DNA of 64,000 nt from Chloroflexota bacterium. Its GTDB lineage: Bacteria; Chloroflexota; Limnocylindria; Limnocylindrales; CSP1-4. Position 1 is the first letter of the stretch. Every line of letters begins with the position of its first letter. The translations under genes and the position numbers were made by a program. The stretch is taken from assembly GCA_005889475.1 (NCBI GenBank), contig VBGT01000026.1, positions 17,544 to 81,543 of the forward strand, written 5' to 3'. The notes beneath the pieces were generated by a model. It saw only the letters and a list, made by a program, of their open reading frames with translations. It did not search any database and was not told the origin of the DNA. Positions 1 to 64,000 of this stretch are shown here, piece by piece.

Positions 1-386
1 ACATGGGCCTGGCGATGCTCGACGAGCTCGGGCGATACCGTCACCCGGATGGGACCGGTCTCCAGATGCGCGTCGGGATGCACGTCGGGCCGGCGGTCGC
101 CGGCGTCATCGGGCTCAAGAAGTTCATCTACGACGTGTGGGGCGACACGGTGAACACGGCGAGCCGTATGGAATCGACGGGCCTCCCGGGGCGGCTGCAG
201 GTCACGCGCGAGACGCACGACCGGCTCGCCGGCGAGTTCGACCTCGAGCGCCGTGGGATCGTCGAGGTGAAGGGCAAGGGCCCGATCGAGACATGGCTGC
301 TCATCGGGCGGAAGGCAGCGGCGGCCACAGGCCCGGCGGCGTCGGTTCCAGCGGCCGACCCGAGCGAAAGGGCTCGCGGCAGATGA
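1..386 (+). CDS. class III adenylate/guanylate cyclase, C-terminal part (gene begins left of the window)
   Basis: The ORF is open to the window edge. It carries the catalytic-domain motifs VWGDTVNTASRMES and IVEVKGKG. Its stop overlaps the next start (ATGA at 383-386). Confidence 0.85.
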   Translation, partial: MGLAMLDELGRYRHPDGTGLQMRVGMHVGPAVAGVIGLKKFIYDVWGDTVNTASRMESTGLPGRLQVTRETHDRLAGEFDLERRGIVEVKGKGPIETWLLIGRKAAAATGPAASVPAADPSERARGR

Positions 387-868
387 AGCCGGGCGCCTCG
401 GCGGGGATCCTGCTCTTCCGCCGGCGGGGCCATGGCCTGCAGGTGCTGCTCGCCCATCCCGGCGGGCCGTACTGGAGCCGGCAGGACTTCGGCAGCTGGA
501 GCGTGCCGAAGGGCATCGCCGAGCCGGACGAGGCCCCGGAGAACGTCGCGGCGCGCGAGTTCGCCGAGGAAACCGGCTTCGAGCTCGTCGCCGTCGCGAC
601 GGAGCCGGGCCGCACGCCACTCGACCTCGGTGAGGTGACGCTCAAGAGCGGCAAGGTCGTGCGGGCCTGGGCGGTCGAGGGCGACCTCGACCCGGAGCTC
701 GCCCGATCGAACGAGATCGAGATCGAGTGGCCGCCGCGGAGCGGCCGTATGCAGGTCATCCCGGAGGTGGATCGCATCGCCTGGTTCGCGGCCGACGAGG
801 CTCGCCGGCGCGCCCACCCGGCGCAGGCGGTCTTCGTGGATCGGCTCGAGGCGGCACTCGGCGCGTGA
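383..868 (+). CDS. NUDIX hydrolase
   Basis: ATG at 383. The Nudix box is GIAEPDEAPENVAAREFAEETGF (GX5EX7REUXEEXGU). GC3 is high. Confidence 0.85.
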   Translation: MKPGASAGILLFRRRGHGLQVLLAHPGGPYWSRQDFGSWSVPKGIAEPDEAPENVAAREFAEETGFELVAVATEPGRTPLDLGEVTLKSGKVVRAWAVEGDLDPELARSNEIEIEWPPRSGRMQVIPEVDRIAWFAADEARRRAHPAQAVFVDRLEAALGA

Positions 869-1068
869 GCGAGATTCGCCAGGTCTCTGCGGCGGTCGCT
901 CGCCGCTTCCTCGTCGTGCGCCACCTGCTCGCGCCGCCGCGCAGCCTGCCCCCGAAGCCGGAGAGCGTGCTACGCGTCGTCGATCGGCTGGGCTCCCTCC
1001 AGTTCGACCCGCTCGAGGCTCATGCGTACGGCCGAAACACCGGCTTCACGGGCCGACCACGAAGGTAG
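865..1068 (+). pseudogene. truncated 5' remnant of a ycaQ-family (winged-helix DNA glycosylase) gene
   Basis: The GTG at 865 overlaps the NUDIX stop (GTGA). The first 51 codons (VSEIRQVSAAVARRFLVVRHLLAPPRSLPPKPESVLRVVDRLGSLQFDPLE) match 41 of 51 residues of the N-terminus of the intact gene at 25893. Homology stops near 1020-1040, where the convergent aminotransferase gene ends, and the frame then runs into a stop at 1068. Confidence 0.7.
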
Positions 1069-2342
1069 CGCTCGATCCCATCCTCGAGCGCCCGCTCATA
1101 GACGCCCAGTGTCTCGTCGAGGGCGCTCACCGTTCGATCGATGTCGGCATCGGATAGCGCCGCGCTGACGACGAAGGACGGTCCAAGAACCCCGCGGGAG
1201 ATGAGCTCCTGCAATACCAGCGTGCGGAACGGCTGGGAGCGATTGCCGTCGCGGTCCAGCGTCGAGAAGACCAGGTTGCTCGGCCGGCCCAGCAGCTGGA
1301 AGGTGTCGCCGAGGCCGTGCCTGTCAATGGCCTGCCCGGCGCCGAGCGCAAGTCTTCGGCCACGATCGTCCAGACGATCGATCACCGACTCGACCTCGTA
1401 CGTATCGATGACTGCGAGCAGCGCCGCGAGCGCGTGCACCTCGGCGCCGTGCGTCGTCGAAAGCGTGAAGACTCGCTCCCGATCGTCGCGAATGCCGCCG
1501 AGGCCCAGCAGCGTTCGGGGGCCAACGAGCGCCGAGATGGCGAACCCGTTGCCAATCGCCTTGCCGAACGCCGCGAGGTCGGGCCGGACACCGTAGACCT
1601 GCTGTGCGCCCGCCATGTGCCAGCGGAAGCCCGTGATCATCTCGTCGAAGATGAGGAGCGCGCCGTGCTCGTCGCACAGCAGCCGAAGTCCCTCGAGGAA
1701 GCCGGCCTCGGGCTCGACGACGGTGGCAGGCTCGAGCACCAGGCCCGCTACCTGGCCCGGACGTTCGGCAAACAGCTGCCGCACCGAGGCGAGGTCGTTA
1801 TAGCGGAAGGTGACGGTCAGGTCGCGCACCACCTGGGGCACGCCGGCCGGCATGGCAGTGCGGCCGATGAACCAGTCGTCCGTCGAGAAGAAGGGCTGGT
1901 CGGCGCAGATCGCGATCAGGTCCCTGCCGGTCGCCGCTCGGGCGAGCCGAACGGCGGCGGTGGTCGCGTCCGAGCCGTTCTTGGCGAACTTCACCATCTC
2001 GTGACCGACGACGCCGAGAAATCGCTCGGCGGCAGCCAGCTCCATCGACGACGGGCGGACGAAGTTGCTGCCGAGATCCAGGGCGACTCGCACCGCCTCG
2101 ACAACCCTCGGATGGGCGTGCCCGAGCGTGACGGCGCGGAGCCCGGACCCGTACTCGATGTAGTCATTGCCGTCCAGGTCCCAGACGTGGCTGCCTCGAC
2201 CGCGCTCGATGACCGGCGCAACGCCCTCGGGGAACTGGTCGTCCCCCTTGGCGTAGGTGTGGGCGCCACCCGGCACGAGGCGATGAAGCCGCTCGCTGGC
2301 CTCCGTCGAACGTGCGCGAGCTGTGTCGATGACCGCCATCAC
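1020..2342 (-). CDS. class III PLP aminotransferase, glutamate-1-semialdehyde aminomutase-like
   Basis: 440 aa. Motifs are GSGLRAVTLGHAHP, DEMITGFR and the PLP-lysine motif FGKAIGNG. It is the first gene of the polysaccharide cluster. Confidence 0.8.
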   Translation of the reverse strand: MMAVIDTARARSTEASERLHRLVPGGAHTYAKGDDQFPEGVAPVIERGRGSHVWDLDGNDYIEYGSGLRAVTLGHAHPRVVEAVRVALDLGSNFVRPSSMELAAAERFLGVVGHEMVKFAKNGSDATTAAVRLARAATGRDLIAICADQPFFSTDDWFIGRTAMPAGVPQVVRDLTVTFRYNDLASVRQLFAERPGQVAGLVLEPATVVEPEAGFLEGLRLLCDEHGALLIFDEMITGFRWHMAGAQQVYGVRPDLAAFGKAIGNGFAISALVGPRTLLGLGGIRDDRERVFTLSTTHGAEVHALAALLAVIDTYEVESVIDRLDDRGRRLALGAGQAIDRHGLGDTFQLLGRPSNLVFSTLDRDGNRSQPFRTLVLQELISRGVLGPSFVVSAALSDADIDRTVSALDETLGVYERALEDGIERYLRGRPVKPVFRPYA

Positions 2343-2678
2343 CGCGAACCATATTCGATCGGCCGCCGCCGAACCCGGAGCGCGTCGAACGACCCACGCG
2401 GCTGATCGCCTCCTCGGGCAGCGAAGGTTGGGTGACCTCCGGGTTAGTCGGGATGATCCCGGGGTAGATCGTCCGAATTACTGCCGGCTTTCGTCCGCGC
2501 GACGATCGAACCATTGCTTGCGCCGCGGGCAACGACGTAGGGTTTCCAGACTCACTCGACGCGTGGACAGCGCCGGGCGCCGAGGGGGTTCCACGAACTA
2601 GCACACCCGTCGCGAGGCGGGGCCGCAAAGCCACGGGGCTCTCTGAGCCAGCCGGGTTGCCGAACGGAGCCACCATCG

Positions 2679-4355
2679 ATGTTCTGGGATGGAACGCGCT
2701 GGGTCGACCCGCGCGCGACTGAGCACGCCAGGGTCGAACGTCGGCGGTCCGCCGACTGGATCGCCACCGGCATCATCGGGGTGATGGTGCTGGCGATGGT
2801 CACCCCCTTTCACGATGCCTCCGCGGGTCGCGGACCTTCGTCCACGTTGGATCCCAACGCCACCAGCCTGATCTACGAGGAGTCGAACGCACAGCTCCAG
2901 TTCTCGGGGGCCTGGTACGGCGTCACGGACACCGCCTACAGCGGTGGGGCCGCCATGGCTTCGGATGCCGCCAAGGCCACGGTGACACTTCGCTTCACGG
3001 GAACCGGCGTCGCATGGACCGGCTCCGCCGGACCGAACCAGGGCAGAGCGCGGGTGTACCTCAACGGCAAGCTCGTGAAGAACGTGGACACGCAGGCAAC
3101 GACCTTCAGCCCAACGCGCGTCCTGTATTCGGTGTCCTTCAAGTCGGAACAGACGAAGACGCTCATCATCGAGATCGCCGGCACACGAGGCCGTCCAACC
3201 GTCGTCGTCGACACGATCGTGGTACGCAAGCCGGACCCGACCCCGAACCCGCCGGCCGACGTCACGCCGACCGCCGCGCCGACCGCGGACCCGGCGACGC
3301 CTGCGCCGCAGCCGACCTTGGATCCGACCGCTCCGCCTCCGCCCCCGCCGACGCAGCCGCCGGCGACGCCCGCACCGACGAGCTCGACCGGGGTCAACGT
3401 GCCTTCCTCGATCGACGCCACCGGGGGAAGCGACGCCTCCGTGGCGCTCGCAGCGTTCATTGCTTCCGTGCCCAACGGGAAGACCATCAACTTCAAGGCA
3501 GGCGGGGTGTATCGGCTCGATGCCGGCCTGCGCATCCTCGACCGCAGCGGTCTTACCTTCGAGGGCAACGGGGCGACGTTGCGAGCGACGGCGACGACGG
3601 GTCGCCCACGGACGTCGCCGTTCCTGGTCGAGAACAGCAGCTCGATCACGATCCGGGACTTCACCCTGAAGGGGAACAATCCGGACGCCGGCACATCGGC
3701 GAGCCTTCACCTCGATCGCCAGGACCAGGGCGGAGTCATCGTCTACAGCGGCAGCGACATCCTCATCGAGCAGACGACCATCAGCGGGACCTGGGGCGAC
3801 TGCGTGTACCTGGGCAACAATGGGATGAGCGGCTCCCCGTGGACCGACGGGGTGGTCTATCGCGACTCCGTCTGCAAGCTCAACGGCCGGATGGGTGTCG
3901 CGCTCGTCGCCGCGCGCCACGTGACCGTCGCCCGTGTCAGCTTCGACAAGATCGCGATGTTCCCGTTCGACATCGAGCCGGACACGAGCGCCGGAGGCGC
4001 AACCTACGTCACGATCCGCGATAACACGGTGGCGACGTACGGCCTGTCGCCGCTGTTCACCGAGCACTTCTTCGCCGCCTCGGGCGCGGCTGGCTCCACC
4101 GTCCACAACATCACGGTCACCGGCAACCGGGTCACCGATCCCAAGGGGTTGCGGGTCACGGTCGGCACCGCCGTCCGCCAGAACATCTTCATCACGAACA
4201 ATGTCGGCACGGCCACATTGGCCGGCCCCTTCATGCACTTCATGAACGTCGATGGCGTCACCGTGACCGGCAACCAGGAGGTCGTGTCGGCTGGGCAGCT
4301 CGCCGAGTTCATCGGCTGCACGGGTGTCACCTACTCCGGCAACGTGACCAACTGA
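2679..4355 (+). CDS. membrane-anchored or secreted protein: N-terminal WDGxxW motif plus TM, sugar-binding-like beta-sandwich, Pro/Thr linker, right-handed parallel beta-helix domain
   Basis: The protein starts MFWDGTRWV, followed by the TM segment WIATGIIGVMVLAMV. A PT-rich linker (PDPTPNPPADVTPTAAPTADPATPAPQPTLDPTAPPPPPPTQPPATPAPT) follows. The C-terminal half has periodic beta-helix repeats (ITIRDFTLKGNN, ILIEQTTISG, VTIRDNTV, ITVTGNRV, IFITNNV, VTVTGNQ). Confidence 0.7.
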   Translation: MFWDGTRWVDPRATEHARVERRRSADWIATGIIGVMVLAMVTPFHDASAGRGPSSTLDPNATSLIYEESNAQLQFSGAWYGVTDTAYSGGAAMASDAAKATVTLRFTGTGVAWTGSAGPNQGRARVYLNGKLVKNVDTQATTFSPTRVLYSVSFKSEQTKTLIIEIAGTRGRPTVVVDTIVVRKPDPTPNPPADVTPTAAPTADPATPAPQPTLDPTAPPPPPPTQPPATPAPTSSTGVNVPSSIDATGGSDASVALAAFIASVPNGKTINFKAGGVYRLDAGLRILDRSGLTFEGNGATLRATATTGRPRTSPFLVENSSSITIRDFTLKGNNPDAGTSASLHLDRQDQGGVIVYSGSDILIEQTTISGTWGDCVYLGNNGMSGSPWTDGVVYRDSVCKLNGRMGVALVAARHVTVARVSFDKIAMFPFDIEPDTSAGGATYVTIRDNTVATYGLSPLFTEHFFAASGAAGSTVHNITVTGNRVTDPKGLRVTVGTAVRQNIFITNNVGTATLAGPFMHFMNVDGVTVTGNQEVVSAGQLAEFIGCTGVTYSGNVTN

Positions 4356-4419
4356 TCCGGGCGACAGGGTCGGGCTCGGCCACCGGACCAACGCCCGGCG
4401 CCCGTGTATCGTCGGTCGC

Positions 4420-5379
4420 GTGCCGAACGCATCGCGAGCGGTCCCGGAGTACACGTTCACGGTCTTCACGCCGACGCGGAACCGCGGTCATGTCCTGCAT
4501 CGGATGTACGCTAGCCTCGCCGCGCAGACGTTCCGCGACTTCGAATGGCTGGTCATCGACAACGAGTCCGAGGACGGGACGACGGACCTGGTCGAGGGTT
4601 GGCAGCGCGAGGCGTCGTTCCCGATTCGCTATGTGCGGCAGCCAAACCGCGGCGTCCAGGTGTCCTGGCGGCGCGCCCTCGACGAGGCGCATGGTCAGCT
4701 GTTCCTGCAGACGAGAGCGGGGGACGCGATCCGGCCGAACGCGCTGGAGCGCCTGCTCGCCAACTGGGAATCGATCCCCGAGCTCGAGCGCCGCCGGTTC
4801 TCGGCTGTCAGCGGGCTGGCAGAGGATGAGCACGGCAATCTGATCGGGACGGCGTTCCCACGGAGCCCGCTCGACTCCGACTCGATCGAGCTCCGCTACC
4901 GGTACAAGGTTAAGGGCGACAAGTTCGGGTTCCAGCGGACGGAGGTCCTGCGGCGCCACCCGGTCCCGATCGTCGAGGGGTACACGGGGTACATGCCGGA
5001 CCGGATCGTGTGGACCGCGATCGCTCGCGAGTACCGGACCCGGTACGTCAACGAGCCGCTGCGCATCTACTACCACGACCAGCCGACGAGCCTCTCGCGC
5101 CCACGCCGCCCGAGCGACAATGCGGTCGGCGCGTTTCTGGATGCCGAGGCCGCCCTCAACCTCGACATCGGCTGGCTCCGACACGCGCCGCTCGAGTTCT
5201 ACCGGCGGGCCGTGAAGTACGCTTGGTCGGGGTTCCACACCGGCCGCTCCGCGGCCGAGCAGTGGCACCGGCTGCGGAACGCGCGGGCACGGTTGCTCTG
5301 GCTGTCGGCGCTCGTGCCGGCCTATGGCATGTACGCCGCCGATGCTGCCGGGGTAGGAGGGTTGCTGTGGAGGCGATAG
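4420..5379 (+). CDS. family 2 glycosyltransferase
   Basis: GTG start. The N-terminus is GT-A type (FTVFTPTRNRGHVLHRMYASLAAQTFRDFEWLVIDNESEDGT) with a DxD-like region. Confidence 0.8.
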   Translation: MPNASRAVPEYTFTVFTPTRNRGHVLHRMYASLAAQTFRDFEWLVIDNESEDGTTDLVEGWQREASFPIRYVRQPNRGVQVSWRRALDEAHGQLFLQTRAGDAIRPNALERLLANWESIPELERRRFSAVSGLAEDEHGNLIGTAFPRSPLDSDSIELRYRYKVKGDKFGFQRTEVLRRHPVPIVEGYTGYMPDRIVWTAIAREYRTRYVNEPLRIYYHDQPTSLSRPRRPSDNAVGAFLDAEAALNLDIGWLRHAPLEFYRRAVKYAWSGFHTGRSAAEQWHRLRNARARLLWLSALVPAYGMYAADAAGVGGLLWRR

Positions 5380-5418
5380 AGGTCCGCCATCCCTGAACCG
5401 CGCAATGGGCCGCCCTCG

Positions 5419-6642
5419 TTGACCGCACGTTGTCGCTCGTGCGGCAGCGCGTCGCTCCATTCGGTGCTCGACCTCGGAGCACTGCCCATCTCCGATGTGT
5501 TTCCGACCCCGGCCGAGGCCGACGACGTCGAGCGCGCCGCCCTGCATGTCGCGGTCTGCACGACCTGCTGGTGGATGCAGCTCGCCGACGACACGCCGGA
5601 CGAGCCAGACGCAGGCGGCCCGCCCGCCACCGAGACGTCGCCGACGATTCGCGCGCACGCCGTCGACCTTGTCGGCTGGCTCATCACCGAGCAGCTCGTC
5701 CCTCCCGGGGGCCGGATCCTCGAGCTCGCCAGCCACGGCAACGTCCTCGCCGGCTTCCTGCGCGAGCGCGGGCTGACCGATACGACGACGATCGAGCACC
5801 ATTCGTCGGCCCTTGCCGCGGCGAGATCCTCGGGCCTCCGCGTCGTCGACGGACGGCTCGACGCAGCGTTGGCGGGCCGGCTTGCCGCGGACCGGCCGTT
5901 CGACCTCGCGCTGGACACCTTCGACCTGGCCCATCGGCGCGCTCCGGGCGACGAGCTCGCCGGCATCGCCACGGCCATCGGTGAACGCGGGGTCGCCGTC
6001 ATCGAGGTGGAGCACGTGCTTCCACTGCTGGAGGGAGCCCGTTTCGATTCCGTGCGGCACGGGCACTTCGCCTATCCGTCGCTGCTCGGTCTGCGAACGG
6101 CCGCCCAGCGAGCCGGTCTCGACGTCACGGCCGCACTCCGGACCTCGATCTACGGTGGCGGGCTGCGCGTCGTCCTCGCTCGCCGGAACGCGAGAGCGAT
6201 TGATCCAGGCGTGGAGCGCCTGCTCGCCGAGGAGACGGAGGCTGGGCTTGCGAGCGTCAGCGCCTACGACGCCTTCGCCCTGCGCGTCGCCGGTGCGATC
6301 GAGGCCCTCCGCGCCCATCTGGTCGCCGCCAGGGCAGCCGGACGACTCGTCGCCGGGTATGGCGCACCAAGCCGAGGCAGCACGCTCGTCAACGCGGCTC
6401 GAATCGACCGCCAGCTCCTGCCGTTCACCGCAGACGTGTCGGCCGCAAAGCACGGCCGGGAGATCCCCGGGGCTCGGATCCCGATCGTCGATCCCTCGGA
6501 GCTCGTCCGGCGCCGCCCCGACGAGGTGCTGATCCTGACCTGGACGATCGCCGACGAGGTGGTCGAGCAGCTCCGAGCCGCCGGGTTGCGGGACTGTCAG
6601 TTCGTCGTTCCGCTCCCCGAGCTTCGCGTCATCGGCACCTGA
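5419..6642 (+). CDS. C-methyltransferase-like protein (TylC3 / NDP-hexose C-methyltransferase architecture), divergent paralogue
   Basis: TTG start. The N-terminal Zn-ribbon is CRSCG...CTTC. It is colinear with the paralogue at 24165-25463 along its whole length (AGYGAPSRGSTLVN versus AGYGAPGKANTLLN), but its SAM-site motifs are altered. Confidence 0.65.
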   Translation: MTARCRSCGSASLHSVLDLGALPISDVFPTPAEADDVERAALHVAVCTTCWWMQLADDTPDEPDAGGPPATETSPTIRAHAVDLVGWLITEQLVPPGGRILELASHGNVLAGFLRERGLTDTTTIEHHSSALAAARSSGLRVVDGRLDAALAGRLAADRPFDLALDTFDLAHRRAPGDELAGIATAIGERGVAVIEVEHVLPLLEGARFDSVRHGHFAYPSLLGLRTAAQRAGLDVTAALRTSIYGGGLRVVLARRNARAIDPGVERLLAEETEAGLASVSAYDAFALRVAGAIEALRAHLVAARAAGRLVAGYGAPSRGSTLVNAARIDRQLLPFTADVSAAKHGREIPGARIPIVDPSELVRRRPDEVLILTWTIADEVVEQLRAAGLRDCQFVVPLPELRVIGT

Positions 6643-8465
6643 ACCGCGACAAGACGCTCGCTCTGGCGGCGCCGGGCGCTCCCGAGGAGCCCGTGGAGCA
6701 CCGCCAGCCGAAGCAGCTGGAGGTATTCGGGGAGGGCATTCCGCTCGGCACGTCGCTCGAGTCCCAGCTCGAGGAGGATCCGGCTCGGGGCCGATCTGTT
6801 GAGCAGGCGTCGGAGATCCCGACGCCACGCAGGATCGGCCGTGATCGGACCCGCGACATGCAGCCTCTCGATCCGGTCGAGCACGGCGGGCCGAATGCCG
6901 ACGGCATCGAGCCACCCCGGCGCGGAGCACCATTCCCGGAGGAAGCCCGAAAGGATCGGGTCCTCCCGCCAGCGTCGTTGCCATGCAGGCAGGTTGTCCC
7001 GGGTTGCATACGGGATGGATGCCACGTCCGGAAATCGGCGGCTGAGCGCATCCCTGACCAGTCGCTTCTCGGCTCGCAAGGCCTCGGGGACGCGGCGCAG
7101 CCACTCCAGCAGGCGGCGATCGAGGAACGGCGTGTAGACCTCCAGGTCCTGGTGCCGCACCGCGTTGTACGGAGCCAGCAGCCGACGGATCCCGAACGCA
7201 TACCAGAGCTCATCGCGCTTTCCCGTCGGCGTCCTCGACGCGAGGCCCGCCATCGCCTCGTCCATGACGGCTTCGCTCGCTGGCGCCAACAGCGCGAGCA
7301 GCTCCGGCGTGAGCAGCTCAGCGTAGGCGCCGGTCTGTGACACGCGCCCGACACCGCCCAGGACGGCCACGACCCGATTCGTGATCAGTCGCTCGTAGCC
7401 GAAGCATTCGTCGCCCCGGAACAGTGACGAGAAGCCCAGCTCGTCGTGGAGCCGACGATAGAACTGATCGTCGCCCGGGTAGTGGATCGCGTAGTCGCAC
7501 TCACCGCTCGACACGTAGATCGACCGCTCGAACGACTCCAGCGTGTGGAGCTGCGCCTTGTCGCGCCAGGCGTGCTCCGCGCCCAGGGCCGCGGCCACGG
7601 TTGAGGCGACCTGGGCGTCGCTGTTCGCTCGGTCGGGCGCCTCGCCCCAGGTGATCGTCCGGACCGGCGATGTCCCGGCCTGCCGCACGATCTCCGCCGC
7701 GAGGTAGCGCGAGTCAACGCCGCCGCTGAGTGGCACCACGGGCTCGACCGCCGCCCGCCAGCGCGTCGCGACCGCTGCCTCGACGTTCGCGATGAGCTCA
7801 TCGACCAGCTCGGTCCGCCGGGCCGATCCTTGCTCGGTGAACGCCAGCCGGAAATGCCGACCCTCGGTGGCGCCTGAGGGTCGTATGACGAGATGCTGTC
7901 CGGCACCCAGATGCCGGATGCCGCTGATGGCCGTTCGACCCGGCGGATACAGGCCGGTCGCGAGGTAGTTCGCGACGGCCCCCCAGTCCTCCCGGATCTG
8001 GGCTGGATAGCTCGGAACGAGGTCGAGCAACCGCGAGTGGAAGGCGAGGGTGCCGCCCTGCTCCCACCAGTAGACCCCACGCGTGCCCGCGACGTCCGCA
8101 CCGGCGTAGATGGTTGCCCCGTGGCGGACGATCAGCAGGAACGATCCGTCGAGGCGCGACCAGGCGGCGTTCCCGTGGGTCTCGAAGAGCCTTGACACCG
8201 TCTCCAGCTCCCCAGCCGCGCCGCGACCGTCCGACGTCGGACGGCCATCGATCTCGAGGATCTCGCCGTCGAGGTGGACGGAACGCTCACCGTCGACGTC
8301 CTGCCACGTAGCGAATCGCCTTGCGACGGCCCCGAGCACGACCGAACCGCCGGTGCCAGCGCGAGCGATGATCTCCGGCTGGTCGATCGCCGTGCCGGCG
8401 GCCAGGTTCGCGAACGCAGCCTCGCCCGAGCCGTCGGGCGAAAGGACCCCGAGCAGGACCTCCAA
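6597..8465 (-). CDS. asparagine synthetase B-like amidotransferase lacking the N-terminal Cys nucleophile
   Basis: 622 aa, TTG start. The PP-loop is PLSGGVDSRYL. The N-terminus is MEVLLGVL instead of MCGI. The 3' end overlaps the convergent methyltransferase-like gene by 46 nt. Confidence 0.75.
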   Translation of the reverse strand: MEVLLGVLSPDGSGEAAFANLAAGTAIDQPEIIARAGTGGSVVLGAVARRFATWQDVDGERSVHLDGEILEIDGRPTSDGRGAAGELETVSRLFETHGNAAWSRLDGSFLLIVRHGATIYAGADVAGTRGVYWWEQGGTLAFHSRLLDLVPSYPAQIREDWGAVANYLATGLYPPGRTAISGIRHLGAGQHLVIRPSGATEGRHFRLAFTEQGSARRTELVDELIANVEAAVATRWRAAVEPVVPLSGGVDSRYLAAEIVRQAGTSPVRTITWGEAPDRANSDAQVASTVAAALGAEHAWRDKAQLHTLESFERSIYVSSGECDYAIHYPGDDQFYRRLHDELGFSSLFRGDECFGYERLITNRVVAVLGGVGRVSQTGAYAELLTPELLALLAPASEAVMDEAMAGLASRTPTGKRDELWYAFGIRRLLAPYNAVRHQDLEVYTPFLDRRLLEWLRRVPEALRAEKRLVRDALSRRFPDVASIPYATRDNLPAWQRRWREDPILSGFLREWCSAPGWLDAVGIRPAVLDRIERLHVAGPITADPAWRRDLRRLLNRSAPSRILLELGLERRAERNALPEYLQLLRLAVLHGLLGSARRRQSERLVAVQVPMTRSSGSGTTN

Positions 8466-8491
8466 CCGTCAGCCCCGATCCGCTTGTGGCA

Positions 8492-10060
8492 TCACGACGG
8501 TGCCAGGCGGGAGGACGCCCAGCTCCGGACCTGCACGATGAACGTCCGGATCTCGACGATTCGGAGGAACCAGGCCGCGGCGCCATAGGCAAGCAACCCG
8601 AGGGCTCCGAAGAGCGCCAGGGCCGCGAGGCCTGGCCCGAGCCCAGCCGGGACGAGCCCGGCCCACGCGACGGCGCCAATGACGATCGCGCCTGGCGCCA
8701 CGGCCGCCGCGGCCAGGACCAGGGTCCGGGCGATCCCGCGCGGCTCGACGCCCGGCTCACGGCGATTCAGCTGCCACACGAAATACAGCAGCACAAGCGC
8801 CGAGGTGATCGTCGAGGAGAGCGCGATCCCGACGACCCCGATCGTGGCCCCGAGCGAGACGTCGAGGACGAGGTTGAGGATGGCGTTCAGGATGCCGCCA
8901 CCGAGCAGGACCTGGCCTCGCTGCCGCGCGTTATGGGAGCCGGTCAGGATCGGTGACACCATCAGGATGAGGACAAGCGGCGCGAACGCCGCGACGATGG
9001 GAATCGTGAGCGCGATGTCTGTCGCACTGAACGCACCGCGCCCATAGGCGACCGTGACCGCGACCGGCGCGACGGCGACCGTGAGTGCTGCGAGCGGAAG
9101 AAACAGGGCGATGCCGTAGCGAATGGTTCGGCCGGCAGCCCGTCCAAGGGCCGCGACATCCGGCTCAGCGGCGGCCCGGACGAGCGCCGGGTAGATAGCG
9201 CTCCCCCAGGCGGGGGCGATCACACCGATGGGCGCACGGGCGAGCAGCTCGGCGAACCGCAGGGCGCTCACGCCACCAGGCGCCAGGATGGACGCGATCG
9301 CGCGGTCCACGACGGTGTTCACCTGGAGCACGGCAGCGCTGAGCGTGAGGGGCGCGGCATGGCGGGTAAACGCGCCAAGCGCGGCTCGCGACACGCGGAG
9401 GGTCGGCCGCGGCGCCATGTCGGCGCGGACGGTGGTCAGGTACAGGAACAGGGCGCCTACGACGGGTCCGAGGAGACTGCCGATCGCGACTGCCGTCAAC
9501 CCGAGTTGCTGCCACAGCAAGACGATGGCCGTGAGGGCCACGGCGGGCGTCGCCAGGTTCGCCACCGCGATGCCCGCGAAGCGCTCCTCCGCCTGGCACA
9601 CCGCGTACAGAATCGAGGACACGGTCGCGACAAAAGCCATGGGCGCGAGCAGGCGCAGATAGCCGACTGCGGCGGCCCGCCCACTCGGATCGAGGCCCGG
9701 CCCGGTGACTGCCACGGCCACCTCGGCGAGCAGTCCCACGAGGACGCTCGCGCCCAACCCGAACAACCCGACCCAGACGATGACGCCGCCGGCGAATCGC
9801 CGGGCCTCAAGCGGACCCGACTCGTCTCGGAGGCCGATGTAGATCGGCACCAGGGCGGTGACGACGCCGCTCGTGAGCACGCCGGCGAGGGTCGTCGGCA
9901 GCGCGAGGGCGATGAAGAGGGCGTCCAGCTCCGCCGAGACGCCCAGCTGCGCGGCGAGGAAGAGCTCACGCCCGATGGCAAGCGCCTGGGCCAAGGTGGC
10001 GCCGCCCGTCAGGATGAACGCGGAGCGACTGACGGCCTGAAGCGAGAAGGATTGGCTCAC
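8492..10060 (-). CDS. MurJ/MviN-type MOP-superfamily flippase
   Basis: About 14 predicted TM segments. The N-terminus is MurJ-like (AFILTGGATLAQALAIGRELFLAAQLGVSAELDALFIALALP). I placed the start at the GTG at 10060 to avoid a 150-nt overlap with the upstream epimerase; the longest ORF reaches 10243. Confidence 0.75.
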   Translation of the reverse strand: MSQSFSLQAVSRSAFILTGGATLAQALAIGRELFLAAQLGVSAELDALFIALALPTTLAGVLTSGVVTALVPIYIGLRDESGPLEARRFAGGVIVWVGLFGLGASVLVGLLAEVAVAVTGPGLDPSGRAAAVGYLRLLAPMAFVATVSSILYAVCQAEERFAGIAVANLATPAVALTAIVLLWQQLGLTAVAIGSLLGPVVGALFLYLTTVRADMAPRPTLRVSRAALGAFTRHAAPLTLSAAVLQVNTVVDRAIASILAPGGVSALRFAELLARAPIGVIAPAWGSAIYPALVRAAAEPDVAALGRAAGRTIRYGIALFLPLAALTVAVAPVAVTVAYGRGAFSATDIALTIPIVAAFAPLVLILMVSPILTGSHNARQRGQVLLGGGILNAILNLVLDVSLGATIGVVGIALSSTITSALVLLYFVWQLNRREPGVEPRGIARTLVLAAAAVAPGAIVIGAVAWAGLVPAGLGPGLAALALFGALGLLAYGAAAWFLRIVEIRTFIVQVRSWASSRLAPS

Positions 10061-10091
10061 GGGCGGGTCCGGGGAGCCGGGGGCGACGACG

Positions 10092-11048
10092 TCAGGCAGA
10101 GGTTGCCGCAGCGGCGGTCGCGGCGTCCCGATACCAGGCCACCGTCCGCCGGATGCCTTCCTCGAAGCGCACCACGACCTCATAACCAAGCTGCTCGCGG
10201 GCACGGCTGATGTCGGCCTGCGAGTCCCGGACATCGCCGGCACGCACTGGGCCGAACAGCGGCTCGATCGGCCGGCCGGTCGCCTCGGCGATCGCCCGGA
10301 CGAGATCGAGCAGGCTGCGGCGATCTCCGCAACCGATGTTGCAGGTCAGCGGCCCGGCGAGGGGCGCGCTGGCCGCCCGCAGGTTGGCCTCGACTACGTT
10401 GTCCACGTAGGTGAAGTCACGCGTGACATCGCCGGTCCCATTGATCGTCGGGCGCTCGCCGGCCAGCGCCTGCGTGATGAAACGCGGGACCACGGCCGCG
10501 TATTCGGAAGCGGGGTCCTGGCCCGGCCCAAACACGTTGAAGTACCGCAGCGCGACGGTGGCGATCCCGTTCAGCTCCCCGATCGCGTGCAGGTAGCCCT
10601 CGGCGGCCAGCTTGCTGGCGGCGTACGCCGACCGAGGGTTGGGCACCAGGCCTTCGTGGCACGGCAGGACGTCTGGACCGCCGTAGATCGAGGAGGAACC
10701 TGCCAGCACCACCCTGCGCACGCCCGCCCGCGCAGCTGCCAGCATGGTCTCGATCGTCCCCCCGGCGTTGACGTTGTTGCTGGGCATGGGCGCCAGGATC
10801 GATCGGGCGACCGACGGAATCGCGGCCAGGTGAAAGATGACCTCGCAACCAGCTGCGGCCTCGTCGAGGGCGGCCGCGTCGAGGACGCTGCCCTCGACGA
10901 ATGTGATCCTTTGCCGCACCGGCGCGAGGCGTGCGGCCTCGCCGGTCGAGAGGTCATCGAGCACGTGGACCTCGGCATCGCGGTCCACGAGCGCGCGAAC
11001 GAGGTGGTGGCCGATGAAACCCGCGCCGCCAGTGACGAGCGCTCTCAC
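10092..11048 (-). CDS. NAD-dependent nucleotide-sugar epimerase/dehydratase (extended SDR)
   Basis: Rossmann motif VTGGAGFIGHHL and catalytic motif YAASK. The GTG start at 11048 makes a GTGA overlap with the asnB stop. Confidence 0.85.
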   Translation of the reverse strand: MRALVTGGAGFIGHHLVRALVDRDAEVHVLDDLSTGEAARLAPVRQRITFVEGSVLDAAALDEAAAGCEVIFHLAAIPSVARSILAPMPSNNVNAGGTIETMLAAARAGVRRVVLAGSSSIYGGPDVLPCHEGLVPNPRSAYAASKLAAEGYLHAIGELNGIATVALRYFNVFGPGQDPASEYAAVVPRFITQALAGERPTINGTGDVTRDFTYVDNVVEANLRAASAPLAGPLTCNIGCGDRRSLLDLVRAIAEATGRPIEPLFGPVRAGDVRDSQADISRAREQLGYEVVVRFEEGIRRTVAWYRDAATAAAATSA

Positions 11049-12910
11049 GCGACGGCCTTCAGGGCACTCTCCGACCATTGGCGCGCCCACAGCTCGAAGG
11101 CGAGCAGGAGCCAGAGCGTCCGGCCGTTCTCGGCGGAGCCGGCGAGGTGGGCCGTCAGGATCCCCGCGGCCGTCCCCTGGTCGAGGTGGGCCGCTACCTG
11201 TGCGTCGGGGGCAAGCACGAGGTCACGGTAGACCTCGCCAAGGCCGTCCCGGAACCAGGCGTCCAGCGGCGCCGCGAACCCAGCCTTGGGGCGCTCAACG
11301 AGCTCCGCCGGCATCAGGCTCAGGGCGATCTCGCGGAGGAGCCGCTTCGTAGAGCCTCGTGCCACCTTCGCGTCGCCTGGGAGGCGCGCGACGTACTCCC
11401 CGAGGCGATGATCGAGGAAGGGTGAGCGCGCCTCGAGCGAGTGGGCCATCGTCGCCCGGTCCATCTTCACGAGGAGGTCCTCGGGCAGGTACGACCGGGC
11501 GTCGGCCGAGAGCAGGCGGTCGATTCCGTGCTTCGGCGACTCGGCCAGGACGTCCAGGAGGTACGCATCGCGATCGGCGATCGGATCGTCGCGCAGCAGC
11601 CGCCGCCGGAGCCCGAGCCCGGCCATCGACATCAGCCGGACGTACTGAAGGTCGGCGGATTCGCCGATCCGGACCTCCAGTGCGCTGTCATCGGCGGACG
11701 GTTCGCGACCGAGGGCGATCCGTCGTGTCGTCGCGACCAGTCGCCGGATCCGAGGCGGGAGATGCTGCAGTCGATTGAGCGAGAGCTGCAGCTGGTACCG
11801 GGGGTAGCCGCCGAACATCTCGTCGCCGCCATCGCCGGTGAGGACCACTCGGACGTGCGGCGCCGTGACCTCGGCGAGCCGGAACGTCGGGATCGCCGAG
11901 GAGTCCCCGAATGGCTCGTCGAAGTGGGCGGCGAGGCGGGGCAGGACGGATAGGACGTCGAGCCGGACCGTCTCTTCGGTGTGACGGGTCCCGAAGTGTC
12001 GGGCGACCGCAGCCGCGGAGGCGCTCTCGTCGTAGCCGACCTCGTCGAACGCGATGGTGAACGTCCGAAGGTCGGCGCTCCCAGCGGCGAGCGCGAGGAC
12101 CGTGCTCGAATCCATCCCGCCACTCAGGAAAAGCCCGACCGGGACATCGCTTCGGAGGCGAAGCGTCACCGCCTCGCGCAACAGCTCGAGGGTCGCTTCG
12201 CGCCGCTCGTCGGGCGAGACATCGGCCTTCGGCCGGTAGGCCAGGTGCCAGTAGCGCGCGATCTGGACCTCGCCGCCGTCCCAGGTCAGGAGGCTCGCCG
12301 GCGGGAGCTTCTGGATATCGGCGAAGATCGACCGGGGAGCGGGCACGTACTGGTACTGCAGATAGTCGGCCAGGGCCGTGCGATCGAGCTTCCTGGGCGT
12401 GGCGGGATCGAGGAGGATGGCCTTCAGCTCCGAGGCGAACAGCAGCCGCTCACCCGAACGTCGCCAGTACAGCGGCTTCTTGCCGAAGCGATCCCGGGCC
12501 AGGACGAGGCGCCGGCGCCGGCCATCCCAGATCGCGAGCGCGAACATTCCACGCAGGTGATGGACGAAGTCGTCGCCGTGGTCTTCGTAGAGGTGGGCAA
12601 TGACCTCGGTGTCCCCACGGCTGTGCAGGGTGTGGCCTCGACGCAGCAGATCCTCCCGCAGCTCGACGTAGTTGTAGATCTCGCCGTTCTGCACAACCTG
12701 GATCGCCTCATCCTCACCCGAGACCGGCTGGCTGCCGGTCTCGAGGTCGATGATCGCGAGTCGCCGGGCCCCGATCGCCGCATTCGCGTCCCGAACCTGG
12801 CGTTGCTCGTCCGGCCCGCGGTGCGCCAGCGAACGGAGCATGTTGTCGAGGAGGACGGTGTCCTGCGACTGCAGGCCGTCCGAGGTCGCGATCCCCGCGA
12901 TTCCACACAT
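11045..12910 (-). CDS. asnB: asparagine synthase (glutamine-hydrolysing) family amidotransferase
   Basis: The ATG at 12910 gives MCGIAG, with Cys2 as the Ntn nucleophile. The PP-loop is LFLSGGMDSS. 621 aa. Confidence 0.85.
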   Translation of the reverse strand: MCGIAGIATSDGLQSQDTVLLDNMLRSLAHRGPDEQRQVRDANAAIGARRLAIIDLETGSQPVSGEDEAIQVVQNGEIYNYVELREDLLRRGHTLHSRGDTEVIAHLYEDHGDDFVHHLRGMFALAIWDGRRRRLVLARDRFGKKPLYWRRSGERLLFASELKAILLDPATPRKLDRTALADYLQYQYVPAPRSIFADIQKLPPASLLTWDGGEVQIARYWHLAYRPKADVSPDERREATLELLREAVTLRLRSDVPVGLFLSGGMDSSTVLALAAGSADLRTFTIAFDEVGYDESASAAAVARHFGTRHTEETVRLDVLSVLPRLAAHFDEPFGDSSAIPTFRLAEVTAPHVRVVLTGDGGDEMFGGYPRYQLQLSLNRLQHLPPRIRRLVATTRRIALGREPSADDSALEVRIGESADLQYVRLMSMAGLGLRRRLLRDDPIADRDAYLLDVLAESPKHGIDRLLSADARSYLPEDLLVKMDRATMAHSLEARSPFLDHRLGEYVARLPGDAKVARGSTKRLLREIALSLMPAELVERPKAGFAAPLDAWFRDGLGEVYRDLVLAPDAQVAAHLDQGTAAGILTAHLAGSAENGRTLWLLLAFELWARQWSESALKAVA

Positions 12911-13036
12911 GTCAGCGGATGCTGCCATGTCGGTGCTTCGGCTGTCGCGGGCCGGGCCGACATCCGGGGCGCCGAGGCGCCACCATGACCTGCAACGCCG
13001 CCGCACGCCCAATCGGCGCTCGTTGCACGCGAGCAA

Positions 13037-13194
13037 CAGACTCTGTGCTGCAAGGTTGTTTGCTAATTGACTTTGGTACTTTCGTACTGTTCCTTGGTGA
13101 ACATTGGGGGCGTGTCACGTCGCGGCATTGGGGGCGCGACGTCGGGGGCATGATCGACTGACCCGTTAAGCCTGTCCGCGCGAAAGAGGGCCCT
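13037..13194. promoter_or_regulatory. divergent promoter region between asnB and the phosphoglycosyl transferase gene
   Basis: GC drops locally (TGTTTGCTAATTGACTTTGGTACTTTCGTACTGTTCC). The direct repeat CATTGGGGGCG occurs at 13102-13112 and 13126-13136. The SD-like AAGAGGG lies before the GTG at 13195. Confidence 0.35.
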
Positions 13195-14418
13195 GTGACC
13201 GTCCAGGAAGTCGAGGGGACCAACCAGGGTCCCGCGCCGAGCGTCAGCACGCCCGTCGAGGCGCTGCCGCGCGTCCACACGCTCGCCCCGGAGACCGTGG
13301 TCACCATCGAGGTGGCACTTGCTCCGGCGGGCTCGCGGCCAACGCGGATCGCCGCGATCGGCGGGCCGCCGGCAGCGCTCCCGAACGACCTCGTCCAACT
13401 TCTTACGGGCGCTGACACGAGCGACGCCGACGTCCTGCTGATCTGCCCGGGCGAGGAGGACGCGGAACATCTCGGGCCGGACCTGTCGGCCCTGGGGCGG
13501 GCCTGCGCCGATGTCGTCGCGGCGGCTCGGCCGGGCCAGACGCTCATCATGACGTCGGCGAGCTACGTCGGCTGCGCGCGCGACCTCCTGCTGATCCCCC
13601 TTGCAAAGCGTGGGCTCGTCGCAGGCCGCGACATCCATGTCGCCGTCAGTCCCGAGCCGGTGCCAGGGGCCCCGAAGCGCCGCGGCCGCGTCGTCGGCGG
13701 AGCGACGGCGGCCTGCACGCTGGCGGCCGCGGCCGTGCTCGAGCCGGTCGGGCCGATCATCGCGGCGCTCACCCTCGAGGATGCCGAGGCCGCCTCAATG
13801 GCGACCGATGGTCCGAGCCGTCTTGGCGCCGTCGCAAAGCGGCTGGTCGATGTCGTCGGAGCGTCCATCGGATTGCTCCTGGCCGCACCGCTCCTGCTGG
13901 TCGTCGCCCTCGGCGTCATCTCGGACAGCCGCGGCCCGATCCTGTTCACCCAGGACCGCGTCGGCCGAAACGGGCGCCTCTTTCGCTTTCGGAAGTTTCG
14001 AACCATGACCGATGACGCGGAGGAGCGCCTCGGCGAGGTCCTCCACCTGAATACCATCCGGGGTCCCGCGATCCAGATCGACGGTGACCCGCGCGTCACG
14101 CGAATCGGGGGCTTCCTGCGACGCAGCAGCCTCGACGAGCTCCCGCAGCTGTGGAACGTGCTGGTGGGCGAGATGAGCCTCGTTGGCCCGCGCCCCGCTC
14201 CCATCGTGGAGGTCGCCGCATACAAGCCGTGGCATCGCCGCCGGCTGGCCGTGAAACCTGGGCTGACAGGGCTCGCCCAGGTTCGTGCTCGCAACTATCG
14301 CGAGTTCGACGTGAAGGCCGGCCTCGATCTCCAGTACGTTGACCATTGGTCCCCATGGCTCGACGTTCGGATCCTGCTCGAGACGGTGCCGTCGGTCCTG
14401 CGCTTCACGGGGCGGTGA
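13195..14418 (+). CDS. initiating phosphoglycosyl transferase (bacterial sugar transferase domain) with an unusual soluble N-terminal domain
   Basis: The C-terminal half has one TM (IGLLLAAPLLLVVALGVI) and the hallmarks FRFRKFRTM, DELPQLWNVLVGEMSLVGPRP and KPGLTGLAQV. The N-terminal ~200 aa have no TM. Confidence 0.85.
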   Translation: MTVQEVEGTNQGPAPSVSTPVEALPRVHTLAPETVVTIEVALAPAGSRPTRIAAIGGPPAALPNDLVQLLTGADTSDADVLLICPGEEDAEHLGPDLSALGRACADVVAAARPGQTLIMTSASYVGCARDLLLIPLAKRGLVAGRDIHVAVSPEPVPGAPKRRGRVVGGATAACTLAAAAVLEPVGPIIAALTLEDAEAASMATDGPSRLGAVAKRLVDVVGASIGLLLAAPLLLVVALGVISDSRGPILFTQDRVGRNGRLFRFRKFRTMTDDAEERLGEVLHLNTIRGPAIQIDGDPRVTRIGGFLRRSSLDELPQLWNVLVGEMSLVGPRPAPIVEVAAYKPWHRRRLAVKPGLTGLAQVRARNYREFDVKAGLDLQYVDHWSPWLDVRILLETVPSVLRFTGR

Positions 14419-14444
14419 CCGGGCCGGGCTCGCCGGCTGGCCGG

Positions 14445-15623
14445 ATGGAGCGCGGCCCGACGCTGCTCTTCGTCTCGACGGTCCCGCCGTTGATCCGGAA
14501 CTTCTACCTGCCGTACGCGGCCCACTTTCGTGGACGCGGCTGGCGGGTGCTCCTCGCCGCAAGGGACGCTCGTCACGACGCCACGCTGCGCGCGGCCTTC
14601 GACGAGGTCGTCGATCTGCCGGTCTCGCGCTCGACGCTCGACTGGCGGAACTACACGCAAGCCTTCGTCGCGATTCGTCGGTTGCTGCTTGCAGGGCCGG
14701 ACATCGTCCATGCCCATTCCCCGATCGCGGCGCTCCTCGTGCGGCTTGCCGTGGCGACGGTGCCTCGCGCTCGACGGCCTGCGGTCGTCTACACCGTGCA
14801 CGGCTTCCACTTCCACCACCGCGGGCTTCGGGTGACGAACGCGATCTTCCGAACGGCCGAGCGGCTCGCCGGGCGGTGGACCGATCGCCTGATCGTGATG
14901 AACGACGAGGACGAACGCTCCGCGCGATCCGGCCACTTCGTCGCCGAGGATCGGCTCGTGCGCATGCCGGGCGTCGGCATCGACGCGGAACACTACGCAC
15001 GCTCTGCGATCCAGCCGGGTGCCACCGAGGCCGCGCTCGCGGTCATCGCCGCGGCCGGGCGTCCCGTATTCGTTGTCGTCGGCGAACTCCACCGCAGGAA
15101 GCGTCACGAGGATGTCGTGAGAGCGCTGTCGGCGATGCGGCACCGCGATGCGATGCTCGTGCTGCTCGGGGATGGCCGCCGCCGCCCTGCGCTCGAGGCG
15201 CTCGTCCGCCGGCTGAAGCTCGGCGATCGCGTCCGCTTCCTCGGCTTCGTCGAGGACATCCGTCCCTACGTCGCGTGGGCCAATGCCGTGGTTCTCGCGA
15301 GCCTCCGCGAAGGACTCCCCCGTGCAGTCATGGAGGCGATGGCCCTCCAGGTCCCGGTGATCGTCTCGGCATCTCGTGGCAACGTGGACCTGGTCGACTC
15401 GACGTGCGGTTTCGTCGTGCCGTTCGGCTCTGTCGCCGGACTCGCCGGCGCGATGGATCAGGTGCTCGACGATCCCTTGACGGCCGCCACCCTGGGCCGA
15501 CGTGGGCGGGAGCGCATCGTGTCCGGATACGGGCTGGCGGAAATGATCGCGCGGCACGACTCGCTGTATGGGGAGCTCCTGGAGGAGCGCTCGTGGGGCT
15601 CAGCGATCCTGGCGAACCAGTGA
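14445..15623 (+). CDS. family 4 (GT-B) glycosyltransferase
   Basis: ATG at 14445. The EX7E region is LREGLPRAVMEAMALQVPVI and the layout is GT4. Confidence 0.8.
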   Translation: MERGPTLLFVSTVPPLIRNFYLPYAAHFRGRGWRVLLAARDARHDATLRAAFDEVVDLPVSRSTLDWRNYTQAFVAIRRLLLAGPDIVHAHSPIAALLVRLAVATVPRARRPAVVYTVHGFHFHHRGLRVTNAIFRTAERLAGRWTDRLIVMNDEDERSARSGHFVAEDRLVRMPGVGIDAEHYARSAIQPGATEAALAVIAAAGRPVFVVVGELHRRKRHEDVVRALSAMRHRDAMLVLLGDGRRRPALEALVRRLKLGDRVRFLGFVEDIRPYVAWANAVVLASLREGLPRAVMEAMALQVPVIVSASRGNVDLVDSTCGFVVPFGSVAGLAGAMDQVLDDPLTAATLGRRGRERIVSGYGLAEMIARHDSLYGELLEERSWGSAILANQ

Positions 15624-16838
15624 TCGGTAGAGGTCCAGGGTCGCCTCGGCGAGGACGGCCGGCGTGAAGGCCCGGGCTCGAATCGCGGCCGCGGTACCGA
15701 GACGGGTCCGAGCAGCTGAATCACCGACGAGCCCCTCGATGGCAGCCGACAACGCCGCGGGGTCCCGCGCTGGGATCAGGACGCCGGAGACGCCGTCCTC
15801 GAGGATCTCGGCCGTGCCGCCAACGGCGGTGGCGACGATCGGCAGGCCGGCCGCGGCTGCCTCCAGGACCGCGTTGGGAAGGCTCTCGCTGTCCGACGCC
15901 TGAACCGCGAGATCGAAACCCGGGTACAGAGGACGGGCATCGCCGGAGTCGACATCGAGCCGCACCACCTCTTCGAGCCGGTGTGCCGCGATCTGTCGCT
16001 CGAGGTCAGAGCGCAACGGCCCATCGCCCACGATGACGACTCGCAGCTCGGGTCGTCGTTTGGACACGGCAGCGGCCGCCGCAACGAGCTCGGGCAAGCC
16101 CTTGCCCGACTGCAGGCTCCCGACGCAGCCGACGACGCAGTCGCCCGGCCCGAAGCCCCAGCCGGCTCGGATGCGGTCTCGCGCCTGGACGTCAATGGCG
16201 GGTGGCACGACGGCGTTGCGAATGACGTGAACGGCCGCAGGATCGATGCCATCGACCGCGACGAGGTCGTCCGCGGCGGCCTGGGAGTTCGCCACGAAGG
16301 CATCGGCGCGACGCATTGCGAGGGTTGCCACGAGCCGGCGGGCGGCCGTTCGCGGCCGGGCAACATCCGCGAGCGATCTTCGACCGGCCATGAACACTGG
16401 CACGCGGGCGAGGGGCTGGGCAAGGCCGACGAGCGTCAGAGCCGGAACCAGCCACGCGTCGACGAGATCCACGTCCCGCGTCAGGCGGACGTACGACCGG
16501 ACGGACCGCGCCAGCGCCAGGGCACAACGGATGCCGAGTCCCCGGCACGTCGCGGCCTGAAGCCCGAGGACGTGCACCGGCACGCCGAGGGCCTCGGCCT
16601 CGTCTGCCAGTGGCCCGCGCTCGGCCAACAGGATAAAGCGGAGCTCGACGTCGTCACGCGGGAGCGCCCCGGCCAGGATCAGCATCTGGCGCTCCGCGCC
16701 GCCGCGGCGCAGGCTGGGGCTGACCAGTGCCACGCGCAATGGGGCTCTGGCTCCCGGGCGTCGTCGCCGTCCGGTCAACTGGGCGCCCCGCGATGGTCGG
16801 CGGCCGTCAAGACGCGGCCTCGGCAGCGCGCGGAGCAT
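15600..16838 (-). CDS. family 4 (GT-B) glycosyltransferase
   Basis: Motifs RRGGAERQ, GSLQSGKG and SESLPNAVLEAAAAGLPIVAT. The start is ATG at 16838 (alternative GTG at 16733). It overlaps the convergent GT4 gene by 24 nt. Confidence 0.8.
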   Translation of the reverse strand: MLRALPRPRLDGRRPSRGAQLTGRRRRPGARAPLRVALVSPSLRRGGAERQMLILAGALPRDDVELRFILLAERGPLADEAEALGVPVHVLGLQAATCRGLGIRCALALARSVRSYVRLTRDVDLVDAWLVPALTLVGLAQPLARVPVFMAGRRSLADVARPRTAARRLVATLAMRRADAFVANSQAAADDLVAVDGIDPAAVHVIRNAVVPPAIDVQARDRIRAGWGFGPGDCVVGCVGSLQSGKGLPELVAAAAAVSKRRPELRVVIVGDGPLRSDLERQIAAHRLEEVVRLDVDSGDARPLYPGFDLAVQASDSESLPNAVLEAAAAGLPIVATAVGGTAEILEDGVSGVLIPARDPAALSAAIEGLVGDSAARTRLGTAAAIRARAFTPAVLAEATLDLYRSLVRQDR

Positions 16839-18546
16839 CTCCGCGCGGGCCCGACTCCCAGGCCGCGACAAGGGCAGCCGTGATGACGAGGATGGGCAGG
16901 GCGGAGGCCTGGAACGAGGTCGGCGGCTCGAGGAACAGGGAGCCGACCGCGAAGGCGAGCAGAACCGCGAAACCCACGGTCCGAGGCGCGATCGGTCGGC
17001 GACGGAGCGCCAGCGCGACCGCGAGCAGTGCGGGTAGCCAGAGCGCCGCGCCCACCAGGCCCTGCTCGGCAAGGACGTTGACGTACCAGTTGTGCGAGAA
17101 GGTCGCGCCCAGGTTGCCGGAAAACCTGGCACTGACGAAGGAGTAATGACCGAAGCCGACCCCGAACAGCGGCGATGTCGCCCAGACCTGTGGGCCCGCG
17201 AGGACGGTGGCCGCTCGCTCCCGATCGCTCTCGGCCGCCTGCTGCAGCGCTTCAGCGGACGGCGAATCGCCAGCGGATGCGAGCCGATAGTTGGAAAGCA
17301 CCGGGTACACGAGGACGAAGGCGAGGAGGATCGTGGCGATGGCGACGACGCCGGCGACCCGGAACCGGATGAAGGCGAGCAGCGAGGTGCCGGCGAGCAG
17401 CGTGATGATCCCGCCACGTGACAGCGTGAACACGAGCGCACCGACGCAGACGCCCGCCGCGAGCAGCAGCCCCGCGCGCAGGCGCGGTGACCTGGTGACG
17501 GCGCACCAGGCCAGGGCGGCCGTGGTGGCCAGCGCCTCGACGAAACCGAAGTAGTTCGGGTTGCCGAACGTCCCCACGGCGCGGACGCCGAACTCGTTGT
17601 CGGCCACGAGCCCGACGAGCAGAGGAGGCAGGCTGACCGAGACATCGCTGATGATCCCGAGCACGGCGGCGAGGACGGCGGACGCGATCACGGCCCCAAT
17701 GACTGCTCGCGGATCACGATCCGGGAGCACCAATGCCGCGGCGAGGATCAGGCCGAAGCCACCCGACATCTGGAGAAATTGATAGCCGACCAGGTGGCCG
17801 ACGTCGCCGGAGTAGCCACCGGCGAGCTCGGGCAGCTGCTGTGCGAAGCTGTAGAGCTCGTATGCACCGAGCAGCGCCAGGGGCAGCGTGATCCGCAGCC
17901 GCGGTCGGTCGATCGGCAGCCGGTACACCCAGCCGAGGAGGATCGCGCCTGCCAGGAGGATCGGCAGACCGGGTGTGGGCACGCCATCAGGCGGCCGCAG
18001 GGTTGCCGTGAGGGCCGCGATCAAGAGGCCGGTGTACGGCGCGACGACGGCTGTTAACAGGATCGCGGCTGACGACGCGAGCACGAGTGCCTGCACGTGG
18101 AGCGCCATGCTGCCGACCAGCAGGCCGGCGAGCGCCGCGGCCACGAGGATAGGGGTTAGCGGGGATGTGGGCGCGCCTTCCTCGACGCTCGGCCGGCCGG
18201 TTGTTGCGGCGACAGGCGCGGCCACCGACCGGGTGGTCAGCGCGGCATCGACACGGCCTGCCGGCGGAGTTGGCGGGGGACTCGGCGGCGCCACGATCGG
18301 CGTGACGGTGAGCGTCGCTTCTGCCGTCGTGCCCAGGGTGTCCCGCGCACTGACGGCGTGACGGCCCGCGCCACGCGGGGCGGGGATCACGCGGGTGAAC
18401 TTGCCGGTCCTGCCCGACCTGAAGGTCTGCTCTGCCCCGCCGTCGATCGACAGGTAGACGGTCCGCCGCTTCCCGAAGCCCGCCCCTGCGACCGTGACCT
18501 CGGCTGCCTCGACGGACGTCGTCGGGGTGAGGGTCAGCGTGCTCAT
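16807..18546 (-). CDS. O-antigen polymerase/ligase (Wzy_C-like) membrane protein with an N-terminal Ig-like domain
   Basis: At least 10 TM segments and a Wzy-type loop (GTFGNPNYFGFVEAL ... FTLSRGG). The N-terminal ~85 aa form a beta-rich module (TLTPTTSVEAAEVTVAGAGFGKRRTVYLSIDGG...TLTVTP) followed by a Pro-rich linker. Confidence 0.7.
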   Translation of the reverse strand: MSTLTLTPTTSVEAAEVTVAGAGFGKRRTVYLSIDGGAEQTFRSGRTGKFTRVIPAPRGAGRHAVSARDTLGTTAEATLTVTPIVAPPSPPPTPPAGRVDAALTTRSVAAPVAATTGRPSVEEGAPTSPLTPILVAAALAGLLVGSMALHVQALVLASSAAILLTAVVAPYTGLLIAALTATLRPPDGVPTPGLPILLAGAILLGWVYRLPIDRPRLRITLPLALLGAYELYSFAQQLPELAGGYSGDVGHLVGYQFLQMSGGFGLILAAALVLPDRDPRAVIGAVIASAVLAAVLGIISDVSVSLPPLLVGLVADNEFGVRAVGTFGNPNYFGFVEALATTAALAWCAVTRSPRLRAGLLLAAGVCVGALVFTLSRGGIITLLAGTSLLAFIRFRVAGVVAIATILLAFVLVYPVLSNYRLASAGDSPSAEALQQAAESDRERAATVLAGPQVWATSPLFGVGFGHYSFVSARFSGNLGATFSHNWYVNVLAEQGLVGAALWLPALLAVALALRRRPIAPRTVGFAVLLAFAVGSLFLEPPTSFQASALPILVITAALVAAWESGPRGDAPRAAEAAS

Positions 18547-18591
18547 GCCGGAGGACCTACGGCCCATCGGTGACGTCGTGAGAGGGTGCGC

Positions 18592-20175
18592 TCACCCCGG
18601 CTTCGACGAAGTCGCGCGGTCCTCGTCGGGCGCCGCCGCCGCGTAGGTGATGTAGGCAGCCCCGTCGACGTCGCGCGCCACGCGGTTGAGGACCACGCCC
18701 AGGATCTGCGCGCCCGCCCGGACCAGCGTGTCCCGAGCCCGGACCACGGATTCGCGTCGACTCTTGCCGGCATCGACGACGATGATGGTCCCATCGACGC
18801 GGGCGCTGAGGATGGCGGCATCGGCGACAGCCTGGAGAGGCGGAGTGTCGATCACGATCAGATCGAAGTCGGCTGCGAGCTGTTCGAGGATCGCGCCAAA
18901 GCGGTGCGAACCGAGAATCTCGGCGGGGTTTGGCGGGAGCGGACCACTCGTCAGGATCGTGAGGTGGCCCTGCTCGGTCATCTGAACGACGCGAGCGGGG
19001 TCGAGGTTGGGATCGAGCACAAGGCTCGTGACACCGCGTGCGTTCGTTGCGCGAAAGATCGTGTGCACGCCCGGGCGCCGGAGGTCGGCGTCGATGAGGA
19101 GCACGCGCCGGCCCGCCTGCGCGAAGACCAGCGCCAGGTTTCCGGCCGTGACCGTCTTCCCTTCCGAAGCCGTCGCGCTTGCGACGAGGAGCGTCCGAAT
19201 CGGTCTGTCGACGCTCGTGAAGTCGACGTTCGCGCGGATCGACCGGTAGGCCTCGGCCGCCGGCGAACGCGGATTGACGAGGGTCACCAACCGATAGACC
19301 TCGTTGACGCTCCGATCGCCCCGCAGCCGTCCGATCGAACCGAGCGTTGGCAGGCCCAGCACCTCTTCTACGTCCTCCGGCCGCTTCAGCGAATCATTGA
19401 GGTACTCCGCGGCGAACAAGATCGCGGTCGCCAGGAGCAGTCCGAGGATGCCGGCCAGGATCGTCAACAGGAAGCGGCTGGGCGCGGAGGGTGACGTCGG
19501 CGCGACGGCCGGCTCGATGAGCGTCAGGAGGTTCGAGGCGGTCGTCGACTGGAATCCAAGCAGGGAGGCGTACGTCGACCGGAGGCTCGCCAAGCGGTCC
19601 TGCAGCGCGAAGAGATCGGCTTGATCCCGCGGGGTGGGCGAAGTGATCGCCTGCAGTCGCGCGGCCTCCATGCTGGCGGATTCGATCTCCGTCCGCGTTG
19701 CCTGCAGGTCTTCGTCGATGGCTTTCGCGAAGTCGACTTGCTGACCCGAGACCGTGGGCGACGCGGCGATCACCTGGTTCGCAACCTCGTTCGCGATCGC
19801 GGCTGTCTCGGCGGCATCGCGGCCCCGCACGACGATCGTCAGGAATGCGGTCGTCTGTGACGGCTCGGCGTCGATCCGGGGCAGAAGGTCGTCCGCCGTC
19901 GTCTTGAGCCCGAGGGTCGAGATAACCGCGTCGAGGATTGGACGCCGCGTCGCGAGGCTGGCATAGGTCAGCGTCAGCCGCTGCGATGTCAGCAGCTGGT
20001 TGTAGTCGGGATTGACCGACGACAGCGACTGGCCGATGAGAATGGTGGCCCGCGCCTCGTACTGCCTGGGCGCGAGCGTGGCTGCCAGGAGGCCAGCTCC
20101 CCCGAAGGCAATCGTCACCAGGAGGATGAGCCAGAGGCGCGTACGAACGATATGCAGCTGGCGACGGAGATCCAC
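18592..20175 (-). CDS. polysaccharide co-polymerase fused to a BY-type tyrosine kinase (Wzz/Wzc-like)
   Basis: There is an N-terminal TM, a coiled periplasmic region and a second TM. The kinase motifs are Walker A SATASEGKT, Walker A' LLIDADLRRP and Walker B DLIVIDTPP. The C-terminal Tyr cluster is short (YITY). Confidence 0.85.
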   Translation of the reverse strand: MDLRRQLHIVRTRLWLILLVTIAFGGAGLLAATLAPRQYEARATILIGQSLSSVNPDYNQLLTSQRLTLTYASLATRRPILDAVISTLGLKTTADDLLPRIDAEPSQTTAFLTIVVRGRDAAETAAIANEVANQVIAASPTVSGQQVDFAKAIDEDLQATRTEIESASMEAARLQAITSPTPRDQADLFALQDRLASLRSTYASLLGFQSTTASNLLTLIEPAVAPTSPSAPSRFLLTILAGILGLLLATAILFAAEYLNDSLKRPEDVEEVLGLPTLGSIGRLRGDRSVNEVYRLVTLVNPRSPAAEAYRSIRANVDFTSVDRPIRTLLVASATASEGKTVTAGNLALVFAQAGRRVLLIDADLRRPGVHTIFRATNARGVTSLVLDPNLDPARVVQMTEQGHLTILTSGPLPPNPAEILGSHRFGAILEQLAADFDLIVIDTPPLQAVADAAILSARVDGTIIVVDAGKSRRESVVRARDTLVRAGAQILGVVLNRVARDVDGAAYITYAAAAPDEDRATSSKPG

Positions 20176-20256
20176 GCTGGTGGCAGCCTCCTGGCGGCGT
20201 TTGAATGGGTGCCAGTCGCGGCTACCACGCCGCCGCTCGAAACCTGACTATACGCC

Positions 20257-20294
20257 ACGAGGGCAGATGATCTGGACGAGGGCAGATGATCTGG
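20257..20294. repeat. perfect 19-bp tandem duplication, each copy containing the palindrome CAGATGATCTG (candidate operator pair)
   Basis: ACGAGGGCAGATGATCTGG occurs at 20257-20275 and again at 20276-20294. The pair lies between the divergent wzc-like start (20175) and the rfbF start (20365). Confidence 0.6.
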
Positions 20295-20364
20295 CCCGTC
20301 GGGCATGCAATCATCGCGCGGTGGACGTCGCCTTCGGCGCTTCAGCCCGTTGCCGCCCGGCCCG

Positions 20365-21153
20365 ATGAAGGTCGTGTTGTTCTGCGGCGGGCGGGGCATC
20401 CGCCTGCGCGAGCACAGCGAGACGGTGCCAAAGCCGATGGTCACCATCGGCTACCGGCCGATCCTGTGGCACGTCATGCGCTACTACGCCCATTACGGCC
20501 ACCGCGAGTTCATTCTCTGCCTCGGATATAAGGCCGACGTGATCAAGCGCTACTTCCTCGACTACGAGGAGGCGCTCAGCAACGACTTCGTCCTGAACGG
20601 CAGCGACCGGAAGGTCGAGCTGCTCGGGCGTGACATGGACGACTGGGAGATCAGCTTCGTCGACACCGGCCTCAATGCCACGCTGGCCGAGCGACTCTGC
20701 GCCATCCGGCCGCATCTCGGCGGAGACGACGTCTTTCTCGCCAATTACGCCGACGTCCTTACCGATGCGCCGCTCAACGACCTCGTCGACGACTTCGCGA
20801 ATGGCGACGCGATCGCCGCCTTCCTGTCGATTCGGCCAACGAACTATTCCTTCCACATCGTGCGGATGCGCGACGAGCGGCGGGTCGCCGGCGTGGAGGA
20901 CGTCACGAGCGCAAACCTCTGGATCAACGGCGGCTATTTCATCCTGCGCCATGAGATCTTCGACTACATCCGGCCGGGCGAGGAGCTGGTCATGGAGCCC
21001 TTCGCGCGCCTGGCGGCTGAGGACCGGCTGATCAGCTACCCGTACACCGGATTTTGGGCGCCGCTCGACACGATCAAGGACATGCGGACCCTCGAAGAGC
21101 AGAACGAGACCGGCTCACCGCCGTGGGCCGTGTGGCAGCGGCATTCCGGATGA
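20365..21153 (+). CDS. rfbF: glucose-1-phosphate cytidylyltransferase
   Basis: The N-terminus MKVVLFCGGRGIRLREHSETVPKPMVTIGYRPILWHVM and the C-terminal FWAPLDTIKD ... PPWAVW match the RfbF layout. Confidence 0.85.
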   Translation: MKVVLFCGGRGIRLREHSETVPKPMVTIGYRPILWHVMRYYAHYGHREFILCLGYKADVIKRYFLDYEEALSNDFVLNGSDRKVELLGRDMDDWEISFVDTGLNATLAERLCAIRPHLGGDDVFLANYADVLTDAPLNDLVDDFANGDAIAAFLSIRPTNYSFHIVRMRDERRVAGVEDVTSANLWINGGYFILRHEIFDYIRPGEELVMEPFARLAAEDRLISYPYTGFWAPLDTIKDMRTLEEQNETGSPPWAVWQRHSG

Positions 21154-21166
21154 GGCGGGCTAGGCC

Positions 21167-21814
21167 ATGTTGACCGTGCTCCCCGAACGCGACGATCCGT
21201 ACCGTCTCCTGGTGCTGGGGGCCCATCCGGACGACATCGAGATCGGCTGTGGGGCGACGCTCATGAGGCTGGTGGCCGATCACCCGTCGGCCCGGCTCCG
21301 CTGGGTGGTCTTTTCCGGCGAGGATGCCAGGGCCGACGAGGCGCGGAGGAGCGCGGACGACCTCGTGGGCGACCCGGCCCGCGTAGCCCTCACCCTCCAC
21401 GGCTACCGCGATGGCTTCTTCCCGTACGACGGCGCGTCAATCAAGGAGGCGTTCGAGGCGATCAAGGGATCGTTCGAGCCTGATCTCATCCTGACCCATC
21501 GGCTTGAGGACGCCCATCAGGACCACCGGCTCATCGCCGAGCTGACGTGGCAGACCTTCCGATCGGCGATGATCCTCGAGTACGAGATCCCCAAGTACGA
21601 GGGCGACCTTGGACAGCCGAATCTCTTCGTGACGGTGAGCCCGGACCTGGCGGACCGCAAGGTGCAGCACCTGCTGACCGCCTTCCCCACCCAGCGTGAT
21701 CGCCGCTGGTTCAGCGAGGATCTGTTCAGGGCAACGCTCAGGCTGCGGGGGATCGAGTGTGCCTCGCCCAGCGGCCTAGCCGAGGGATTCACGTGCCGAA
21801 AGGTGACCATGTGA
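21167..21814 (+). CDS. PIG-L/LmbE family de-N-acetylase
   Basis: Motifs [18 protein letters not shown] and HQDH. The stop overlaps the next start (ATGTGA). Confidence 0.8.
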
Positions 21815-22809
21815 CCGCGCAGGCCGCCGGCGGCGCCTTCTGGCGCGATCGCCCGACGCTCGTCACCGGGGCGACGGGCCTGCTGGGCGGCTGGCTCGTC
21901 GCTCGATTGGTCGACGCTGGCGCGGATGTCGTCTGCCTGGTGCGCGACTGGGTTCCCGACTCGCAGCTCGTGCGCGCCGGCCTGTTGGAGCGCACGAAGC
22001 TGGTACGCGGCGACGTCCGTGACCAGGCCGTCCTGGAGCGGACAGTCGGCGAGTACGAGATCGACACCGTGTTCCACCTTGCCGCGCAGACCATCGTGGG
22101 GATCGCCAATCGCAACCCGATCTCAACATTCGAGACCAACATCGCCGGCACCTGGCGGCTGCTCGAGGCGGCGCGCCGGAGCCCGACCGTCAAGCAGATC
22201 GTGGTCGCTTCCTCGGACAAGGCCTACGGCAGCCACGATGTCCTCCCCTACACCGAGGAGGCGCCGCTCGTCGGCCGGCACCCGTACGACGTGAGCAAAT
22301 CGGCGGCCGATCTGGTCGCCCAGTCGTATGCCGCGACCTACGATCTGCCGGTCGGGATCACCCGCAGCGGGAACCTCTACGGTGGCGGGGATCTCAACTG
22401 GAGCCAGCTGATCCCGGGCACGATCCGCTCGATCCTGCGCGGCACGCGCCCCGTCATCAGGTCCGATGGCACGTACGTCCGCGACTATTTCTACGTCGAG
22501 GACGGCGCCGCCGCGAACATGGCGCTCGCCGAGGGATTGGCGCGCGATTTTGAGTTGCGCGGCGAGGCGTTCAATTTCTCGAACGAGCTCCAGATGACCG
22601 TCCTCGAGGTCGTCGAGCGCATCCTGGGCCTCATGGGCTCGGATCTCGAGCCCGAGATCCGCAACGAGGCGACGCACGAGATCCGGCATCAGTACCTCAG
22701 CGCGGAGAAGGCCAGGCGAACGTTGGGCTGGGAGCCACTCTTCACGCTGGACGCCGGGCTGCGTCGCACCATCGACTGGTACGCGGAGCTCCTGGCTTCG
22801 GGCCGATGA
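21811..22809 (+). CDS. rfbG: CDP-glucose 4,6-dehydratase
   Basis: GTG at 21811. Motifs are [19 protein letters not shown] and YDVSKSAAD. It follows rfbF in the same operon. Confidence 0.8.
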
Positions 22810-23348
22810 TCATCACCGATGCCGGGCTGGCGGGCGCTTGCATTGTGGAGCTCGAGCGGCGCGAGGACGAACGCGGCTTCTTCGCGCGCAGCTGGTCTGT
22901 GGGCGAGTTCGCCGCCCACGGGCTGAACCCCAGTCTGGTCGAATGTGACATCTCCTTCAATCACCGCAGGGGCACGCTCCGCGGAATGCACTACCAGGCG
23001 GCGCCGCACGCGCAGGCAAAGGTCGTCCGATGCACTGCAGGCGCGATCTACGACTGCATCATCGACCTGCGCCCCGACTCGCCGACCTTCACGCGCTGGG
23101 TGGGGGTCGAGCTCGACGCCGAGAATCGCCGCGCCCTCTACGTCCCGGAGGGTTTCGCTCACGGCTTCCAGACCCTGGTCGACGGAGCCGAGGTCGCCTA
23201 CCAGATGTCGGCGGTCCACGTGGCGGACGCCGAGCGCGGCGTGCGCTGGGACGATCCGGCTTTCGGGATCATTTGGCCGGAGCCGGTTCGCGTGATCAGC
23301 GAGCGAGACCGTACGTATCCGGACTTCGTCACGCAGGCCGCGCGCTAG
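22806..23348 (+). CDS. NDP-4-dehydro-6-deoxyhexose 3,5-epimerase (RmlC-like cupin)
   Basis: ATGA overlap with rfbG. Motifs are DERGFF, LRGMHYQ, KVVRC and VPEGFAHGF. Confidence 0.85.
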
Positions 23349-23352
23349 GCGG

Positions 23353-24168
23353 TCAGGACTCCGCCGCAGCCTTGGCGCCGTCGGCCTCGCGCCTCCAGAC
23401 GGCCCACGGCGCCTGTCCGGACTCCTCGAGCGCCACGAGTTCCTGTACGTCACGCAGCGTGTTCATCGGGATCCAGAAGCCGTCGTGGCGGAAGCTCGTG
23501 AGCTTGTTCTCGGCCAGCAGCCGCTGGAAGGGCTCGTCGGGCAGGTCTCCGTCGCCGGCCTGGATGTAGTCGAAGATCTCCTGCCGAAGCACGAAGAAGC
23601 CGTTGTCGATCCAGACGTCGGAGCTCGAGACATCCCGGAGCAGGGTCACGCTGCCGTCCTCGGCCTGCTCGACCACGTGGAACGGCCCGCGCTGCCGGAC
23701 CGCCATGAACGAGGCGACCTTGTCCGGGTGCCGGCGGAAGTCGTCGACGATCGCCTCCATCGACGCATCCGAGACGATGTCGCCGTAGTTGGCGCAGAAG
23801 ATCTCTTCGCCCCTTACGTGCTCGCGGACGGCGCGCAGCCGCTGGCTGATCGTGGCGTTCACCCCGGTGTCCGCGAACGTGATCGTCCAGTCGCGGATAT
23901 CGGCCTGGAGGAGTCGGACGTCCCCTGTGCCGGCCGAGAGGACGAAGTCGTTGGAGAGCGCCTCGCTGTAGTCCAGGAAGTAGCGCTTGATCAGGTCGCC
24001 ACCGTAGCCCAGGCAGAGCACGAAGTCGCGCATTCCCCAATGGGCGTACCAGCGCATGACGTGCCACAGGACCGGCCGGTAGCCGATCATGACCATCGGC
24101 TTGGGCACCGGTCGATCGTGCTCGGTGAGCCGCAGCGGCGCGCCGCCGCAGAACAGCACGACCTTCAT
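23353..24168 (-). CDS. second glucose-1-phosphate cytidylyltransferase paralogue, divergent in the nucleotide-binding motif
   Basis: The N-terminus is MKVVLFCGGAPLRLTEHDRPVPKPMVMIGYRPVLWHVM and the protein is colinear with rfbF at 20365. ATGA overlap with the upstream methyltransferase. Confidence 0.8.
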   Translation of the reverse strand: MKVVLFCGGAPLRLTEHDRPVPKPMVMIGYRPVLWHVMRWYAHWGMRDFVLCLGYGGDLIKRYFLDYSEALSNDFVLSAGTGDVRLLQADIRDWTITFADTGVNATISQRLRAVREHVRGEEIFCANYGDIVSDASMEAIVDDFRRHPDKVASFMAVRQRGPFHVVEQAEDGSVTLLRDVSSSDVWIDNGFFVLRQEIFDYIQAGDGDLPDEPFQRLLAENKLTSFRHDGFWIPMNTLRDVQELVALEESGQAPWAVWRREADGAKAAAES

Positions 24169-25463
24169 CGCGGCATGTCGGCCGGAGAGTCGACGTCGTC
24201 GAGGGTGGGAATGGGCACGACCAGGCGTGTGCCGGTGGCGCGGAGCGGGGCCAGCTGCGCGGCGATCTCCGAGCGGAGATTCCACGGCAGGACGAGCACC
24301 ACGTCCGGGCGAGCCTCGTCGAGGGCCTCCGGCGGACGGATCGGAATGTGCATCCCGGGGGTGAATCGTCCGTGCTTGTGGGGGTTGCGGTCGACGGTGA
24401 ACGGCAGCAGGTCGGGCCCGATGCCGCAGTAGTTCAGGAGGGTATTCGCCTTACCCGGGGCGCCGTAGCCGGCGATCGAGTGGCCGGCTTCGCGCTCCGA
24501 GATCAGAAATGCAAGCAGCGCGCGCTTGGTCGCCGCGACGCGCTCAGCGAAACCCGCATGGCCGGCCACGCTGTCGTAGCCCGCGGCGGCCTCGCGCTCG
24601 AGGAGAGCCGCCACGCGCGGACTCGGCGGCCGCCGGTCGGCGTCATGCGCCGCGAGGACCCGGAACGAGCCGCCGTGGGTCGACAGCTCCTCGACGTCGA
24701 TGACACGCAGCCCGTGGCGGGCCAGCGCCGCGGACGCCGTGCGCAGGGTGAAGTACGAGAAGTGCTCGTGGTAGATCGTGTCGAACTCGTTTCGCTCGAC
24801 GAGCCGTGGGAGGTGCTGGACCTCGATCGACAGCGTTCCGCCGTCGGCCAGCAGAGCCGCAAGCCCGGCGGTCACGTCGTCCAGGTCCGGCACGTGGGCG
24901 TAGACATTGTTCGCCACGATGAGGTCCGCCGGGCCGTGCTCCCCGCGGATCTCCGCGGCGAGCTGCCGTCCGAAGAACTCGTCGACCGTCGGGATGCCCC
25001 GGGCGCGGGCGACCTCGGCGATGTTGCGGGCCGGGTCGATCCCGAGCACCGGGATGTCGCGTGCCAGGAAGTGCTGGAGGAGGTAGCCATCATTGCTGGC
25101 GACCTCGACCACCCGGCTTTGCGGCCCCAGGTCGAGCCGTTCGATCATCGCCTCCGCGAAGGTCCTTGCGTGGGCGACCCAGCTGTCCGAGTACGAGGAG
25201 AAGTAGTAGTACTCCCGGAAGATCTCGTCCGGCGGCACGTACGACGGTAACTGTACAAGGAGGCAGCTGGAGCAGATCCGGACATGGAGCGGATAGAACG
25301 GCTCCATATCGTCGAGCTGGTCGGCGGTCAGGAAGCGTTCGCACAGCGGCGACATGCCGAGGTCGACGAACGTCGTCTCGAGGGACGCGCCGCACAGGCG
25401 ACACGACACCACGCTCGGGTGCAGTGCGGTGACGGCGTCGGAGACGAGCGTGCCCTGCGACAT
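24165..25463 (-). CDS. SAM-dependent NDP-hexose C-methyltransferase (TylC3-like)
   Basis: ATG at 25463. The Zn-ribbon is CRLCG...CSSC and the SAM motif is VVEVASNDGYLL. NNVYAHVPD and YHEHFSYF are present, with a C-terminal Methyltransf_14-like region. The longest ORF (to 26117) is a non-coding-looking extension. Confidence 0.85.
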   Translation of the reverse strand: MSQGTLVSDAVTALHPSVVSCRLCGASLETTFVDLGMSPLCERFLTADQLDDMEPFYPLHVRICSSCLLVQLPSYVPPDEIFREYYYFSSYSDSWVAHARTFAEAMIERLDLGPQSRVVEVASNDGYLLQHFLARDIPVLGIDPARNIAEVARARGIPTVDEFFGRQLAAEIRGEHGPADLIVANNVYAHVPDLDDVTAGLAALLADGGTLSIEVQHLPRLVERNEFDTIYHEHFSYFTLRTASAALARHGLRVIDVEELSTHGGSFRVLAAHDADRRPPSPRVAALLEREAAAGYDSVAGHAGFAERVAATKRALLAFLISEREAGHSIAGYGAPGKANTLLNYCGIGPDLLPFTVDRNPHKHGRFTPGMHIPIRPPEALDEARPDVVLVLPWNLRSEIAAQLAPLRATGTRLVVPIPTLDDVDSPADMPR

Positions 25464-25658
25464 CGGCGGAGAGTGTATCGGCTGGCCAGTCTCGCCCCGG
25501 CGCACGATCCGGGGAGTGGTGCGCGCACGCAGCGGCTCGGCGCGGCTGGCCGTACCCTGTAGCGCGCGCCCAGCCGCCTGCACGACGCGGTCCGCATGGA
25601 GCGAGAGCGAGCTGAGCGCATGTCCACCTCGCCGCTCGAAAGCGGGCCGTACGGAACG

Positions 25659-25883
25659 ATGAGCGAGTTCTTCGACCCGACGGCCATGGACGAGGAGGGC
25701 AACGGCTTGCTGAGGTTGTACCCGGCCGGCCCCAAGGGTTCGGACGACCGGCCCATGTCGCAGAGCTTCACGGTGGGGGCGGGCGACACCTACACCGTAT
25801 TCGTGACGACGTCCGGCCCGCCGGATGGCGGTTTTGGCAGGGACGGCGATCTCCGGTCGATCATGGTCGCTCTGGAGCCATAG
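25659..25883 (+). CDS. small hypothetical protein (74 aa; possible start also at 25596)
   Basis: High-GC3 ORF with a balanced composition (MSEFFDPTAMDEEGNGLLRLYPAGPKGSDDRPMSQSFTVGAGDTYTVFV...). It ends 9 nt before ycaQ. I recognise no family. Confidence 0.35.
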   Translation: MSEFFDPTAMDEEGNGLLRLYPAGPKGSDDRPMSQSFTVGAGDTYTVFVTTSGPPDGGFGRDGDLRSIMVALEP

Positions 25884-25892
25884 CGGCCGACC

Positions 25893-27248
25893 TTGACCGA
25901 GACGCGGCAGCTCTCCACGGCGGTCGCCCGCCGCTTCCTCGTCCTCCGCCACCTCCTCGCGCCGCCACGGTCGCTGCCGGCGGAACGCGAGAGTGTCCTC
26001 GCCGTCGTCGATCGACTCGGCTCGCTCCAGTTCGACCCGCTGGAGGTCGCGGGCCGGAACCATGACCTGGTCCTGCTCGCCCGCATCGGGGGTTACCGCC
26101 GGGACTGGACCGACCACTGGCTGTACGAGGACCGGCGCCTCTACGAGACCTACAACAAGAGCCTGTCAATCGTGCCCGTGGCGGAGCTGCCCTGGTATCG
26201 CTACGTCTGGGACCGGATGCAGGCCCGGCACGAGGCCGGCGCCTTCGATGACCACGCCCCGCTCGTCGAGGAGCTGCTGGCTCGAATCCGCGACGGTGGA
26301 TCGCTGCTCCCGCGGGACGTCGGCGCGCGGGAGGCGATCGACTGGTACTGGCGCCCGACCAACCAGGTGCGCGCGATCCTCGAGGCGCTCGCGGAGGTCG
26401 GCACCCTCGGCATCGCTCGCCGCGAGGGCAACCTGCGCGTGTACGACCTCATGGAGCGTCTCCTCCCGCCGGAGGTGCTCGCGGAGCGCCGCCCGAAGGA
26501 GGATCAGCAGGCCCATCGCCTCCTGGCCCGGTATCGGGGCAACGGCCTGCTCGGTGCGTCCGGCAACCAGGAGCTCTGGGTCGGCGGCACCGGCTATGCG
26601 GCGGACCGGGCAGCCGTCCGGGCCAAGTTGATGGACGAAGGCCGGCTCGTCCCGGTCCAGGTGGAGGGCCTGCGAGGCGAGCGCTTCGTCGTTGCGGAAG
26701 ACGCCGGGTACCTCGACGCGGCAGAGCGTGAGATCCGGCAGGCCGCTTCACCTGGTGGCAAAGACCCGGCCGTCGCGTTCCTGGCGCCGCTGGACCCGCT
26801 GTGCTGGGATCGCGACCTGCTGCGCCGGCTGTTCGAGTTCGACTACGTGTGGGAGGTGTATGTCCCGGCCGCGAAGCGACGCTGGGGCTACTACGTCCTG
26901 CCGGTCCTGTACGGCGACCAACTCGTCGGGCGCATCGAGCCGCGGCTGGACCGCCGGGCTGGCACGCTGCGGGTCGCCGGGCTGTGGTGGGAACCTGGCT
27001 TCAACCCGTTGGATGCACCGGGTTTCGTCGCCGCCTTCGCCGATGCGCTGATCGCGCACCGCGACTTCGGCGACCTCACGGCGATCTCGTTCCCGCCGGG
27101 ATCGCGCCACCGCGCCCTCGCGACGGCGGTCCGCGGCGCTCTCGAGGTGCGTGGCTCGAAGCCGAAGCCTGTGGGACGATGTACCCGTCGAAGCGGCGGC
27201 GGCTCGATCGCTCGCAAGCCGACCCGGAAGGAGGCATCCGATGGCTGA
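25893..27248 (+). CDS. ycaQ: YcaQ-family winged-helix DNA glycosylase (interstrand-crosslink repair family)
   Basis: TTG start. The C-terminal block LAPLDPLCWDRDLLRRLFEFDYVWEVYVPAAKRRWGYYVLPVLYGDQLVGRIEP closely parallels E. coli YcaQ (SPFDPVVWDRKRAEQLFDFSYRLECYTPAPKRQYGYFVLPLLHRGQLVGRMD). Confidence 0.85.
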   Translation: MTETRQLSTAVARRFLVLRHLLAPPRSLPAERESVLAVVDRLGSLQFDPLEVAGRNHDLVLLARIGGYRRDWTDHWLYEDRRLYETYNKSLSIVPVAELPWYRYVWDRMQARHEAGAFDDHAPLVEELLARIRDGGSLLPRDVGAREAIDWYWRPTNQVRAILEALAEVGTLGIARREGNLRVYDLMERLLPPEVLAERRPKEDQQAHRLLARYRGNGLLGASGNQELWVGGTGYAADRAAVRAKLMDEGRLVPVQVEGLRGERFVVAEDAGYLDAAEREIRQAASPGGKDPAVAFLAPLDPLCWDRDLLRRLFEFDYVWEVYVPAAKRRWGYYVLPVLYGDQLVGRIEPRLDRRAGTLRVAGLWWEPGFNPLDAPGFVAAFADALIAHRDFGDLTAISFPPGSRHRALATAVRGALEVRGSKPKPVGRCTRRSGGGSIARKPTRKEASDG

Positions 27249-27687
27249 GGTCCGCACCGCGAACGTCATCTGGAGCGGCGACCTGGTCAACGGCTCCGGG
27301 ATCATCACCTACGTCACCAGCGGCGTCTTCTCGCGCCTGCCCATCAGCTGGGCCTCGAGAACCTCCGCCCACGACGGCAAGACGAGCCCCGAGGAGCTGC
27401 TCGCCGCGGCCCACGCCTCGTGCTTCTCGATGGCCTTCTCGGCCAGGCTCGCCAAGAACGACACGCCGGCGACGACCCTCGACGTCCGCGCCGAGGTCAC
27501 CTTCGAGCAGCTCGAGAGCGGCTGGAAGGTCGCAGCCTCGAAGCTGATCGTGAAGGGCACGGTCCCGGGCATCGACAAGGCGACGTTCGATCGCCTGGCC
27601 GAGGATGCCAAGGAGAACTGCCCCATCTCCGGCGCCCTGCGCGGCAACGTCCAGCTCTCGGTCGAGCCGACGCTCGTCGAAGCCTGA
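27241..27687 (+). CDS. osmC: OsmC-family peroxiredoxin
   Basis: ATG at 27241, overlapping the ycaQ stop. The conserved Cys motifs are AAHASCFSMA and ENCPIS. Confidence 0.85.
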   Translation: MAEVRTANVIWSGDLVNGSGIITYVTSGVFSRLPISWASRTSAHDGKTSPEELLAAAHASCFSMAFSARLAKNDTPATTLDVRAEVTFEQLESGWKVAASKLIVKGTVPGIDKATFDRLAEDAKENCPISGALRGNVQLSVEPTLVEA

Positions 27688-27691
27688 TCGC

Positions 27692-30055
27692 GTGTTCACC
27701 CGCTGGGGTGGCTTCGTCTATCGCCGCCGGCGCTGGCTGGCGCTCTTCGCGATCGTCGTGGCCGCGGCATTCGGGTCGCTCGCCGGGGGCGCGACCGACC
27801 ACCTGACCACCGGCGGCTGGCTCGATCCGAAGTCCGAATCCGCCCAGGTGTCCGACCGCCTCGAGCGGGACTACGGCGCGGGCCGGACCGCCTTCATCGC
27901 CCTCTTCGAATCGACCGACCGGAACGCCGACGCGACGGCCGCCGGCTTCCAGGCCGCGGTCGCCGCGGCTCTCGAACCCGTACTCCAGGTCGAGGGCGTC
28001 ACCGGCGCCACCGGCTACGCCCAGACGCACGATCCGCGGTTCATCAGCGTCAAGGGCGACAAGGCATACGTGCTGATCGGGCTCGACGTCGACGAGGATC
28101 GCTCCATCGACCTCGTGACCCCGGTCAAGGATGCCCTCCGGACGGCGACGCCTACCGGCTTCGACGTCAAGCTCACCGGCTTCGGCCCGATCCAGCAGGA
28201 CTCGGCGCGCCTGTCCGAGGAGGACCTGACCCGCGCCGAGACGGTGTCGCTGCCGATCGCGGCGCTGGTGCTCATCCTCGTGTTCAGCTCGCTGATCGCT
28301 GCCGGCATGCCGCTGCTCGTCGCCGGCCTCGCCATCCCGACCTCGCTGGGAGTGATCAGCCTTGTCGCCCAGCAGACGGAGATGAGCATCTACGTCCTGA
28401 ACATCGCCACGATGCTTGGCCTGGCGCTGGCGATCGACTACTCGCTGTTCCTCACCAGCCGGTTCCGCGAGGAGCTGGCGCGCGGCCGGACCGTCGAGCA
28501 GGCGGTGGAACGGGCGGTCGGGACGGCGGGGAAAGCGGTCCTGTTCTCCGGCGTGGCGGTCGCGATCGGCCTGTCCGGCCTGCTCTGGTTCCAGGCGAGC
28601 GGCCTGAGCTCGATCGGGCTCGGCGGCGCGATCGTCGTCCTCGCCTCGGTCTTCTACAGCCTGACCTTCCTGCCGGCGATCCTGGGCATGCTCGGGCCGC
28701 GGGTGAACGCCCTGTCGGTTGCCGGGCTCCTGCGCCGGCTCGGGCTGCGGCGCGAGCGCGCGGGCGAGATTCGCCGGTCCCGCTGGGAGCAGGTCGCGCA
28801 CGGCGTGATGCGCCGCCCAATCGCGGTGCTCGTGCCGGTGCTCGCCTTCCTGCTGCTGGTCGGCTCGCCGTACCTGCGCCTCCAGCAGGGCGTGCCCGAC
28901 GCGACGGTCTACCCCGCCGGCGTCCCGAGCCGCGACGCGTGGGTCGCGCTCCAGACCGAGTTCCGCGCCGGCGAGACGACGCCGATCGTCATCCTGCTGG
29001 ACACGAAGGACGGCCCGACGACCGAGGCGACGATCCTGGCCGTGAGCGCGATCGCCAACCGTCTCGCGGAGATCGACGGAATCGATCGCGTGGAGGGGCC
29101 GTTCTCGCTGATGAACCGCGAGGCCGGAGCGCCGTTCGACGCGGCGGCGGTCGCGCAGCTCTACAACCAGCCCGGTCCGCTGCCGCCGGACCTCGCCGCC
29201 GGAATCGCCCGGTTGAAGGACGCGTACATTCGCGGCAACACCGTGCGGCTCGATGCCATCAGCCCGTACAAATCGTCCGAGCCGGCGGGCACCGCGCTGA
29301 TCTCGCGCGTGCGCGCGGTCCAGCTCGATCCCGCAATCACCCGGATGCAGGTCGGTGGCGCCGCGGCCGTCGGCGAGGACTTCCTGATCGCCCAGTCGCA
29401 GCGCATCCCGTGGGCGGTGGGCACGACCCTGCTCGCCTCGGCGGTGATCCTGTTCCTGCTGTTCGGCTCGCTCGCGATCCCGCTCAAGGCCGTCGTGATG
29501 ACGCTCCTGTCCCTCACCGCCAGCTTCGGCGCCCTCGTCTGGATCTTCCAGGAGGGCAACCTGCACGAGCTGCTCCGGTTCGAGCCGCTCGGGTACACGA
29601 TCGCCGGCAACCCGATCATCATGTTCGCGGTCCTGATCGGCCTATCGATGGACTATGAGGTCCTCCTCCTGTCGCGCATCCAGGAGTCGTACCGGCGGAC
29701 GGGCGACAACGCGACCGCGGTCGCCGAGGGACTCTCGCGGACGGCCGGGGTGATCACGGGCGCGGCCCTGATCATGGTCACGGTCTTCGCCGCCTTCGCC
29801 CTCGCCGACACGATCACGATCAAGAGCATCGGCGTGGGCATGGCGCTCGCCGTGGCGCTCGACGCGACCATCGTCCGCGTCCTGCTCGTGCCCGCCACGA
29901 TGCGCCTGCTCGGTCGATGGAACTGGTGGGCGCCCGGCCCGCTCGGCCGGCTGGCGGAGCGGTTCGGCTTCAGCCACGTCGAGGACGAGGAGGATCTCGC
30001 CGCCGCGTCGGGGGACGGCCACGAGCCAGGCGAGCCCGCGGCGGCCCCCGCCTGA
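27692..30055 (+). CDS. MMPL-family (RND-related) membrane transporter
   Basis: GTG at 27692. There are two 6-TM bundles, each preceded by a soluble loop, with typical MMPL motifs (GLALAIDYSLFLTSRFREE, GLSMDYEVLLLSRIQE). Confidence 0.85.
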   Translation: MFTRWGGFVYRRRRWLALFAIVVAAAFGSLAGGATDHLTTGGWLDPKSESAQVSDRLERDYGAGRTAFIALFESTDRNADATAAGFQAAVAAALEPVLQVEGVTGATGYAQTHDPRFISVKGDKAYVLIGLDVDEDRSIDLVTPVKDALRTATPTGFDVKLTGFGPIQQDSARLSEEDLTRAETVSLPIAALVLILVFSSLIAAGMPLLVAGLAIPTSLGVISLVAQQTEMSIYVLNIATMLGLALAIDYSLFLTSRFREELARGRTVEQAVERAVGTAGKAVLFSGVAVAIGLSGLLWFQASGLSSIGLGGAIVVLASVFYSLTFLPAILGMLGPRVNALSVAGLLRRLGLRRERAGEIRRSRWEQVAHGVMRRPIAVLVPVLAFLLLVGSPYLRLQQGVPDATVYPAGVPSRDAWVALQTEFRAGETTPIVILLDTKDGPTTEATILAVSAIANRLAEIDGIDRVEGPFSLMNREAGAPFDAAAVAQLYNQPGPLPPDLAAGIARLKDAYIRGNTVRLDAISPYKSSEPAGTALISRVRAVQLDPAITRMQVGGAAAVGEDFLIAQSQRIPWAVGTTLLASAVILFLLFGSLAIPLKAVVMTLLSLTASFGALVWIFQEGNLHELLRFEPLGYTIAGNPIIMFAVLIGLSMDYEVLLLSRIQESYRRTGDNATAVAEGLSRTAGVITGAALIMVTVFAAFALADTITIKSIGVGMALAVALDATIVRVLLVPATMRLLGRWNWWAPGPLGRLAERFGFSHVEDEEDLAAASGDGHEPGEPAAAPA

Positions 30056-30365
30056 TCGCCAGCGGCGCCCGTGCTTGGGCGAGCACGCTCGCCGCCGGGA
30101 GATTCCCGGATGCTCCCCGGGGTAGCACTGGAGACGACCCAACCGTCGCCGTGCCCGGCGAGGTCCGTTCACGGAACCGAATTCCTCTCGGACGCTACCG
30201 GCGGTGTCGTCCGGCACAAAGACGTGGGGCCGGTGACCCTCGAGGGCCGGTTCACCTCGCCGAACGCTACCCAGGGTGTCATTCGGGCAATTTCGCGGAT
30301 GACACTCGCAACCCCACGCGCCGTTGTCGCACACTGCCGTTTCGAACCGTGGAGGGAGAACGCTC

Positions 30366-30941
30366 ATGGATACGCCCGATCGCGAGCCGGAACCGCTGCG
30401 GACCACGCAACCCGGCGACGCGCCGCCGCCTGCTGCCGAGGCCGGCGGGATGCGCGCCTACACCTGGGAATGGGGCCGGGAGGACGATCGGCGCCCTCGG
30501 TTGCCGTGGATCGGCATCTTCCTGCTGGTCTACGGCGCGCTGCTCCTCGTCGAGCGGCTGGTGCCGCAGTACCTCACCCAGGCCAATCTCCTGGTCCTCG
30601 CGGCGGGCCTCGCGTTCCTGATCCTGTGGCTCCTCCGGCGCGGGACCTTCTCGCTCTACGCCGGCGCGTTCCTCACCGCGTCGGCCGTCCCCGGCCTCAT
30701 CAAAAGCCTCGGCTACACAGCGGGCACCGGCGTCGGGACGCTGGCCTACGGCGTCGCGTTCCTGTTCATCGCCCTCGTCCGCGCCTCGCGGGGCGGCGGC
30801 ATCGGCTGGCAGGCCGTGATCGGCATCATCCTCGTGGCGCTAGGCGGCTCCGAGCTCGCGCTCCCCGACGCGGCGTCGCTGGTGCTGCCAATCCTGCTGG
30901 TCGCCTTCGGCCTCGTGCTCCTAACTCGCCAGCGGAGCTGA
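30366..30941 (+). CDS. small polytopic membrane protein, function unknown
   Basis: The SD GGAGGGAG lies 7 nt before the ATG at 30366. The protein has 4-5 TM segments after an acidic/Pro-rich N-terminus. Confidence 0.6.
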   Translation: MDTPDREPEPLRTTQPGDAPPPAAEAGGMRAYTWEWGREDDRRPRLPWIGIFLLVYGALLLVERLVPQYLTQANLLVLAAGLAFLILWLLRRGTFSLYAGAFLTASAVPGLIKSLGYTAGTGVGTLAYGVAFLFIALVRASRGGGIGWQAVIGIILVALGGSELALPDAASLVLPILLVAFGLVLLTRQRS

Positions 30942-30977
30942 GCCTCAGGGCAGCCCCGTCCGGGGGCTCGCCGAGCG

Positions 30978-32318
30978 CTAGGTCGAGGCGAGCACGGCCT
31001 CGGTGACCTGCTCGATCGCCGCAGTCAGTCGATCGGCGATGGCGACGAGCTCGTCGTCGGTGACCACGAATGGCGGCCCGAGCACGATTGCGTCGCCGTT
31101 CGTCCCGTCGGCGAGACCTGTCCCCGAGTAGAGCAGCACCCCCGCCTCGCGACCCGCCTGCAACACGCGCTCCGCGACCCGCTCCGAGCGCGGAAACGGC
31201 GCTCGCGTCTCGCGATCTGCCACGAGCTCAACCCCGAGCAGCAGGCCCCGGCCGCGGATCTCGCCGACGTTCGGATGCCCGCCGAGGCCGGCCTCGAGCA
31301 AACCCTTGAGCCGTTCGCCCTTCGCGGCACTCGCCTCGACCAGGGCTTCCTCCTCGAGGATTCGCAGCACCTCGCCAGCCACCGCCGAGCCGACGACGTG
31401 GTGCGAGTAGGTGAAGCCGTGGACGAACCCGCCGCCATCGAGCACCGTGTCACGGATCGCCCCTGCTGCCGCGACGAGCCCGAACGGGAAGTAGCCGGAG
31501 GTCGCACCCTTCGCCCCGACCAGGATGTCCGGGCGGATCACCCAATGGTCCATCCCGAACCAGCGGCCGGTGCGCCCGAAGCCGGTCATGACCTCGTCGG
31601 CGATGAGCAGCACGCCGTGCCGGCGACACACCTCGGCGATCGCCGGCCAGTAGCCGTCGGGCGGCTCGGCGGCGGCGAGCGTCGCGCCCACGATCGGCTC
31701 GGCCACGAAGGCAGCGACGGTGCCGGGACCAGCGGCCTCGATCGCGCGATCCAGCTCGTCCGCCAGCTCGACGGAATCGCCGAGCGCGTTGGCGCCGGGC
31801 TCCCCGGCGCGATACGGGTACGCGGCCGAGACGTGCCGGAACCGCCCGAGCCATGCCTCGTACGGCCGGCGCAGCGGCTTGCGACCCGACAGGTCCAGCG
31901 CGCCCAGCGTGTTGCCGTGGTAGCTCCCCCAGCGAGCGATGACGATCCAGCGCTCAGGGTCGCCACGTGCGACGTGGTAGGCGCGGGCCAGCTTGAGCGC
32001 CGATTCCATCGCCTCGGAGCCGCCTGCGACCGGGTAGATCGCCGGGTCCTCGAGGAGGAGGTGCGGCGCGAGCGCCGCCGCGTATCGCTCCAGCGGCTCG
32101 CTCGTGAACGCCGTCCCGTGGGCATACGCGATGCGTCCGGCCTGGTCGGCCATCGCCTGGGCCACGGTCGCCCGCCCGTGCCCGATCCCAACCACGACCG
32201 CGCCCCCGGCGGCGTCGAGATACGCCCGCCCGTCGGCGTCCCAGATCGTCGTGCCCTCGGCGCGGACGGCCACGGGCAGCGCGGGATCCGTCGAGCGGCG
32301 GAAGACGTGGCTGGCCAC
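30978..32318 (-). CDS. class III (omega-type) PLP aminotransferase
   Basis: Motifs GGSEAMESALKLAR, DEVMTGFGRTG and AKGATSGY. Confidence 0.85.
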   Translation of the reverse strand: MASHVFRRSTDPALPVAVRAEGTTIWDADGRAYLDAAGGAVVVGIGHGRATVAQAMADQAGRIAYAHGTAFTSEPLERYAAALAPHLLLEDPAIYPVAGGSEAMESALKLARAYHVARGDPERWIVIARWGSYHGNTLGALDLSGRKPLRRPYEAWLGRFRHVSAAYPYRAGEPGANALGDSVELADELDRAIEAAGPGTVAAFVAEPIVGATLAAAEPPDGYWPAIAEVCRRHGVLLIADEVMTGFGRTGRWFGMDHWVIRPDILVGAKGATSGYFPFGLVAAAGAIRDTVLDGGGFVHGFTYSHHVVGSAVAGEVLRILEEEALVEASAAKGERLKGLLEAGLGGHPNVGEIRGRGLLLGVELVADRETRAPFPRSERVAERVLQAGREAGVLLYSGTGLADGTNGDAIVLGPPFVVTDDELVAIADRLTAAIEQVTEAVLAST

Positions 32319-32370
32319 GGCGCGAACAAGCGTACGGGGTTCGCCCGGCCTCGAGCAGAAAGGCGCGCTG

Positions 32371-32775
32371 CTATCCGGCGCCCACCATCCGCTCGAGCAA
32401 CAGGAAACCGGCGTCGCTCCCGACCCAGCGGGCTCGGAGCGCCTCGAGGCCGAGCCGGCGGCGGACGAAGCGCAGCACGATCACCGCGACCACGACGTCG
32501 TCGAGCGGCCCGAGGACGGGGATGAAGTCGGGGATGAGGTCGATCGGGCTCACCAGCCAGACGAGGAGAAAGACGAGCGCCGCACGCACCGCCAAGGGGA
32601 CAGCTCGATCCCCGACGAGCGAACGGACGAGCCGAACCAGATCGGGCACGAACGCGACCAGCTCCGACAACGCCACGTCGCGGGGCCGAAAGACCCACAG
32701 ACCGGCGACGAGAACGGCCCACGCGGCAAGCAGGCCGAGCACGATGCGCAGCAGGAGGTCCGCATCCACTGACAT
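32371..32775 (-). CDS. DUF1232 (YkvA-like) membrane protein
   Basis: The signature SPIDLIPDFIPVLGPLDD sits between hydrophobic segments. Confidence 0.75.
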   Translation of the reverse strand: MSVDADLLLRIVLGLLAAWAVLVAGLWVFRPRDVALSELVAFVPDLVRLVRSLVGDRAVPLAVRAALVFLLVWLVSPIDLIPDFIPVLGPLDDVVVAVIVLRFVRRRLGLEALRARWVGSDAGFLLLERMVGAG

Positions 32776-32805
32776 CGAGTATGGGTTGCCCTCGGGGACC
32801 GGAGG

Positions 32806-33588
32806 TCAGCCCGTGTAGGCGCCCCCGGCGTCGAGCTCCTCGCGGATCAGTCGCAGCTCGTCGGCGGTCGGTGCCGGTGTCTCCTGGATCGCCTCCGCCA
32901 GGCCCGGCTCCCAGCCGGTCGCCCCGCGCACGTCCTCGAGCGTCACGCCCGGGTGCAGCGAGTCGAGACGCATCTCGCCGCCTTCGTCGAAGTGCCAGAT
33001 GCCGAGGTCGGTCACGACGAGCGACGGCCCTCGACCGAGCCAGCCCTGCTCCCGCCGGATGCGTTCGGCATCCTCCGCGCCGCCGAGGTTGCCCGCCGAG
33101 GTCCGGAAGTCGATGCGCTCGACGAACGAGCGCGTCGACTGGCGCATGATCACGAACACCTGGCGGGCGTTGATCGCGATCTCGCACGCGCCGCCACTGC
33201 CCGGCAGCCGCGTGGCCGGGGCGTCGTAGTCCCCGATCACCGTGGTGTTGATGTTCCCGAACCGGTCGATCTGCGCCGCGCCGAGGAAGCCGACGTCGAT
33301 GAGCCCGCCCTGCAGGTAGAAGCTGAACAGCTCGTACATGCTCACGACCGACGTCGCGCCGGTCACGATGGTCGGGTCGCCGATGCTCAGCGGCAGGCGC
33401 GCCGGCCGCGCGCCGAAGACGCCCGCCTCGTAGACCAGCTCGAGCTCGGGCGCGACCGTCCGTTTCGCCAGGTTGACCGCGATGTTCGGCAGCCCGACCC
33501 CGACGAAGCAGACGTGCTGGCCGGCCAGCTCGCGCGCCGCGGCCACGATCATCATCTCGGACTTGGAGAAGGCGGCGGCCCCGCTCAT
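32806..33588 (-). CDS. CoA-transferase subunit B (glutaconate / 3-oxoacid CoA-transferase family)
   Basis: The ATG at 33588 overlaps the subunit A stop (ATGA). Motifs are GVGLPN, AAQIDRFGNIN and GSGGA. Confidence 0.85.
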   Translation of the reverse strand: MSGAAAFSKSEMMIVAAARELAGQHVCFVGVGLPNIAVNLAKRTVAPELELVYEAGVFGARPARLPLSIGDPTIVTGATSVVSMYELFSFYLQGGLIDVGFLGAAQIDRFGNINTTVIGDYDAPATRLPGSGGACEIAINARQVFVIMRQSTRSFVERIDFRTSAGNLGGAEDAERIRREQGWLGRGPSLVVTDLGIWHFDEGGEMRLDSLHPGVTLEDVRGATGWEPGLAEAIQETPAPTADELRLIREELDAGGAYTG

Positions 33589-34532
33589 TCGTAGCGTCCG
33601 TAGTCGACCGAGCCGGACGGCGCCGTCCCGGGCCGCAGCGACGTGACCCGCTCGACACCGAGCTTGTCCACGTAGGCGGCGCGGCCGTCGAGGTCGTAGA
33701 CCCACTCCCGCAGCCAGCGCTGGAGCGCGTTCTCGTCCTTCGTGATCCCGTCCCACTCGAGGTAGAAGCGGTTGTCGCGGTCGTACGCACCCTGCACGTA
33801 CGACGGGTGCGCCCCGAACGGCTCGACCACCACCGCGTCGACGATCAGGCCCGGAACGATCGTCCGGTTCGGGTCGGCCCGCACGACTGCTTCGTCGACG
33901 AGCTCCTCGACGACGACGATCACGCGATCCGCGGCGAAGGCGGCCTCCTTCTGGCAGCCGAGCAGGCCCCACACCTGGGTGTTGCCCGCCGCGTCGGCGC
34001 GCTGGGCGTGCACGATCGTGACGTCGGGCTTGAGTGGCGGCACCGCGTAGACGACCCCGTCGCCGTACGGCGAGGCGACCTCCCGGATCAACGGATTTGC
34101 CTTGGGCAGGTCGGTCTCGAAGTAGCTCCGGAGCGGATAGAACGGCAGGTTCGCGGCGCCGGCGGTGTACCGCCCGACCATCCCGAAGTGGCTGTACTCC
34201 TCGAGCTCGAGCCGCGGGAGCAGACCATCCCGCCCGCCGGGGGCGCTCGTCGCCGTCTCCGTCCGCCGCCGGATCGCGCCGAGGCCGCCCACGCCCGGAT
34301 TCCCGAGCCACGAGAAGATCAGCTTGCGAGCGACCCCGGCCGCGATCATCTGGTCATAGATCAGGTCGGGCGTGAGCCGGGCGAGGGTCAGGTCGCGCCG
34401 GCCCTGGCGGATGATCTCGTGACCCGCGGCGAAACCGATCAGGTGGGTGAAGCCCTCGATCGCCACGGAGTCGCCGTCGCGGACGAGCGTCGCGATGGCA
34501 TCGTGCATCGACGCGACCTTGCTGCTGCTCAC
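33585..34532 (-). CDS. CoA-transferase subunit A
   Basis: 315 aa with the typical subunit A layout (DGDSVAIEGF ... VTIVHAQRADAAGN). It is coupled to subunit B. Confidence 0.85.
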   Translation of the reverse strand: MSSSKVASMHDAIATLVRDGDSVAIEGFTHLIGFAAGHEIIRQGRRDLTLARLTPDLIYDQMIAAGVARKLIFSWLGNPGVGGLGAIRRRTETATSAPGGRDGLLPRLELEEYSHFGMVGRYTAGAANLPFYPLRSYFETDLPKANPLIREVASPYGDGVVYAVPPLKPDVTIVHAQRADAAGNTQVWGLLGCQKEAAFAADRVIVVVEELVDEAVVRADPNRTIVPGLIVDAVVVEPFGAHPSYVQGAYDRDNRFYLEWDGITKDENALQRWLREWVYDLDGRAAYVDKLGVERVTSLRPGTAPSGSVDYGRYE

Positions 34533-34728
34533 CCGCGCAGTATCGCCAATGGGCAGGGCACGCTGTCCGGCTTGGCCGGGTGTTGCCTTCCGGCAACGTT
34601 AGTACTGCAGCCGCAACGTGAGGGTCGAGATTGCAATGGGCGCTGCATTCGGTCCGCCCTGCCCCGTGTCTAGAGTTCCACACGACCGGGTCAACCTGCC
34701 CATGGCTGCCCTCGATCAGGAACGAAGC

Positions 34729-38589
<3,861 letters not shown>

Positions 38590-38625
38590 CCCGGCGCTTT
38601 TGGCCGCAGTCGCCAGGTCGCCCGC

Positions 38626-39621
38626 TCAGCCGAAGAGCTCCGCGCCCGCCTTCTGCAGCGCAGCCGTGCCGCGCACGTCGGAGTCGTAGAGCTGCACGAT
38701 GGCCCGGACCTGACCCGGAAAGCGCTCGCGAATCTCGTCCAGGTAGCCATGCTGCATGTCAACGCGGTTGCGCACGAACTCGCCGCCGGTCTTGGCATCG
38801 GCTGCCGAAATTACCTCGTTGATGATGACCCCGCCCACCGGGATGCCGAAGTCGGTGAACCAGTCGATGAACCGGCTGATGACGGCGATCGGGAGAGCCT
38901 CGGGCAGCGTGACGAAGAAGAACGCCGTCTTCTCGGGATCGGTCAGCAGCTCACGCGCGTGGGCGATCCGGCCCCGGAAGTCGACGAGGTATTGCATCAG
39001 TGGGTCCTCTTCCTTCTTCTTGGTGAAGGACAGGGCCTCCCGTAGCGACTGCGCCTCCTCGCGCGACTTGAGCATCTTCTCGACCCACAGGCCGTAGACC
39101 TTGGACATCCCGAGCAGTCGCCGGGCGTTGGCCGTCGGGGCGGTGTCGAAGACATAGACCTCGTACTCGTCCTTGAACATGAGGTCGACCATGTTCTCGA
39201 ACATGGCCGACTCCTCGAAGGCGGGGTTCATCGTCGCCGCCTCGACGAACTCGTCGGCCTTGGTCGAGATCTCCGCGAACTTCAGGAACCATTGAATCTT
39301 CTCGCGGATTTCGCGCTTCGAGCGCTCGATCGCCTCGCGGGTGTCGATCTCGAAGGCCGTGAGGTTGTCGACGTCGGCGATCCTCGTGGGCTTGCCGAAG
39401 CAGTCCGTGCCGAGGCAGCTCGTGAGGCTGTGCACCGGGTTCGTCGAGGCCAGGAGCGTGCGCCTGCCGGACTTCGCGAGCTGATGAGCAGTCGCCGCGG
39501 CCATGACGGTCTTACCGACGCCGCCCTTGCCGCCGAAGAAGACGTAGCGCAGGCCGGGATGCTCGGCGAGGTAGCCGGCCATCGACGTAGAGATCAGGGG
39601 CTCGGCGGAAGCGGTCGTCAT
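38626..39621 (-). CDS. ArsA/Get3-family P-loop ATPase (paralogue B)
   Basis: The deviant Walker A is FGGKGGVGKT. Other motifs are STNPVHSL and DTAPTANARRLL. The ATG overlaps the stop of the upstream paralogue (ATGA at 39618-39621). Confidence 0.85.
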   Translation of the reverse strand: MTTASAEPLISTSMAGYLAEHPGLRYVFFGGKGGVGKTVMAAATAHQLAKSGRRTLLASTNPVHSLTSCLGTDCFGKPTRIADVDNLTAFEIDTREAIERSKREIREKIQWFLKFAEISTKADEFVEAATMNPAFEESAMFENMVDLMFKDEYEVYVFDTAPTANARRLLGMSKVYGLWVEKMLKSREEAQSLREALSFTKKKEEDPLMQYLVDFRGRIAHARELLTDPEKTAFFFVTLPEALPIAVISRFIDWFTDFGIPVGGVIINEVISAADAKTGGEFVRNRVDMQHGYLDEIRERFPGQVRAIVQLYDSDVRGTAALQKAGAELFG

Positions 39622-40649
39622 CTCGCCTCTCCCTTCGCGCCGGCGAGGGATGCGTCGCCGTACAGCAGCCGCGCGACGCGCTCGATCATGGGCAGGCCGG
39701 TGACGTCGCGCTCGAGCTCGGGGACGTGGGCGAGCACCTGGTCGCCGAATGTCCGATGGATCTCGGCGAGCTGGCCCTGCTGCATCTCGAATCGGTTGCG
39801 CAGGAAGCCGGGTGCGCCGTCGGAGAGGAGCTCCTCGCGGATGAGTCGGTTGAGGACGTAGCCGCCGATGGGCACGTCAAACTTCGAGAAAAGCTCAGCG
39901 GCCTTCTTCGTGTCCACAAGGATCATCTGCTCAGGCACCACGACGAAGAAGAACGCCGTTCGCTGTCGGTCCGTCAGGATTCGCGAGGCGCTGTTGATCC
40001 GCCCGCGGATGTACTGCAGCTCGCCGAGGATCTGATCCTCGTCGACCTCCTTCTGGCGCTTCATCCGCGCCGCAACCTCCTCGTACTCGCGCATCTCCTC
40101 GCGTAGTCGGGTGATCCTGGCGATCCACTCGTCGTAGACCTTCGCCATGGACAGGTAGTACAGGGCGTGGCCGAGCGGCACGAGGTCGTAGATGTAGAAG
40201 TCGTAGTCGCCCTGGTTCACGATGTCGACAACCGAATCGAAGATCGCCGACTCCTCCATCGCCGGCTCCGCCGATGCCGCCTGGATGTAGTCCTCGATCT
40301 CCTGGGGGACCTCGTCCAGGCCGTACATGTCCAGGATCTTCTGGCGGATCTCCTGCTGGTATTCCCGAATGTGCCGGTCGGCATCGATCTCCTGGGCCCA
40401 CAGGTTGTCGAGGATCTTGACCGGGCCCTTGCCGAAGATGTCCTGCTGGAAGATGTCGGAGAGGCTCGCCTGCGGATCGACCGAGAACACGAGCACCCGC
40501 TTGCCCTGCTCGGCCAGCCAGAACGCGGTTGCGGCCGAGAAGGTGGTCTTCCCCAGGCCACCCTTGCCGCCGAACATCACGTATCGGCGTTCCGGGTGGG
40601 CGCGGAACGCCTCCGCCAGCTCGGTCGAGGCGACCGTCGCTGTGGTCAT
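39618..40649 (-). CDS. ArsA/Get3-family P-loop ATPase (paralogue A)
   Basis: Motifs FGGKGGLGKT, SVDPQASLSD and YDLVPLGHALYYL. It starts 3 nt after the stop of the upstream small gene. Confidence 0.85.
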   Translation of the reverse strand: MTTATVASTELAEAFRAHPERRYVMFGGKGGLGKTTFSAATAFWLAEQGKRVLVFSVDPQASLSDIFQQDIFGKGPVKILDNLWAQEIDADRHIREYQQEIRQKILDMYGLDEVPQEIEDYIQAASAEPAMEESAIFDSVVDIVNQGDYDFYIYDLVPLGHALYYLSMAKVYDEWIARITRLREEMREYEEVAARMKRQKEVDEDQILGELQYIRGRINSASRILTDRQRTAFFFVVVPEQMILVDTKKAAELFSKFDVPIGGYVLNRLIREELLSDGAPGFLRNRFEMQQGQLAEIHRTFGDQVLAHVPELERDVTGLPMIERVARLLYGDASLAGAKGEAR

Positions 40650-40652
40650 CGG

Positions 40653-40949
40653 CTAGAACATCGCATCCGTGAGGTCCTTCTCACGGAGCATCCGCCGCTT
40701 CCATGTCGCGATCTGGGGGACGGCGTACGGGAGGAGCCGGAGCGAGTAGTAGGGCGGCAGGATCGGGACGCCGAGCATGTCGCCCATCGTCGTCAGGATG
40801 AACAGGTGCTCCATGCTCGCCCGCGTTCGCATGGCGTACCGCGTCATGTCATGGGCGGCCATCCCATAGGTGACTTCGCGCAATCGACCGAGGATGCCCC
40901 GGACGCCATCCTGGCCCTCTGGCTTGTCGCTTTGCGGCTTCTCTGGCAT
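40653..40949 (-). CDS. 98-aa conserved hydrophobic protein, unknown family (paralogue 2)
   Basis: A strong SD (GGAAGGAGGAG) lies 6 nt upstream of the ATG. GC3 is high. About half of its residues are identical to the upstream paralogue, including GDM, PPYY-LRLLP and IATWKRR-LRE. Confidence 0.75.
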   Translation of the reverse strand: MPEKPQSDKPEGQDGVRGILGRLREVTYGMAAHDMTRYAMRTRASMEHLFILTTMGDMLGVPILPPYYSLRLLPYAVPQIATWKRRMLREKDLTDAMF

Positions 40950-40980
40950 CAGCTCCTCCTTCCGCCCGCCGGCGGTCGGA

Positions 40981-41298
40981 TCACACGCCGTGCAGGTGGT
41001 ACTCGTGCTGGTCGCTGAACTCGCGCTCGCGCAGCACCCGCCGTTTCCAGGTGGCGATCTCGGGCGTCACGAACGGCAGGAGCCGAAGCGCGTAGTAGGG
41101 CGGGATCACCGGAAGGCCGATCATGTCGCCGACGACAACGACCATGAACAGATTCTCGAGCGCGGCGCGTGTCTCGAGGGCGTGGCGGGCGAACTCGTAG
41201 CCGGTCATCCCGTAGGCGAACTCGCGGAGCGCCGCGCGCAATCCGCGGGGGCGTACGGCCGATCGCGGGCCGGTGGCTGGCTCGGTCATCCAGTCCAT
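40981..41298 (-). CDS. ~102-105-aa conserved hydrophobic protein, unknown family (paralogue 1)
   Basis: The start is ATG at 41298 or 41289. The sequence reads LREFAYGM...LFMVVVVGDMIGLPVIPPYYALRLLPFVTPEIATWKRRVLRE. The longer ORF (to 41847) is a Ser/Arg-rich shadow of the divergent gene. Confidence 0.7.
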   Translation of the reverse strand: MDWMTEPATGPRSAVRPRGLRAALREFAYGMTGYEFARHALETRAALENLFMVVVVGDMIGLPVIPPYYALRLLPFVTPEIATWKRRVLREREFSDQHEYHLHGV

Positions 41299-41401
41299 CC
41301 ATGCGGGCTCTCGAGGACCTCGCGACTCTAGCAGAAGCCGGCGACGACCCCTCTGAACGACTCCGCGATCCACGACGTTGGCCGTCCAGTAGAGTCCGGC
41401 C

Positions 41402-42061
41402 ATGCCCGATGCCTCCGCGATCGTGACCTTCCTCGCGATCGCATTGCTGCTCATGATCATGCTCTCGTTCGCCTTCGGTACCCAGTGGAACATCCGCAAG
41501 GGCAATGCGCGCCTGCGGTGGCTGCAGCCGGCGCTCCCGGTGTTGGGCGAGCGAACGACACTCCGCTGGCTCGGCAGCTCGGTGGTCCAGCTGGACCTCG
41601 TCGAGCCGCGGGACCCGTTCCGGGAGGTCACGGTCATGGTCGTCCTCGAGCCGCGGGACGTGCCACTGCTGTGGCTGTTCGCCCGTGCCGGGGGCCGCCG
41701 CGACATGCTGATCCTCCGGGCCAGCCTCCGGCGTGCCCCTCGGCTGGAGGTAGAGGCCGTGGCAGCCGGCGCTTGGATCAAGGCAAGCGACGACGAGGAG
41801 GTGGCCACGTGGCCGGCGATTTCCTTCCCGAACGACATCCGCGCCACGGCGGTGCCGGGCTCCGATCCGGCGAGTGTCGCGGCGGTACGGCGTGCCTGGG
41901 AGCGACTGGCGACCGCATCCGGCGGCGTCTGGCGGCTGTCGATCCGGCGGACCGTGCCCCATCTCGAGGTTCACCTGAGACCGTCGAGCGACCCGGGCGC
42001 CCCGCCAATGAAGGTCGTGGACACGATCAGGGATCTCGCTGTCGAGCTGTCGAGGGCTTGA
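41402..42061 (+). CDS. N-terminally anchored membrane protein, function unknown
   Basis: ATG at 41402, with the TM segment IVTFLAIALLLMIMLSFAF. GC3 is high. It is divergent from the small-protein/ATPase operon across a 103-nt spacer. Confidence 0.65.
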   Translation: MPDASAIVTFLAIALLLMIMLSFAFGTQWNIRKGNARLRWLQPALPVLGERTTLRWLGSSVVQLDLVEPRDPFREVTVMVVLEPRDVPLLWLFARAGGRRDMLILRASLRRAPRLEVEAVAAGAWIKASDDEEVATWPAISFPNDIRATAVPGSDPASVAAVRRAWERLATASGGVWRLSIRRTVPHLEVHLRPSSDPGAPPMKVVDTIRDLAVELSRA

Positions 42062-42121
42062 ACAGATGACGGTGCGGGCTCATGCGGAGCCCGCACCCAC
42101 CTCTGAACGGCGACAGCCGGT

Positions 42122-44017
42122 TCAGCCCGAGGCTGGCGCGGCCGCCGGCGTCGGTTCGGCGCGGAGGCGGTTCCAAGCGATCCAGGCGTCGTACGCGATC
42201 AGCAGCGCGGCCACGAAGAGCAGCACCGAGACGGCGATCATCGCCCAGGCCCCGGCGATCGAGATCACGGCCTGGCCCGGCTGCGTCGCGATCGTCGCGT
42301 ACAGGTTGTAGGCCGTGACGATCGTGGCGGCCATGGTCGTCACGTACATGAACACCATCGGGATGCCGGCGAACGCCGGGTTCCTCCCGACCGACCGCAG
42401 CCACACCGTGACGAGCAGCAGGCTGAGGGCGGCCAGGAGCTGGTTCGAGGCCCCGAACAGCTGCCACAGGTAGACCCACGTCCCCGACAGGACGAGGGCC
42501 ATGGTGATGACCATCCCGACGATCGATGCGACGTGCTGGTTCTTGAAGCCGACCCAGCGATCGCCGAGCCACTCGCCGAGGGTGACGCGCATCACGCGGA
42601 ACACGAGCTGCACGACGGTCAGGACGATCACGACGAACGCCCCGAACCCGAGCGCGGTTCCGAGGGGCAGCGGGATCGTCTGGAAGGACGCGACATGGAT
42701 GAGCCGACCGACGCCGGCCGCGAAAGCACCGGCTCCGGCACCCGTGCCGACGATCGCGACGGCGGTGAGCGACAGGAGTCCGAGCGTGTTCTCCGAGAAC
42801 ATCCCGCCTCCACCGACGGGGAGCGCGTCGGTCTCGTACTCCAGCTGACGGGCCGTGCCGATCGAGCCGAACAGCGCATGCCAGCCCGAGATGGCACCGC
42901 AGGCGATCGTCACGAACAGCATGGGCCACAGCGGCTGTATGCCGACCGCGGTCGCGCCCATGAAGCCCTTGGCGTCCTGCAATGCGAAGGCGCCGGCCGG
43001 CGCCGTCGCGTTGGGCAGCGTGACGAATGGCGCGATGAGCGCCCCGATCGCGCTCACCCCGATGACGATGGCGGTGATCCAGAAGCCGATGTAGTTCACG
43101 GGTTGCGCAAACCGCCAGATCGCCATGTTCGCACCGAGGTAGCTGAACACCAGGAGCGCGATCGACCAGAACAGGAAGTTCGGGAGGACCTTGATCTCGT
43201 TCGTCGCGGCGACGTACGTCGCCGTGTCGCTGCGCTTGCCATCGACCGGTGCCGGGATCCGCGGGTCGGCGAACGTCGGGTCGGTGACCCGGTAGATCTC
43301 GCCGCCTGAATTGATCGACGCGTTGATCGAGTTGACGATCCCGCTGATCGGCCCGGTCGACCAGTCGGTCGGCTTGCCCGGCGTGAACGTCGCCCCGAGC
43401 GGACCGAGCGCCATCGCGCCGAGCGTGAGGGCCACGGTCAGGAGAGAGACGCCGACGATGCTCATCCGCAGCCGGTAGATGGCGTACCCCGCGAACAGCC
43501 CGGCGAGCGCGAGGACGAGGATGCCGAACGGCACGTCGGGGCGGGCGGCCAGGATGCCGGCCATGATCCCGACGAAAGCGCCGGCGATCAGGAGCAGGTA
43601 GAAGAAGATGAACACGAACAGGATGCGCCGGGTCCGCGGCGAGATCAGCCGGTGGGCGATCGCGCTCAGCGAGTTCCCGTCGTTGCGGACGGCCATCATG
43701 ATCGCGCTGTAGTCGCTCGCCCAGCCGATAAAGCTGACGCCGATCATCAGCCACAGGACCGACGGAAGCCAGCCCCACAGGTTCGCGGCGGTGATGACGC
43801 CGACGATCGGCCCTGCGGCGGCGATCGACTTGAAGTGGTAGCCGTACAGGACGAACCGGCTCGTGGGCATGAAGTCGGCCCCGTCCATGTACATCCGCGC
43901 CGGCGTGGCGCGATTGGGATCGGCCTGGATGACGGTCCTGTCGATCCGCTTCGCGTAGAAGGTGTAGGCGAGGTAGATGACGACCACGCCGATGACGACG
44001 ATCCAGAGTGAGCTCAT
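42122..44017 (-). CDS. cstA: carbon starvation protein A (peptide/pyruvate transporter family)
   Basis: 631 aa. The N-terminus is typical of CstA (YGYHFKSIAAAGPIVGVITAANLWGWLPSVLWLMIGVSFIGWASDY). The SD GGGAGG lies 5 nt upstream. Confidence 0.9.
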   Translation of the reverse strand: MSSLWIVVIGVVVIYLAYTFYAKRIDRTVIQADPNRATPARMYMDGADFMPTSRFVLYGYHFKSIAAAGPIVGVITAANLWGWLPSVLWLMIGVSFIGWASDYSAIMMAVRNDGNSLSAIAHRLISPRTRRILFVFIFFYLLLIAGAFVGIMAGILAARPDVPFGILVLALAGLFAGYAIYRLRMSIVGVSLLTVALTLGAMALGPLGATFTPGKPTDWSTGPISGIVNSINASINSGGEIYRVTDPTFADPRIPAPVDGKRSDTATYVAATNEIKVLPNFLFWSIALLVFSYLGANMAIWRFAQPVNYIGFWITAIVIGVSAIGALIAPFVTLPNATAPAGAFALQDAKGFMGATAVGIQPLWPMLFVTIACGAISGWHALFGSIGTARQLEYETDALPVGGGGMFSENTLGLLSLTAVAIVGTGAGAGAFAAGVGRLIHVASFQTIPLPLGTALGFGAFVVIVLTVVQLVFRVMRVTLGEWLGDRWVGFKNQHVASIVGMVITMALVLSGTWVYLWQLFGASNQLLAALSLLLVTVWLRSVGRNPAFAGIPMVFMYVTTMAATIVTAYNLYATIATQPGQAVISIAGAWAMIAVSVLLFVAALLIAYDAWIAWNRLRAEPTPAAAPASG

Positions 44018-44032
44018 CCGAACCTCCCTAGC

Positions 44033-44416
44033 TCACGCCCCGACCTGGGCCGCGCGGGACAGCGCACGGGCAATCTGGGGCTCCGCTGCTGCGTAGTCGT
44101 TGCCGATGACGACAGGCTCGCCGTCGACGATGACGGCCGGATGCCGCCAGGCGCGATGACGCAGGGACGCGAGGAAACCTTCGATCGACGCCGCGTCGAT
44201 CACCTCCACGTGGATCCGCGGGCCATGGCGGTTGACGATCGCCCGGACCCAGTCCGAGAGCCGAGCGAAGTCGAGGGCGAGGTCCTTGGGCAGGGCGCTC
44301 GCGGCTTCCTCGCGGCGGATCCGCTCGCCGAGGCCCACTTCGCCGAACGCCAGCTCGCAGTGCTGGCAGTGCGTGAACACGGTCGGGGCGTACGTGATGA
44401 CCTTGACGGTCACCAC
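44033..44416 (-). CDS. small thioredoxin-fold-like CxxC protein (YuzD-like layout), co-transcribed with cstA
   Basis: A GTG-GTG start at 44416/44413 is preceded by AGAGG. The sequence is VKVITYAPTVFTHCQHCE ... HPAVIVDGEPVVIGN. It ends 15 nt upstream of cstA. Confidence 0.55.
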   Translation of the reverse strand: MVTVKVITYAPTVFTHCQHCELAFGEVGLGERIRREEAASALPKDLALDFARLSDWVRAIVNRHGPRIHVEVIDAASIEGFLASLRHRAWRHPAVIVDGEPVVIGNDYAAAEPQIARALSRAAQVGA

Positions 44417-44619
44417 GTCGGAACCTCTGTCTCGCCTGGCTGGACGACGGAGCAATCGCACGGCACCACCAACCCGGCCCGCGTGAGCCTGGCGGGATCA
44501 TGGGCGAGATGGCGTACCGTCGGGCGACGATTGCGCTCGCGGTGGACCTTTCGGTTTCCTCACAGATTGGCCGCCGAACGACGCCTGCGCCTTGCACGCG
44601 AAGCATCACGGACCGGCGG

Positions 44620-44639
44620 GCCGACCCTTTCGGGGCAGC
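44620..44639 (-). terminator. GNRA-capped hairpin just downstream of gabT (candidate intrinsic terminator without a U-tract)
   Basis: On the minus strand the sequence is GCUGCCCC-GAAA-GGGUCGGC, 10 nt after the gabT stop. Confidence 0.3.
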
Positions 44640-44649
44640 GCTTGATTTC

Positions 44650-46032
44650 CTAGCCGGCGACCTCGCCGTCGTGCAGCGCGCCCGCCGCGGCGGCCTGGCG
44701 GGCGATCTCGGACGGATGGGTCGCGACGGCCTCGACGGCCTCGCCGAAGATCCGAACGGCGGTCTCGACGTCCGATTCGGAGGCGATGAGGGGCGGGCAC
44801 AGGCGCACGGTCTGCCGACCGCACTCGAGGACGAGCAGGCCGCGGACGAAGCACGCCCACTGGACCTCCTCGGCGAGCTTCGGATCGGCGAACTCGACGC
44901 CGATCATCAGGCCCTTGCCGCGGACGTCGAGGATCGTGTCGGGGGAGCGGCGCGCCAGCTCGCGCAGCCCGGCCAGCAGCTGCTCGCCGCGGGCGGCGGC
45001 ATTGTCGACGAGGCCGCCCTCGAGCAGCTCGATCGTGGCCAGCGCCGCGGCGCACGCGACCGGATTGCCGCCGTATGTCGAGCCATGGGCGCCCACGCCC
45101 CACGACTCCATGAGCTCCGCGCGCGCCACCATCGCGCCGAGCGGCATGCCGCTGGCGATCCCCTTCGCGACGAGGAGGATGTCCGGCTCGACGCCCCAGT
45201 GCTCGACCGCCCACATCTTCCCGGTCCGGCCCGCGCCCGACTGGATCTCGTCGGCGACGAGCAGGATTCCGTGCCGCGTGCACAGCTCGCGGAGCCCTTC
45301 GAGGAACCCGTCATCCGGGACGATGTAGCCGCCCTCGCCCTGGATCGGCTCGACGACGATCGCCGCGACCTCGTCGGCCGAGACCAGGTGCTTGAACAGC
45401 ACGTCGTCGAACCAGCGCAGGTGCTCCACCTTGCCGAACGGCGCGTGATGGATGCCGGGCAGGAGCGGGCCGAAGCCGGCGTGGTACTTCGCCTTCGAGG
45501 CGGTGAGGCTCAACGAGCCGTAGGTTCGGCCGTGGAAGCCGCCGAGGAACCCGACGATGTACGGCCGACCGGTGGCGTACCGGGCGAGCTTCATCGCCGC
45601 CTCGACGACCTCGGTGCCGGAGTTGCCCAGGTAGGTGCGGAGCTTGCCGCGCATCGGCGCGATCCGGGCGAGCTCGCGCGCCGTCTCGGCATAGATCGGG
45701 AGGTAGAAGTCGGAGGCCGAGTAATGGATCAGCTCGGAGGCCTGCTCCTTGATCGCGCCGATGACGCGCGGGTGGGCGTGGCCGGTGGAGTTGACCGCGA
45801 TTCCCGCGGCGAAGTCGAGGAACAGGTTGCCGTCGATGTCCTCGATGGCCATGCCCCGGCCGCGGACGGGCACGATGGGATATGCGCGCGGCAGGCTCGG
45901 CGACGTCCACTCCTCGTCGAAGGTGACGTGGGCTCGCGCCTTCGGCCCGGGGATCTCGGTGACCAGGTCCGGCAGCGGTCGCTCGCTCATCGGGCGGGAG
46001 GCGCGATCGATGGACGAGACGCTCTGGGCCAC
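44650..46032 (-). CDS. gabT: 4-aminobutyrate / omega-amino acid aminotransferase (class III)
   Basis: The GTG at 46032 is preceded by GAGGTG. Motifs are EIPGPKA, ADEIQSGAGRTG, AKGIASG and STYGGNP. Confidence 0.85.
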   Translation of the reverse strand: MAQSVSSIDRASRPMSERPLPDLVTEIPGPKARAHVTFDEEWTSPSLPRAYPIVPVRGRGMAIEDIDGNLFLDFAAGIAVNSTGHAHPRVIGAIKEQASELIHYSASDFYLPIYAETARELARIAPMRGKLRTYLGNSGTEVVEAAMKLARYATGRPYIVGFLGGFHGRTYGSLSLTASKAKYHAGFGPLLPGIHHAPFGKVEHLRWFDDVLFKHLVSADEVAAIVVEPIQGEGGYIVPDDGFLEGLRELCTRHGILLVADEIQSGAGRTGKMWAVEHWGVEPDILLVAKGIASGMPLGAMVARAELMESWGVGAHGSTYGGNPVACAAALATIELLEGGLVDNAAARGEQLLAGLRELARRSPDTILDVRGKGLMIGVEFADPKLAEEVQWACFVRGLLVLECGRQTVRLCPPLIASESDVETAVRIFGEAVEAVATHPSEIARQAAAAGALHDGEVAG

Positions 46033-46097
46033 CGAACACCTCGAAGCCGATGCATAGGAACTATGCAGACTGGATAGAAATCGAGTCTAGCAGCGGG

Positions 46098-47150
46098 TCA
46101 GAACGGCGGGAAGCTCGGGTCGGGGCCCATCGTCTGCACTTGCTCGACCACGAGCCGTTCGCGGCAGTAAAGCACGGCGGTCCGCTTGTCGACCGTCGTT
46201 GCAGTCGTGCCTGCACCGTCGACCATCGTGCACTTCGTCGAGCGCGAGTCATCGACGTGGACGACGACGCTGACTCGAGTCCCGGCGGCAGGTCGTGCGG
46301 GGCCACCCGGCGCAAACCGGACGGCCAGCGGGCCGATCCTTGCCGCCGGGTTCACGGAGAGGAAGTCGAACTCCTGGGGCACCGCGAGCCAGAGCGGCTT
46401 GAACGTCCCGACGTAGACGCCGCCACAACCCGGGCAGCCATACGTTCCCGCCAGCGTGATCGGCGCGCCGAAGCACGCCAGGCGCTCGGCGGCGAGCATG
46501 CCCTGGACGTTCTCGAGATCGACGACGGCCGGGCAGCGCGGCGCCAGCGGGGCGAGGTACGGCGTCTCGCCGTCATTGGCCGCGACCCAGCCGGAGAGCG
46601 GTGGACCGGTCCTGTTGACCGGCGCCGTCGGCGACACCGGCAGGGGCGGCAGCGTTCCGTTCCTGTACTCGGTCAACATCACCGGGTACCACGTGAAGCC
46701 GTTCTTCGACACAGGCCCGAAGCCGAACGAGATGTTGTCATTCGGCGAGATGACCAGGACGTCGCCGCGGCTGAGCAGGGTCACGCGCTTAGCCGACGTC
46801 GACGGCTTCGTACGGAGATTCAGCTCCTTGACCGCGACCTCGACCGCGGCTCCCGGCGGGTAGACGTCGAGCGTCCCGATTGCGATGGTCGCGACGGGAG
46901 CGATGGATGGAGGGATGCTCGGGCTCGCTGCCGGGATGGTCGGGCTGGGGCCCAGCGACGCTTCGCTCGAGGGTGGGGCCGCCAGTGGCCCTGCCGCGGT
47001 CGGAGAAGCGGCCGGGGAGCTGGAGCAAGCGGCAAGGACGCCGAGCAAAGAGGTCGCGATCAGCCTGCGCAATACCGCCCCCGCTCCGAAGCTCGACGGC
47101 GGGAGTCTAGCAGCGACCTTCAGCACCGACCGGTTGCGAGCGTGCTGCAA
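46098..47150 (-). CDS. lipoprotein, function unknown
   Basis: The signal peptide has the lipobox LLGVLAAC. A Pro/Ser-rich linker follows, then a Cys-rich C-terminal domain (GCPGCGG). Confidence 0.6.
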   Translation of the reverse strand: MQHARNRSVLKVAARLPPSSFGAGAVLRRLIATSLLGVLAACSSSPAASPTAAGPLAAPPSSEASLGPSPTIPAASPSIPPSIAPVATIAIGTLDVYPPGAAVEVAVKELNLRTKPSTSAKRVTLLSRGDVLVISPNDNISFGFGPVSKNGFTWYPVMLTEYRNGTLPPLPVSPTAPVNRTGPPLSGWVAANDGETPYLAPLAPRCPAVVDLENVQGMLAAERLACFGAPITLAGTYGCPGCGGVYVGTFKPLWLAVPQEFDFLSVNPAARIGPLAVRFAPGGPARPAAGTRVSVVVHVDDSRSTKCTMVDGAGTTATTVDKRTAVLYCRERLVVEQVQTMGPDPSFPPF

Positions 47151-47565
47151 GGCGCATCCCGGCGGGAGCAGGCCAGGGCAAAGGCGGCGGCGCGCAGGCT
47201 CGGCGCATGGTCAGGAAACGATCGGCGGAGCGGCGCCAATCAGACGATCGCGCCGCCTCCAGGACCGGCCCCGTGGCCGCGCCCGAGCGGTTCGAATCGC
47301 TGGTGCCGGACTCTCGCGCCCAGGGCAAGAGCACGCGAGTGCCGCACGGCACGGCGACGCTGCGCCACCTCGAGGGTGCGGAGCAGGGACCGACGTGACC
47401 GACCAGCAATCACCTGAGCCGACCGAGGAGCCACCGGATCGCGATCGGGACCGCCCGCCCGAACAGCCACAGCCGGAGCGAGACGACGGGGTCATCGAGC
47501 TCCCGGCGCCCGCGGATCAAGCGGGCGAGTATCGCTTCGGGTGATGGCGCTGGCCGCCGTCAGCC

Positions 47566-49149
47566 TCAGTCGACGACCGTGTGGCTCTGCTCCCGCATGA
47601 ACTGGGCGACGTAGTACATCGACAGGCCGGCCTTGCCGGTCGAGCCGGAGCCCTTCCACCCGCCGAACGACTGGACGCCCGGCCACGCCCCCGTCGTCGC
47701 GCCGGCCCGGCGGTTCACGTACAACACGCCCGCTTCGATCTCGTCGAGGAACTGCTCGACCTCGCCCGGGTCCTCGCTGTATACGCCCGCGGTGAGGCCG
47801 TAGATCGTGCCGTTGGCAAGCTTGAGCGCCTCGTCCAGTGACTCGACCGCCTGGATCGCGGTGAACGGCGCGAACAGCTCGTCCTGGAAGAGCCGATGCG
47901 AGGGGTCGAGACCGCCGACCACCGTCGGCTCGACGTAGTAGCCGCGCGACAGCGCACCGTCCGACAGGTGCTCGCCGCCGGTGTAGACCACCCCGTCGCG
48001 GCGCGCCTCGAACACTGCCTGCTGGTGCCGGTCGAGCGCCTTCTGGTCGATGATCGGCCCCAGCCAGTTCTCGCGCGGGATCGGGTCGCCGATCGTGATC
48101 TTCTCGGCCTTCTCGACGAGCATTCGGACCAGTTCGTCATGGACCGGCTTCTCGACGTACACGCGTGAGTTCGCGGAGCATTTCTGGCCGCCGAACCCGA
48201 ACGCGGAGCGCATGATCCCCTCGGCCGCCTCCTCGAGGTCGGCCTTGCGCGAGACGATCGCCGGGTTCTTGCCGCCCATCTCGACGATGCACGGCCGCGG
48301 CCACGTGGTCGAGAACGACTTGAAGAGCTTGAACCCGACCTCGTACGAGCCGGTGAAGACGATGCCGTCGATGCCCGGGTTCGTCCGGAGCTCGTCGCCG
48401 ACCGTGTCGCCGGGGCCCATGACCAGGTTGACCGTGCCCGGCGGCATCCCGGCGTCCTCGAGGGCGTGGATCAGGTTGACCCCCGACAGCGGCGATGCCG
48501 AGGCGGGCTTGAAGACGACCGTGTTGCCGGCCAGGAGCGCCGCGCTCACCGGACCGGCCGCGAGCGCCATCGGGAAGTTGAACGGGCTGATGACCCCGAA
48601 GACGCCGAGGGGCCGGAGGATCGACCGCGTGTGGACGGCGTCGTCGCCGAGGTTGTCCATGGCGTGGTCGTAGCCGTTGTTGGCCTCGAGCGTCTGGCCG
48701 TAGTAGCGCAGCAGATCGGCCGCCTCCTCGACCTCGCCGAGCGCCTCGAGCCGGTTCTTGCCGACCTCGAACGCCATGTCCGCGCCGTAGCGCATCTGGC
48801 GTTCCGAGATCAGCTCCGCGGCGCGGCGGATGATCGCGAGGCGGTCCTGCCACGGCGTATGCCGCCACTCCGGCGCGGCGCGGCGCGCGGCCGTGATCGC
48901 CGACTGCACGTCGTTCCGGTCGCCCTTCGCGAACGTCCCGATCAGCATCTCGCGATCGATCGGCGAGCGCGCCTCGAACACGCCCGCGGAGCCGTCGACC
49001 CAGCGCCCACCGACATAGTTCCGGTGGTGTGCGCCGAGCCCGGAGCGTGCCTCCTGCACGCCCTGCTCGTACAACGCGTGGAGCTCCTCGTTGTCGTTGC
49101 GCAGGGTCGCGTAGGTGATCTTGATGCGCGGGCGGGCTTCGGTGGTCAT
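47566..49149 (-). CDS. aldehyde dehydrogenase, L-glutamate gamma-semialdehyde (P5C) dehydrogenase-like
   Basis: 527 aa. Motifs are VEMGGKNP and the catalytic-Cys motif FGFGGQKCSA. The N-terminus is PruA-like. Confidence 0.8.
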   Translation of the reverse strand: MTTEARPRIKITYATLRNDNEELHALYEQGVQEARSGLGAHHRNYVGGRWVDGSAGVFEARSPIDREMLIGTFAKGDRNDVQSAITAARRAAPEWRHTPWQDRLAIIRRAAELISERQMRYGADMAFEVGKNRLEALGEVEEAADLLRYYGQTLEANNGYDHAMDNLGDDAVHTRSILRPLGVFGVISPFNFPMALAAGPVSAALLAGNTVVFKPASASPLSGVNLIHALEDAGMPPGTVNLVMGPGDTVGDELRTNPGIDGIVFTGSYEVGFKLFKSFSTTWPRPCIVEMGGKNPAIVSRKADLEEAAEGIMRSAFGFGGQKCSANSRVYVEKPVHDELVRMLVEKAEKITIGDPIPRENWLGPIIDQKALDRHQQAVFEARRDGVVYTGGEHLSDGALSRGYYVEPTVVGGLDPSHRLFQDELFAPFTAIQAVESLDEALKLANGTIYGLTAGVYSEDPGEVEQFLDEIEAGVLYVNRRAGATTGAWPGVQSFGGWKGSGSTGKAGLSMYYVAQFMREQSHTVVD

Positions 49150-49217
49150 CTGGTCTCCAGGCTGCCGTGTCGGCGGGCGCGCCGGGCGATCCGAGCCCAG
49201 GCGGAAGTGGGGCCAGT

Positions 49218-50102
49218 CTACCTCGGCAGGTGCTCGATCAAGCTCGCCAGCGAGGGCGCGACGGCGTCCGCGACCACGCCGCTCCGGGTTGCGTCATCGG
49301 CGGAGACTTTGCCGGTCAGGACGAGGAAGCCACGGAGTCCGGCGCGACGCGCAGCGGCGACGTCGGCCTGTGGGTCGTCGCCGACCATCGCGACCTCCCC
49401 GCTTCGGAGGCGAGATCCGCCGCTCCGAGCGATGTCGGATCGAAGCTCGGCGACGGCCTCGCGGAACACGACCGGCGAGGGCTTACCGCAAATGACGGCG
49501 CGGCGGCCGAGCGCGAACTCGAGACCCGCGACAAGGGCGCCGGCATCGAGCGTGTAGCCCTTGGGCGTGACCCACCACGGGTTGCGATGCATCGCCACGA
49601 ACTCCGCACCGGCGCGGAGCTGCCGATAGGCGATGTCGAGGTTCCGGTAGCTGAGGTCGTCGCCCGCGTCGCCGATGACGACCGCCGCGACCGGCTCCTG
49701 CCGAGCGTCCGCCTCGTCCGGCATCACGACCGCCTGGCCGGCCCACTCCCGTCGCGCGTCGGGCGCGGCCAGGACGAGCAGCGGCGCGCCCGGGTGGTGC
49801 TCCGCCGTGTACGCGGCGGCTGCAGAGGCGGCCGTGATGATCTCCGCGCCGTCGACCGACAAGCCCGTTGCCTTGCCGAACGCGCCCGCGAGGGTCGAGC
49901 GATGGGCCGACGAGAAGTTGGTGACGACTCGGTATGGGATCCGACGGCGCCGCAGCTCGACCAGCGCTTCGGGTGAGCCCGGAATTGGCTCGCCCCGATA
50001 CATCAGCACCCCGTCGGCATCGAGCACGAACGCACGCACGCCGTCGAGCGCGGCGCGCAGGTCTGGAAGCGCGGCTCGCGGCCGCGCGGCGGTTCCGGGC
50101 AT
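49218..50102 (-). CDS. HAD-IIA family phosphatase (NagD-like)
   Basis: ATG at 50102. Motifs are FVLDADGVL, VTNFSS, GKP and MVGDDPQADV. Confidence 0.8.
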   Translation of the reverse strand: MPGTAARPRAALPDLRAALDGVRAFVLDADGVLMYRGEPIPGSPEALVELRRRRIPYRVVTNFSSAHRSTLAGAFGKATGLSVDGAEIITAASAAAAYTAEHHPGAPLLVLAAPDARREWAGQAVVMPDEADARQEPVAAVVIGDAGDDLSYRNLDIAYRQLRAGAEFVAMHRNPWWVTPKGYTLDAGALVAGLEFALGRRAVICGKPSPVVFREAVAELRSDIARSGGSRLRSGEVAMVGDDPQADVAAARRAGLRGFLVLTGKVSADDATRSGVVADAVAPSLASLIEHLPR

Positions 50103-50224
50103 GGCCCGATGGTAGGCTCGGGCCGCGGTCCGGTAGCGGCACGATCCGTGCAGATGCGCACACGTTCGTGCACGGGCCGGGCCCGGAAGCGAGCAACATC
50201 GACGCAACCGCGTTGGAGGGTGCG

Positions 50225-51007
50225 ATGGGCCTGCTCGACGGCAAGAAGGCGCTGATCTTCGGCGTCGCGAACGACCACTCGATCGCGTGGGGGATCGCGA
50301 AGGCCCTCCACGCCGAAGGTGCGACGCTCGGCTTCTCGTCGGTCGAGAGCCTGATCGAGAAGCGCGTGCGACCGCTCGCGACCTCGATCGGGTCGACGTT
50401 CGTCGAGCCGTGCGACGTCCAGTCGGACGATCAGATCCGCGGGGTGATGGAGAAGTGGCGTGAGGCGCACGGCGAGATCGACGTGCTCGTCCACGCCCTG
50501 GCGTTCGCCAAGCGCGAGGATCTCGATGGCGAGTTCACGGCGACCTCGCGCGACGGCTTCGCGCTGGCGATGGACGTCTCCGCCTACTCGCTCGTCGCCC
50601 TCGTCCGCGAGGCTCGTCCCCTCCTCCACCCCGGCTCGTCCGTGCTGACCCTTACCTACTACGGCGCGGAGAAGGTCGTCTCGCACTACAACGTCATGGG
50701 CGTGGCCAAGGCGGCGCTCGAGGCGTCCGTCCGCTATCTCGCCGCCGACCTCGGGCCGGAGGGCGTGCGCGTGAATGCCATCTCCGCGGGACCGATCAGG
50801 ACCCTTGCTGCTGCCGGCATCGCCGGCTTCAAGAAGCTGTACGGCTCGTTCGCCGAGGTCGCGCCGCTCCGCTCGAACATCAGCATCGAAGACGTCGGCA
50901 AGACCGCGATCTGGCTCGCCTCCGACCTGTCGAGCGCGGTGACGGGCGAGGTCGTCTACGTCGACGGCGGCTTCAACATCCTGGGCGTTCCCCTGGCCGA
51001 GGGGTAG
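50225..51007 (+). CDS. fabI: enoyl-[acyl-carrier-protein] reductase (NADH)
   Basis: MGLLDGKKALIFGVANDHSIAWG, and the Y-x6-K motif in YNVMGVAKAALE. Confidence 0.9.
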   Translation: MGLLDGKKALIFGVANDHSIAWGIAKALHAEGATLGFSSVESLIEKRVRPLATSIGSTFVEPCDVQSDDQIRGVMEKWREAHGEIDVLVHALAFAKREDLDGEFTATSRDGFALAMDVSAYSLVALVREARPLLHPGSSVLTLTYYGAEKVVSHYNVMGVAKAALEASVRYLAADLGPEGVRVNAISAGPIRTLAAAGIAGFKKLYGSFAEVAPLRSNISIEDVGKTAIWLASDLSSAVTGEVVYVDGGFNILGVPLAEG

Positions 51008-51305
51008 CCGCCCTCTGGTTGCTGCCGACGCCGGACCCCCTACCAGTCCAACCCCCGGATTCTCTCCCAGGTGTCACAAGACGAGATGGCATAGCCCCGG
51101 GGCGGTGGAAACAGCTCGAATCAGCTCGATTTAGCTTGATTCGGCCCCCAATGACCCGGTCGGGAGAATCCGGCAGGAATGGGAGCCCTTCGGCGCCTTG
51201 CGGCCGGCGCGGACCTTTCTTGCGCTCCCCCGGGGAGAATTCGGCGAAACGCAGGCGAGGGATCGCCGAGCCGCGCGGGGCAGGCGCGCAGGCGACCGGA
51301 ACTTG

Positions 51306-53489
51306 CTAGGCGGCTACCACCTGATCGCGGCCGCCGGCCTTGGCCATCGCGAGGGCGACGTCGGCGCGCTCAAGCAGGAGCGTGCCCTCGACCTCCCAGG
51401 GCTCGAGCGTCGAGCAGCCGGCGGAGACCGTCGAGGTCAAGCGCTGGCCGGTGCCGGTGTCGACCGATTGCTTGGAGAACGCGGCCCGGACCTGCTCGGC
51501 GATGCCGATCGCTTCGTCACGGCTCGCACCCTCGAGGATCACCACGAACTCCTCGCCGCCGTAACGCGCAAAGAGGTCGCTGTTCCGAACCCGTGTCGTG
51601 AGCGTGTCCGCGAAGAGGCGGAGCACACGGTCGCCGATCTGGTGGCCGAAGCGCTTGTTGACGCTGCCGAAGTGGTCGAGGTCGAACAGGATCGCCGAGC
51701 GGGGACCTCGCTTCTCCGCCGGGATCCGCAGGCGCAGCGCGTCCTCGCGTTCGATGGTCGCATCGAAATGGCGCCGGTTGTGAATCCCCGTCAGCATGTC
51801 GGTGATCGCCGCGTCGCGGGTCTTCTGGTGGAGACGGGCATTGGCCAGGGCGAGGCCGACCTTGCCCGCGAGGAGCGCCGCGACCTCCTGCTCCTGTGCG
51901 GTGAACGGGGTGCTGAGGTCGCCTCGCAGCCAGGTCACGACGCCGGCGATCTCGTCGCCGATGACCATCGGCGCGGCCATCGCGCCGAGCGTGTCGGGCA
52001 GCCGCACCTTTGCGACCGCCTTCGGGAAGCTCTTCCGCTGCAGCCGATCGATGACGGTCACGCCGCGCGCGACGATCGCCCGTCCGCTGATCCCATCGCC
52101 CGGCTGGATCGGCTGGCCGAGCACGGATCGGTCGCCGCCGGATACCGCGGCGATGACGTACGCCCCCGTCGCCTCGTCGCGCGTTACGAGCACGACGCTC
52201 TCAGCGGGAATGACCACGCCGGCGCCGGAGGCCACGTCATCGTTCATGGTCGCCGTATCAAGGCTGGCGTTCAGCACGGTCGCGAACGTCGTCAGCCGGT
52301 CGAGCAGGGCGGCGCGCTCGGTGAGCTTCTGGCGCTCGCGCCCGAGGGCGAGCGCGGCGGCGATCCGGTCACCCACGATCTGCATCATCGAGAAGTCGTC
52401 CTCGTCGAGGCGGCGCTCGCCGCTGGTCTCGATGTTCAGGACGCCGAGCAGCTCACCGCCCGCTTGGAGCGGGATCCCGATCTCGCTCATCACCTCCGGG
52501 TCGGCGGACAGGAAGTCCGGGTCGGAGCGTGCGTCGGGCAGGAATACGGGCTCGCCGGTCCGGACGATCCGGCCGACGACGCCCTTGTCCGGTGTCACGG
52601 TCTGGATCGGGAAGCGGTAGTTGCGCTGGGCGCCGAGCTGCAGCGCGTGCCCGTCCCACACGTAGACGGACGGGTACCTGTACCCGAACGTGTCCTCGAG
52701 CAGGCCCATCACCCGGTCGAGCGTGTCCGGCCGCGGCCCCTCGCGCGCGAGCAGGCTGCCGACCGACTCCACCGCCGAGAGCTGGCGCGCGTGCCGGCGC
52801 TCGCGGACGTTCGCCTGGTGGACGCGGACCGTCGACCGCCGGAGGTTGGCGACGACGCGCTGGCATCCGAACGCCACGACGCCGGCGGCCATGGCCAGCG
52901 CGAGGGTCTGCTGGCGCGAGCCCGGGTCGGCGTTCGGGACCGCGAGCGGCACGAGGATGGTCAGCATGCCGGCCAGGGCCACCCCAACCGAGGGGGTGTC
53001 GCCACGCGACGCCGCGAGGGCGACAACCGGCACAGCGAGGGCGCTCAGGGGCCACGTCCCCGTGGGATCGAGCCAGGCGTTGGCGACGACGATGAACGCG
53101 AGCGAGATGGCGAGACGAACCGCGGCCAACCAGTCCGGCGCTGAGCGCCACGACGTCAGCGCGAGCTGCAGCGAGACGAAGGCGATCGGCACGGCCACCG
53201 CCAGCCATGGGAGCGCCAGCTCGTAGGAACCCTCCACGGCGAGGACCGGGAGGGCGATCGCCACGGCGAGCAGGAACTGCGGGTCGCGAATGACGCCGAT
53301 CGACACGCGCCCAGAGCGACTCGCCCGTGCGGCGGCCAGCCCTCTGTGGTTCAGGAAGAAGTGCTCGACGGGCGCGTAGACCTCAGGCTTCGGGGCGTCG
53401 TTCGGCGCACCCGCGGCGTCGGACGCCGGGGTGTCGGCCTGCTCTGCTCGGGGAATCGCGGCTCGGATTGGCGTCGAGGTCGTGTCCAC
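51306..53489 (-). CDS. membrane-bound GAF-GAF-GGDEF diguanylate cyclase
   Basis: GTG start. An N-terminal multi-TM region is followed by two GAF-like modules and a GGDEF domain. The active site is RYGGEEF, and the I-site-like RNSD lies 5 residues upstream. Confidence 0.85.
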   Translation of the reverse strand: MDTTSTPIRAAIPRAEQADTPASDAAGAPNDAPKPEVYAPVEHFFLNHRGLAAARASRSGRVSIGVIRDPQFLLAVAIALPVLAVEGSYELALPWLAVAVPIAFVSLQLALTSWRSAPDWLAAVRLAISLAFIVVANAWLDPTGTWPLSALAVPVVALAASRGDTPSVGVALAGMLTILVPLAVPNADPGSRQQTLALAMAAGVVAFGCQRVVANLRRSTVRVHQANVRERRHARQLSAVESVGSLLAREGPRPDTLDRVMGLLEDTFGYRYPSVYVWDGHALQLGAQRNYRFPIQTVTPDKGVVGRIVRTGEPVFLPDARSDPDFLSADPEVMSEIGIPLQAGGELLGVLNIETSGERRLDEDDFSMMQIVGDRIAAALALGRERQKLTERAALLDRLTTFATVLNASLDTATMNDDVASGAGVVIPAESVVLVTRDEATGAYVIAAVSGGDRSVLGQPIQPGDGISGRAIVARGVTVIDRLQRKSFPKAVAKVRLPDTLGAMAAPMVIGDEIAGVVTWLRGDLSTPFTAQEQEVAALLAGKVGLALANARLHQKTRDAAITDMLTGIHNRRHFDATIEREDALRLRIPAEKRGPRSAILFDLDHFGSVNKRFGHQIGDRVLRLFADTLTTRVRNSDLFARYGGEEFVVILEGASRDEAIGIAEQVRAAFSKQSVDTGTGQRLTSTVSAGCSTLEPWEVEGTLLLERADVALAMAKAGGRDQVVAA

Positions 53490-53618
53490 TTGCTCTGTGG
53501 CCAGCCGGCGATGGCGGACGAGGTGCGCCCGGCCCGCGTCAAGGGCACCGCGATGCTCTGTCGCGGTGGGACTGGTCCACCATCCCCCGTCGGTACCAGC
53601 GAGTGCGCCGTCGGGTTG

Positions 53619-55934
53619 CTACGGGAGCCGGAACACCTCGCCCTGGCCGTTCGCGAAGATCGGCTCGTAGCCCGCGGCGAGCACCTGGTCGCGGATGCCG
53701 TCGGGCAGCCCTACGGGCTCGAGGACGACGTACAGGTAGTCGCCCGATGCCAGGAAGCGGGGCAGCGCGTCGAGGCCGTACAGCCGACCACCCGCTGTGT
53801 GCTGGCTCACCTCGGGATCGAGGCTGACGAACGTCTCGGTGACACCGTCGAACACGCCCAATGGCGTCGATACCCACTGCTGGAAGCTCTTCGCGAGGTG
53901 AAGGACCGGGGTGTCGTGGGCAAGCCGGCCGGCGTCGATTTCTGCCCGCACCGCGTCCAGGATCTCGTGCCGCGGCGCGTCGACCACGAATCGCGAGTCC
54001 GGGAAGCCCTGCCAGAAGCCGATCGCGGCGAAGTGCAGGTCGATGGCGAACGTCTCCGACCAGCGGTGTTCGCCGAGGTGGTACGCGTTGATCGAGGCGC
54101 AGTCTTTGCGGCAGTTGCTGTCGTCGCCGCTGTTCCCGAACCGGAGCGGCAACGCGGCCACCACCACGAACGCGGCAACGAGTCCCGCCCGGGCGAGCCA
54201 CGGCTGCGGCGCGCGCGTCCAGGCGAAAGCAAGCGCGGAGGCCGCGCCTGCCGCCGCGATGGACGACAACCAGTAGTGGACGGTCTTCGGGACCTCATAG
54301 CGCAGCGCGCTCCCGAGCAACCCCAGGTCATCCGGCAGGGCCTGCGTCAGCACCACGGCTGCGGACCCGACGACGAGCCCGACGACCACGAGAGCCCAGC
54401 GCGCGCCCCGGCTGCCAAGGAAGGAACCGATCACGATAACGATGAGGAGCAGGCCGCTGGATTCCAGGGCGAGTAGACCGGCTGTGCCCGCAGCCACCGG
54501 CAGGCGGTCGAGCACCAGCCGCCCGATGGCGAATGCGCCGGCGATGGCGATCCCGATCGCGAGCAGGATCGCCGGGCCCAGCGATCGGGCGAATCTGGTC
54601 AACCGCTCCTGCAGCGCGCTACTCCGCGCGACGGTCCGGCCAACCCCGACTCCGATCGCAATCGCGATCGGCAGCCCGGCCCCGAGCGCGAGGGTCGGCA
54701 GCGAGACCCCGATCGTCGTCGCCAGCTGCGGCACCGCCACGAGCCCTGCCGTGACGCCGGCGACCGCGGCGGCCGGCGCGAGCTCGGTGGGTCGGAGGAC
54801 GGCCACGACGCCGACGGTGACGATCGCGAAGAAGCCGATGACGGGATGGACGAGCGCCGCCGCGCCGATCGCAAGCCCGATCACCACGCCTCGACCGATC
54901 CTCCACGGGTCTGCGCCGGCCGGTCGACCGGCGGAATCCCCAGGTGCTGCTTCCCCGCGGAGGGCCTCCGCCGCAACGGCCAGGCCGAGGCACACGAGGG
55001 GCCCGACGACCACTGTCCCGCGCGCATCCGCGAGGCGGGCGAACGGCTGGCTGAGTGCGAACGCGAGCAACGCCCACGGCCCGACCGACGGGTCGCTACG
55101 GCGGATCGCGCTCGCGAGTCGGTGGACCCCGGCCGCGACGAGCACCGTCTCCGGGAGGATGAAGCCGGCGATGGCCGCACCCCCCGAGAGGCCGGTCATG
55201 GTCGCGATGGCGCCGAGGAGGCCGTCGTAGCCGAGGACCGTTCGGGACGGGCCGAAGATCGGTGACTGGGTCGCAGTCAGCGGCGAGAACCAGCCGAACG
55301 TCCGCAGGTGCTCCACCGGGCCGACGTAGTTCGGCAACACGTCGATGAACGGCACCACCGGGCTCGCGAGCTGGAGGATGACCGGCCCGGCCCACACGAT
55401 CGCAACGAGCGCGGCGAGCGGCCAAGACCCGACCGCAGCGATCGCATCCCGCCAACCGCCGAATGCGACAAGCTGCCAGCTCCGGCGTGAGATGAGCGGA
55501 ATCACGAACGCGGCGGCGATCACCGCGACATCGATCGCAATGAGGATCGGCGCCCTGAACAGCCCGAACGCGCCGAGCGTGCCCAGGAGCAGCGTGTCCT
55601 TGAGCACCGCGGCAACCATCGAGGCGAGCACCGCCTCGGCGATCGAATCGAACGGGGTCCGACGTGCGGCACGAGCGAGGACCAGGCCCGTCGCAATCTC
55701 GAGAACGCTTGCGCCCAGGACGAGCAACGCGGCCGGAAGCGTGACCGACAGCTGCCTCAGCACGCCGTCGAGCGCCTGGTCGAGGTCGAACCCGAGCTTG
55801 TCCGAGGCCTGGAGCCAGGTCAGGCCGATCAGGAACGCCGCGAGGCCCGCAACACCGACGAGATCCAGTGCAATTGCTTCGCGGCCCCGGAACCGGCCCT
55901 CGGACATCGCGCGGATGGTACGAGGCGCGCGCAT
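53619..55934 (-). CDS. large polytopic membrane protein with a C-terminal soluble domain, function unknown
   Basis: 771 aa. The first ~560 aa hold at least 14 hydrophobic segments and the last ~200 aa are soluble. GC3 is high. I recognise no motif. Confidence 0.6.
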   Translation of the reverse strand: MRAPRTIRAMSEGRFRGREAIALDLVGVAGLAAFLIGLTWLQASDKLGFDLDQALDGVLRQLSVTLPAALLVLGASVLEIATGLVLARAARRTPFDSIAEAVLASMVAAVLKDTLLLGTLGAFGLFRAPILIAIDVAVIAAAFVIPLISRRSWQLVAFGGWRDAIAAVGSWPLAALVAIVWAGPVILQLASPVVPFIDVLPNYVGPVEHLRTFGWFSPLTATQSPIFGPSRTVLGYDGLLGAIATMTGLSGGAAIAGFILPETVLVAAGVHRLASAIRRSDPSVGPWALLAFALSQPFARLADARGTVVVGPLVCLGLAVAAEALRGEAAPGDSAGRPAGADPWRIGRGVVIGLAIGAAALVHPVIGFFAIVTVGVVAVLRPTELAPAAAVAGVTAGLVAVPQLATTIGVSLPTLALGAGLPIAIAIGVGVGRTVARSSALQERLTRFARSLGPAILLAIGIAIAGAFAIGRLVLDRLPVAAGTAGLLALESSGLLLIVIVIGSFLGSRGARWALVVVGLVVGSAAVVLTQALPDDLGLLGSALRYEVPKTVHYWLSSIAAAGAASALAFAWTRAPQPWLARAGLVAAFVVVAALPLRFGNSGDDSNCRKDCASINAYHLGEHRWSETFAIDLHFAAIGFWQGFPDSRFVVDAPRHEILDAVRAEIDAGRLAHDTPVLHLAKSFQQWVSTPLGVFDGVTETFVSLDPEVSQHTAGGRLYGLDALPRFLASGDYLYVVLEPVGLPDGIRDQVLAAGYEPIFANGQGEVFRLP

Positions 55935-55955
55935 GCCTCAGTCGGTCAGAGGAAT

Positions 55956-56031
55956 TGGAGCGGGCGGCGGGATTCGAACCCGCGGCATCCTGCTTGGAGG
56001 GCAGGCACTCTTCCAGCTGAGTTACGCCCGC
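55956..56031 (-). tRNA. tRNA-Gly (anticodon UCC), CCA encoded
   Basis: The minus strand reads GCGGGCG-TA-ACTC-AGCTGGAA-GAGT-G-CCTGC-CCTCCAA-GCAGG-ATGCC-GCGGG-TTCGAAT-CCCGC-CGCCCGC-T-CCA. This folds as a full 76-nt cloverleaf. Confidence 0.93.
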
Positions 56032-56661
56032 TCAGGGTGTCCGGCTCAGTCGCTGCTCAAAAGTTCGAAGCCGGTGGCAGTTCGCGCAGACGATATCGCA
56101 CTTGCTGGCCTCAACCAACATCCGATCCGTGCTCCCGCCGATCATCCTGGTGACACTGCGGATCTTGGAAGACGGATCCCGATGGTCGAAGTCCATGGCG
56201 CACTGCGCGACTCGGCCACCGCAATCGAGACACGGCACGGATCGGAGCTGATCCAGCAAGTCTGCGTTGTAGCGCGAATGCGCACGCCGTTGCTCCATCC
56301 TGCGCGACGAGTCGGGAGTGCGAGACGCAAGCCACTGACGGTGAAGCTTCCGCGTTCGGAGCCGGTGGCAATTTGCACAGACGACATCGCACTTCGCCGC
56401 TTCGGCGAGCAACTGCGCACGACTCTTCAGAGTGGCTCGTCCCGTCAGAAGGTTGAACGCCTTTTCCCGCGGAACGCGATGGTCGAAGTCCATCTGATGT
56501 CCGGCGAATTGACCCCCGCAATCGGCGCAGGGAACCTCGCGAAGCTCCCGCAGGAATGCCGTGGTCGCGGCTTGTCTACGCCTGACGCGCTCGATTTCGC
56601 ATGCCCGATTGCTCGCGTAGTAGCGAACGTTTGTCGGCCGTTGGTTACGTGTTTTGGGCAC
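56032..56661 (-). CDS. tandem double HNH (His-Me finger) endonuclease-like protein
   Basis: There are two internal repeats of CxDCGG...MDFDHR.P...KCD.VCANCHRLRT. GC3 is markedly lower than in neighbouring genes. The GTG start is at 56661 and the stop abuts the tRNA 5' end. Confidence 0.75.
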   Translation of the reverse strand: MPKTRNQRPTNVRYYASNRACEIERVRRRQAATTAFLRELREVPCADCGGQFAGHQMDFDHRVPREKAFNLLTGRATLKSRAQLLAEAAKCDVVCANCHRLRTRKLHRQWLASRTPDSSRRMEQRRAHSRYNADLLDQLRSVPCLDCGGRVAQCAMDFDHRDPSSKIRSVTRMIGGSTDRMLVEASKCDIVCANCHRLRTFEQRLSRTP

Positions 56662-56666
56662 GTCCT

Positions 56667-56695
56667 ATTTTAGAACGCACGTTCTCTTTCTTCAA
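56667..56695 (-). promoter_or_regulatory. sigma-70-like promoter TTGAAG-17 nt-TAAAAT, positioned for a leaderless HNH transcript
   Basis: The minus strand reads TTGAAG AAAGAGAACGTGCGTTC TAAAAT AGGAC GTG. The -10 ends 5 nt before the GTG start codon. Confidence 0.5.
56672..56685. promoter_or_regulatory. LexA (Cheo/SOS) box-like palindrome AGAAC-GCAC-GTTCT in the promoter spacer
   Basis: An exact GAAC-N4-GTTC with symmetric flanks lies at 56672-56685, inside the 17-nt spacer of the predicted promoter. Confidence 0.5.
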
Positions 56696-56806
56696 GACCT
56701 GCGCTGCGAAGAAGCGAGTCGGCTGCATCGGTCAACGCCGAAAGCCGTGTTTGGCAGGACGTTCGTCGCGGGTGACGTCTCGCCCGAGTCGCGTACGCTC
56801 CCCGCC

Positions 56807-58315
<1,509 letters not shown>

Positions 58316-58382
58316 AGCCCCTCCGCCGGCGCGAATCGGGCCGGAGCCTCTGCGAGAACGGCGGCGCTACGATGCGATTCGA

Positions 58383-60227
58383 ATGACGGTCGAATCGCCG
58401 ACGCGGAGCTGCCCGCGATGCGATGCGCGCGTGGCCTCGGACGCGAAGTTCTGCGCTAATTGCGGTCAGGCCCTCGCCGAGCCGTCCTCGATCGATGCCA
58501 CGATCCACAGCCGCCTGACCGCGGCCGCGCCTACCCCGCTGATCACGAAGATGCGCGCCGCACGGCTGACCGGCGAACGCAAGCCGGTTACCGCGCTCTT
58601 CGCCGACGTCGTCGGCTCGACCACCCTGGCGGAGCAGATGGACCCCGAAGACTGGACGGCGATGATCAATGAGGCCTTCGACCTCATGTCGCGCGCCGTC
58701 TTCCGCTACGAGGGCACGATCGCTCAGCTCCAAGGCGACGCGATGCTCGCGTTCTTCGGCGCGCCGGTGGCGCACGAGGACGACCCCGAGCGGGCGATCT
58801 TCGCCGCGCTCGACATGCTCGAGGCGACGGCCGAGTTCGCGTCGCAGCTCAAGGCCACCCAGGGCGTCGACTTCCGGATCCGCGCCGGGATCAACAGCGG
58901 GCCGGTCATGGTCGGCAACGTCGGATCGGATCTGCGCTACGAGTACACAGCCCTCGGCGACGCCGTAAACGTCGCGGCTCGGATGCAGACCGCCGCGCAG
59001 ACTGGAACTGTCCTGATCACGGAGATGACGCGTCGCCTGACCGGCGACACCTTCGAGCTGGAGGACCTGGGCGGCCTTGAGGTCAAGGGCAAAGCCGAGC
59101 CGGTCCATGCCTACCGGGTCATCGCCCGAAAGGCCACGCCTGCCCGGCGGCGAGGCCTCGATTCGGTTGGTCTCGACAGCCCGATGGTCGGGCGGGAGCA
59201 GCCGCTCCGCCGTCTTACTGACCTCCTTGACATCGTGGAGGCGGGCCGGGGCCGGGTGGCCTTCGTCGTCGGCGAGCCCGGGATCGGCAAGAGTCGCCTC
59301 CTCGCCGAGCTGCGTCGGGTCGCGGAGGCGCCCGACGACGGCCGTGCACCGTTCCGCTGGATCGAGGGTCGGTGCGTCTCGTATGGCCGAAACCTCCCGT
59401 ACCACCTGCTCATCGACCTCATGCGCTCGACCCTTGGCATCCCGTTCGCGGCGGACGACGACGCGGCGCGGGCAACCCTGGACCAGGCCGTCACCGGCGT
59501 GTTGGGAGGCGATCCGGCCGAGGCCGCCGACACCTCCACCTACCTGGCGCACATGCTGGGGCTGCCGCTCCGGCCGGACGAGCAGTCGAGCGCGGCGCTC
59601 CCGCCCGATGTCATGCAGGGCCGTTACGTCGCGGCGACCCATCGCCTCCTGCGCGGGCTCGCCGCCAGCTCTCCCGTCGTCCTGGTCTGTGAGGACATCC
59701 ACTGGGCCGACCCGGCGTCGATCGAGGTCGCGCGGCAGGTCATGCCGCTCTCGGCCCAGCTCCCGATCCTGTTCATCGGAGCCCTCCGCGCCGAGACGGA
59801 CACTCCGGGCTGGGGCCTCATCGGCCAGGCCCGCGAGCTCTTTGGCGAATTGCTCACCGAGCTCCGGCTCGACCCGCTGAGCGAGGCCGAGAGCCGGACG
59901 CTCATCGCGAACCTGTTGGAGATCGAATCGCTGCCCGATGCGGTCCGCGACCTCATCATGTCCCGCGCAGAGGGCAACCCATTCTTCGTCGAGGAAGTCG
60001 TCCGGATGCTCATCGAGCGCGGCGTGATCGTGTCCGAGGACGAACGCTGGGTGGCGACGGGTGAGATCGCAGGTGTCGAGATCCCGGAGTCACTCCACGG
60101 CCTCCTGCTTGCCCGGATCGACCAGCTGCCCGACACGGCGAAGCGGAGCCTCCGAATCGCCGCGGTCATCGGGCGGCAGTTTCCGGTGCGCGTGCTCGAG
60201 CGCGTCGTCACGGAGGCCGTCACATGA
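58383..60227 (+). CDS. zinc-ribbon / class III adenylate cyclase / AAA(STAND) ATPase protein, N-terminal portion of a split gene
   Basis: The zinc-ribbon is CPRCDARVASDAKFCANCG. Cyclase motifs are ALFADVVGST, GDAMLAFFGAP and GDAVNVAARM. The Walker A is GEPGIGKS and the Walker B is VLVCEDIHWAD. Confidence 0.85.
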   Translation: MTVESPTRSCPRCDARVASDAKFCANCGQALAEPSSIDATIHSRLTAAAPTPLITKMRAARLTGERKPVTALFADVVGSTTLAEQMDPEDWTAMINEAFDLMSRAVFRYEGTIAQLQGDAMLAFFGAPVAHEDDPERAIFAALDMLEATAEFASQLKATQGVDFRIRAGINSGPVMVGNVGSDLRYEYTALGDAVNVAARMQTAAQTGTVLITEMTRRLTGDTFELEDLGGLEVKGKAEPVHAYRVIARKATPARRRGLDSVGLDSPMVGREQPLRRLTDLLDIVEAGRGRVAFVVGEPGIGKSRLLAELRRVAEAPDDGRAPFRWIEGRCVSYGRNLPYHLLIDLMRSTLGIPFAADDDAARATLDQAVTGVLGGDPAEAADTSTYLAHMLGLPLRPDEQSSAALPPDVMQGRYVAATHRLLRGLAASSPVVLVCEDIHWADPASIEVARQVMPLSAQLPILFIGALRAETDTPGWGLIGQARELFGELLTELRLDPLSEAESRTLIANLLEIESLPDAVRDLIMSRAEGNPFFVEEVVRMLIERGVIVSEDERWVATGEIAGVEIPESLHGLLLARIDQLPDTAKRSLRIAAVIGRQFPVRVLERVVTEAVT

Positions 60228-61768
60228 CGAGCAACATCCAGCTCGACACGCTCGAGGCGAAGGGCCTGATCCGGCTCGCCACGCTCCGCCCGGAGCTGGA
60301 GTACCTCTTCCGCCATGCGCTCGTCCAGGACGCCGCCTACGGTTCACTGCTCAAGCAGGAGCGGCGTGACCTCCACGGACGTGTCGGCGAGGCCCTCGAA
60401 CAGCTCTATCCGGACCGCCGCGGCGAGCTCGCCCCGGTCCTCGGGATGCACTTCGAACAAGCCGGCCGAACAGAAAAGGCGATTGGCTATTACGCCGAGG
60501 GTGCGCAGCACGCCCTGCAGCAGAACGCCATCCAGGAGGCGTACAGCGCCTTCGATCACGCGAGGGCATTGATCGAACAGGAGGTTCCGGACCCAAGCCT
60601 GCCCTCGGAAGAGCTGAATCGGCGCCGGCGGCGTCGAATCGAGATCGAGCTTGGGCGTGCCCAGGCTGGCTACAGCTTCCGAGCGCCGGAGGACGCGTTT
60701 GAGGCCCTCGAGGGCGTCCTGCCAGACGCCGAGGCGCTCGGCGACCCGGAGTTGGCGGCGCGGACGTACCTGCTCATCGCGCTGGGGCGGCTGCAGAACG
60801 GCGAGCAACCGAGCGAGCCGCCGGTGGCGCGCGCGCTCGCTCGAATCCGCGAGATCGGCGAGGAGATCGGCGATCAGTCCCTGATCGCTGCGCCGCTGGC
60901 GCTCATCGGCCTGAGCCAGGTGTTCGCGGGACGGGTGCGCGACGGCGTTGCGGCACTCGAGGAAGGCTTGCCGCTGATGGATCGCATGGACTCCATCGGC
61001 GCGGCCTTCTCGCGCGGCGCGCTGGCGATCGGGTACGCGACGCTCGGAGAATTCGACAAGGCCGACGCGGCAGCCGCCGAGGCGCGAACGATCGCGGATC
61101 GGGGCGATCTCATCGCGCAGCTCGACGCGCTCATCGCGGAGTCATACGTTCGCTCGCTCCGAGGCGAGCTGGACCGGGCGATCCCCCTCGCGGAGGAGTG
61201 CGTCGGGCGCGCCGAGGAGACCGGCGCATCGGCCTGTATGGTCGTGAGCTCATGGATCCTCGGTGATGCGTTCCATCGCCAGGGCAGGTTCGCGGAGGCG
61301 ACGGACGTCCTCAAGCGCGGGTCAGACGTCTCGCTCGTCGTCGACCGAAAGGTCTGGCGACCGACCCTCCAGGCGTGGCTCGGCTCCGCCGCCGCCGCGA
61401 TGGGCGCCGTCGGGCCGGACGAATGGGACGAGGCATTGGCGACCGCCCGCTCGATCGGCAACAGCCTCGGCGAAGCGGGGATCCTCTGGAAGCGCGGTGA
61501 GGCGACCGCCGCGAAGGGCGACATCGACGTGGCGGTGGCGGATTTCGAGGCGAGCGCCGCCATCCTCCAGGATCAGGGCGCTCGCCCTCACCTGGCTCGC
61601 GTGACTCGGTCCTGGGGCGAGGCGCTTCAGAGAGCCGGCCGCACCGACGCCGCCGAGCCGATCCTGCGGCGATCGCTGGAGGTGTTCGAGGAGCTAGGCC
61701 TGGACACCGAGGCAGGCCTCGTCAGGACCCTTTTGTCGCTCGGCGGCACGAAGCTGGCGTTCGAATAG
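60224..61768 (+). CDS. helical/TPR C-terminal portion of the cyclase-STAND protein (separate ORF, ATGA overlap)
   Basis: It begins with the motif that normally continues the STAND winged helix (EYLFRHALVQDAAYGSLL...RDLHGRVGEAL), followed by TPR-like repeats. Its frame is shifted relative to 58383-60227. Confidence 0.8.
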   Translation: MTSNIQLDTLEAKGLIRLATLRPELEYLFRHALVQDAAYGSLLKQERRDLHGRVGEALEQLYPDRRGELAPVLGMHFEQAGRTEKAIGYYAEGAQHALQQNAIQEAYSAFDHARALIEQEVPDPSLPSEELNRRRRRRIEIELGRAQAGYSFRAPEDAFEALEGVLPDAEALGDPELAARTYLLIALGRLQNGEQPSEPPVARALARIREIGEEIGDQSLIAAPLALIGLSQVFAGRVRDGVAALEEGLPLMDRMDSIGAAFSRGALAIGYATLGEFDKADAAAAEARTIADRGDLIAQLDALIAESYVRSLRGELDRAIPLAEECVGRAEETGASACMVVSSWILGDAFHRQGRFAEATDVLKRGSDVSLVVDRKVWRPTLQAWLGSAAAAMGAVGPDEWDEALATARSIGNSLGEAGILWKRGEATAAKGDIDVAVADFEASAAILQDQGARPHLARVTRSWGEALQRAGRTDAAEPILRRSLEVFEELGLDTEAGLVRTLLSLGGTKLAFE

Positions 61769-61780
61769 CTGACTAATACC

Positions 61781-62170
61781 TCAGCCTTTGCGCTCGAGGA
61801 TCGGCTTGGCGAGGTCCGGCCGGTCGACGACGAAGGCGAACATCGCTCGATCGCCCCAGCGACCCAGGAACAGGTGGCCGTGGATGTTCACGCCCGCGTC
61901 GGCGAGCTGGCGGGCGATGCGGGCCATGCCACCCGGCTTGTCGTCGACCTCGGCCAGGATCGACTCGCCCTCGACGTACGTGTAGCCGCCCTCGTCAAGC
62001 ACACTCTTCGTCGTCTCGTCGTCGGCGGTGGTCATGATCACGTGGCCGCTGTCCCCCAGCCCGCCGCCGCCGATCGCGCGCAGGTCGACGCCCCGGGCGG
62101 CGAGCGCCTCGGCGAGAATCGCCATCGCCCCAGGCTCGTTCTTGAGCTGGACCACGAACTGGTTGGCCAT
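61781..62170 (-). CDS. ACT-domain protein (two ACT-like halves)
   Basis: ATG at 62170. The sequence is VVQLKNEPGAMAILAEALAARGVDL ... EVDDKPGGMARIARQLADAGVNI. Confidence 0.7.
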   Translation of the reverse strand: MANQFVVQLKNEPGAMAILAEALAARGVDLRAIGGGGLGDSGHVIMTTADDETTKSVLDEGGYTYVEGESILAEVDDKPGGMARIARQLADAGVNIHGHLFLGRWGDRAMFAFVVDRPDLAKPILERKG

Positions 62171-62219
62171 CGCGCGCATCGTAGCCCGACGCGGATGCAC
62201 GGTGGCTAGAGTGCGGGCG

Positions 62220-63122
62220 ATGCGCCTCGCCGCGACTGCCGCCGACCTGCCGGACGCCGTCGCGGCGGCGCTTGCGAGCCCGTCGGCGGGCGAGCGCGAG
62301 GAGCTCGACGCCGGCGGGACGACCTGGCCGACGACGTCCTGGGGATACCGCGGCGATCCCCCATTGCTGCTCGTGCACGGCGTGACCTCGAACGAAGGAA
62401 TCTGGTGGCGAGTCGGGCCGGCGCTGGCGGCTGCCGATCGTCGAGTGATCGCCGTGGACATGCCCGGGCACGGCCGAACGGCTCGAAGACCGGGATCGCA
62501 CCGCTTCGCGGACACCGCGGCGGAGCTCGTCGCCTACGCCCGGGCAGCCGGCCTCGACCGACCGGATCTCGCCGTCGTCGGGCACTCCTGGGGCGCCATG
62601 GTCAGCGCGCACCTGCCGGCGGCGGAGCTTCGACCCCGGACGATCGTGCTGCTCGACCCGCCATACCTCACGCTCGGTCGCCTCGAGGCGCTCACGAAGG
62701 AGCCGACGGAGCGCGACTACACAACCCTCGACGAGGCGAGCGTCGCCGTGCGCGCCGCGAACCCGTCGTGGTCCGAGGGTGATGTGGCCGCGAAGGCGCA
62801 GGCTCTGACCGAATTCAACCCGCAGCTCGTGCTCGACGTGCTGCTGAAGAACGGCAACTGGGACAGCGGCATGTCGGCGCTCCACGACCCGAAGTCTCGC
62901 GACGTCGATGTCTGGCTCATCCGAGGCGAATGGTCGACCGGCGGCTTCATCCCCGACTCGAAGGTGCCGGCCATCGAGCGCCAGCTCGGCGCGGACCACG
63001 TCATCACGATCGCCGGCGGCCCGCACTCCCCGCAGCGAACGCACCCCGAGGCCACCGTGCTCGCAATCCTCAAGGCGCTCCGCGGGCCTGATGGGACGTC
63101 GCTGTCACTTGGGTCAGCGTGA
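62220..63122 (+). CDS. alpha/beta-fold hydrolase
   Basis: Motifs LLLVHGVTSNEG and the nucleophile elbow GHSWG, with a C-terminal His in GGPHSP. Confidence 0.8.
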   Translation: MRLAATAADLPDAVAAALASPSAGEREELDAGGTTWPTTSWGYRGDPPLLLVHGVTSNEGIWWRVGPALAAADRRVIAVDMPGHGRTARRPGSHRFADTAAELVAYARAAGLDRPDLAVVGHSWGAMVSAHLPAAELRPRTIVLLDPPYLTLGRLEALTKEPTERDYTTLDEASVAVRAANPSWSEGDVAAKAQALTEFNPQLVLDVLLKNGNWDSGMSALHDPKSRDVDVWLIRGEWSTGGFIPDSKVPAIERQLGADHVITIAGGPHSPQRTHPEATVLAILKALRGPDGTSLSLGSA

Positions 63123-63124
63123 CG

Positions 63125-64000
63125 TCACGTGGAACGTCGGATGGTCGCGGCGCGGTGGTAGGCGGCAATGTAGGCGGGCGTCGACGAGGAGCGCCAGTCG
63201 AAGTCGACCGCCATGCCCCGATCGAGGAGTGACTCCCACTGGCGTGAGCCCGGCTGGAAGGCGGCAAGGAAGCGGTCGCAGGCATCCACGAGGCCGCCGG
63301 GCGACTCGCCCTCGAATGCGAAACCGGTGCCGCGCTTGGGGTCCGCGGTGACGTCGATGACGGTGTCGCGCAGGCCACCGGTCGCGCGCACGATCGGCGG
63401 CGTGCCGTAGCGCAGCGCGATCATCTGGCCGGTGCCACACGGCTCGAACCGGGAGGGCATCAGGAACCCGTCGGCGCCGGCGTACATGCGCCGGGCGAGG
63501 TCGCGGTCGAAGCGCTCGACCAGGGCGATCCCCTTCCGGCCTGCCGGTTTCGCGGCGAGGTCGCGCAGCGGGGCGACGACGTCGGGGCTGCCCGAGCCGA
63601 GAACGGCGAGCCGGATGCCTCGGCGGAGCAGCGCCGGGGCAGCGCCCGCCAGCAGGTCGAAGCCCTTCTGCCGATCGAGCCGGCCGATCATCGCCAGGAC
63701 CGGCTTCGGGTCAGATGGGTCGAGGCCGAGCTCGGTGAGGAGCGCCTCGCGACAACGGGCCTTCCCGCGGCGATTCTCGCGAGAGTAGGTCGCGGCGAGC
63801 GCCGCGTCCGTCGCCGGGTTCCACAGATCGGTGTCGAGGCCGTTGACGATGCCGAAGAACCGGTCGCCGCGGGCCCGAAGCGCCCTGTCGAGGCCCATGC
63901 CGTACTCGGGCCTGAGCGCCTCGGCGGCGAAGCCGGGGCTCACCGTGTTGACGATGTCGGCCTGCTCGATGCCGACCTTCAGGAGGTCAAGCCCATCAGC
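63125..64000 (-). CDS. glgA: glycogen synthase, C-terminal part (gene continues right of the window)
   Basis: The frame stays open to 64000 (…LKVGIEQADIVNTVSPGFA). Motifs are GRLDRQKG, PSRFEPCGTGQM, GGLRDTV and GFAFE. Confidence 0.88.
   Translation of the reverse strand, partial: ADGLDLLKVGIEQADIVNTVSPGFAAEALRPEYGMGLDRALRARGDRFFGIVNGLDTDLWNPATDAALAATYSRENRRGKARCREALLTELGLDPSDPKPVLAMIGRLDRQKGFDLLAGAAPALLRRGIRLAVLGSGSPDVVAPLRDLAAKPAGRKGIALVERFDRDLARRMYAGADGFLMPSRFEPCGTGQMIALRYGTPPIVRATGGLRDTVIDVTADPKRGTGFAFEGESPGGLVDACDRFLAAFQPGSRQWESLLDRGMAVDFDWRSSSTPAYIAAYHRAATIRRST

Follow-up and report, generated by a model that had tools for sequence, protein, structure and literature searches.

The stretch of Limnocylindrales DNA analysed here (64,000 nucleotides, referred to below as the window) carries two copies of the 5' end of ycaQ, a short one directly behind a NUDIX hydrolase gene and one that belongs to an intact gene about 25 kb further on, with a surface-polysaccharide cluster between them. 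This raises the question of how one gene came to have two heads with a glycan cluster lodged between them, and which of the two heads belonged to the resident genome. We compared the locus with related genomes and metagenome contigs, and examined both edges of the cluster.

The truncated ycaQ frame beside the NUDIX gene

The NUDIX hydrolase gene (383-868, plus strand; Pfam PF00293; 91% nucleotide identity to metagenome contigs L248 and L249) ends with a stop codon at 866-868, and GTG 865 opens a further reading frame inside this GTGA overlap, as a preliminary description of this DNA had reported. After 67 codons the frame meets a stop (1066-1068). Its first 51 codons (865-1017, plus strand) resemble ycaQ and include the Q-F-D catalytic motif; the remaining 16 are read antisense from the 3' end of the neighbouring aminotransferase gene, the open frame continuing through what appears to be imported DNA. 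BLASTP of the stub against the intact AlkZ-like/YcaQ protein gave 45/58 (E = 9e-26), and by eye 42 of the first 51 residues are identical, or the 41 counted previously if the V and L start codons are scored as different. At the nucleotide level, where about three-quarters identity had been estimated, the alignment gave 79.7% (138 sites compared). The 28 differences are distributed 7:3:18 over the three codon positions, and the longest exact run common to both copies is a 17-mer already quoted in the preliminary description, CTCCAGTTCGACCCGCT.

The N-terminal 50 residues are strongly conserved across all of the ycaQ orthologues that we aligned, and the high protein identity between the stub and the intact head is therefore not peculiar to this pair. 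What is diagnostic of the origin of the stub is its position, its frame, its overlap with the NUDIX gene and the comparisons at nucleotide level. It can be seen from the latter that the stub is 88.2% identical to the backbone relatives L248 and L249, 79.7% identical to the intact copy and 78.9% identical to a further contig, L247. Its divergence from 16 close orthologues (6.6, 3.3 and 18.3 for the first, second and third codon positions) lies inside the range of real orthologues, its first and second positions being changed no more often than theirs, and the stub has decayed little since it was truncated.

The 67-aa product matched no Pfam family, PF06224 included, and the body of the domain is missing; the stub is a relic and not a member of the AlkZ-like/YcaQ family. 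It does not form part of a longer functional protein, as the ORF stops at 1068. A 113-codon ORF (727-1068) was considered as a longer in-frame protein and rejected, since it only extends the frame of the stub back across the NUDIX gene, which is itself read in another frame. The genome, a 123-contig MAG, contains only two ycaQ matches, the stub and the intact gene. The stub appears to be the head left over from the original resident ycaQ.

Gene order in related Limnocylindrales

The order (cyclase)-NUDIX-ycaQ-osmC-MMPL was found across approximately 90 loci and metagenome contigs of related Limnocylindrales, in a set made up of genus representatives, 80 loci compared across species representatives, and the closest metagenome contigs. 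In the window, the NUDIX gene is preceded by the 3' end of an adenylate/guanylate cyclase gene that starts upstream of the window (3-386, plus strand; Pfam PF00211, E = 1.2e-33), as it is in L245, L248, L061, L069 and G023. On the other side, the intact ycaQ is followed by an OsmC-like gene (27241-27687, plus strand; Pfam PF02566), which also comes after ycaQ in most relatives. The cyclase, NUDIX and OsmC-like genes would all be resident backbone, and the ordinary character that had been ascribed to the genes downstream of the intact copy is borne out. The closest metagenome contigs L245 and L248 carry cyclase-NUDIX-ycaQ-osmC-MMPL in full, while L242, L243, L244 and L249 carry NUDIX-GTGA-ycaQ with ycaQ continuing beyond codon 52, as far as the contigs reach; the overlap of the NUDIX stop with the ycaQ start is found in L242-L246. 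A glycan cluster between NUDIX and ycaQ was seen in none of the approximately 90 related loci, and neither were two adjacent ycaQ genes.

The GTDB species representatives are about equally distant (70-85% at the amino-acid level), so that a ranking by identity could not say which flank is foreign; the closer metagenome contigs resolved this. The synteny comparison that had been proposed thus found NUDIX-ycaQ-osmC loci free of the cluster, and the order cyclase-NUDIX-ycaQ-osmC, which had been suggested as ancestral, is present in species representatives and closest metagenome contigs alike. To judge from these gene orders, the ancestor of this Limnocylindrales population must have carried cyclase-NUDIX-ycaQ-osmC-MMPL, with ycaQ starting within the NUDIX stop codon (GTGA).

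Two apparent origins within the intact ycaQ gene

The intact gene (25893-27248) encodes a protein of the AlkZ-like/YcaQ (HTH_42) DNA glycosylase family that matched PF06224 with 181.5 bits (curated cut-off 25.9), residues 39-386 corresponding to profile positions 1-323 of 329, and PDB chain 9zd6_A with E = 1.3e-29. Proteins of this kind have a catalytic motif Q-hydrophobic-D (or Q) near the N-terminus, represented by Gln45/Asp47 in E. coli YcaQ (PMC7367128). In the intact protein the motif is Q46-F47-D48 in 'GSLQFDPLE', which aligns with 'VIQIDSVN' of 9zd6_A.

The two parts of the gene have different closest relatives. The 5' two-thirds (25893-26790, plus strand, TTG start) are 98.8% identical at the nucleotide level to L247 and 80-81% identical to L248 and L249, and the 3' third (26799-27248, plus strand) is approximately 89% identical to L248 and L249. 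When the window was compared with L247, the maximum chi-square breakpoint fell at 26797 (mismatch 1.6% before and 10.6% after; chi-square 83); with L248 it fell at 26783 (20.8% before and 11.3% after; chi-square 35) and with L249 at 26792 (19.9% before and 11.3% after; chi-square 18). These breakpoints place the putative homologous crossover, the right joint of the import, at 26783-26798, where a block conserved in every lineage begins, and those against L248 and L249 reappeared on a MAFFT alignment. A tree of ycaQ nt 154-890 recovered the window and L247 as sisters (100/100) with L248 and L249 in a separate clade (100/100), and in a tree of nt 910-1350 the window, L248, L247 and L249 fell in one clade (100/99). 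The topology thus switches between these two segments. In a tree from the 153-nt head alone, of the kind that had been suggested, the stub was placed without strong support. L248 compared with L249 shows no drop in the 5' part, and rate heterogeneity therefore does not account for the mosaic pattern. We conclude that the intact ycaQ is evidently a chimera of two lineages; the chimeric protein, with an imported head that carries Q-F-D and a resident tail, is presumably functional. The earlier suggestion that one gene head was brought along with the cluster agrees with this, the first approximately 900 nt of the intact gene being the probable imported part and the stub the resident head. Divergence between the copies had been taken to mean either an old event or a heterologous donor: the heterologous donor is favoured, since the stub lacks an excess of first- and second-position change and the tract occurs at 98.8% identity in L247.

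The flanks of L247 differ by approximately 10% from those of this genome, and its ycaQ tail is close to L249 (92-97% per 100-nt window). The same 98.8%-identical tract, with the same boundary, is thus found in two backbones approximately 10% apart, which means either that crossing over took place more than once in this conserved block or that secondary transfers occurred. The L247 contig reaches only 41 nt into the upstream stretch that it shares with the window, so the match covers the ycaQ tract and not the cluster itself.

A potential explanation for two copies that flank the cluster as direct repeats in the same orientation is that they arose and diverged in place, by local duplication or as ancient tandem paralogues, and that the cluster landed between them. 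This is already contradicted by the comparisons above: the copies differ at a between-species level without an excess of non-synonymous change in the stub, the stub is closer to L248, and the intact head to L247, than the two are to each other, and adjacent ycaQ pairs are absent from the approximately 90 related loci. We regard local duplication as extremely improbable.

The left joint and the glycan cluster

The left joint was aligned against seven ycaQ alleles, and identity to every one of them ends at 1017, two nucleotides before the stop codon (1020-1022, minus strand) of a class-III aminotransferase gene (1020-2342, minus strand; Pfam PF00202). The end of homology had been placed at 1020-1040, where the aminotransferase gene terminates; the coincidence with the aminotransferase stop stands, but the homology ends slightly earlier, at 1017/1018. 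This non-homologous joint, which would connect nt 153 of the resident ycaQ to imported DNA, is identical in L219, L220, L221 and L250. Small recombination patches were also observed in neighbouring genes within the population, in the NUDIX gene of L250 and in the aminotransferase gene of L221.

The aminotransferase gene, probably the first imported gene, is complete to its last residue: its best matches anywhere are 57-66% identical, mostly from Actinomycetes, and the alignments reach residues 436-440 of 440. It has no close homologue among 60 genomes of the genus (best match 40-43%), and a look-up of the exact protein gave no match. The best match in the genus for the C-methyltransferase at the other end of the cluster is 65%, and sequence searches did not find the donor of the cluster. 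Pfam assigns the cluster (1018-25463, approximately 24.4 kb and 19 genes), which is absent from the site in all of the relatives examined and would be imported, to surface-polysaccharide biosynthesis of the Wzx/Wzy type, with a Bac_transf initiating phosphoglycosyl transferase (PF02397), a MurJ/Wzx-type flippase (PF03023), a Wzy_C polymerase (PF04932) and a Wzz chain-length regulator (PF02706) with a P-loop kinase domain. The other products are a beta-helix protein, GT2 and GT4 glycosyltransferases, two C-methyltransferases, two AsnB-like proteins, epimerases/dehydratases, and NTP transferase, PIG-L and RmlC-like proteins.

No integrase, transposase or plasmid/ICE gene was matched by Pfam among the cluster ORFs scanned, two of which had no match at all, and the sole tRNA call falls inside the MMPL gene, in agreement with the earlier remark that the edges carry no integrase, transposase or tRNA. 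In a search for att-like repeats the longest exact direct repeat was 17 nt, and there were no inverted repeats of at least 10 nt at the edges. Scans of both junctions for promoters and terminators found none, such scans being uninformative at 70% GC. The suggested scans of GC and tetranucleotide composition were also run: the tetranucleotide distance of the cluster lies between the 6th and 91st percentile of genome windows, and in GC only approximately 17.5-25 kb reaches the 4th-7th percentile. The cluster is thus not a compositional outlier, and the test speaks neither for nor against a foreign origin.

As the genome is a 123-contig MAG, the contig could in principle be a chimera of two strains or loci, fused at about 1020. 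However, the joint between NUDIX, stub and aminotransferase recurs in assemblies from other samples (L219, JGI 3300009137; L221, ERZ28573606; L250, ERZ27315204), and the right junction is present in contigs from at least 10 sample accessions with 99.6-99.99% identity across it. In addition, the longest exact repeat of 17 nt is by estimate too short to mislead an assembler using k of at least 21. Since independent assemblies carry both junctions, each seen singly, we conclude that the locus is not a misjoin, the probability of an assembly chimera being negligible.

The right flank of the cluster

The whole of 1020-25892 had been assigned to glycan biosynthesis. This holds for 1020-25463, but 25464-25892 consists of the region upstream of the C-methyltransferase gene and a gene relic, orf95. 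The non-coding stretch (25464-25646) is probably imported, and by blastn its positions 25593-25633 are 95% identical to nt 1-41 of L247. The relic orf95 (25596-25883, plus strand), which would also be part of the import, derives from a lipoprotein-like gene of approximately 290-300 aa; in L060 (9108-9980) and L068 (9066-9980), full-length homologues occupy the interval from NUDIX to ycaQ. The relic is without the signal/lipobox end and approximately 125 internal codons. L247 retains more of the lipoprotein-like gene, together with a NUDIX 3' remnant of that layout. Like the 67-codon ORF at 865-1068, orf95 is a gene relic and not a gene, and we take it to be a second scar, a relic probably imported with the cluster.

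Reconstruction of the event

We conclude that the stub is probably the resident head that was cut off as approximately 25.8 kb of foreign DNA, the glycan cluster with a ycaQ 5' tract attached, was spliced in. The import would extend from 1018 to approximately 26790 and comprise the approximately 24.4-kb Wzx/Wzy cluster, the short non-coding stretch, what is left of a NUDIX 3' end and of the lipoprotein-like gene, and the first approximately 900 nt of ycaQ. At the right end it would have been incorporated by homologous recombination within ycaQ, at the start of the strongly conserved block (26783-26798), and at the left end it would have been joined without homology to the resident ycaQ after nt 153 (1017/1018). 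The resident ycaQ from nt 154 to approximately 895 (approximately 740 nt), a segment that is absent elsewhere in the genome, would have been lost and replaced by the approximately 25.8 kb, the outcome being a 51-codon stub that still overlaps NUDIX by GTGA and a full-length chimeric ycaQ. Later, approximately 400 nt would have been lost in this lineage, comprising the NUDIX remnant and the 5' end of the lipoprotein gene, both of which L247 retains. The preliminary description had held that the mechanism was not visible; this no longer applies, as one illegitimate joint and one homologous crossover within ycaQ were identified. We infer a single step of homology-facilitated illegitimate recombination, with one homologous anchor and one illegitimate end. 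Uptake by transformation is possible. Homologues of ComEC (PF03772) and DprA (PF02481) are present; however, the same families match in 10-11 of 14 control genomes and so say little about competence.

The direction of transfer would be into an L248/L249-like backbone. This assignment rests on flanks of approximately 1 kb (left) and 6 kb (right), L247, L248 and L249 being short metagenome contigs, and the polarity might for that reason be reversed, with the cluster and the L247-type ycaQ 5' tract native, and cyclase-NUDIX-stub on one side and the ycaQ tail with the downstream genes on the other derived from an L248-like lineage. Such a history would need two separate imports from one lineage, one for each side. 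It also sits poorly with L247, whose possession of the same tract in a different, L249-like backbone marks the tract as the moving piece, with the uninterrupted site of all relatives that have the L248-like layout, and with the cluster edge gene, for which the genus (60 genomes) offers no close homologue. We therefore consider reversed polarity very unlikely.

Campbell-type integration is a somewhat better candidate, although still an unlikely one. Here a circular intermediate would have carried the cluster with a NUDIX 3' end, the lipoprotein gene and the 5' part of ycaQ; a single crossover in ycaQ would have duplicated the segment, and later deletions would have cut the left copy back to 51 codons and eliminated the right NUDIX remnant. 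The right flank in L247 begins at about NUDIX codon 117, so that the two flanks formerly shared the interval between the NUDIX 3' end and ycaQ codon 51, in the manner of a flanking direct repeat. Moreover, in cassettes from other phyla, L160 and L151 among them, the aminotransferase and C-methyltransferase genes adjoin in the same orientation; here they lie at opposite ends of the cluster, and circularisation of the segment would make them adjacent again. However, if the crossover lay at about nt 900, the left copy would at first extend to nt 900 or so, and a second deletion, from exactly nt 154 to 2 nt past the aminotransferase stop, would be needed, giving more events in total than the single one-sided event. 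The repeats are in addition only approximately 80% identical, with an identical core of at most 17 nt, and the ORFs scanned included no integrase or plasmid/ICE gene.

Relation to known recombination systems

Homology-facilitated illegitimate recombination is described for Acinetobacter, Streptococcus pneumoniae, Pseudomonas stutzeri and E. coli conjugation in PMC3240628 and in references given in PMC5361080. There, as here, the recipient DNA between joint and anchor is lost and neither a recombinase gene nor an att site is necessary, and the present locus has both the homologous end (26783-26798) and the non-homologous end (1017/1018) by which such events are recognised. It differs in being inferred from a natural scar, in the size of the insert (approximately 25.8 kb), and in that the anchor alleles are approximately 20% different just before the crossover. 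Inserts obtained in the laboratory by this route are reportedly much shorter than 25.8 kb. The same one-sided mechanism has been put forward for the orphan immunity-gene arrays in T6SS clusters of Vibrio cholerae (PMC5361080). In those arrays, too, incoming DNA displaces part of the resident genes and leaves an orphaned resident fragment beside the new module, but the cargo consists of effector-immunity pairs and the orphan, an immunity gene, is functional, whereas the stub described here has no detectable domain.

Integrase-mediated genomic islands insert at the end of a gene and restore that gene with a copy that they carry. As at this locus, part of the target gene is present as a direct repeat on either side of the insert, and the incoming sequence keeps the gene intact; however, we found no integrase, convincing tRNA or identical att core here, and the incoming replacement is approximately 900 nt long and ends in a graded homologous crossover. 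Capsule and O-antigen switching proceeds through conserved flanking genes, as for the pneumococcal cps locus between dexB and aliA or the E. coli O-antigen locus between galF and gnd. As in the present case, a whole glycan cluster moves between related lineages without mobile-element genes, the flanking genes are mosaic, and one tract is found in two backbones (the window and L247). Here, in contrast, only one flank is homologous, the site is empty in relatives, so that the event is a gain and not an allele swap, and a stub was left behind.

The process is already well known, and the value of this locus is therefore that of a clean example and not of a new principle: it is a scar of horizontal gene transfer, ordinary in kind though well resolved. 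It allows a natural event, the entry of a 25-kb glycan cluster into the chromosome of an uncultured soil Chloroflexota, to be reconstructed with both joints mapped within a few bases. The usual assumption is that clusters of this kind influence contacts at the cell surface, such as those with phages and predators; if so, exchange between approximately 90%-identical soil lineages parallels capsule switching in pathogens. The presence of the tract with the same boundary in two backbones, along with the recombination patches in neighbouring genes, leads us to suggest, tentatively and as the less probable case, that the cluster and its attached ycaQ 5' tract are spreading laterally among related Limnocylindrales without mobile-element genes, with the block at ycaQ nt 900 or thereabouts as a recurrent anchor. 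If this were true, one-sided recombination would have made the locus a hotspot of surface-glycan 'serotype switching' in an uncultured soil phylum.

A truncated ycaQ head follows the NUDIX gene

The NUDIX gene at 383-868 (PF00293) has its stop codon in a GTGA overlap with the next open reading frame, a stub of 67 codons that has a GTG start at 865 and ends at 1068. Codons 1-51 of the stub (865-1017) align to the N-terminus of the intact AlkZ-like/YcaQ protein (45 of 58 residues identical by BLASTP, E = 9e-26), which is encoded at 25893-27248 by the sole full copy in the genome (PF06224, 181.5 bits). At the nucleotide level the two heads are 79.7% identical, with 28 differences among 138 compared sites distributed 7:3:18 over the codon positions, and the 17-mer quoted in the preliminary description was recovered as the longest exact run common to both; the truncated ycaQ copy reported there is thus confirmed. 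The ycaQ homology stops at 1017/1018, 2 nt short of the stop codon (1020-1022) of a class-III aminotransferase gene on the minus strand (1020-2342). The stub retains its GTGA overlap with the NUDIX gene and has a 49-nt overlap with the convergent aminotransferase gene; no Pfam match was found for it, and the remainder of the domain is absent. The Q-hydrophobic-D catalytic motif, Gln45/Asp47 in E. coli YcaQ (PMC7367128), is Q46-F47-D48 and lies inside the duplicated head, hence in both copies.

As the N-terminal segment of ycaQ is strongly conserved across all orthologues compared, the protein identity of the heads alone is unremarkable. Their divergence is at the level seen between orthologues of different species, and stub and intact head each have nearer matches elsewhere than one another. 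We conclude that the two heads are not a local duplicate, and that they diverged when each was still functional in a lineage of its own. Against 16 close orthologues the stub shows on average 6.6, 3.3 and 18.3 differences at the three codon positions; because this is inside the range of genuine orthologues there has been little neutral decay, and the truncation is recent relative to species divergence.

Relatives have an empty site

The genome under study is a 2.64-Mb MAG in 123 contigs, and its relatives are labelled Candidatus Limnocylindrales or Chloroflexota. Across genus representatives and 80 loci around ycaQ orthologues, the backbone order is conserved upstream genes, a variable gap, (cyclase)-NUDIX-ycaQ-osmC, a variable stretch and MMPL, and in none of them is a glycan cluster found between NUDIX and ycaQ. 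Among closer metagenome contigs, located by searching with the NUDIX and YcaQ proteins, NUDIX-GTGA-ycaQ continues as a full running-on gene in L242, L243, L244, L245/L246, L248 and L249, and the complete series cyclase-NUDIX-ycaQ-osmC-MMPL is present in L245 and L248. The ancestral order cyclase-NUDIX-ycaQ-osmC that had been proposed from the sequence was correct, as the representatives, the 80 loci and these last two contigs show it.

The NUDIX-ycaQ interval is a site of recurrent gene gain and loss. A more distant Limnocylindrales subgroup (L078, L080, L082, L089, L093 and L095) carries other minus-strand cargo there, including a membrane protein of ~263 aa that in some loci is accompanied by a ~1050-aa RND-type-transporter-like protein (judged by size and N-terminal sequence only). 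In other species, glycan genes occur a short way upstream of the locus. L047 (genome G013:C20) has C-methyltransferases, an NTP transferase and PIG-L upstream of cyclase-NUDIX-ycaQ, and L051/L052 (genome G005:C6) have, directly upstream of NUDIX, a homologue of the Bac_transf gene at window 13195-14418 with 56-72% identity.

The interval between the copies

By Pfam, 1020-25463 is a typical Wzx/Wzy-type polysaccharide cluster encoding the aminotransferase, a beta-helix protein, GT2 and GT4 glycosyltransferases, two C-methyltransferases and two AsnB-like proteins, along with a MurJ-type flippase, a Wzy polymerase, a Wzz/kinase, a Bac_transf initiating transferase, NTP transferases, a PIG-L deacetylase, dehydratase/epimerases and an RmlC-like enzyme. 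The claim that polysaccharide genes fill the whole gap therefore stands for 1020-25463 but not for 25464-25892, which is not glycan biosynthesis and holds a gene relic, orf95. Of the cluster ORFs scanned, none matched an integrase or transposase family in Pfam (two matched no family), and promoter and terminator scans at the two junctions found nothing. The aminotransferase is complete, homologue alignments extending to residues 436-440 of 440; its best matches (57-66%) are mostly from Actinomycetes, and within the genus identity is 40-43%. No donor of the cluster is represented among the sequences searched. The GC/tetranucleotide scan suggested in the preliminary description was uninformative: composition across the cluster is not set apart from the genome and does not single it out.

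The aminotransferase, C-methyltransferase, NTP transferase, PIG-L deacetylase and RmlC-like genes recur jointly as a cassette (window 1020-2342 and 20305-25463; loci L140-L217) in many Actinomycetes and also in Gemmatimonadales, Acidobacteriota and Cyanobacteria, at ~35-66% identity by gene. In the window the cassette is split: the aminotransferase gene is at the extreme left of the cluster, the remaining genes at the extreme right. ORF 23353-24285 on the minus strand, without a Pfam hit, and the NTP transferase at 20305-21153 on the plus strand align to identical regions in relatives (about 53-55% vs 56-58%); the two are paralogues.

The intact ycaQ is a mosaic

The YcaQ encoded by metagenome contig L247 is 95% identical to that of the window. 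Nucleotide identity to the window over the left flank (1-1017) is 79.2% for L247 (317 nt aligned) and 87.6% for each of L248 and L249, the nearest backbone relatives; for L247, L248 and L249 respectively it is 79.8% (168 nt aligned), 91.4% and 90.9% over NUDIX (383-868), and 78.9%, 88.2% and 88.2% over the stub (865-1017). Within the intact ycaQ (25894-26700) the values are 98.8%, 80.5% and 81.4%, and over 26800-27687 they are 89.9%, 89.1% and 88.5%. The maximum chi-square switch point falls at 26797 against L247, 26783 against L248 and 26792 against L249, and the L248 and L249 breakpoints were found again on a MAFFT alignment. Maximum-likelihood trees of ycaQ nt 154-890 group the window with L247 as sisters (100/100) and place L248 and L249 in a clade apart (100/100); with nt 910-1350 all four fall in one clade (100/99). 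A potential explanation for the identity switch is rate heterogeneity, which we reject since L248 compared with L249 shows no 5' drop. The intact ycaQ is thus a chimera, of which the first ~900 nt probably came with the cluster and the last ~450 nt are probably resident, and the stub is probably the resident ycaQ head.

The crossover coincides with the beginning of a block that all lineages conserve, directly after a hypervariable stretch, and such a position is a natural place for strand exchange. The tail of L247 is close to L249 (92-97% per 100-nt window), and therefore the same tract is present in two backbones that differ by about 10%; this would reflect either repeated use of the conserved block as an anchor or a secondary transfer of the unit.

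Further downstream, 250 nt inside the MMPL gene (29000-29250) form a local hypervariable segment, with 64-78% identity in every comparison against 78-94% for its neighbours. The single ARAGORN tRNA call, tRNA-Ser(tga) at 29083-29154, lies inside the MMPL coding region, where the high GC content makes a false positive likely.

Both junctions occur in other assemblies

The left joint (1017|1018) is found in L219 (JGI 3300009137), identical to the window over 383-2342, in L221 (ERZ28573606), identical through the joint, and in L250 (ERZ27315204), where the stub and aminotransferase end are 100% identical. Contigs of at least ten sample accessions have 99.6-99.99% identity across the right junction. 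A misjoin, considered in the preliminary description for about 1020, is excluded for practical purposes, as both junctions are seen in other assemblies and the copies share no exact repeat longer than 17 nt.

L221, a strain-level contig, is identical to the window through NUDIX, stub and the 3' half of the aminotransferase gene; within 1155-1668, mismatches crowd together beyond about 1556 and homology ends at about 1668. The N-terminal half of the aminotransferase is replaced there by unrelated sequence, and the gene downstream is also a different one (glyoxalase-like). This divergence reflects either further recombination inside the edge of the cluster or a short contig that is itself chimeric. 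L250 is otherwise near-identical (99.5% at the cyclase end), but has 46 mismatches limited to 363-776, 43 of them inside NUDIX, which resembles a small patch of recombination among members of the population.

A second scar at the right flank

The relic orf95 (25596-25883) derives from a lipoprotein-like gene of ~290-304 aa, sited between NUDIX and ycaQ in loci L060 and L068; it matches the middle and last 14 residues and is without the signal/lipobox end and about 125 internal codons. The chimeric ycaQ has a TTG start 9 nt beyond the orf95 stop. The left flank has the layout in which NUDIX overlaps ycaQ and the right flank derives from a NUDIX-lipoprotein-ycaQ layout, a different version of the locus. 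The first 41 nt of L247 match window 25593-25633 at 95% and are followed by a NUDIX 3' remnant from about codon 117 (79% identical to the window genome's NUDIX, with C-terminal residues that by eye resemble the L060 NUDIX), more of the lipoprotein-gene relic, and then ycaQ; about 400 nt present in L247 are missing from the window. Because L247 keeps a NUDIX remnant next to the shared tract, the imported piece would originally have held one too, and in the source the cluster would already have adjoined a scarred copy of the NUDIX-ycaQ locus.

A probable one-sided recombination event

The locus has two joints, the intervening resident DNA is lost and the site is empty in relatives. The simplest reading is a single one-sided event that swapped about 740 nt of resident ycaQ for about 25.8 kb, the right end (26783-26798) being joined by homologous crossover and the left end (1017|1018) illegitimately. 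One homologous and one illegitimate joint is the pattern that defines homology-facilitated illegitimate recombination (PMC3240628), a mechanism also proposed to explain natural scars in Vibrio cholerae (PMC5361080). We infer the polarity, the single-step nature and the uptake route; the genome has ComEC and DprA homologues, both from families too widespread to count as evidence. The first interpretation of the region as a fossil junction is supported; at base-level resolution the junction now reads as the scar of a one-sided recombination, which also turned ycaQ into a chimera. Rather than a new kind of system, it is a good example, from nature and from an uncultured phylum, of a process already known.

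Follow-up and report, generated by a model that had tools for sequence, protein, structure and literature searches.

Gene organization of the locus

The analysis covers a window of 64,000 nucleotides, whose source genome is a Chloroflexi soil MAG and not that of an actinobacterium. It contains a minus-strand run of four open reading frames separated by 31 nt, 3 nt and, finally, a 4-nt ATGA overlap. The first two genes encode small paralogous proteins, paralogue A (40981–41298, 105 aa) and paralogue B (40653–40949, 98 aa), while the last two encode ATPases of the ArsA/Get3 class, AtpA (39618–40649, 343 aa) and AtpB (38626–39621, 331 aa), with the ATG of the AtpB gene overlapping the AtpA stop. 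The start of paralogue A is ambiguous (the GenBank product of 102 aa begins at the second in-frame Met, 41289), and a Shine-Dalgarno sequence, AAGGAGG (40955–40961, minus strand), is read 5 nt 5′ of the paralogue B ATG. The four genes, their spacing and this strong Shine-Dalgarno sequence had been reported in a preliminary description of the locus and agree with the coordinates found here. The four do not stand alone: they belong to a larger cluster with a CstA-family permease and a thioredoxin-fold protein that lie just upstream, co-occur with them and had been missed.

The permease gene (42122–44017, minus strand, 631 aa) matches PF02554 CstA (E = 6e-97), and its product aligns with E. coli CstA at 29% identity over 431 aa (E = 1e-41). 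Next to it lies p142 (44033–44461, minus strand), which probably starts near 44416 to give a protein of about 127 aa, has no Pfam or NCBIfam match and retrieved 449 homologues, none of them named. Its invariant columns include H16, C17, Q18, H19, C20 and E21 (the HCQHCE motif), a cis-Pro-like motif reads RYPAV(I/V)VDG, and the top Foldseek PDB matches of its AF2 model (pLDDT 83) are all thioredoxin or PDI domains (probability up to 0.99, E = 0.008–0.1). Between the permease gene and the operon lies a divergent plus-strand gene (41402–42061) whose 219-aa product has a single transmembrane helix near its N-terminus (strongest KD19 window 2.78, residues 7–25), no Pfam or NCBIfam match and 1115 homologues, all hypothetical. 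An inverted repeat with 19-nt arms (42063–42105) separates the convergent 3′ ends of this gene and the CstA gene. RNA folding gave a hairpin of −30.9 kcal/mol (z = −5.3 versus shuffles), which is probably a bidirectional terminator; it is absent from the list of the consensus terminator scan because it has no U-tract. An opposite-strand gene and this strong hairpin stand between the CstA gene and the operon of four genes, which are therefore not transcribed as one unit.

The small proteins belong to DUF7990

Alignment of paralogues A and B revealed 42 identical residues among 79 (53%, E = 7e-36), close to the 42 of 81 counted previously. They had been left without a family name; however, homologues of paralogue B at 64–99% identity carry Pfam PF25952 (DUF7990), and both proteins belong to this family. 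They also match the “CstX” of Castillo & Saier 2010 (PMC2963123). The NF041419 “cory-CC-star protein” profile is matched by both over most of the model (E = 4e-8 to 7e-8), with scores of about 33 bits (32.5 for paralogue A) against a cut-off of 80, and it differs by a C-terminal Cys-Cys that is missing here.

The conserved core of DUF7990 reads GDxxGxPxxPPYYxLRLLPY...WKRRxLRE, and its best-conserved part is a hydrophobic Pro/Gly-rich stretch that holds five Pro together with an Asp and an Arg that hardly vary. This segment is borderline-hydrophobic (median maximum KD19 1.61) and lies 31–40 residues from the C-terminus. The AF2 model of paralogue B (pLDDT 68) shows a helix at residues 16–59, a PPYY turn and a second helix at 78–97. 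Across phyla, paralogue B retains 67–96% identity, and each paralogue has its own conserved C-terminal tail (...[FY][HD]LHG[VLI] in A and ...EKD[VLI][ST]DA[MI]F in B). In P0226, P0180 and P0132, a homologous thioredoxin-fold domain precedes DUF7990 in the same polypeptide, and the P0162 representative looks like the C-terminus of CstA joined to DUF7990, possibly through a frameshift artefact.

A predicted catalytic and a predicted degenerate ATPase

AtpA and AtpB are 38% identical over 338 aa, match PF02374 ArsA_ATPase (E = 4e-72 and 3e-67) and score above the cut-off of the GET3_arsA_TRC40 model TIGR00345 (230 and 222 bits versus 135). The closest solved structures to AtpA are archaeal Get3 proteins (3ug6, E = 1.7e-65; 3zq6, E = 2e-60). 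AtpA carries the motifs GGKGGLGKT, SVDPQAS and YDLVPLGH, and AtpB carries GGKGGVGKT, STNPVHS and FDTAPTAN. This reciprocal alteration, which had been noticed earlier, is invariant, with identical motifs in 75 of 75 AtpA orthologues and 73 of 73 AtpB orthologues read as well as in the distant locus L086. The Asn of STNPVHS stands where MjGet3 has the catalytic Asp of switch I (STDPAHS in the alignment), and in switch II of AtpB the Gly-His is replaced by Ala-Asn. In Get3, the D57N mutation impairs hydrolysis and leaves nucleotide binding intact (PMC6633398), and by alignment the AtpB Asn is its equivalent. AtpA is predicted to be the catalytically competent subunit and AtpB the degenerate one. 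Cysteines are absent from AtpA and number only two in AtpB, there is no CxxC in either protein, and where MjGet3 has its Met-rich insert the aligned stretch is charged and shorter by 4 or 7 residues. With no CxxC and a short, charged insert, the pair lacks hallmark Get3 client features.

Conservation of the cluster across genomes

Linkage was counted over 80 loci, each from a different species-representative genome and together spanning many phyla, with denominators that vary per neighbour. The order kept in these loci is thioredoxin-fold protein, CstA permease, divergent 219-aa protein, two DUF7990 proteins and two ATPases. The ATPase pair follows the small gene in 72/72 loci, and paralogue A lies upstream of paralogue B in 74/79. 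The CstA gene is the immediate upstream neighbour of the small genes in 57/63 loci and occurs anywhere in the locus in 72/80. The 219-aa gene is present and divergent in 67/77 (30–57% identity) and thus does belong to the unit, as had earlier been suggested it might, and the thioredoxin-fold gene is found upstream of CstA in 32/59, being absent from all Acidobacteriota loci read. Even the distant locus L086, whose small protein is 44% identical, keeps CstA, two DUF7990 and two ATPase genes in order, and two others (L088, L089) have CstA, DUF7990 and ATPase. CstA is not nearby in a few loci (L022, L049, L069), and L084 is an orphan distant DUF7990 gene. Within this widely conserved cluster of six to seven genes, centred on a CstA-family transporter, the four genes make up the ATPase half.

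These counts bear on two of the proposals made beforehand. Adjacency conserved across phyla supports the small proteins as partners of the ATPases. Because the ATPase genes are adjacent in every locus counted and their reciprocal motif changes are invariant, an obligate asymmetric heterodimer is very likely on this genomic evidence, and the translational coupling through ATGA fits a 1:1 complex.

This type of cluster, cstA-cstX-arsA homologue, was already described computationally by Castillo & Saier in 2010, who reported that the three components co-cluster and co-evolve, that CstX never occurs without CstA and that these operons lack arsR (PMC2963123). Our cluster is a member of that predicted kind. 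It shares the single-domain ArsA homologues of about 330 aa, a CstX of ~90 aa with one hydrophobic segment (here DUF7990), the CstA permease, the lack of arsR or other ars genes, adjacent ATPase paralogues and the two CstX paralogues seen in some organisms (PMC2963123). Adjacent ArsA pairs constitute their “Cluster 15,” from Symbiobacterium thermophilum and Pyrobaculum arsenaticum (PMC2963123); the S. thermophilum example is among our loci (L063), and its arrangement matches. That study was purely computational and covered 26 genomes. The invariant catalytic/degenerate ATPase split, the distinct tails of the two CstX paralogues, the HCxHC thioredoxin-fold partner with its fusions and the closeness to archaeal Get3 structures are not found in it.

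Comparison with known ATPase systems

Archaeal Get3 from Methanocaldococcus jannaschii (3UG6/3UG7) and Methanothermobacter (3ZQ6) provided the best PDB matches (E = 1.7e-65 and 2.8e-52), sharing the single-domain SIMIBI fold, deviant Walker A, switch I/II and end-to-end alignment. While archaeal Get3 has a CxxC (CDFC/CEFC), a Met/Phe-rich insert and the canonical motifs STDPAHS and DTAPTGH, the ATPases here are a diverged pair without CxxC; in both the insert is shorter and charged, and in one Asn takes the place of the catalytic Asp. E. coli R773 ArsA (1F48) belongs to the same superfamily (E = 1e-33 to 1e-35) and resembles the pair in being a pseudo-heterodimer of two non-identical halves, and ArsAB offers an earlier case of a secondary carrier that becomes ATP-driven when a soluble ATPase docks on it. 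ArsA differs in that its two domains are fused in one protein, which has a Cys-based metalloid site and is encoded in ars operons, whereas the present system has two separate genes, no metalloid-site cysteines, CstA instead of ArsB and additional small proteins as putative adaptors.

M. tuberculosis BagA/BagB (Rv3679/Rv3680), to which the pair had been compared, are likewise paired, adjacent, non-arsenic ArsA-like ATPases, and they form a heterodimer (6BS3 work). The comparison fails as orthology, with 42–50 bits against model cut-offs of 400–521 and distant matches to 6bs3 (E = 1.9e-8 and 2.5e-6), and we know of no link of BagAB to CstA or DUF7990. The E. coli proteins YbdD/YjiX (PF04328) are also small and encoded beside CstA-family genes; YbdD has no detectable relation to the DUF7990 proteins (hhalign probability 0.3%), and since ybdD directly follows cstA, small proteins associated with CstA are a recurring theme.

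Proposed mechanism and alternatives

We propose that an asymmetric ATPase heterodimer of the Get3/ArsA (SIMIBI) class docks on CstA through DUF7990 adaptors and that ATP is coupled to transport or gating, a reading to which we give about an even chance. AtpA would supply the hydrolysis-competent site, and AtpB a site that binds ATP with impaired hydrolysis, a natural counterpart of Get3 D57N. Both DUF7990/CstX proteins would be hairpins (helix, Pro-rich hydrophobic turn, basic helix) that act as fixed subunits or adaptors tethering the heterodimer to the permease. ATP binding and hydrolysis may then be coupled to CstA transport of a putative substrate or to its gating, much as ArsB, a secondary carrier, becomes an ATP-driven pump through ArsA. 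The CstA proteins characterised so far transport pyruvate or peptides. An adaptor rather than a client is suggested because the hydrophobic core is the best-conserved part, identity across phyla is high, the paralogue tails are distinct and domain fusions occur. With CstA and the thioredoxin-fold protein co-occurring upstream, transporter coupling replaces protein targeting as the most likely function. Against ATP coupling, characterised CstA and BtsT work as proton symporters and require no ATPase. Further points against docking are the separate transcripts, the loci without CstA, the orphan L084 and the low pLDDT of the small-protein model.

A GET-like targeting role is, in our judgement, unlikely. 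Here, the heterodimer would bind newly made DUF7990 proteins in the cytosol by their hydrophobic hairpin or tail and deliver them to the membrane as small subunits of a CstA complex, acting as a dedicated targeting factor rather than a permanent part of the transporter. The match to the TRC40/GET3/ArsA subfamily model favours this role, and the archaeal Get3 proteins as nearest solved relatives both favour it and speak against docking; archaeal Get3 of known structure (3ug6, 3zq6) binds tail-anchored proteins in vitro, hence chaperone activity is plausible. The position and hydrophobicity of the single moderately hydrophobic DUF7990 segment would suit a client of the tail-anchor-like or hairpin type, which runs against the adaptor view, and documented yeast GET clients include monotopic hairpin proteins (PMC9123286). 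A natural D-to-N subunit could even serve as a built-in holding site, and D-to-N mutants of Get3 and TRC40 show constitutive client binding (PMC6633398). However, the ATPases lack CxxC and a Met-rich insert, the Asp, Arg and five Pro of the conserved DUF7990 stretch are unlike a generic lipid-facing anchor, and the conserved block contains no Get1/Get2- or YidC-like receptor gene. A two-subunit ATPase for two ~100-aa clients would also be uneconomical, which is an argument and not evidence. Of the GET-like module with small-protein clients envisaged in the preliminary description, the partnership holds, while DUF7990 conservation and the short, charged insert argue against a generic client-to-groove relation.

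Quite unlikely, in turn, is an assembly, quality-control or regulatory chaperone, in which the ATPase pair and the HCxHC protein would form a redox- or nucleotide-regulated holdase or switch on CstA, controlling its assembly, stability or activity (e.g., in starvation or oxidative stress) without energising transport. One ATPase site is degenerate, a common feature of NTPase dimers with a regulatory and not a motor role, and the cluster includes a thioredoxin-fold protein with an invariant HCxHC, which some genomes encode as a fusion with DUF7990. Very small partner proteins also assist other SIMIBI ATPases on membrane machines, BcsQ-BcsR being an example, and papers on cellulose secretion mention Get3. 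ATP-independent holdase activity of Get3 is described in two reports (PMC6593721, PMC3613179). However, with no cysteine in AtpA and only two in AtpB, the ATPases themselves cannot be subject to the known Get3 redox switch, many loci, all Acidobacteriota loci read included, have no thioredoxin-fold gene, and one catalytic site is strictly kept in fully canonical form, which suggests that turnover of ATP is important.

An arsenite/antimonite pump ATPase, as implied by the ArsA_ATPase match and by database names (“arsenic transporter” for AtpA in GenBank, “arsenite-transporting ATPase” for relatives in JGI), is highly improbable, as had been suggested beforehand: the proteins are single-domain and score 104–108 bits against an ArsA equivalog cut-off of 650, a three-Cys metalloid site is impossible because AtpA has no cysteine, no arsR, arsB, acr3, arsC or arsD-type families occur in flanking genes within about 10 kb or in the neighbourhoods of relatives, and cst-linked and ars-linked clusters show no overlap (PMC2963123).

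In the preferred reading, with the ATPase pair docked on CstA, the HCxHC thioredoxin-fold protein and the 219-aa single-pass membrane protein would be accessory subunits. The latter may be the counterpart of “CstY,” a single-TMS protein of ~210 aa in the cst clusters that was reported from archaea only (PMC2963123).

Conservation of the ATPase and CstA gene cluster

The open reading frames confirmed four minus-strand genes at the positions proposed in the preliminary description, namely two small genes, small A (41298-40981, 105 aa) and small B (40949-40653, 98 aa), followed by the ArsA/Get3-class ATPase genes AtpA (40649-39618, 343 aa) and AtpB (39621-38626, 331 aa). The operon-like spacing was likewise recovered, with gaps of 31 nt and 3 nt and then a 4-nt ATGA overlap, as was the strong SD of small B, with AAGGAGG found 5 nt ahead of the gene. 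The two small proteins are indeed paralogues (53% identity, 42/79, E 7e-36), and AtpA and AtpB are 38% identical in pairwise alignment. The GenBank proteins TME12479-TME12482 lie on an identical soil MAG contig from Chloroflexi, not Actinobacteria, where the start of small A is placed three codons downstream of the ORF start. A mechanical ORF of 288 aa with high GC3 (40981-41847, minus strand) extends small A upstream through an opposite-strand gene of 219 aa; this ORF is a high-GC artefact, and the short 102-105-aa small A product and the plus-strand 219-aa gene were retained because conservation supports both.

Scanning a single genome for each species gave at least 596 confirmed hits, of which the best 80 loci were compared by tblastn of seven window proteins. 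These best 80 of at least 596 fall in Chloroflexota (Limnocylindria closest), Actinomycetota, Acidobacteriota, Gemmatimonadota, and Anaeromyxobacteraceae, and further in Binatia, Stellaceae, Thermoanaerobaculia, and Symbiobacterium. The recurring gene order is a 142-aa protein, the permease CstA, the divergent 219-aa protein, small A, small B, ATPase A, and ATPase B. Counting those of the best 80 loci that had enough flank for each feature, the ATPase pair lies directly downstream of small B in all 72 of 72, so that the adjacency of small genes and ATPases is kept in relatives, and small A lies upstream in 74/79. The divergent 219-aa membrane-protein gene (41402-42061, plus strand), which had been suspected of belonging to the same unit, accompanies it in 67 of the 77 loci; CstA is directly upstream in 57/63 and present anywhere in the locus in 72/80, and the 142-aa gene is found in 32/59. 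Some more distant loci retain the core, with CstA, two DUF7990 small-protein genes, and two ATPase genes in L086, and CstA, DUF7990, and ATPase genes in L088 and L089. Gene content beyond the block varies from locus to locus, and across phyla the ATPases are 65-91% identical in species-representative genomes. The module is very widespread and extremely conserved.

Clusters of this kind are already known from a computational description, the 2010 account by Castillo and Saier, and later papers on CstX or DUF7990 were not found; our literature search on CstX, DUF7990, cory-CC-star, and carbon starvation protein with ArsA returned only that paper (PMC2963123). It describes ~330-aa ArsA homologues whose genes cluster with cstA and with cstX, the latter for a ~90-aa single-TMS protein, to which archaeal clusters add a ~210-aa single-TMS cstY, and it reports that the three families co-evolve, that CstX was never found without CstA, that cst operons are free of arsR, and that two adjacent ATPase paralogues occur in Pyrobaculum arsenaticum and Symbiobacterium thermophilum; its authors suggested CstX as the linker through which the ATPase energises CstA (PMC2963123). 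Of the 2010 cluster type, a single-domain ~330-aa ArsA homologue, a CstA gene, CstX-like small genes, and an ars-free setting are present at this locus. The S. thermophilum locus among our hits (L063) fits the 2010 description in gene order and sizes, and the sole gene between its cstA and ATPase pair is a DUF7990 homologue; from this gene position we infer that DUF7990 is the paper's CstX. By description, the 219-aa protein, which is conserved, has a single N-terminal TM helix, and gave no known domain, is a candidate counterpart of CstY. New here are the invariant D/N split of the ATPase pair, the paralogue-specific tails of the small proteins, the putative thioredoxin-fold partner together with its fusions, and how broadly the module is distributed. 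The earlier interpretation is supported in part, as regards a heterodimer, a non-arsenic function, and a partnership with the small proteins; it had overlooked CstA as the setting of the genes, as well as the published work.

An invariant motif split in the ATPase pair

AtpA and AtpB each consist of one PF02374 domain covering the whole protein, and both passed the 135-bit cut-off of TIGR00345 (TRC40/GET3/ArsA subfamily), with 230 and 222 bits. Comparison with solved structures gave, for AtpA and AtpB respectively, E 1.7e-65 and 2.8e-52 against M. jannaschii Get3 (3UG6), 2e-60 and 1.1e-51 against Methanothermobacter Get3 (3ZQ6), 1.4e-33 and 1.9e-35 against E. coli ArsA (1F48), and 1.1e-18 and 5.8e-21 against yeast Get3 (2WOJ). 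M. tuberculosis BagAB (6BS3) matched AtpA at E 1.9e-8 and 2.5e-6, the AtpB search having covered E values up to 1e-15 only. The likening of the pair to Rv3679/Rv3680 (BagA/BagB) does not extend to orthology, as the equivalog scores fall well under the cut-offs (NF053622, 49.7 and 48.7 bits vs 400; NF053621, 42.3 and 45.6 vs 521).

The motifs quoted for the two ATPases were correct on re-reading, including the deviant Walker A sequences GGKGGLGKT and GGKGGVGKT, and the reciprocal changes in the signature motifs proved invariant in every orthologue read. AtpA carries SVDPQAS and YDLVPLGH in 75/75 orthologues and AtpB carries STNPVHS and FDTAPTAN in 73/73, and the pair at distant L086 has the identical split. 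The Asn of AtpB is aligned with the switch-I Asp. In Get3, the D57N substitution impairs hydrolysis while sparing nucleotide binding; the corresponding mutant of TRC40 shows constitutive client holding (PMC6633398). Because the split is invariant and AtpB has its Asn at the switch-I Asp, the equivalent of D57N, AtpA and AtpB are best read, on these motifs, as partners in an obligate heterodimer, in which one site is live and the other degenerate. L088 has just one ATPase, with the motif STDPQAS, and this likeness to AtpA suggests that AtpA is the ancestral-type subunit.

The small proteins as members of DUF7990

The small proteins had been left without a named family; their close homologues in fact bear Pfam PF25952 (DUF7990), a precomputed label present on all 120 homologues listed (64-99% identical) and on the neighbouring paralogues in L001-L003. 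Our local Pfam search gave zero matches for the small proteins and for the 219-aa and 142-aa proteins, and the absent DUF7990 match presumably reflects a model missing from that copy. Scores against NCBIfam NF041419 ("cory-CC-star protein") were 32.5 and 33.2 bits vs a cut-off of 80, which indicates distant relatedness only; the C-termini read ...HLHGV and ...DAMF, and neither small protein has a cysteine, vs the Cys-Cys implied by the family name.

The sequences from an exhaustive DUF7990 profile search form 426 clusters at 50% identity, with the conserved core GDxxGxPxxPPYYxLRLLPY...WKRRxLRE and the highest conservation in a hydrophobic Pro/Gly-rich stretch. There is one hydrophobic segment per protein, located 31-40 residues before the C-terminus, and its hydropathy is borderline for a membrane helix (maximum KD19 hydropathy window score, median 1.61; small A 1.85, small B 1.22). 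In the AF2 fold, of modest confidence (pLDDT 68), a PPYY turn connects a long helix to a basic C-terminal helix. The extreme C-termini are paralogue-specific, ...[FY][HD]LHG[VLI] in A and ...EKD[VLI][ST]DAMF in B. Searching PDB sequences with a profile built from 52 DUF7990 sequences found nothing up to E 1, and Foldseek of the pLDDT 68 model against the PDB gave no significant match, the top one being a chain of the flagellar export apparatus (E 0.55). Profile comparison with E. coli YbdD showed no relation, and none of 72,556 plasmids matched the small protein in tblastn.

In several Anaerolineales and Chloroflexota genomes, the second ATPase gene is closely followed by one more DUF7990 gene, the third of the locus, with 59-64% identity to paralogue B (L038, L043, L051, L058, L066, L071, L073, and L075). 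An orphan DUF7990 gene stands at L084 (8001-8324), with neither CstA nor an ArsA-like protein encoded within 8 kb; either its partners are located elsewhere or some DUF7990 members act independently.

Proposed coupling to CstA and alternative roles

The CstA gene (42122-44017, minus strand; PF02554, E 6e-97) lies ~0.8 kb upstream of the operon on the same strand, and a PDB sequence search with its product found no solved relative. With moderate confidence, we favour a model that joins the AtpA/AtpB heterodimer, the DUF7990 hairpins, and CstA, in which an asymmetric heterodimer would be tethered to CstA by the hairpins and would couple ATP to CstA transport or gating, much as ArsA does for ArsB; the data show the gene linkage, the asymmetry of the ATPases, and the fold classes, and the contacts, the ATP coupling, and the substrate in this model are what we infer. 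Aligned with E. coli CstA, the protein encoded here shows an extra hydrophilic stretch of about 60-70 residues at about residues 205-285 (PGKPTDWSTGPISG...NEIKVLPNF) and is without much of the E. coli protein's central and C-terminal region. This insert may act as a docking loop.

The GET-like insertion machinery of the preliminary description appears unlikely as the role of this module. It draws on the archaeal Get3 relationship of the ATPases and on the hydrophobic segment of DUF7990 near the tail, and hairpin proteins can be GET clients (PMC9123286). Archaeal and eukaryotic Get3, however, bear a CxxC (CDFC in M. jannaschii Get3, for zinc-mediated dimerisation) that is missing here, the aligned residues being PGFL in AtpA and GEFV in AtpB. 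Whereas the insert of M. jannaschii Get3 is Met/Phe-rich, the aligned stretch is 4 (AtpA) or 7 (AtpB) residues shorter, charged, and rich in Glu, Arg, and Lys. No Get1/Get2- or YidC-like receptor gene was found in the conserved block across the relatives' neighbourhoods.

A chaperone or regulatory role exercised with the 142-aa protein (44033-44461, minus strand) is distinctly unlikely in our assessment.

The 142-aa protein gave no family match in Pfam (thioredoxin models included), NCBIfam, or a homologue search; its HCQHCE motif is invariant and its cis-Pro-like RYPAV(I/V)VDG invariant or nearly so. All 50 top Foldseek PDB matches of its AF2 model (pLDDT 83) were thioredoxin/PDI structures, at weak scores (E 0.008-0.16, TM-score 0.4-0.5), and since these are generic thioredoxin/PDI domains only, we propose the fold class alone. 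ArsD was not among these top 50, and an ArsD-like identity was rejected. In three cluster representatives of the DUF7990 profile search (P0226, P0180, and P0132), DUF7990 is fused to a homologue of the 142-aa protein (32% identity, E 6e-20 for P0226); at distant L085 (136-722) a 142-aa-like gene overlaps DUF7990 by 4 nt, and at L088 (1182-1571) a family member stands beside cstA. Because it is fused, overlapping, or beside cstA in such distant lineages, this putative thioredoxin-fold family appears to be a core DUF7990 partner and not a local passenger. One further representative has the C-terminus of CstA joined to DUF7990, possibly as a frameshift artefact. Fused proteins of these kinds strengthen the case for a unit larger than four genes.

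An arsenic pump is highly improbable, because the window ATPases are single-domain proteins, unlike ArsA with its two fused domains (~580 aa), their ArsA equivalog scores are far below cut-off (TIGR04291, 104 and 108 bits vs 650; NF041417, 139 and 141 vs 800), AtpA has no cysteine and AtpB two (positions 69 and 74) in place of the Cys-based metalloid site of ArsA, and neither arsR nor other arsenic-resistance genes occur in the flanks within about 10 kb or in the relatives' neighbourhoods, in contrast to the linkage of ArsA to arsB/acr3, arsD, or arsR. The same evidence ruled out ArsA proper and bore out the non-arsenic function first suggested. The public names for the ATPases at 38626-40649, "arsenic transporter," "ArsA family ATPase," and "arsenite-transporting ATPase," are almost certainly wrong where they point to arsenic; the CstA homologue is labelled "hypothetical protein," and mis-annotation of both in public records (TME12479.1 and TME12524.1 here) is probably systematic. 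Such mislabelling would affect arsenic-gene surveys, and it inflates arsenic-resistance counts in soil metagenomes.

Extending the coupling of the heterodimer to CstA beyond this locus, we tentatively suggest that a large cross-phylum clade of prokaryotic "Get3" ATPases may be the motor or gate of a so far uncharacterised class of ATP-coupled transporters and not a tail-anchor targeting factor, combining a live and a D-to-N site in a heterodimer, acting on CstA via two DUF7990/CstX hairpin adaptors, and assisted by a thioredoxin-fold HCxHC subunit. If true, CstA would be a second secondary-carrier family, after ArsB, to be made primary active by this ATPase class, and bacterial and archaeal Get3 homologues would gain a physiological role. 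The in vivo role of arsenic-unrelated prokaryotic Get3/ArsA homologues is a long-standing question, for which the module offers defined candidate partners (the CstA permease, two adaptors, the putative thioredoxin-fold protein, and the 219-aa protein, which crosses the membrane once), and the invariant division into a catalytic and an Asn-substituted subunit provides a sharp, testable mechanistic prediction. A module so well defined, widespread, and mis-annotated makes prokaryotic Get3 function directly testable.

Transcription signals and genomic surroundings

The CstA and 219-aa genes converge on a GC-rich hairpin at 42063-42105, between their 3' ends (19-nt arms, -30.9 kcal/mol, z = -5.3), which is likely a bidirectional terminator without a U-tract. 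Because this strong hairpin separates the two convergent gene ends, transcription of the cluster probably involves two or more units. Consensus scans of 38300-44800 found no sigma-70 promoter or intrinsic terminator, the 103-bp divergent promoter region (41299-41401) holds no inverted repeats, and Rfam over the whole window placed nothing at or near the locus. The 219-aa protein showed no similarity to the divergent ~200-aa genes at the distant DUF7990 loci L084 and L086.

The genes flanking the cluster encode aminotransferases, an aldehyde dehydrogenase, an SDR, a GGDEF protein, CoA-transferases, and a HAMP histidine kinase. Of these, the aminotransferases (two, both class-III), the CoA-transferase (of two subunits), and the aldehyde dehydrogenase occupy 30978-32318, 32806-34532, 44650-46032, and 47566-49149; because they are not conserved beside the cluster in relatives, these metabolic genes probably give no hint at a transport substrate. 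The 1323-aa sensor histidine kinase (34618-38589, plus strand) is convergent with the ATPase operon, has a domain order that runs from many tandem HAMP/HAMP_2 repeats through GAF and PAS to HisKA and HATPase_c, and is likewise not conserved beside the cluster in relatives. Elsewhere in the window, there is a single tRNA gene at 55959-56031 (minus strand; RF00005, 66.7 bits), and a c-di-GMP-I riboswitch aptamer at 2590-2664 (plus strand; RF01051, 57.9 bits, E 1e-8) lies directly upstream of a 558-aa ORF (2679-4355).

What the first reader, a model, noticed from the sequence alone, without database searches (positions are those of the whole stretch)
55956..56700. Low-GC3 tandem double-HNH gene abutting tRNA-Gly, driven by an apparently leaderless promoter with a LexA-box-like palindrome in its spacer
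Seen in the sequence:
- ORF 56661->56032 contains two complete copies of a zinc-finger HNH module.
- Copy 1 is PCADCGG...MDFDHRVP...KCDVVCANCHRLRT and copy 2 is PCLDCGG...MDFDHRDP...KCDIVCANCHRLRT.
- It uses many A/T-ending codons (AAA, ACA, CGT, CAA, GTT, AAT, GCA), unlike its ~70% GC neighbours.
- Its TGA (56032-56034) directly abuts the 5' end of tRNA-Gly (56031).
- Upstream, the minus strand reads TTGAAG-17 nt-TAAAAT-AGGAC-GTG. The -10 therefore ends 5 nt before the start codon, which implies a leaderless mRNA.
- The 17-nt spacer holds the perfect palindrome AGAAC-GCAC-GTTCT (56672-56685).

Established knowledge:
- GAAC-N4-GTTC is the core of the Gram-positive, actinobacterial and Chloroflexi LexA operator.
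- Leaderless transcripts are common in actinobacteria.
- Some HNH-domain genes (the M. tuberculosis REP13E12 family) have been reported as LexA-regulated.

Inference:
- This is a horizontally acquired, SOS-inducible nuclease.
- Its pseudo-dimeric architecture could supply two active sites, and so a double-strand cut, from one polypeptide.
- It may be co-transcribed with tRNA-Gly.
Basis: partly seen in the sequence, partly recalled or inferred. Interest (0 to 1): 0.66.

Follow-up and report, generated by a model that had tools for sequence, protein, structure and literature searches.

The report
SOS-controlled double HNH nuclease abutting tRNA-Gly
A small gene for a two-headed DNA-cutting enzyme, apparently switched on by DNA damage and running straight into a glycine tRNA gene, is a fixed feature across Limnocylindria (Chloroflexota) rather than a recent foreign insertion, and it looks like a tamed relative of the selfish nucleases found among phage tRNA genes.

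Summary
Its meaning comes from comparison with relatives.

- **Conserved unit.** The 209-aa tandem-HNH gene plus tRNA-Gly(UCC) is conserved in Limnocylindria-type Chloroflexota. There are 343 matches in species-representative genomes, and the tRNA follows in 78 of 81 loci. Flanking genes differ between species.
- **Not recent HGT.** The protein is under purifying selection (dN/dS about 0.1-0.25). Low GC3 is a trait of the whole family.
- **LexA box.** GAAC-N4-GTTC sits directly against the -10 box in 70 of 79 species. The start codon lies 5-7 nt after the -10, so the mRNA is probably leaderless. Four lexA genes of the same class, retrieved by protein identity, carry the same box in the same promoter position.
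- **ORF runs into the tRNA.** The stop codon lies inside or beyond the tRNA start in 56 of 68 intact loci. RNase P cleavage would therefore remove it.
- **Possible internal tRNA promoter.** A nucleotide-level conserved TATCGT lies within HNH module 2.
- **Closest relatives.** These are single-module phage HNH genes embedded in tRNA arrays.

Verdict: this is a domesticated, tRNA-linked, homing-type nuclease that has joined the SOS regulon. It is a new variant of known kinds.

The parts
56690..56695 (-). P1 -35 hexamer TTGAAG
   Evidence: A subclade of relatives has a strong ATTGACA at the same position.
56672..56685 (.). LexA-box-like palindrome AGAAC-N4-GTTCT (core GAAC-N4-GTTC at 56673-56684) filling the -35/-10 spacer
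   Evidence: It is perfect in 41 and 7/8 in 29 of 79 orthologous promoters, always directly against the -10. Only 2 comparable sites occur in 437 kb of flanks. The same motif sits in the same position in 4 of 4 lexA promoters of the class retrieved by protein identity.
56667..56672 (-). P1 -10 hexamer TAAAAT, 5 nt before the GTG start (probably leaderless)
   Evidence: The family consensus is T61 A62 n n n T50 of 67. The start codon lies 5-7 nt downstream in 59 of 67.
56032..56661 (-). Tandem-HNH nuclease CDS (209 aa plus TGA)
   Evidence: (PHROG HNH endonuclease, E 2e-45). AF2 model pLDDT 94.6. dN/dS about 0.1-0.25.
56347..56661 (-). HNH module 1 (residues 1-105: helix, CxxC, DFDH, CxxCxNCH)
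   Evidence: D60 and H61 are invariant; N97 is nearly invariant; H99 is invariant.
56035..56346 (-). HNH module 2 (residues 106-209)
   Evidence: D159 is nearly invariant; H160 is invariant; N194 is nearly invariant; H196 is invariant.
56090..56103 (-). Nucleotide-level conserved string AAGTGCGATATCGT inside module 2. The candidate internal -10 (TATCGT, 56090-56095) lies 58 nt upstream of tRNA +1.
   Evidence: This is the strongest synonymous-site anomaly of the ORF. D189 is GAT 59: GAC 6, while the paralogous D92 is GAC 51: GAT 13. TATCGT is present in 63 of 78 loci, 42-65 nt before the tRNA. The best internal promoter-like match clusters here in about 49 of 67 loci. Function is inferred.
55956..56031 (-). 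tRNA-Gly(UCC), whose 5' end directly abuts the ORF stop codon
   Evidence: ARAGORN; Rfam tRNA, 66.7 bits. The same tRNA follows the gene in 78 of 81 loci, and the other 3 end at a contig edge.

Best explanation
This is a domesticated, tRNA-associated HNH nuclease gene that has become a member of the SOS regulon in Limnocylindria-type Chloroflexota.

**Proposed mechanism**
1. In undamaged cells LexA sits on the GAAC-N4-GTTC box, which fills the spacer of promoter P1 and touches its -10.
2. DNA damage, acting through RecA-stimulated LexA self-cleavage, frees P1.
3. P1 then makes a leaderless mRNA that begins at or next to the start codon.
4. That mRNA encodes a 209-aa protein built from two HNH (beta-beta-alpha-metal, zinc-finger) modules, so one chain carries two nuclease active sites.
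5. Transcription runs on into tRNA-Gly(UCC), because the ORF ends at or inside the tRNA.
6. RNase P maturation of the tRNA 5' end cuts the mRNA at or before its stop codon. This probably limits how much nuclease each transcript can yield.
7. The tRNA probably also has its own promoter embedded in module 2 (TATCGT). That would lock the two genes together physically.

**Shown by sequence and comparison:** the anatomy, the conservation, the match to lexA operators, purifying selection, and kinship with phage HNH genes in tRNA arrays.

**Inferred:** LexA binding and induction, the transcription start site, nuclease activity and its substrate, the processing brake, and the internal promoter.
For: **Conserved unit**
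- 343 relatives in species-representative genomes.
- tRNA-Gly(UCC) lies immediately downstream in 57 of 60 loci and 78 of 81. The exceptions end at contig edges.
- Flanking genes are shared only with the closest relatives.

**Selection**
- Invariant or nearly invariant catalytic and zinc residues in both modules.
- dN/dS 0.09-0.25 in close pairs.

**Operator**
- 70 of 79 promoters carry the box (at least 7/8 match) directly against the -10.
- Only 2 comparable sites occur in 437 kb of flanks.
- LexA proteins named 'Candidatus Limnocylindria' exist.
- Four independent lexA loci fetched by protein identity all read ATTGACA-N3-GAACATCyGTTC-gGTAccgT-N6-ATG/GTG.
- One of them (L208) comes from the same MAG as HNH locus L063.

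**Leaderless start:**

**ORF-tRNA overlap**
- The stop codon lies at tRNA nt 8-10 in 32 loci and at nt 13-15 in 11.
- It overlaps the tRNA by 1 nt in 2 loci and abuts it in 7.
- There is no stop until past the tRNA in 11 loci.
- No proximal tRNA promoter is present, unlike tRNA-Glu in the same genomes.

**Internal element:**

**Ancestry**
- Phage homologs are single modules of about 115 aa.
- 7 of 7 inspected lie inside tRNA gene arrays.
- The PegLeg ORF overlaps tRNA-Met by 10 nt.

**Precedent:** T4 segB, whose stop codon is separated from the ORF by tRNA-Arg maturation (PMC2330249).
Against: - There is no experimental datum: no transcription start site, induction, LexA binding or nuclease assay.
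- lexA and recA are not in the 64-kb window or the HNH loci. LexA in this particular genome is therefore inferred from its class.
- The box is not significant within the window alone.
- Three to five lineages lack the box (L031, L046, L065).
- A few short-read MAG loci carry frameshifts (L074, L078-L080). The gene can therefore be de-regulated or lost.
- Pfam HNH is below threshold (14.8 against 21.4 bits), and PDB fold matches are weak. Nuclease identity rests on motifs and on PHROG profiles.
- If the internal promoter is real, the tRNA need not depend on P1. The overlap may then be a neutral legacy and not a brake.
- The candidate internal promoter has a weak -35.
Confidence: 0.6

Rival explanations
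1. It is still an active selfish homing endonuclease gene. It sits next to its target, the tRNA-Gly(UCC) locus, and spreads by cutting alleles that lack it. LexA control only times expression to when recombination repair is available.
For: - The nearest homologs are free-standing phage HNH genes inside tRNA arrays.
- ORF-tRNA overlap is typical of such genes (PegLeg; T4 segB).
- The composition is persistently atypical.
- Flanks vary while the pair stays together.
Against: - The gene is found across the class at a single site, with divergence similar to neighbouring genes. HNH identity is 63-78% against 62-71% for the adjacent membrane protein in the same loci.
- dN/dS is about 0.1-0.25 over deep divergence.
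- A fixed homing gene has no empty sites left to invade and should decay.
- Presence/absence polymorphism was not tested, because only loci that contain the gene were fetched.
Confidence: 0.2
2. The conserved palindrome is the operator of some regulator other than LexA, or is only a promoter-spacer feature, so the gene is not DNA-damage inducible.
For: - No binding or expression data exist.
- The right flank of the box is constrained by the -10 anyway.
- The box is not significant in the window alone.
Against: - The core matches the Cheo-type GAAC-N4-GTTC LexA motif (PMC3323433).
- The same core sits in the same -35/-10 position in 4 of 4 lexA promoters of the class, which head lexA-alkZ-dinB operons.
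- It is almost absent elsewhere in 437 kb.
Confidence: 0.08
3. One reading: a recently acquired foreign gene inserted next to tRNA-Gly, as genomic islands are.
For: - The gene is a low GC and GC3 outlier in the window.
- tRNA genes are common integration sites (general knowledge).
Against: - The same gene sits at the same tRNA in 78 of 81 loci from different species.
- Low GC is shared by 72 of 73 orthologs.
- No integrase or direct repeats accompany it.
- The gene lies 5' of the tRNA and overlaps it, not 3' as islands do.
Confidence: 0.03
4. The DNA is kept mainly because it carries the promoter or leader of tRNA-Gly(UCC), and the encoded protein has no role of its own.
For: - There is no proximal tRNA promoter.
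- A conserved nucleotide string lies inside module 2.
Against: - Purifying selection acts on the whole protein, including module 1, about 400 nt from the tRNA.
- The LexA-controlled leaderless start is conserved.
Confidence: 0.07

Closest known systems
Phage T4 SegB (free-standing homing endonuclease in the T4 tRNA gene cluster) and phage T5 F-TflI/II/IV (endonucleases in the T5 tRNA region)
   Same: - It is a small stand-alone nuclease gene wedged against tRNA genes.
- The segB ORF's stop codon is separated from its last codon by maturation of the downstream tRNA-Arg. This was proposed as a brake on expression (PMC2330249).
- Here the stop codon abuts or lies inside tRNA-Gly.
   Different: - SegB is a GIY-YIG enzyme of a lytic phage with sporadic distribution.
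- This gene is a tandem HNH, chromosomal, fixed across a bacterial class, and carries a LexA box.
- Homing activity has not been shown here.
Single-module HNH endonucleases of actinobacteriophages (Mycobacterium phage Myrna gp144, PegLeg gp102, Streptomyces phage StarPlatinum gp106 and others)
   Same: - These are the closest sequence relatives with annotation. Each module of the query aligns to them at 35-44% identity.
- All 7 inspected lie inside tRNA arrays.
- PegLeg gp102 overlaps tRNA-Met by 10 nt.
   Different: - They have one module of about 115-150 aa, not two fused modules.
- They are phage-borne.
- They sit next to various tRNAs.
- No LexA box was examined for them.
SOS-induced HNH endonucleases of Mycobacterium tuberculosis (REP13E12-type)
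   Same: - They are putative HNH nucleases induced by DNA damage in a RecA-dependent way, in an organism with a GAAC-N4-GTTC SOS box (PMC8151990; PMC3323433).
   Different: - They are larger proteins with a different architecture. DUF222 plus HNH is from my own knowledge.
- Nothing but weak HNH and zinc-ribbon hits was found here.
- They are repeat-element associated and not linked to a tRNA.
LexA-regulated HNH DNase toxins (colicins E7/E9) and the SOS-induced endonuclease BapE of Caulobacter
   Same: - They are nucleases kept silent by LexA and released on DNA damage. This is from my own knowledge; BapE was only located in the literature.
   Different: - Colicins carry receptor and translocation domains, an adjacent immunity gene and a lysis gene. 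None of these is present here.
- BapE is not known to be an HNH tandem or tRNA-linked.
Phage P1 Ref
   Same: - It is an HNH nuclease whose action is tied to the RecA/SOS context (PMC4713147).
   Different: - Ref has a single HNH domain, is RecA-filament dependent and is phage-encoded.
- No sequence relationship was tested.

Membership tests
HNH (beta-beta-alpha-metal) nuclease superfamily | Catalytic D-H ... N ... H motif with a CxxC...CxxC zinc site, once per module | tested here: met
   Both modules carry PCxDCG, MDFDH and KCDxVCANCH. In a 58-sequence alignment, D60, H61, H99, H160, H196 and the cysteines are invariant, and N97 and N194 are nearly invariant.
HNH (beta-beta-alpha-metal) nuclease superfamily | Significant match to a curated family profile | tested here: inconclusive
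   Pfam HNH PF01844 scores 14.8 bits, below the 21.4 cut-off. NCBIfam gives nothing relevant. PHROG HNH endonuclease families match at E 2e-45 and 4e-42, with two stretches each.
HNH (beta-beta-alpha-metal) nuclease superfamily | HNH fold | tested here: inconclusive
   The AF2 model is confident (pLDDT 94.6, pTM 0.85). Foldseek against the PDB gives only weak hits, all E > 0.3: Cas9 HNH, Gme HNH 4h9d, Cap5, T4 endonuclease VII and ZRANB3 HNH. A profile search of the PDB finds 4h9d at E 0.31.
HNH (beta-beta-alpha-metal) nuclease superfamily | Metal-dependent nuclease activity | not testable with these tools
   Needs purified protein.
LexA (SOS) regulon member | The organism's lineage encodes LexA | tested here: met
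   LexA proteins (LexA_DNA_bind plus Peptidase_S24) named Candidatus Limnocylindria. L208 lexA and L063 HNH come from the same MAG, GCA_035935465.1. This is not shown for the window's own genome.
LexA (SOS) regulon member | The site matches the LexA box defined from the lineage's own lexA promoters | tested here: met
   lexA promoters read GAACATCyGTTC between TTGACA and the -10 in 4 of 4 loci fetched by protein identity. HNH sites read GAAC(A/G)nnTGTTC.
LexA (SOS) regulon member | The site overlaps core promoter elements and is conserved in orthologous promoters | tested here: met
   It fills the spacer and touches the -10 in 70 of 79 species. The background is 2 sites in 437 kb.
LexA (SOS) regulon member | LexA binding and DNA-damage induction | not testable with these tools
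   Needs EMSA or ChIP, and RNA-seq with and without mitomycin C.
Leaderless mRNA | The -10 lies about 5-8 nt upstream of the start codon, with no room for a Shine-Dalgarno sequence | tested here: met
   5 nt in the window. 5-7 nt in 59 of 67 orthologs.
Leaderless mRNA | The mapped transcription start site coincides with the start codon | not testable with these tools
   Needs 5'-RACE or dRNA-seq.
Free-standing homing endonuclease gene | Stand-alone nuclease gene of a homing-type family placed next to a conserved target gene | tested here: met
   An HNH gene sits against tRNA-Gly. Phage homologs lie in tRNA arrays.
Free-standing homing endonuclease gene | Sporadic presence or absence among close relatives, with gene and host trees incongruent | tested here: inconclusive
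   The gene is widespread and looks vertical: 343 matches, divergence tracks the neighbouring gene, and dN/dS is low.
Free-standing homing endonuclease gene | Site-specific cleavage of the allele that lacks the gene | not testable with these tools
   Needs enzyme and substrate.
Colicin/pyocin-type SOS nuclease toxin | Adjacent immunity gene, and translocation or receptor domains | tested here: not met
   The protein is only two HNH modules. The next feature is the tRNA, and downstream genes are not conserved.
Genomic island integrated at a tRNA gene | Integrase, flanking direct repeats, insertion at the tRNA 3' end, patchy distribution | tested here: not met
   The gene lies 5' of the tRNA and overlaps it. 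No integrase appears among the neighbours. It is present across the class.

The most novel reading that the evidence does not exclude
The ORF-tRNA overlap is a working part of the system and not a relic.

- RNase P maturation of tRNA-Gly(UCC) cuts the SOS-induced, leaderless nuclease mRNA at or before its stop codon. Processed transcripts are therefore non-stop mRNAs whose products are removed by ribosome rescue.
- Active nuclease would then appear only when strong or prolonged LexA derepression outruns tRNA processing. This would make it a damage-dose threshold switch for a dangerous enzyme.
- A corollary is that P1 also raises the supply of the rare-codon tRNA-Gly(UCC) during the SOS response.
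Probability: 0.3. Interest if true: 0.75.

Novelty: new variant of a known kind. Interest (0 to 1): 0.6.

Why it matters
- **An uncharacterised SOS regulon.** The finding gives a concrete, testable member of the SOS regulon in an abundant but uncultured soil and freshwater class (Limnocylindria). The LexA box, the leaderless promoter layout and the lexA-alkZ-dinB operon were read directly from genomes.
- **A likely case of domestication.** A tRNA-cluster homing-type HNH, a kind known from phages, appears to have been duplicated into a two-active-site enzyme. It was then fixed next to one host tRNA and placed under LexA control.
- **A natural test case for mRNA-tRNA co-transcripts.** Here tRNA processing removes the stop codon of a protein-coding gene. 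This idea was proposed for T4 segB and could be tested here for a link between RNase P, ribosome rescue and nuclease dosage.
- **Annotation errors.** Relatives are mis-named 'cytochrome c552', and their ORFs are sometimes extended through the tRNA.

Tried and rejected
- **Recent HGT or island:** rejected.
- **Window-only significance of the palindrome:** rejected. Chance expectation is 0.8.
- **A second LexA-like site in the window (39171):** it lies inside an ORF and is a chance match.
- **lexA or recA in the window and HNH loci:** searched by tblastn with remembered B. subtilis and E. coli sequences; none found.
- **The Dehalococcoides LexA paper:** not held. The claim that Chloroflexi LexA uses the Gram-positive box rests on my own knowledge.
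- **Intrinsic terminator after the tRNA:** none conserved; median fold z is -0.1.
- **Other RNA families in the region:** only the tRNA.
- **Close solved structure:** none.
- **tRNA linkage of distant low-GC tandem-HNH proteins (P0134, P0208):** not found. They sit in phage-like contigs without tRNAs, so tRNA linkage is not universal for the architecture.
- **tRNA-Gly(UCC) downstream of other, non-Limnocylindria lexA classes (L113, L155, L159, L192):** no HNH lies between them, so this synteny is unrelated.
Full report
**1. Observation**

- On the minus strand a GTG at 56661 opens a 209-codon frame ending in TGA at 56032-56034.
- The protein holds two copies of a zinc-finger HNH module: PCxDCGG, MDFDHR, then KCD(V/I)VCANCHRLRT. 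The copies are 53% identical over 81 residues.
- ARAGORN and Rfam place tRNA-Gly(UCC) at 55956-56031 on the same strand. The stop codon therefore touches tRNA nucleotide +1.
- Upstream lie TTGAAG, 17 nt, TAAAAT, AGGAC, GTG. This is the only sigma-70-like match in 1.4 kb.
- The spacer holds AGAACGTGCGTTCT at 56672-56685.
- GC drops to about 0.62 over the gene.
- GC3 is 0.70 against 0.853 +/- 0.059 for 44 ORFs of the window.
- One GAAC-N4-GTTC per 64 kb is what chance gives (0.8 expected). The window alone therefore cannot show that the palindrome matters.

**2. The gene is not a lone insertion**

- A protein search returned more than 7,000 relatives. The best 120 are all about 209 aa and 58-88% identical. 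Every named one comes from Candidatus Limnocylindria/Limnocylindrales or 'Chloroflexi' MAGs.
- A scan of species-representative genomes found 343 encoding stretches, of which 80 were fetched.
- tRNA-Gly(UCC) follows on the same strand in 57 of 60 loci scanned and in 78 of 81 including the window. The three exceptions stop at a contig edge.
- The window's neighbours are a Ser/Thr kinase upstream and a 771-aa membrane protein downstream. They recur only in the closest relatives, and another 383-kb contig has quite different neighbours.
- In those close relatives HNH identity (63-78%) tracks that of the adjacent membrane protein (62-71%).
- Close pairs give dN/dS of 0.09-0.25.
- The catalytic D-H, N and H residues and the zinc cysteines of both modules are invariant or nearly so in a 58-sequence alignment.
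- The lower GC (0.63 against 0.69) recurs in 72 of 73 loci. The lower GC3 (0.72 against 0.83) recurs in 70 of 73.
- The compositional oddity is therefore real but belongs to the family.

**3. The promoter and its palindrome are conserved**

- I aligned the 80 nt upstream of each ortholog.
- A perfect GAAC-N4-GTTC is present in 41 of 79 loci and a 7/8 match in 29 more. It is always directly followed by a TAnnnT -10 box.
- The -10 consensus is T61 A62 n n n T50 of 67. The first in-frame ATG or GTG lies 5-7 nt after it in 59 of 67 loci. This leaves no room for a ribosome-binding site, which is the signature of a leaderless mRNA.
- One subclade adds a strong ATTGACA -35.
- A weight matrix built from these sites finds only two other sites of at least 14 bits in 437 kb of flanking DNA, on both strands.
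- It finds only one other site above 10 bits in the window, and that one lies inside an ORF.
- A few lineages (L031, L046, L065) have lost the box while keeping the -35.

**4. Is it the LexA box of these organisms?**

- No lexA or recA lies in the window or the HNH loci.
- I therefore scanned metagenome contigs for GAAC-N4-GTTC followed 70-100 nt later by the LexA motif PP[ST]xREI. This returned 120 lexA loci.
- One class has the N-terminus MTKQDQQRAERILAFIRE and a promoter reading TTGACA-GAACATCCGTTC-ggTTAgcct followed by a leaderless GTG. A protein search identified it as 'transcriptional repressor LexA [Candidatus Limnocylindria bacterium]'.
- Those loci were selected for having a box. To avoid that bias, I fetched further lexA loci purely by protein identity (P0376, P0326, P0361, P0311).
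- All four independent loci read ATTGACA-N3-GAACATCyGTTC-gGTAccgT-N6-ATG/GTG.
- One of them (L208) comes from the same MAG as HNH locus L063.
- These lexA genes head operons with an AlkZ-like glycosylase and/or a DinB-type polymerase.
- GAAC-N4-GTTC is the established LexA motif of Firmicutes and Actinobacteria (PMC3323433). That it also serves a Chloroflexi LexA (Dehalococcoides) is my recollection, because the paper was not held.
- The HNH promoter thus carries the lineage's LexA box in the same promoter position as lexA itself. I rate LexA control at about 0.85, still without any binding or expression data.

**5. The ORF runs into the tRNA**

Among the 68 loci with an uninterrupted frame and a tRNA:

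| Position of the stop codon | Loci |
|---|---|
| TAG formed by tRNA nucleotides 8-10 | 32 |
| tRNA nucleotides 13-15 | 11 |
| Overlaps tRNA +1 by one base | 2 |
| Abuts the tRNA, as in the window | 7 |
| No stop until beyond the tRNA | 11 |
| Separated by a 1-14 nt gap | 5 |

- Ten further loci are frameshifted or truncated. Six of these are long-read MAGs, where indel errors are likely.
- Transcription from P1 must therefore enter the tRNA.
- RNase P cleavage at tRNA +1 would leave 56 of 68 mRNAs without a complete stop codon.
- The same layout is described for phage T4 segB. There, tRNA-Arg maturation cuts between the last codon and the stop codon, and the authors proposed that this restrains expression. 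They noted a similar situation for the T5 endonucleases F-TflI and F-TflII in the tRNA region (PMC2330249).
- No conserved terminator hairpin follows the tRNA.

**6. A second signal inside the gene**

- tRNA-Glu(CTC) genes in the same genomes carry a sharply conserved TAGAAT/TACAAT ending 13 nt before the tRNA.
- tRNA-Gly has nothing comparable in its last 40 nt.
- A codon-by-codon scan of 66 orthologs shows the strongest synonymous-site anomaly of the whole ORF at Asp189 in module 2. It is GAT 59: GAC 6. The gene-wide ratio is GAC 0.60, and the paralogous Asp92 is GAC 51: GAT 13.
- The neighbouring codons are also fixed. Together they give AAGTGCGATATCGT at window 56090-56103.
- TATCGT is present in 63 of 78 loci, and a TAnnnT in 69, lying 42-65 nt before the tRNA.
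- The best internal promoter-like match falls there in about 49 of 67 loci.
- lexA promoters of the class use TACCGT or TATGGT as their -10. TATCGT is therefore a plausible internal -10 for the tRNA, although its -35 is weak.
- If real, it would explain why an essential tRNA can sit behind a LexA-repressed promoter, and why the two genes cannot be separated.
- An RNase E-type site or a protein-binding palindrome (CGATATCG) are not excluded.

**7. What the protein is and where it came from**

- Pfam HNH is below threshold, and NCBIfam finds nothing relevant.
- PHROG HNH-endonuclease families match at E 2e-45 and 4e-42, each with two stretches.
- The AlphaFold model is confident (pLDDT 94.6).
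- PDB comparisons give only weak HNH hits: Cas9 HNH, Gme HNH, Cap5, T4 endonuclease VII and ZRANB3.
- An exhaustive search finds 23,969 clusters (50% identity) at E <= 0.001 but only 77 at E <= 1e-30.
- Distant tandem-HNH proteins exist in low-GC, phage-like contigs without tRNAs. The tandem architecture is therefore not unique.
- In annotated phages the matches are single modules of about 300 nt, to which both query modules align.
- All seven actinophage examples inspected lie inside tRNA gene arrays: StarPlatinum gp106, Myrna gp144 (10 nt before tRNA-Tyr), Amabiko 192, Cursive 112, PegLeg 102 (overlapping tRNA-Met by 10 nt), A3Wally 161 and Sebata 227.
- The family's usual habitat is thus the free-standing, homing-type niche among tRNA genes.

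**8. Synthesis**

- The best reading is that a tRNA-associated HNH gene of phage type was duplicated in tandem. It became fixed 5' of the host tRNA-Gly(UCC) early in Limnocylindria evolution.
- It is now kept by selection as a LexA-repressed, leaderless, two-active-site nuclease. Its output is probably curbed by tRNA processing.
- What it cuts is unknown. A role in processing damaged or branched DNA, or in damage-triggered self-destruction or defence, cannot be separated here.
- The main rival is an element that still homes. It explains the ancestry, but not class-wide fixation with strong purifying selection.
- Precedents exist for each component:
  - SOS-induced HNH genes in M. tuberculosis (PMC8151990).
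  - LexA-controlled HNH colicins (my own knowledge).
  - segB and the F-Tfl enzymes in tRNA clusters.
- The combination is new, so I class it as a new variant of known kinds, with interest 0.6.

Noticed in passing
L202-L211 (lexA loci), e.g. L208:3900-7000: Limnocylindria lexA looks leaderless, with its start codon 14 nt after the box. It heads a compact operon with an AlkZ-like crosslink glycosylase and/or a DinB-type polymerase. An MscS-like channel gene is transcribed divergently.
   Followed up: partly
L015, L023, L042, L047, L058, L059 and others, about 1.1-1.8 kb upstream of the HNH gene on the opposite strand: tRNA-Glu(CTC) genes carry a sharply conserved -10 (TAGAAT/TACAAT) ending 13 nt before tRNA +1, with no obvious -35. 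This serves as a reference for tRNA promoters in this class.
   Followed up: partly
window 56647-56663: A 5-bp inverted repeat ACGTG-N7-CACGT spans the GTG start codon of the HNH gene. The scan lists it as a terminator-like hairpin on the + strand. Its conservation in relatives was not checked.
   Followed up: no
window 55934-55955, between tRNA-Gly and the next gene: The 771-aa membrane-protein gene (53619-55934, -) starts only 21 nt after the tRNA 3' end on the same strand, with no terminator between them. It may be co-transcribed in this genome and its closest relatives (L001-L006, L074) but not in others.
   Followed up: partly
proteins P0011, P0022, P0043, P0046, P0061, P0082; P0122: JGI names several family members 'formate-dependent nitrite reductase cytochrome c552 subunit', probably because of the CxxCH motifs. 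Some gene calls extend the ORF through the tRNA, giving tails such as AGVIQRSECLPSKEDVTGSSPVTRS.
   Followed up: no
L001, L007, L014, L017, L056: SMAG MAG records that carry the Limnocylindria-type HNH-tRNA locus are titled Patescibacteria, Eisenbacteria, Angelobacter or Acidiferrales. L001 also shares the window's neighbouring genes. The bins are probably mislabelled or contaminated.
   Followed up: no
L113, L129, L136, L137, L145, L155, L159, L192: Another lexA class in the metagenome scan has two tandem Cheo-type boxes about 18 nt apart. In four of these loci a tRNA-Gly(UCC) lies about 0.7-0.9 kb downstream of lexA, after a LysM-like gene and with no HNH gene between.
   Followed up: partly
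window 56654-58315 (+): The divergent neighbour is a Ser/Thr protein kinase with a C-terminal FIMAH domain. Its real start is probably near 56807, which leaves an intergenic region of about 145 bp shared with P1.
   Followed up: no
L074, L078, L079, L080 (short-read MAGs) and L055, L068, L071-L073, L075 (long-read MAGs): The HNH frame is interrupted in these loci, yet the 3' segment with AAGTGCGATATCGT and the tRNA is intact. These are either assembly indels or real pseudogenes that keep the tRNA-proximal part.
   Followed up: no
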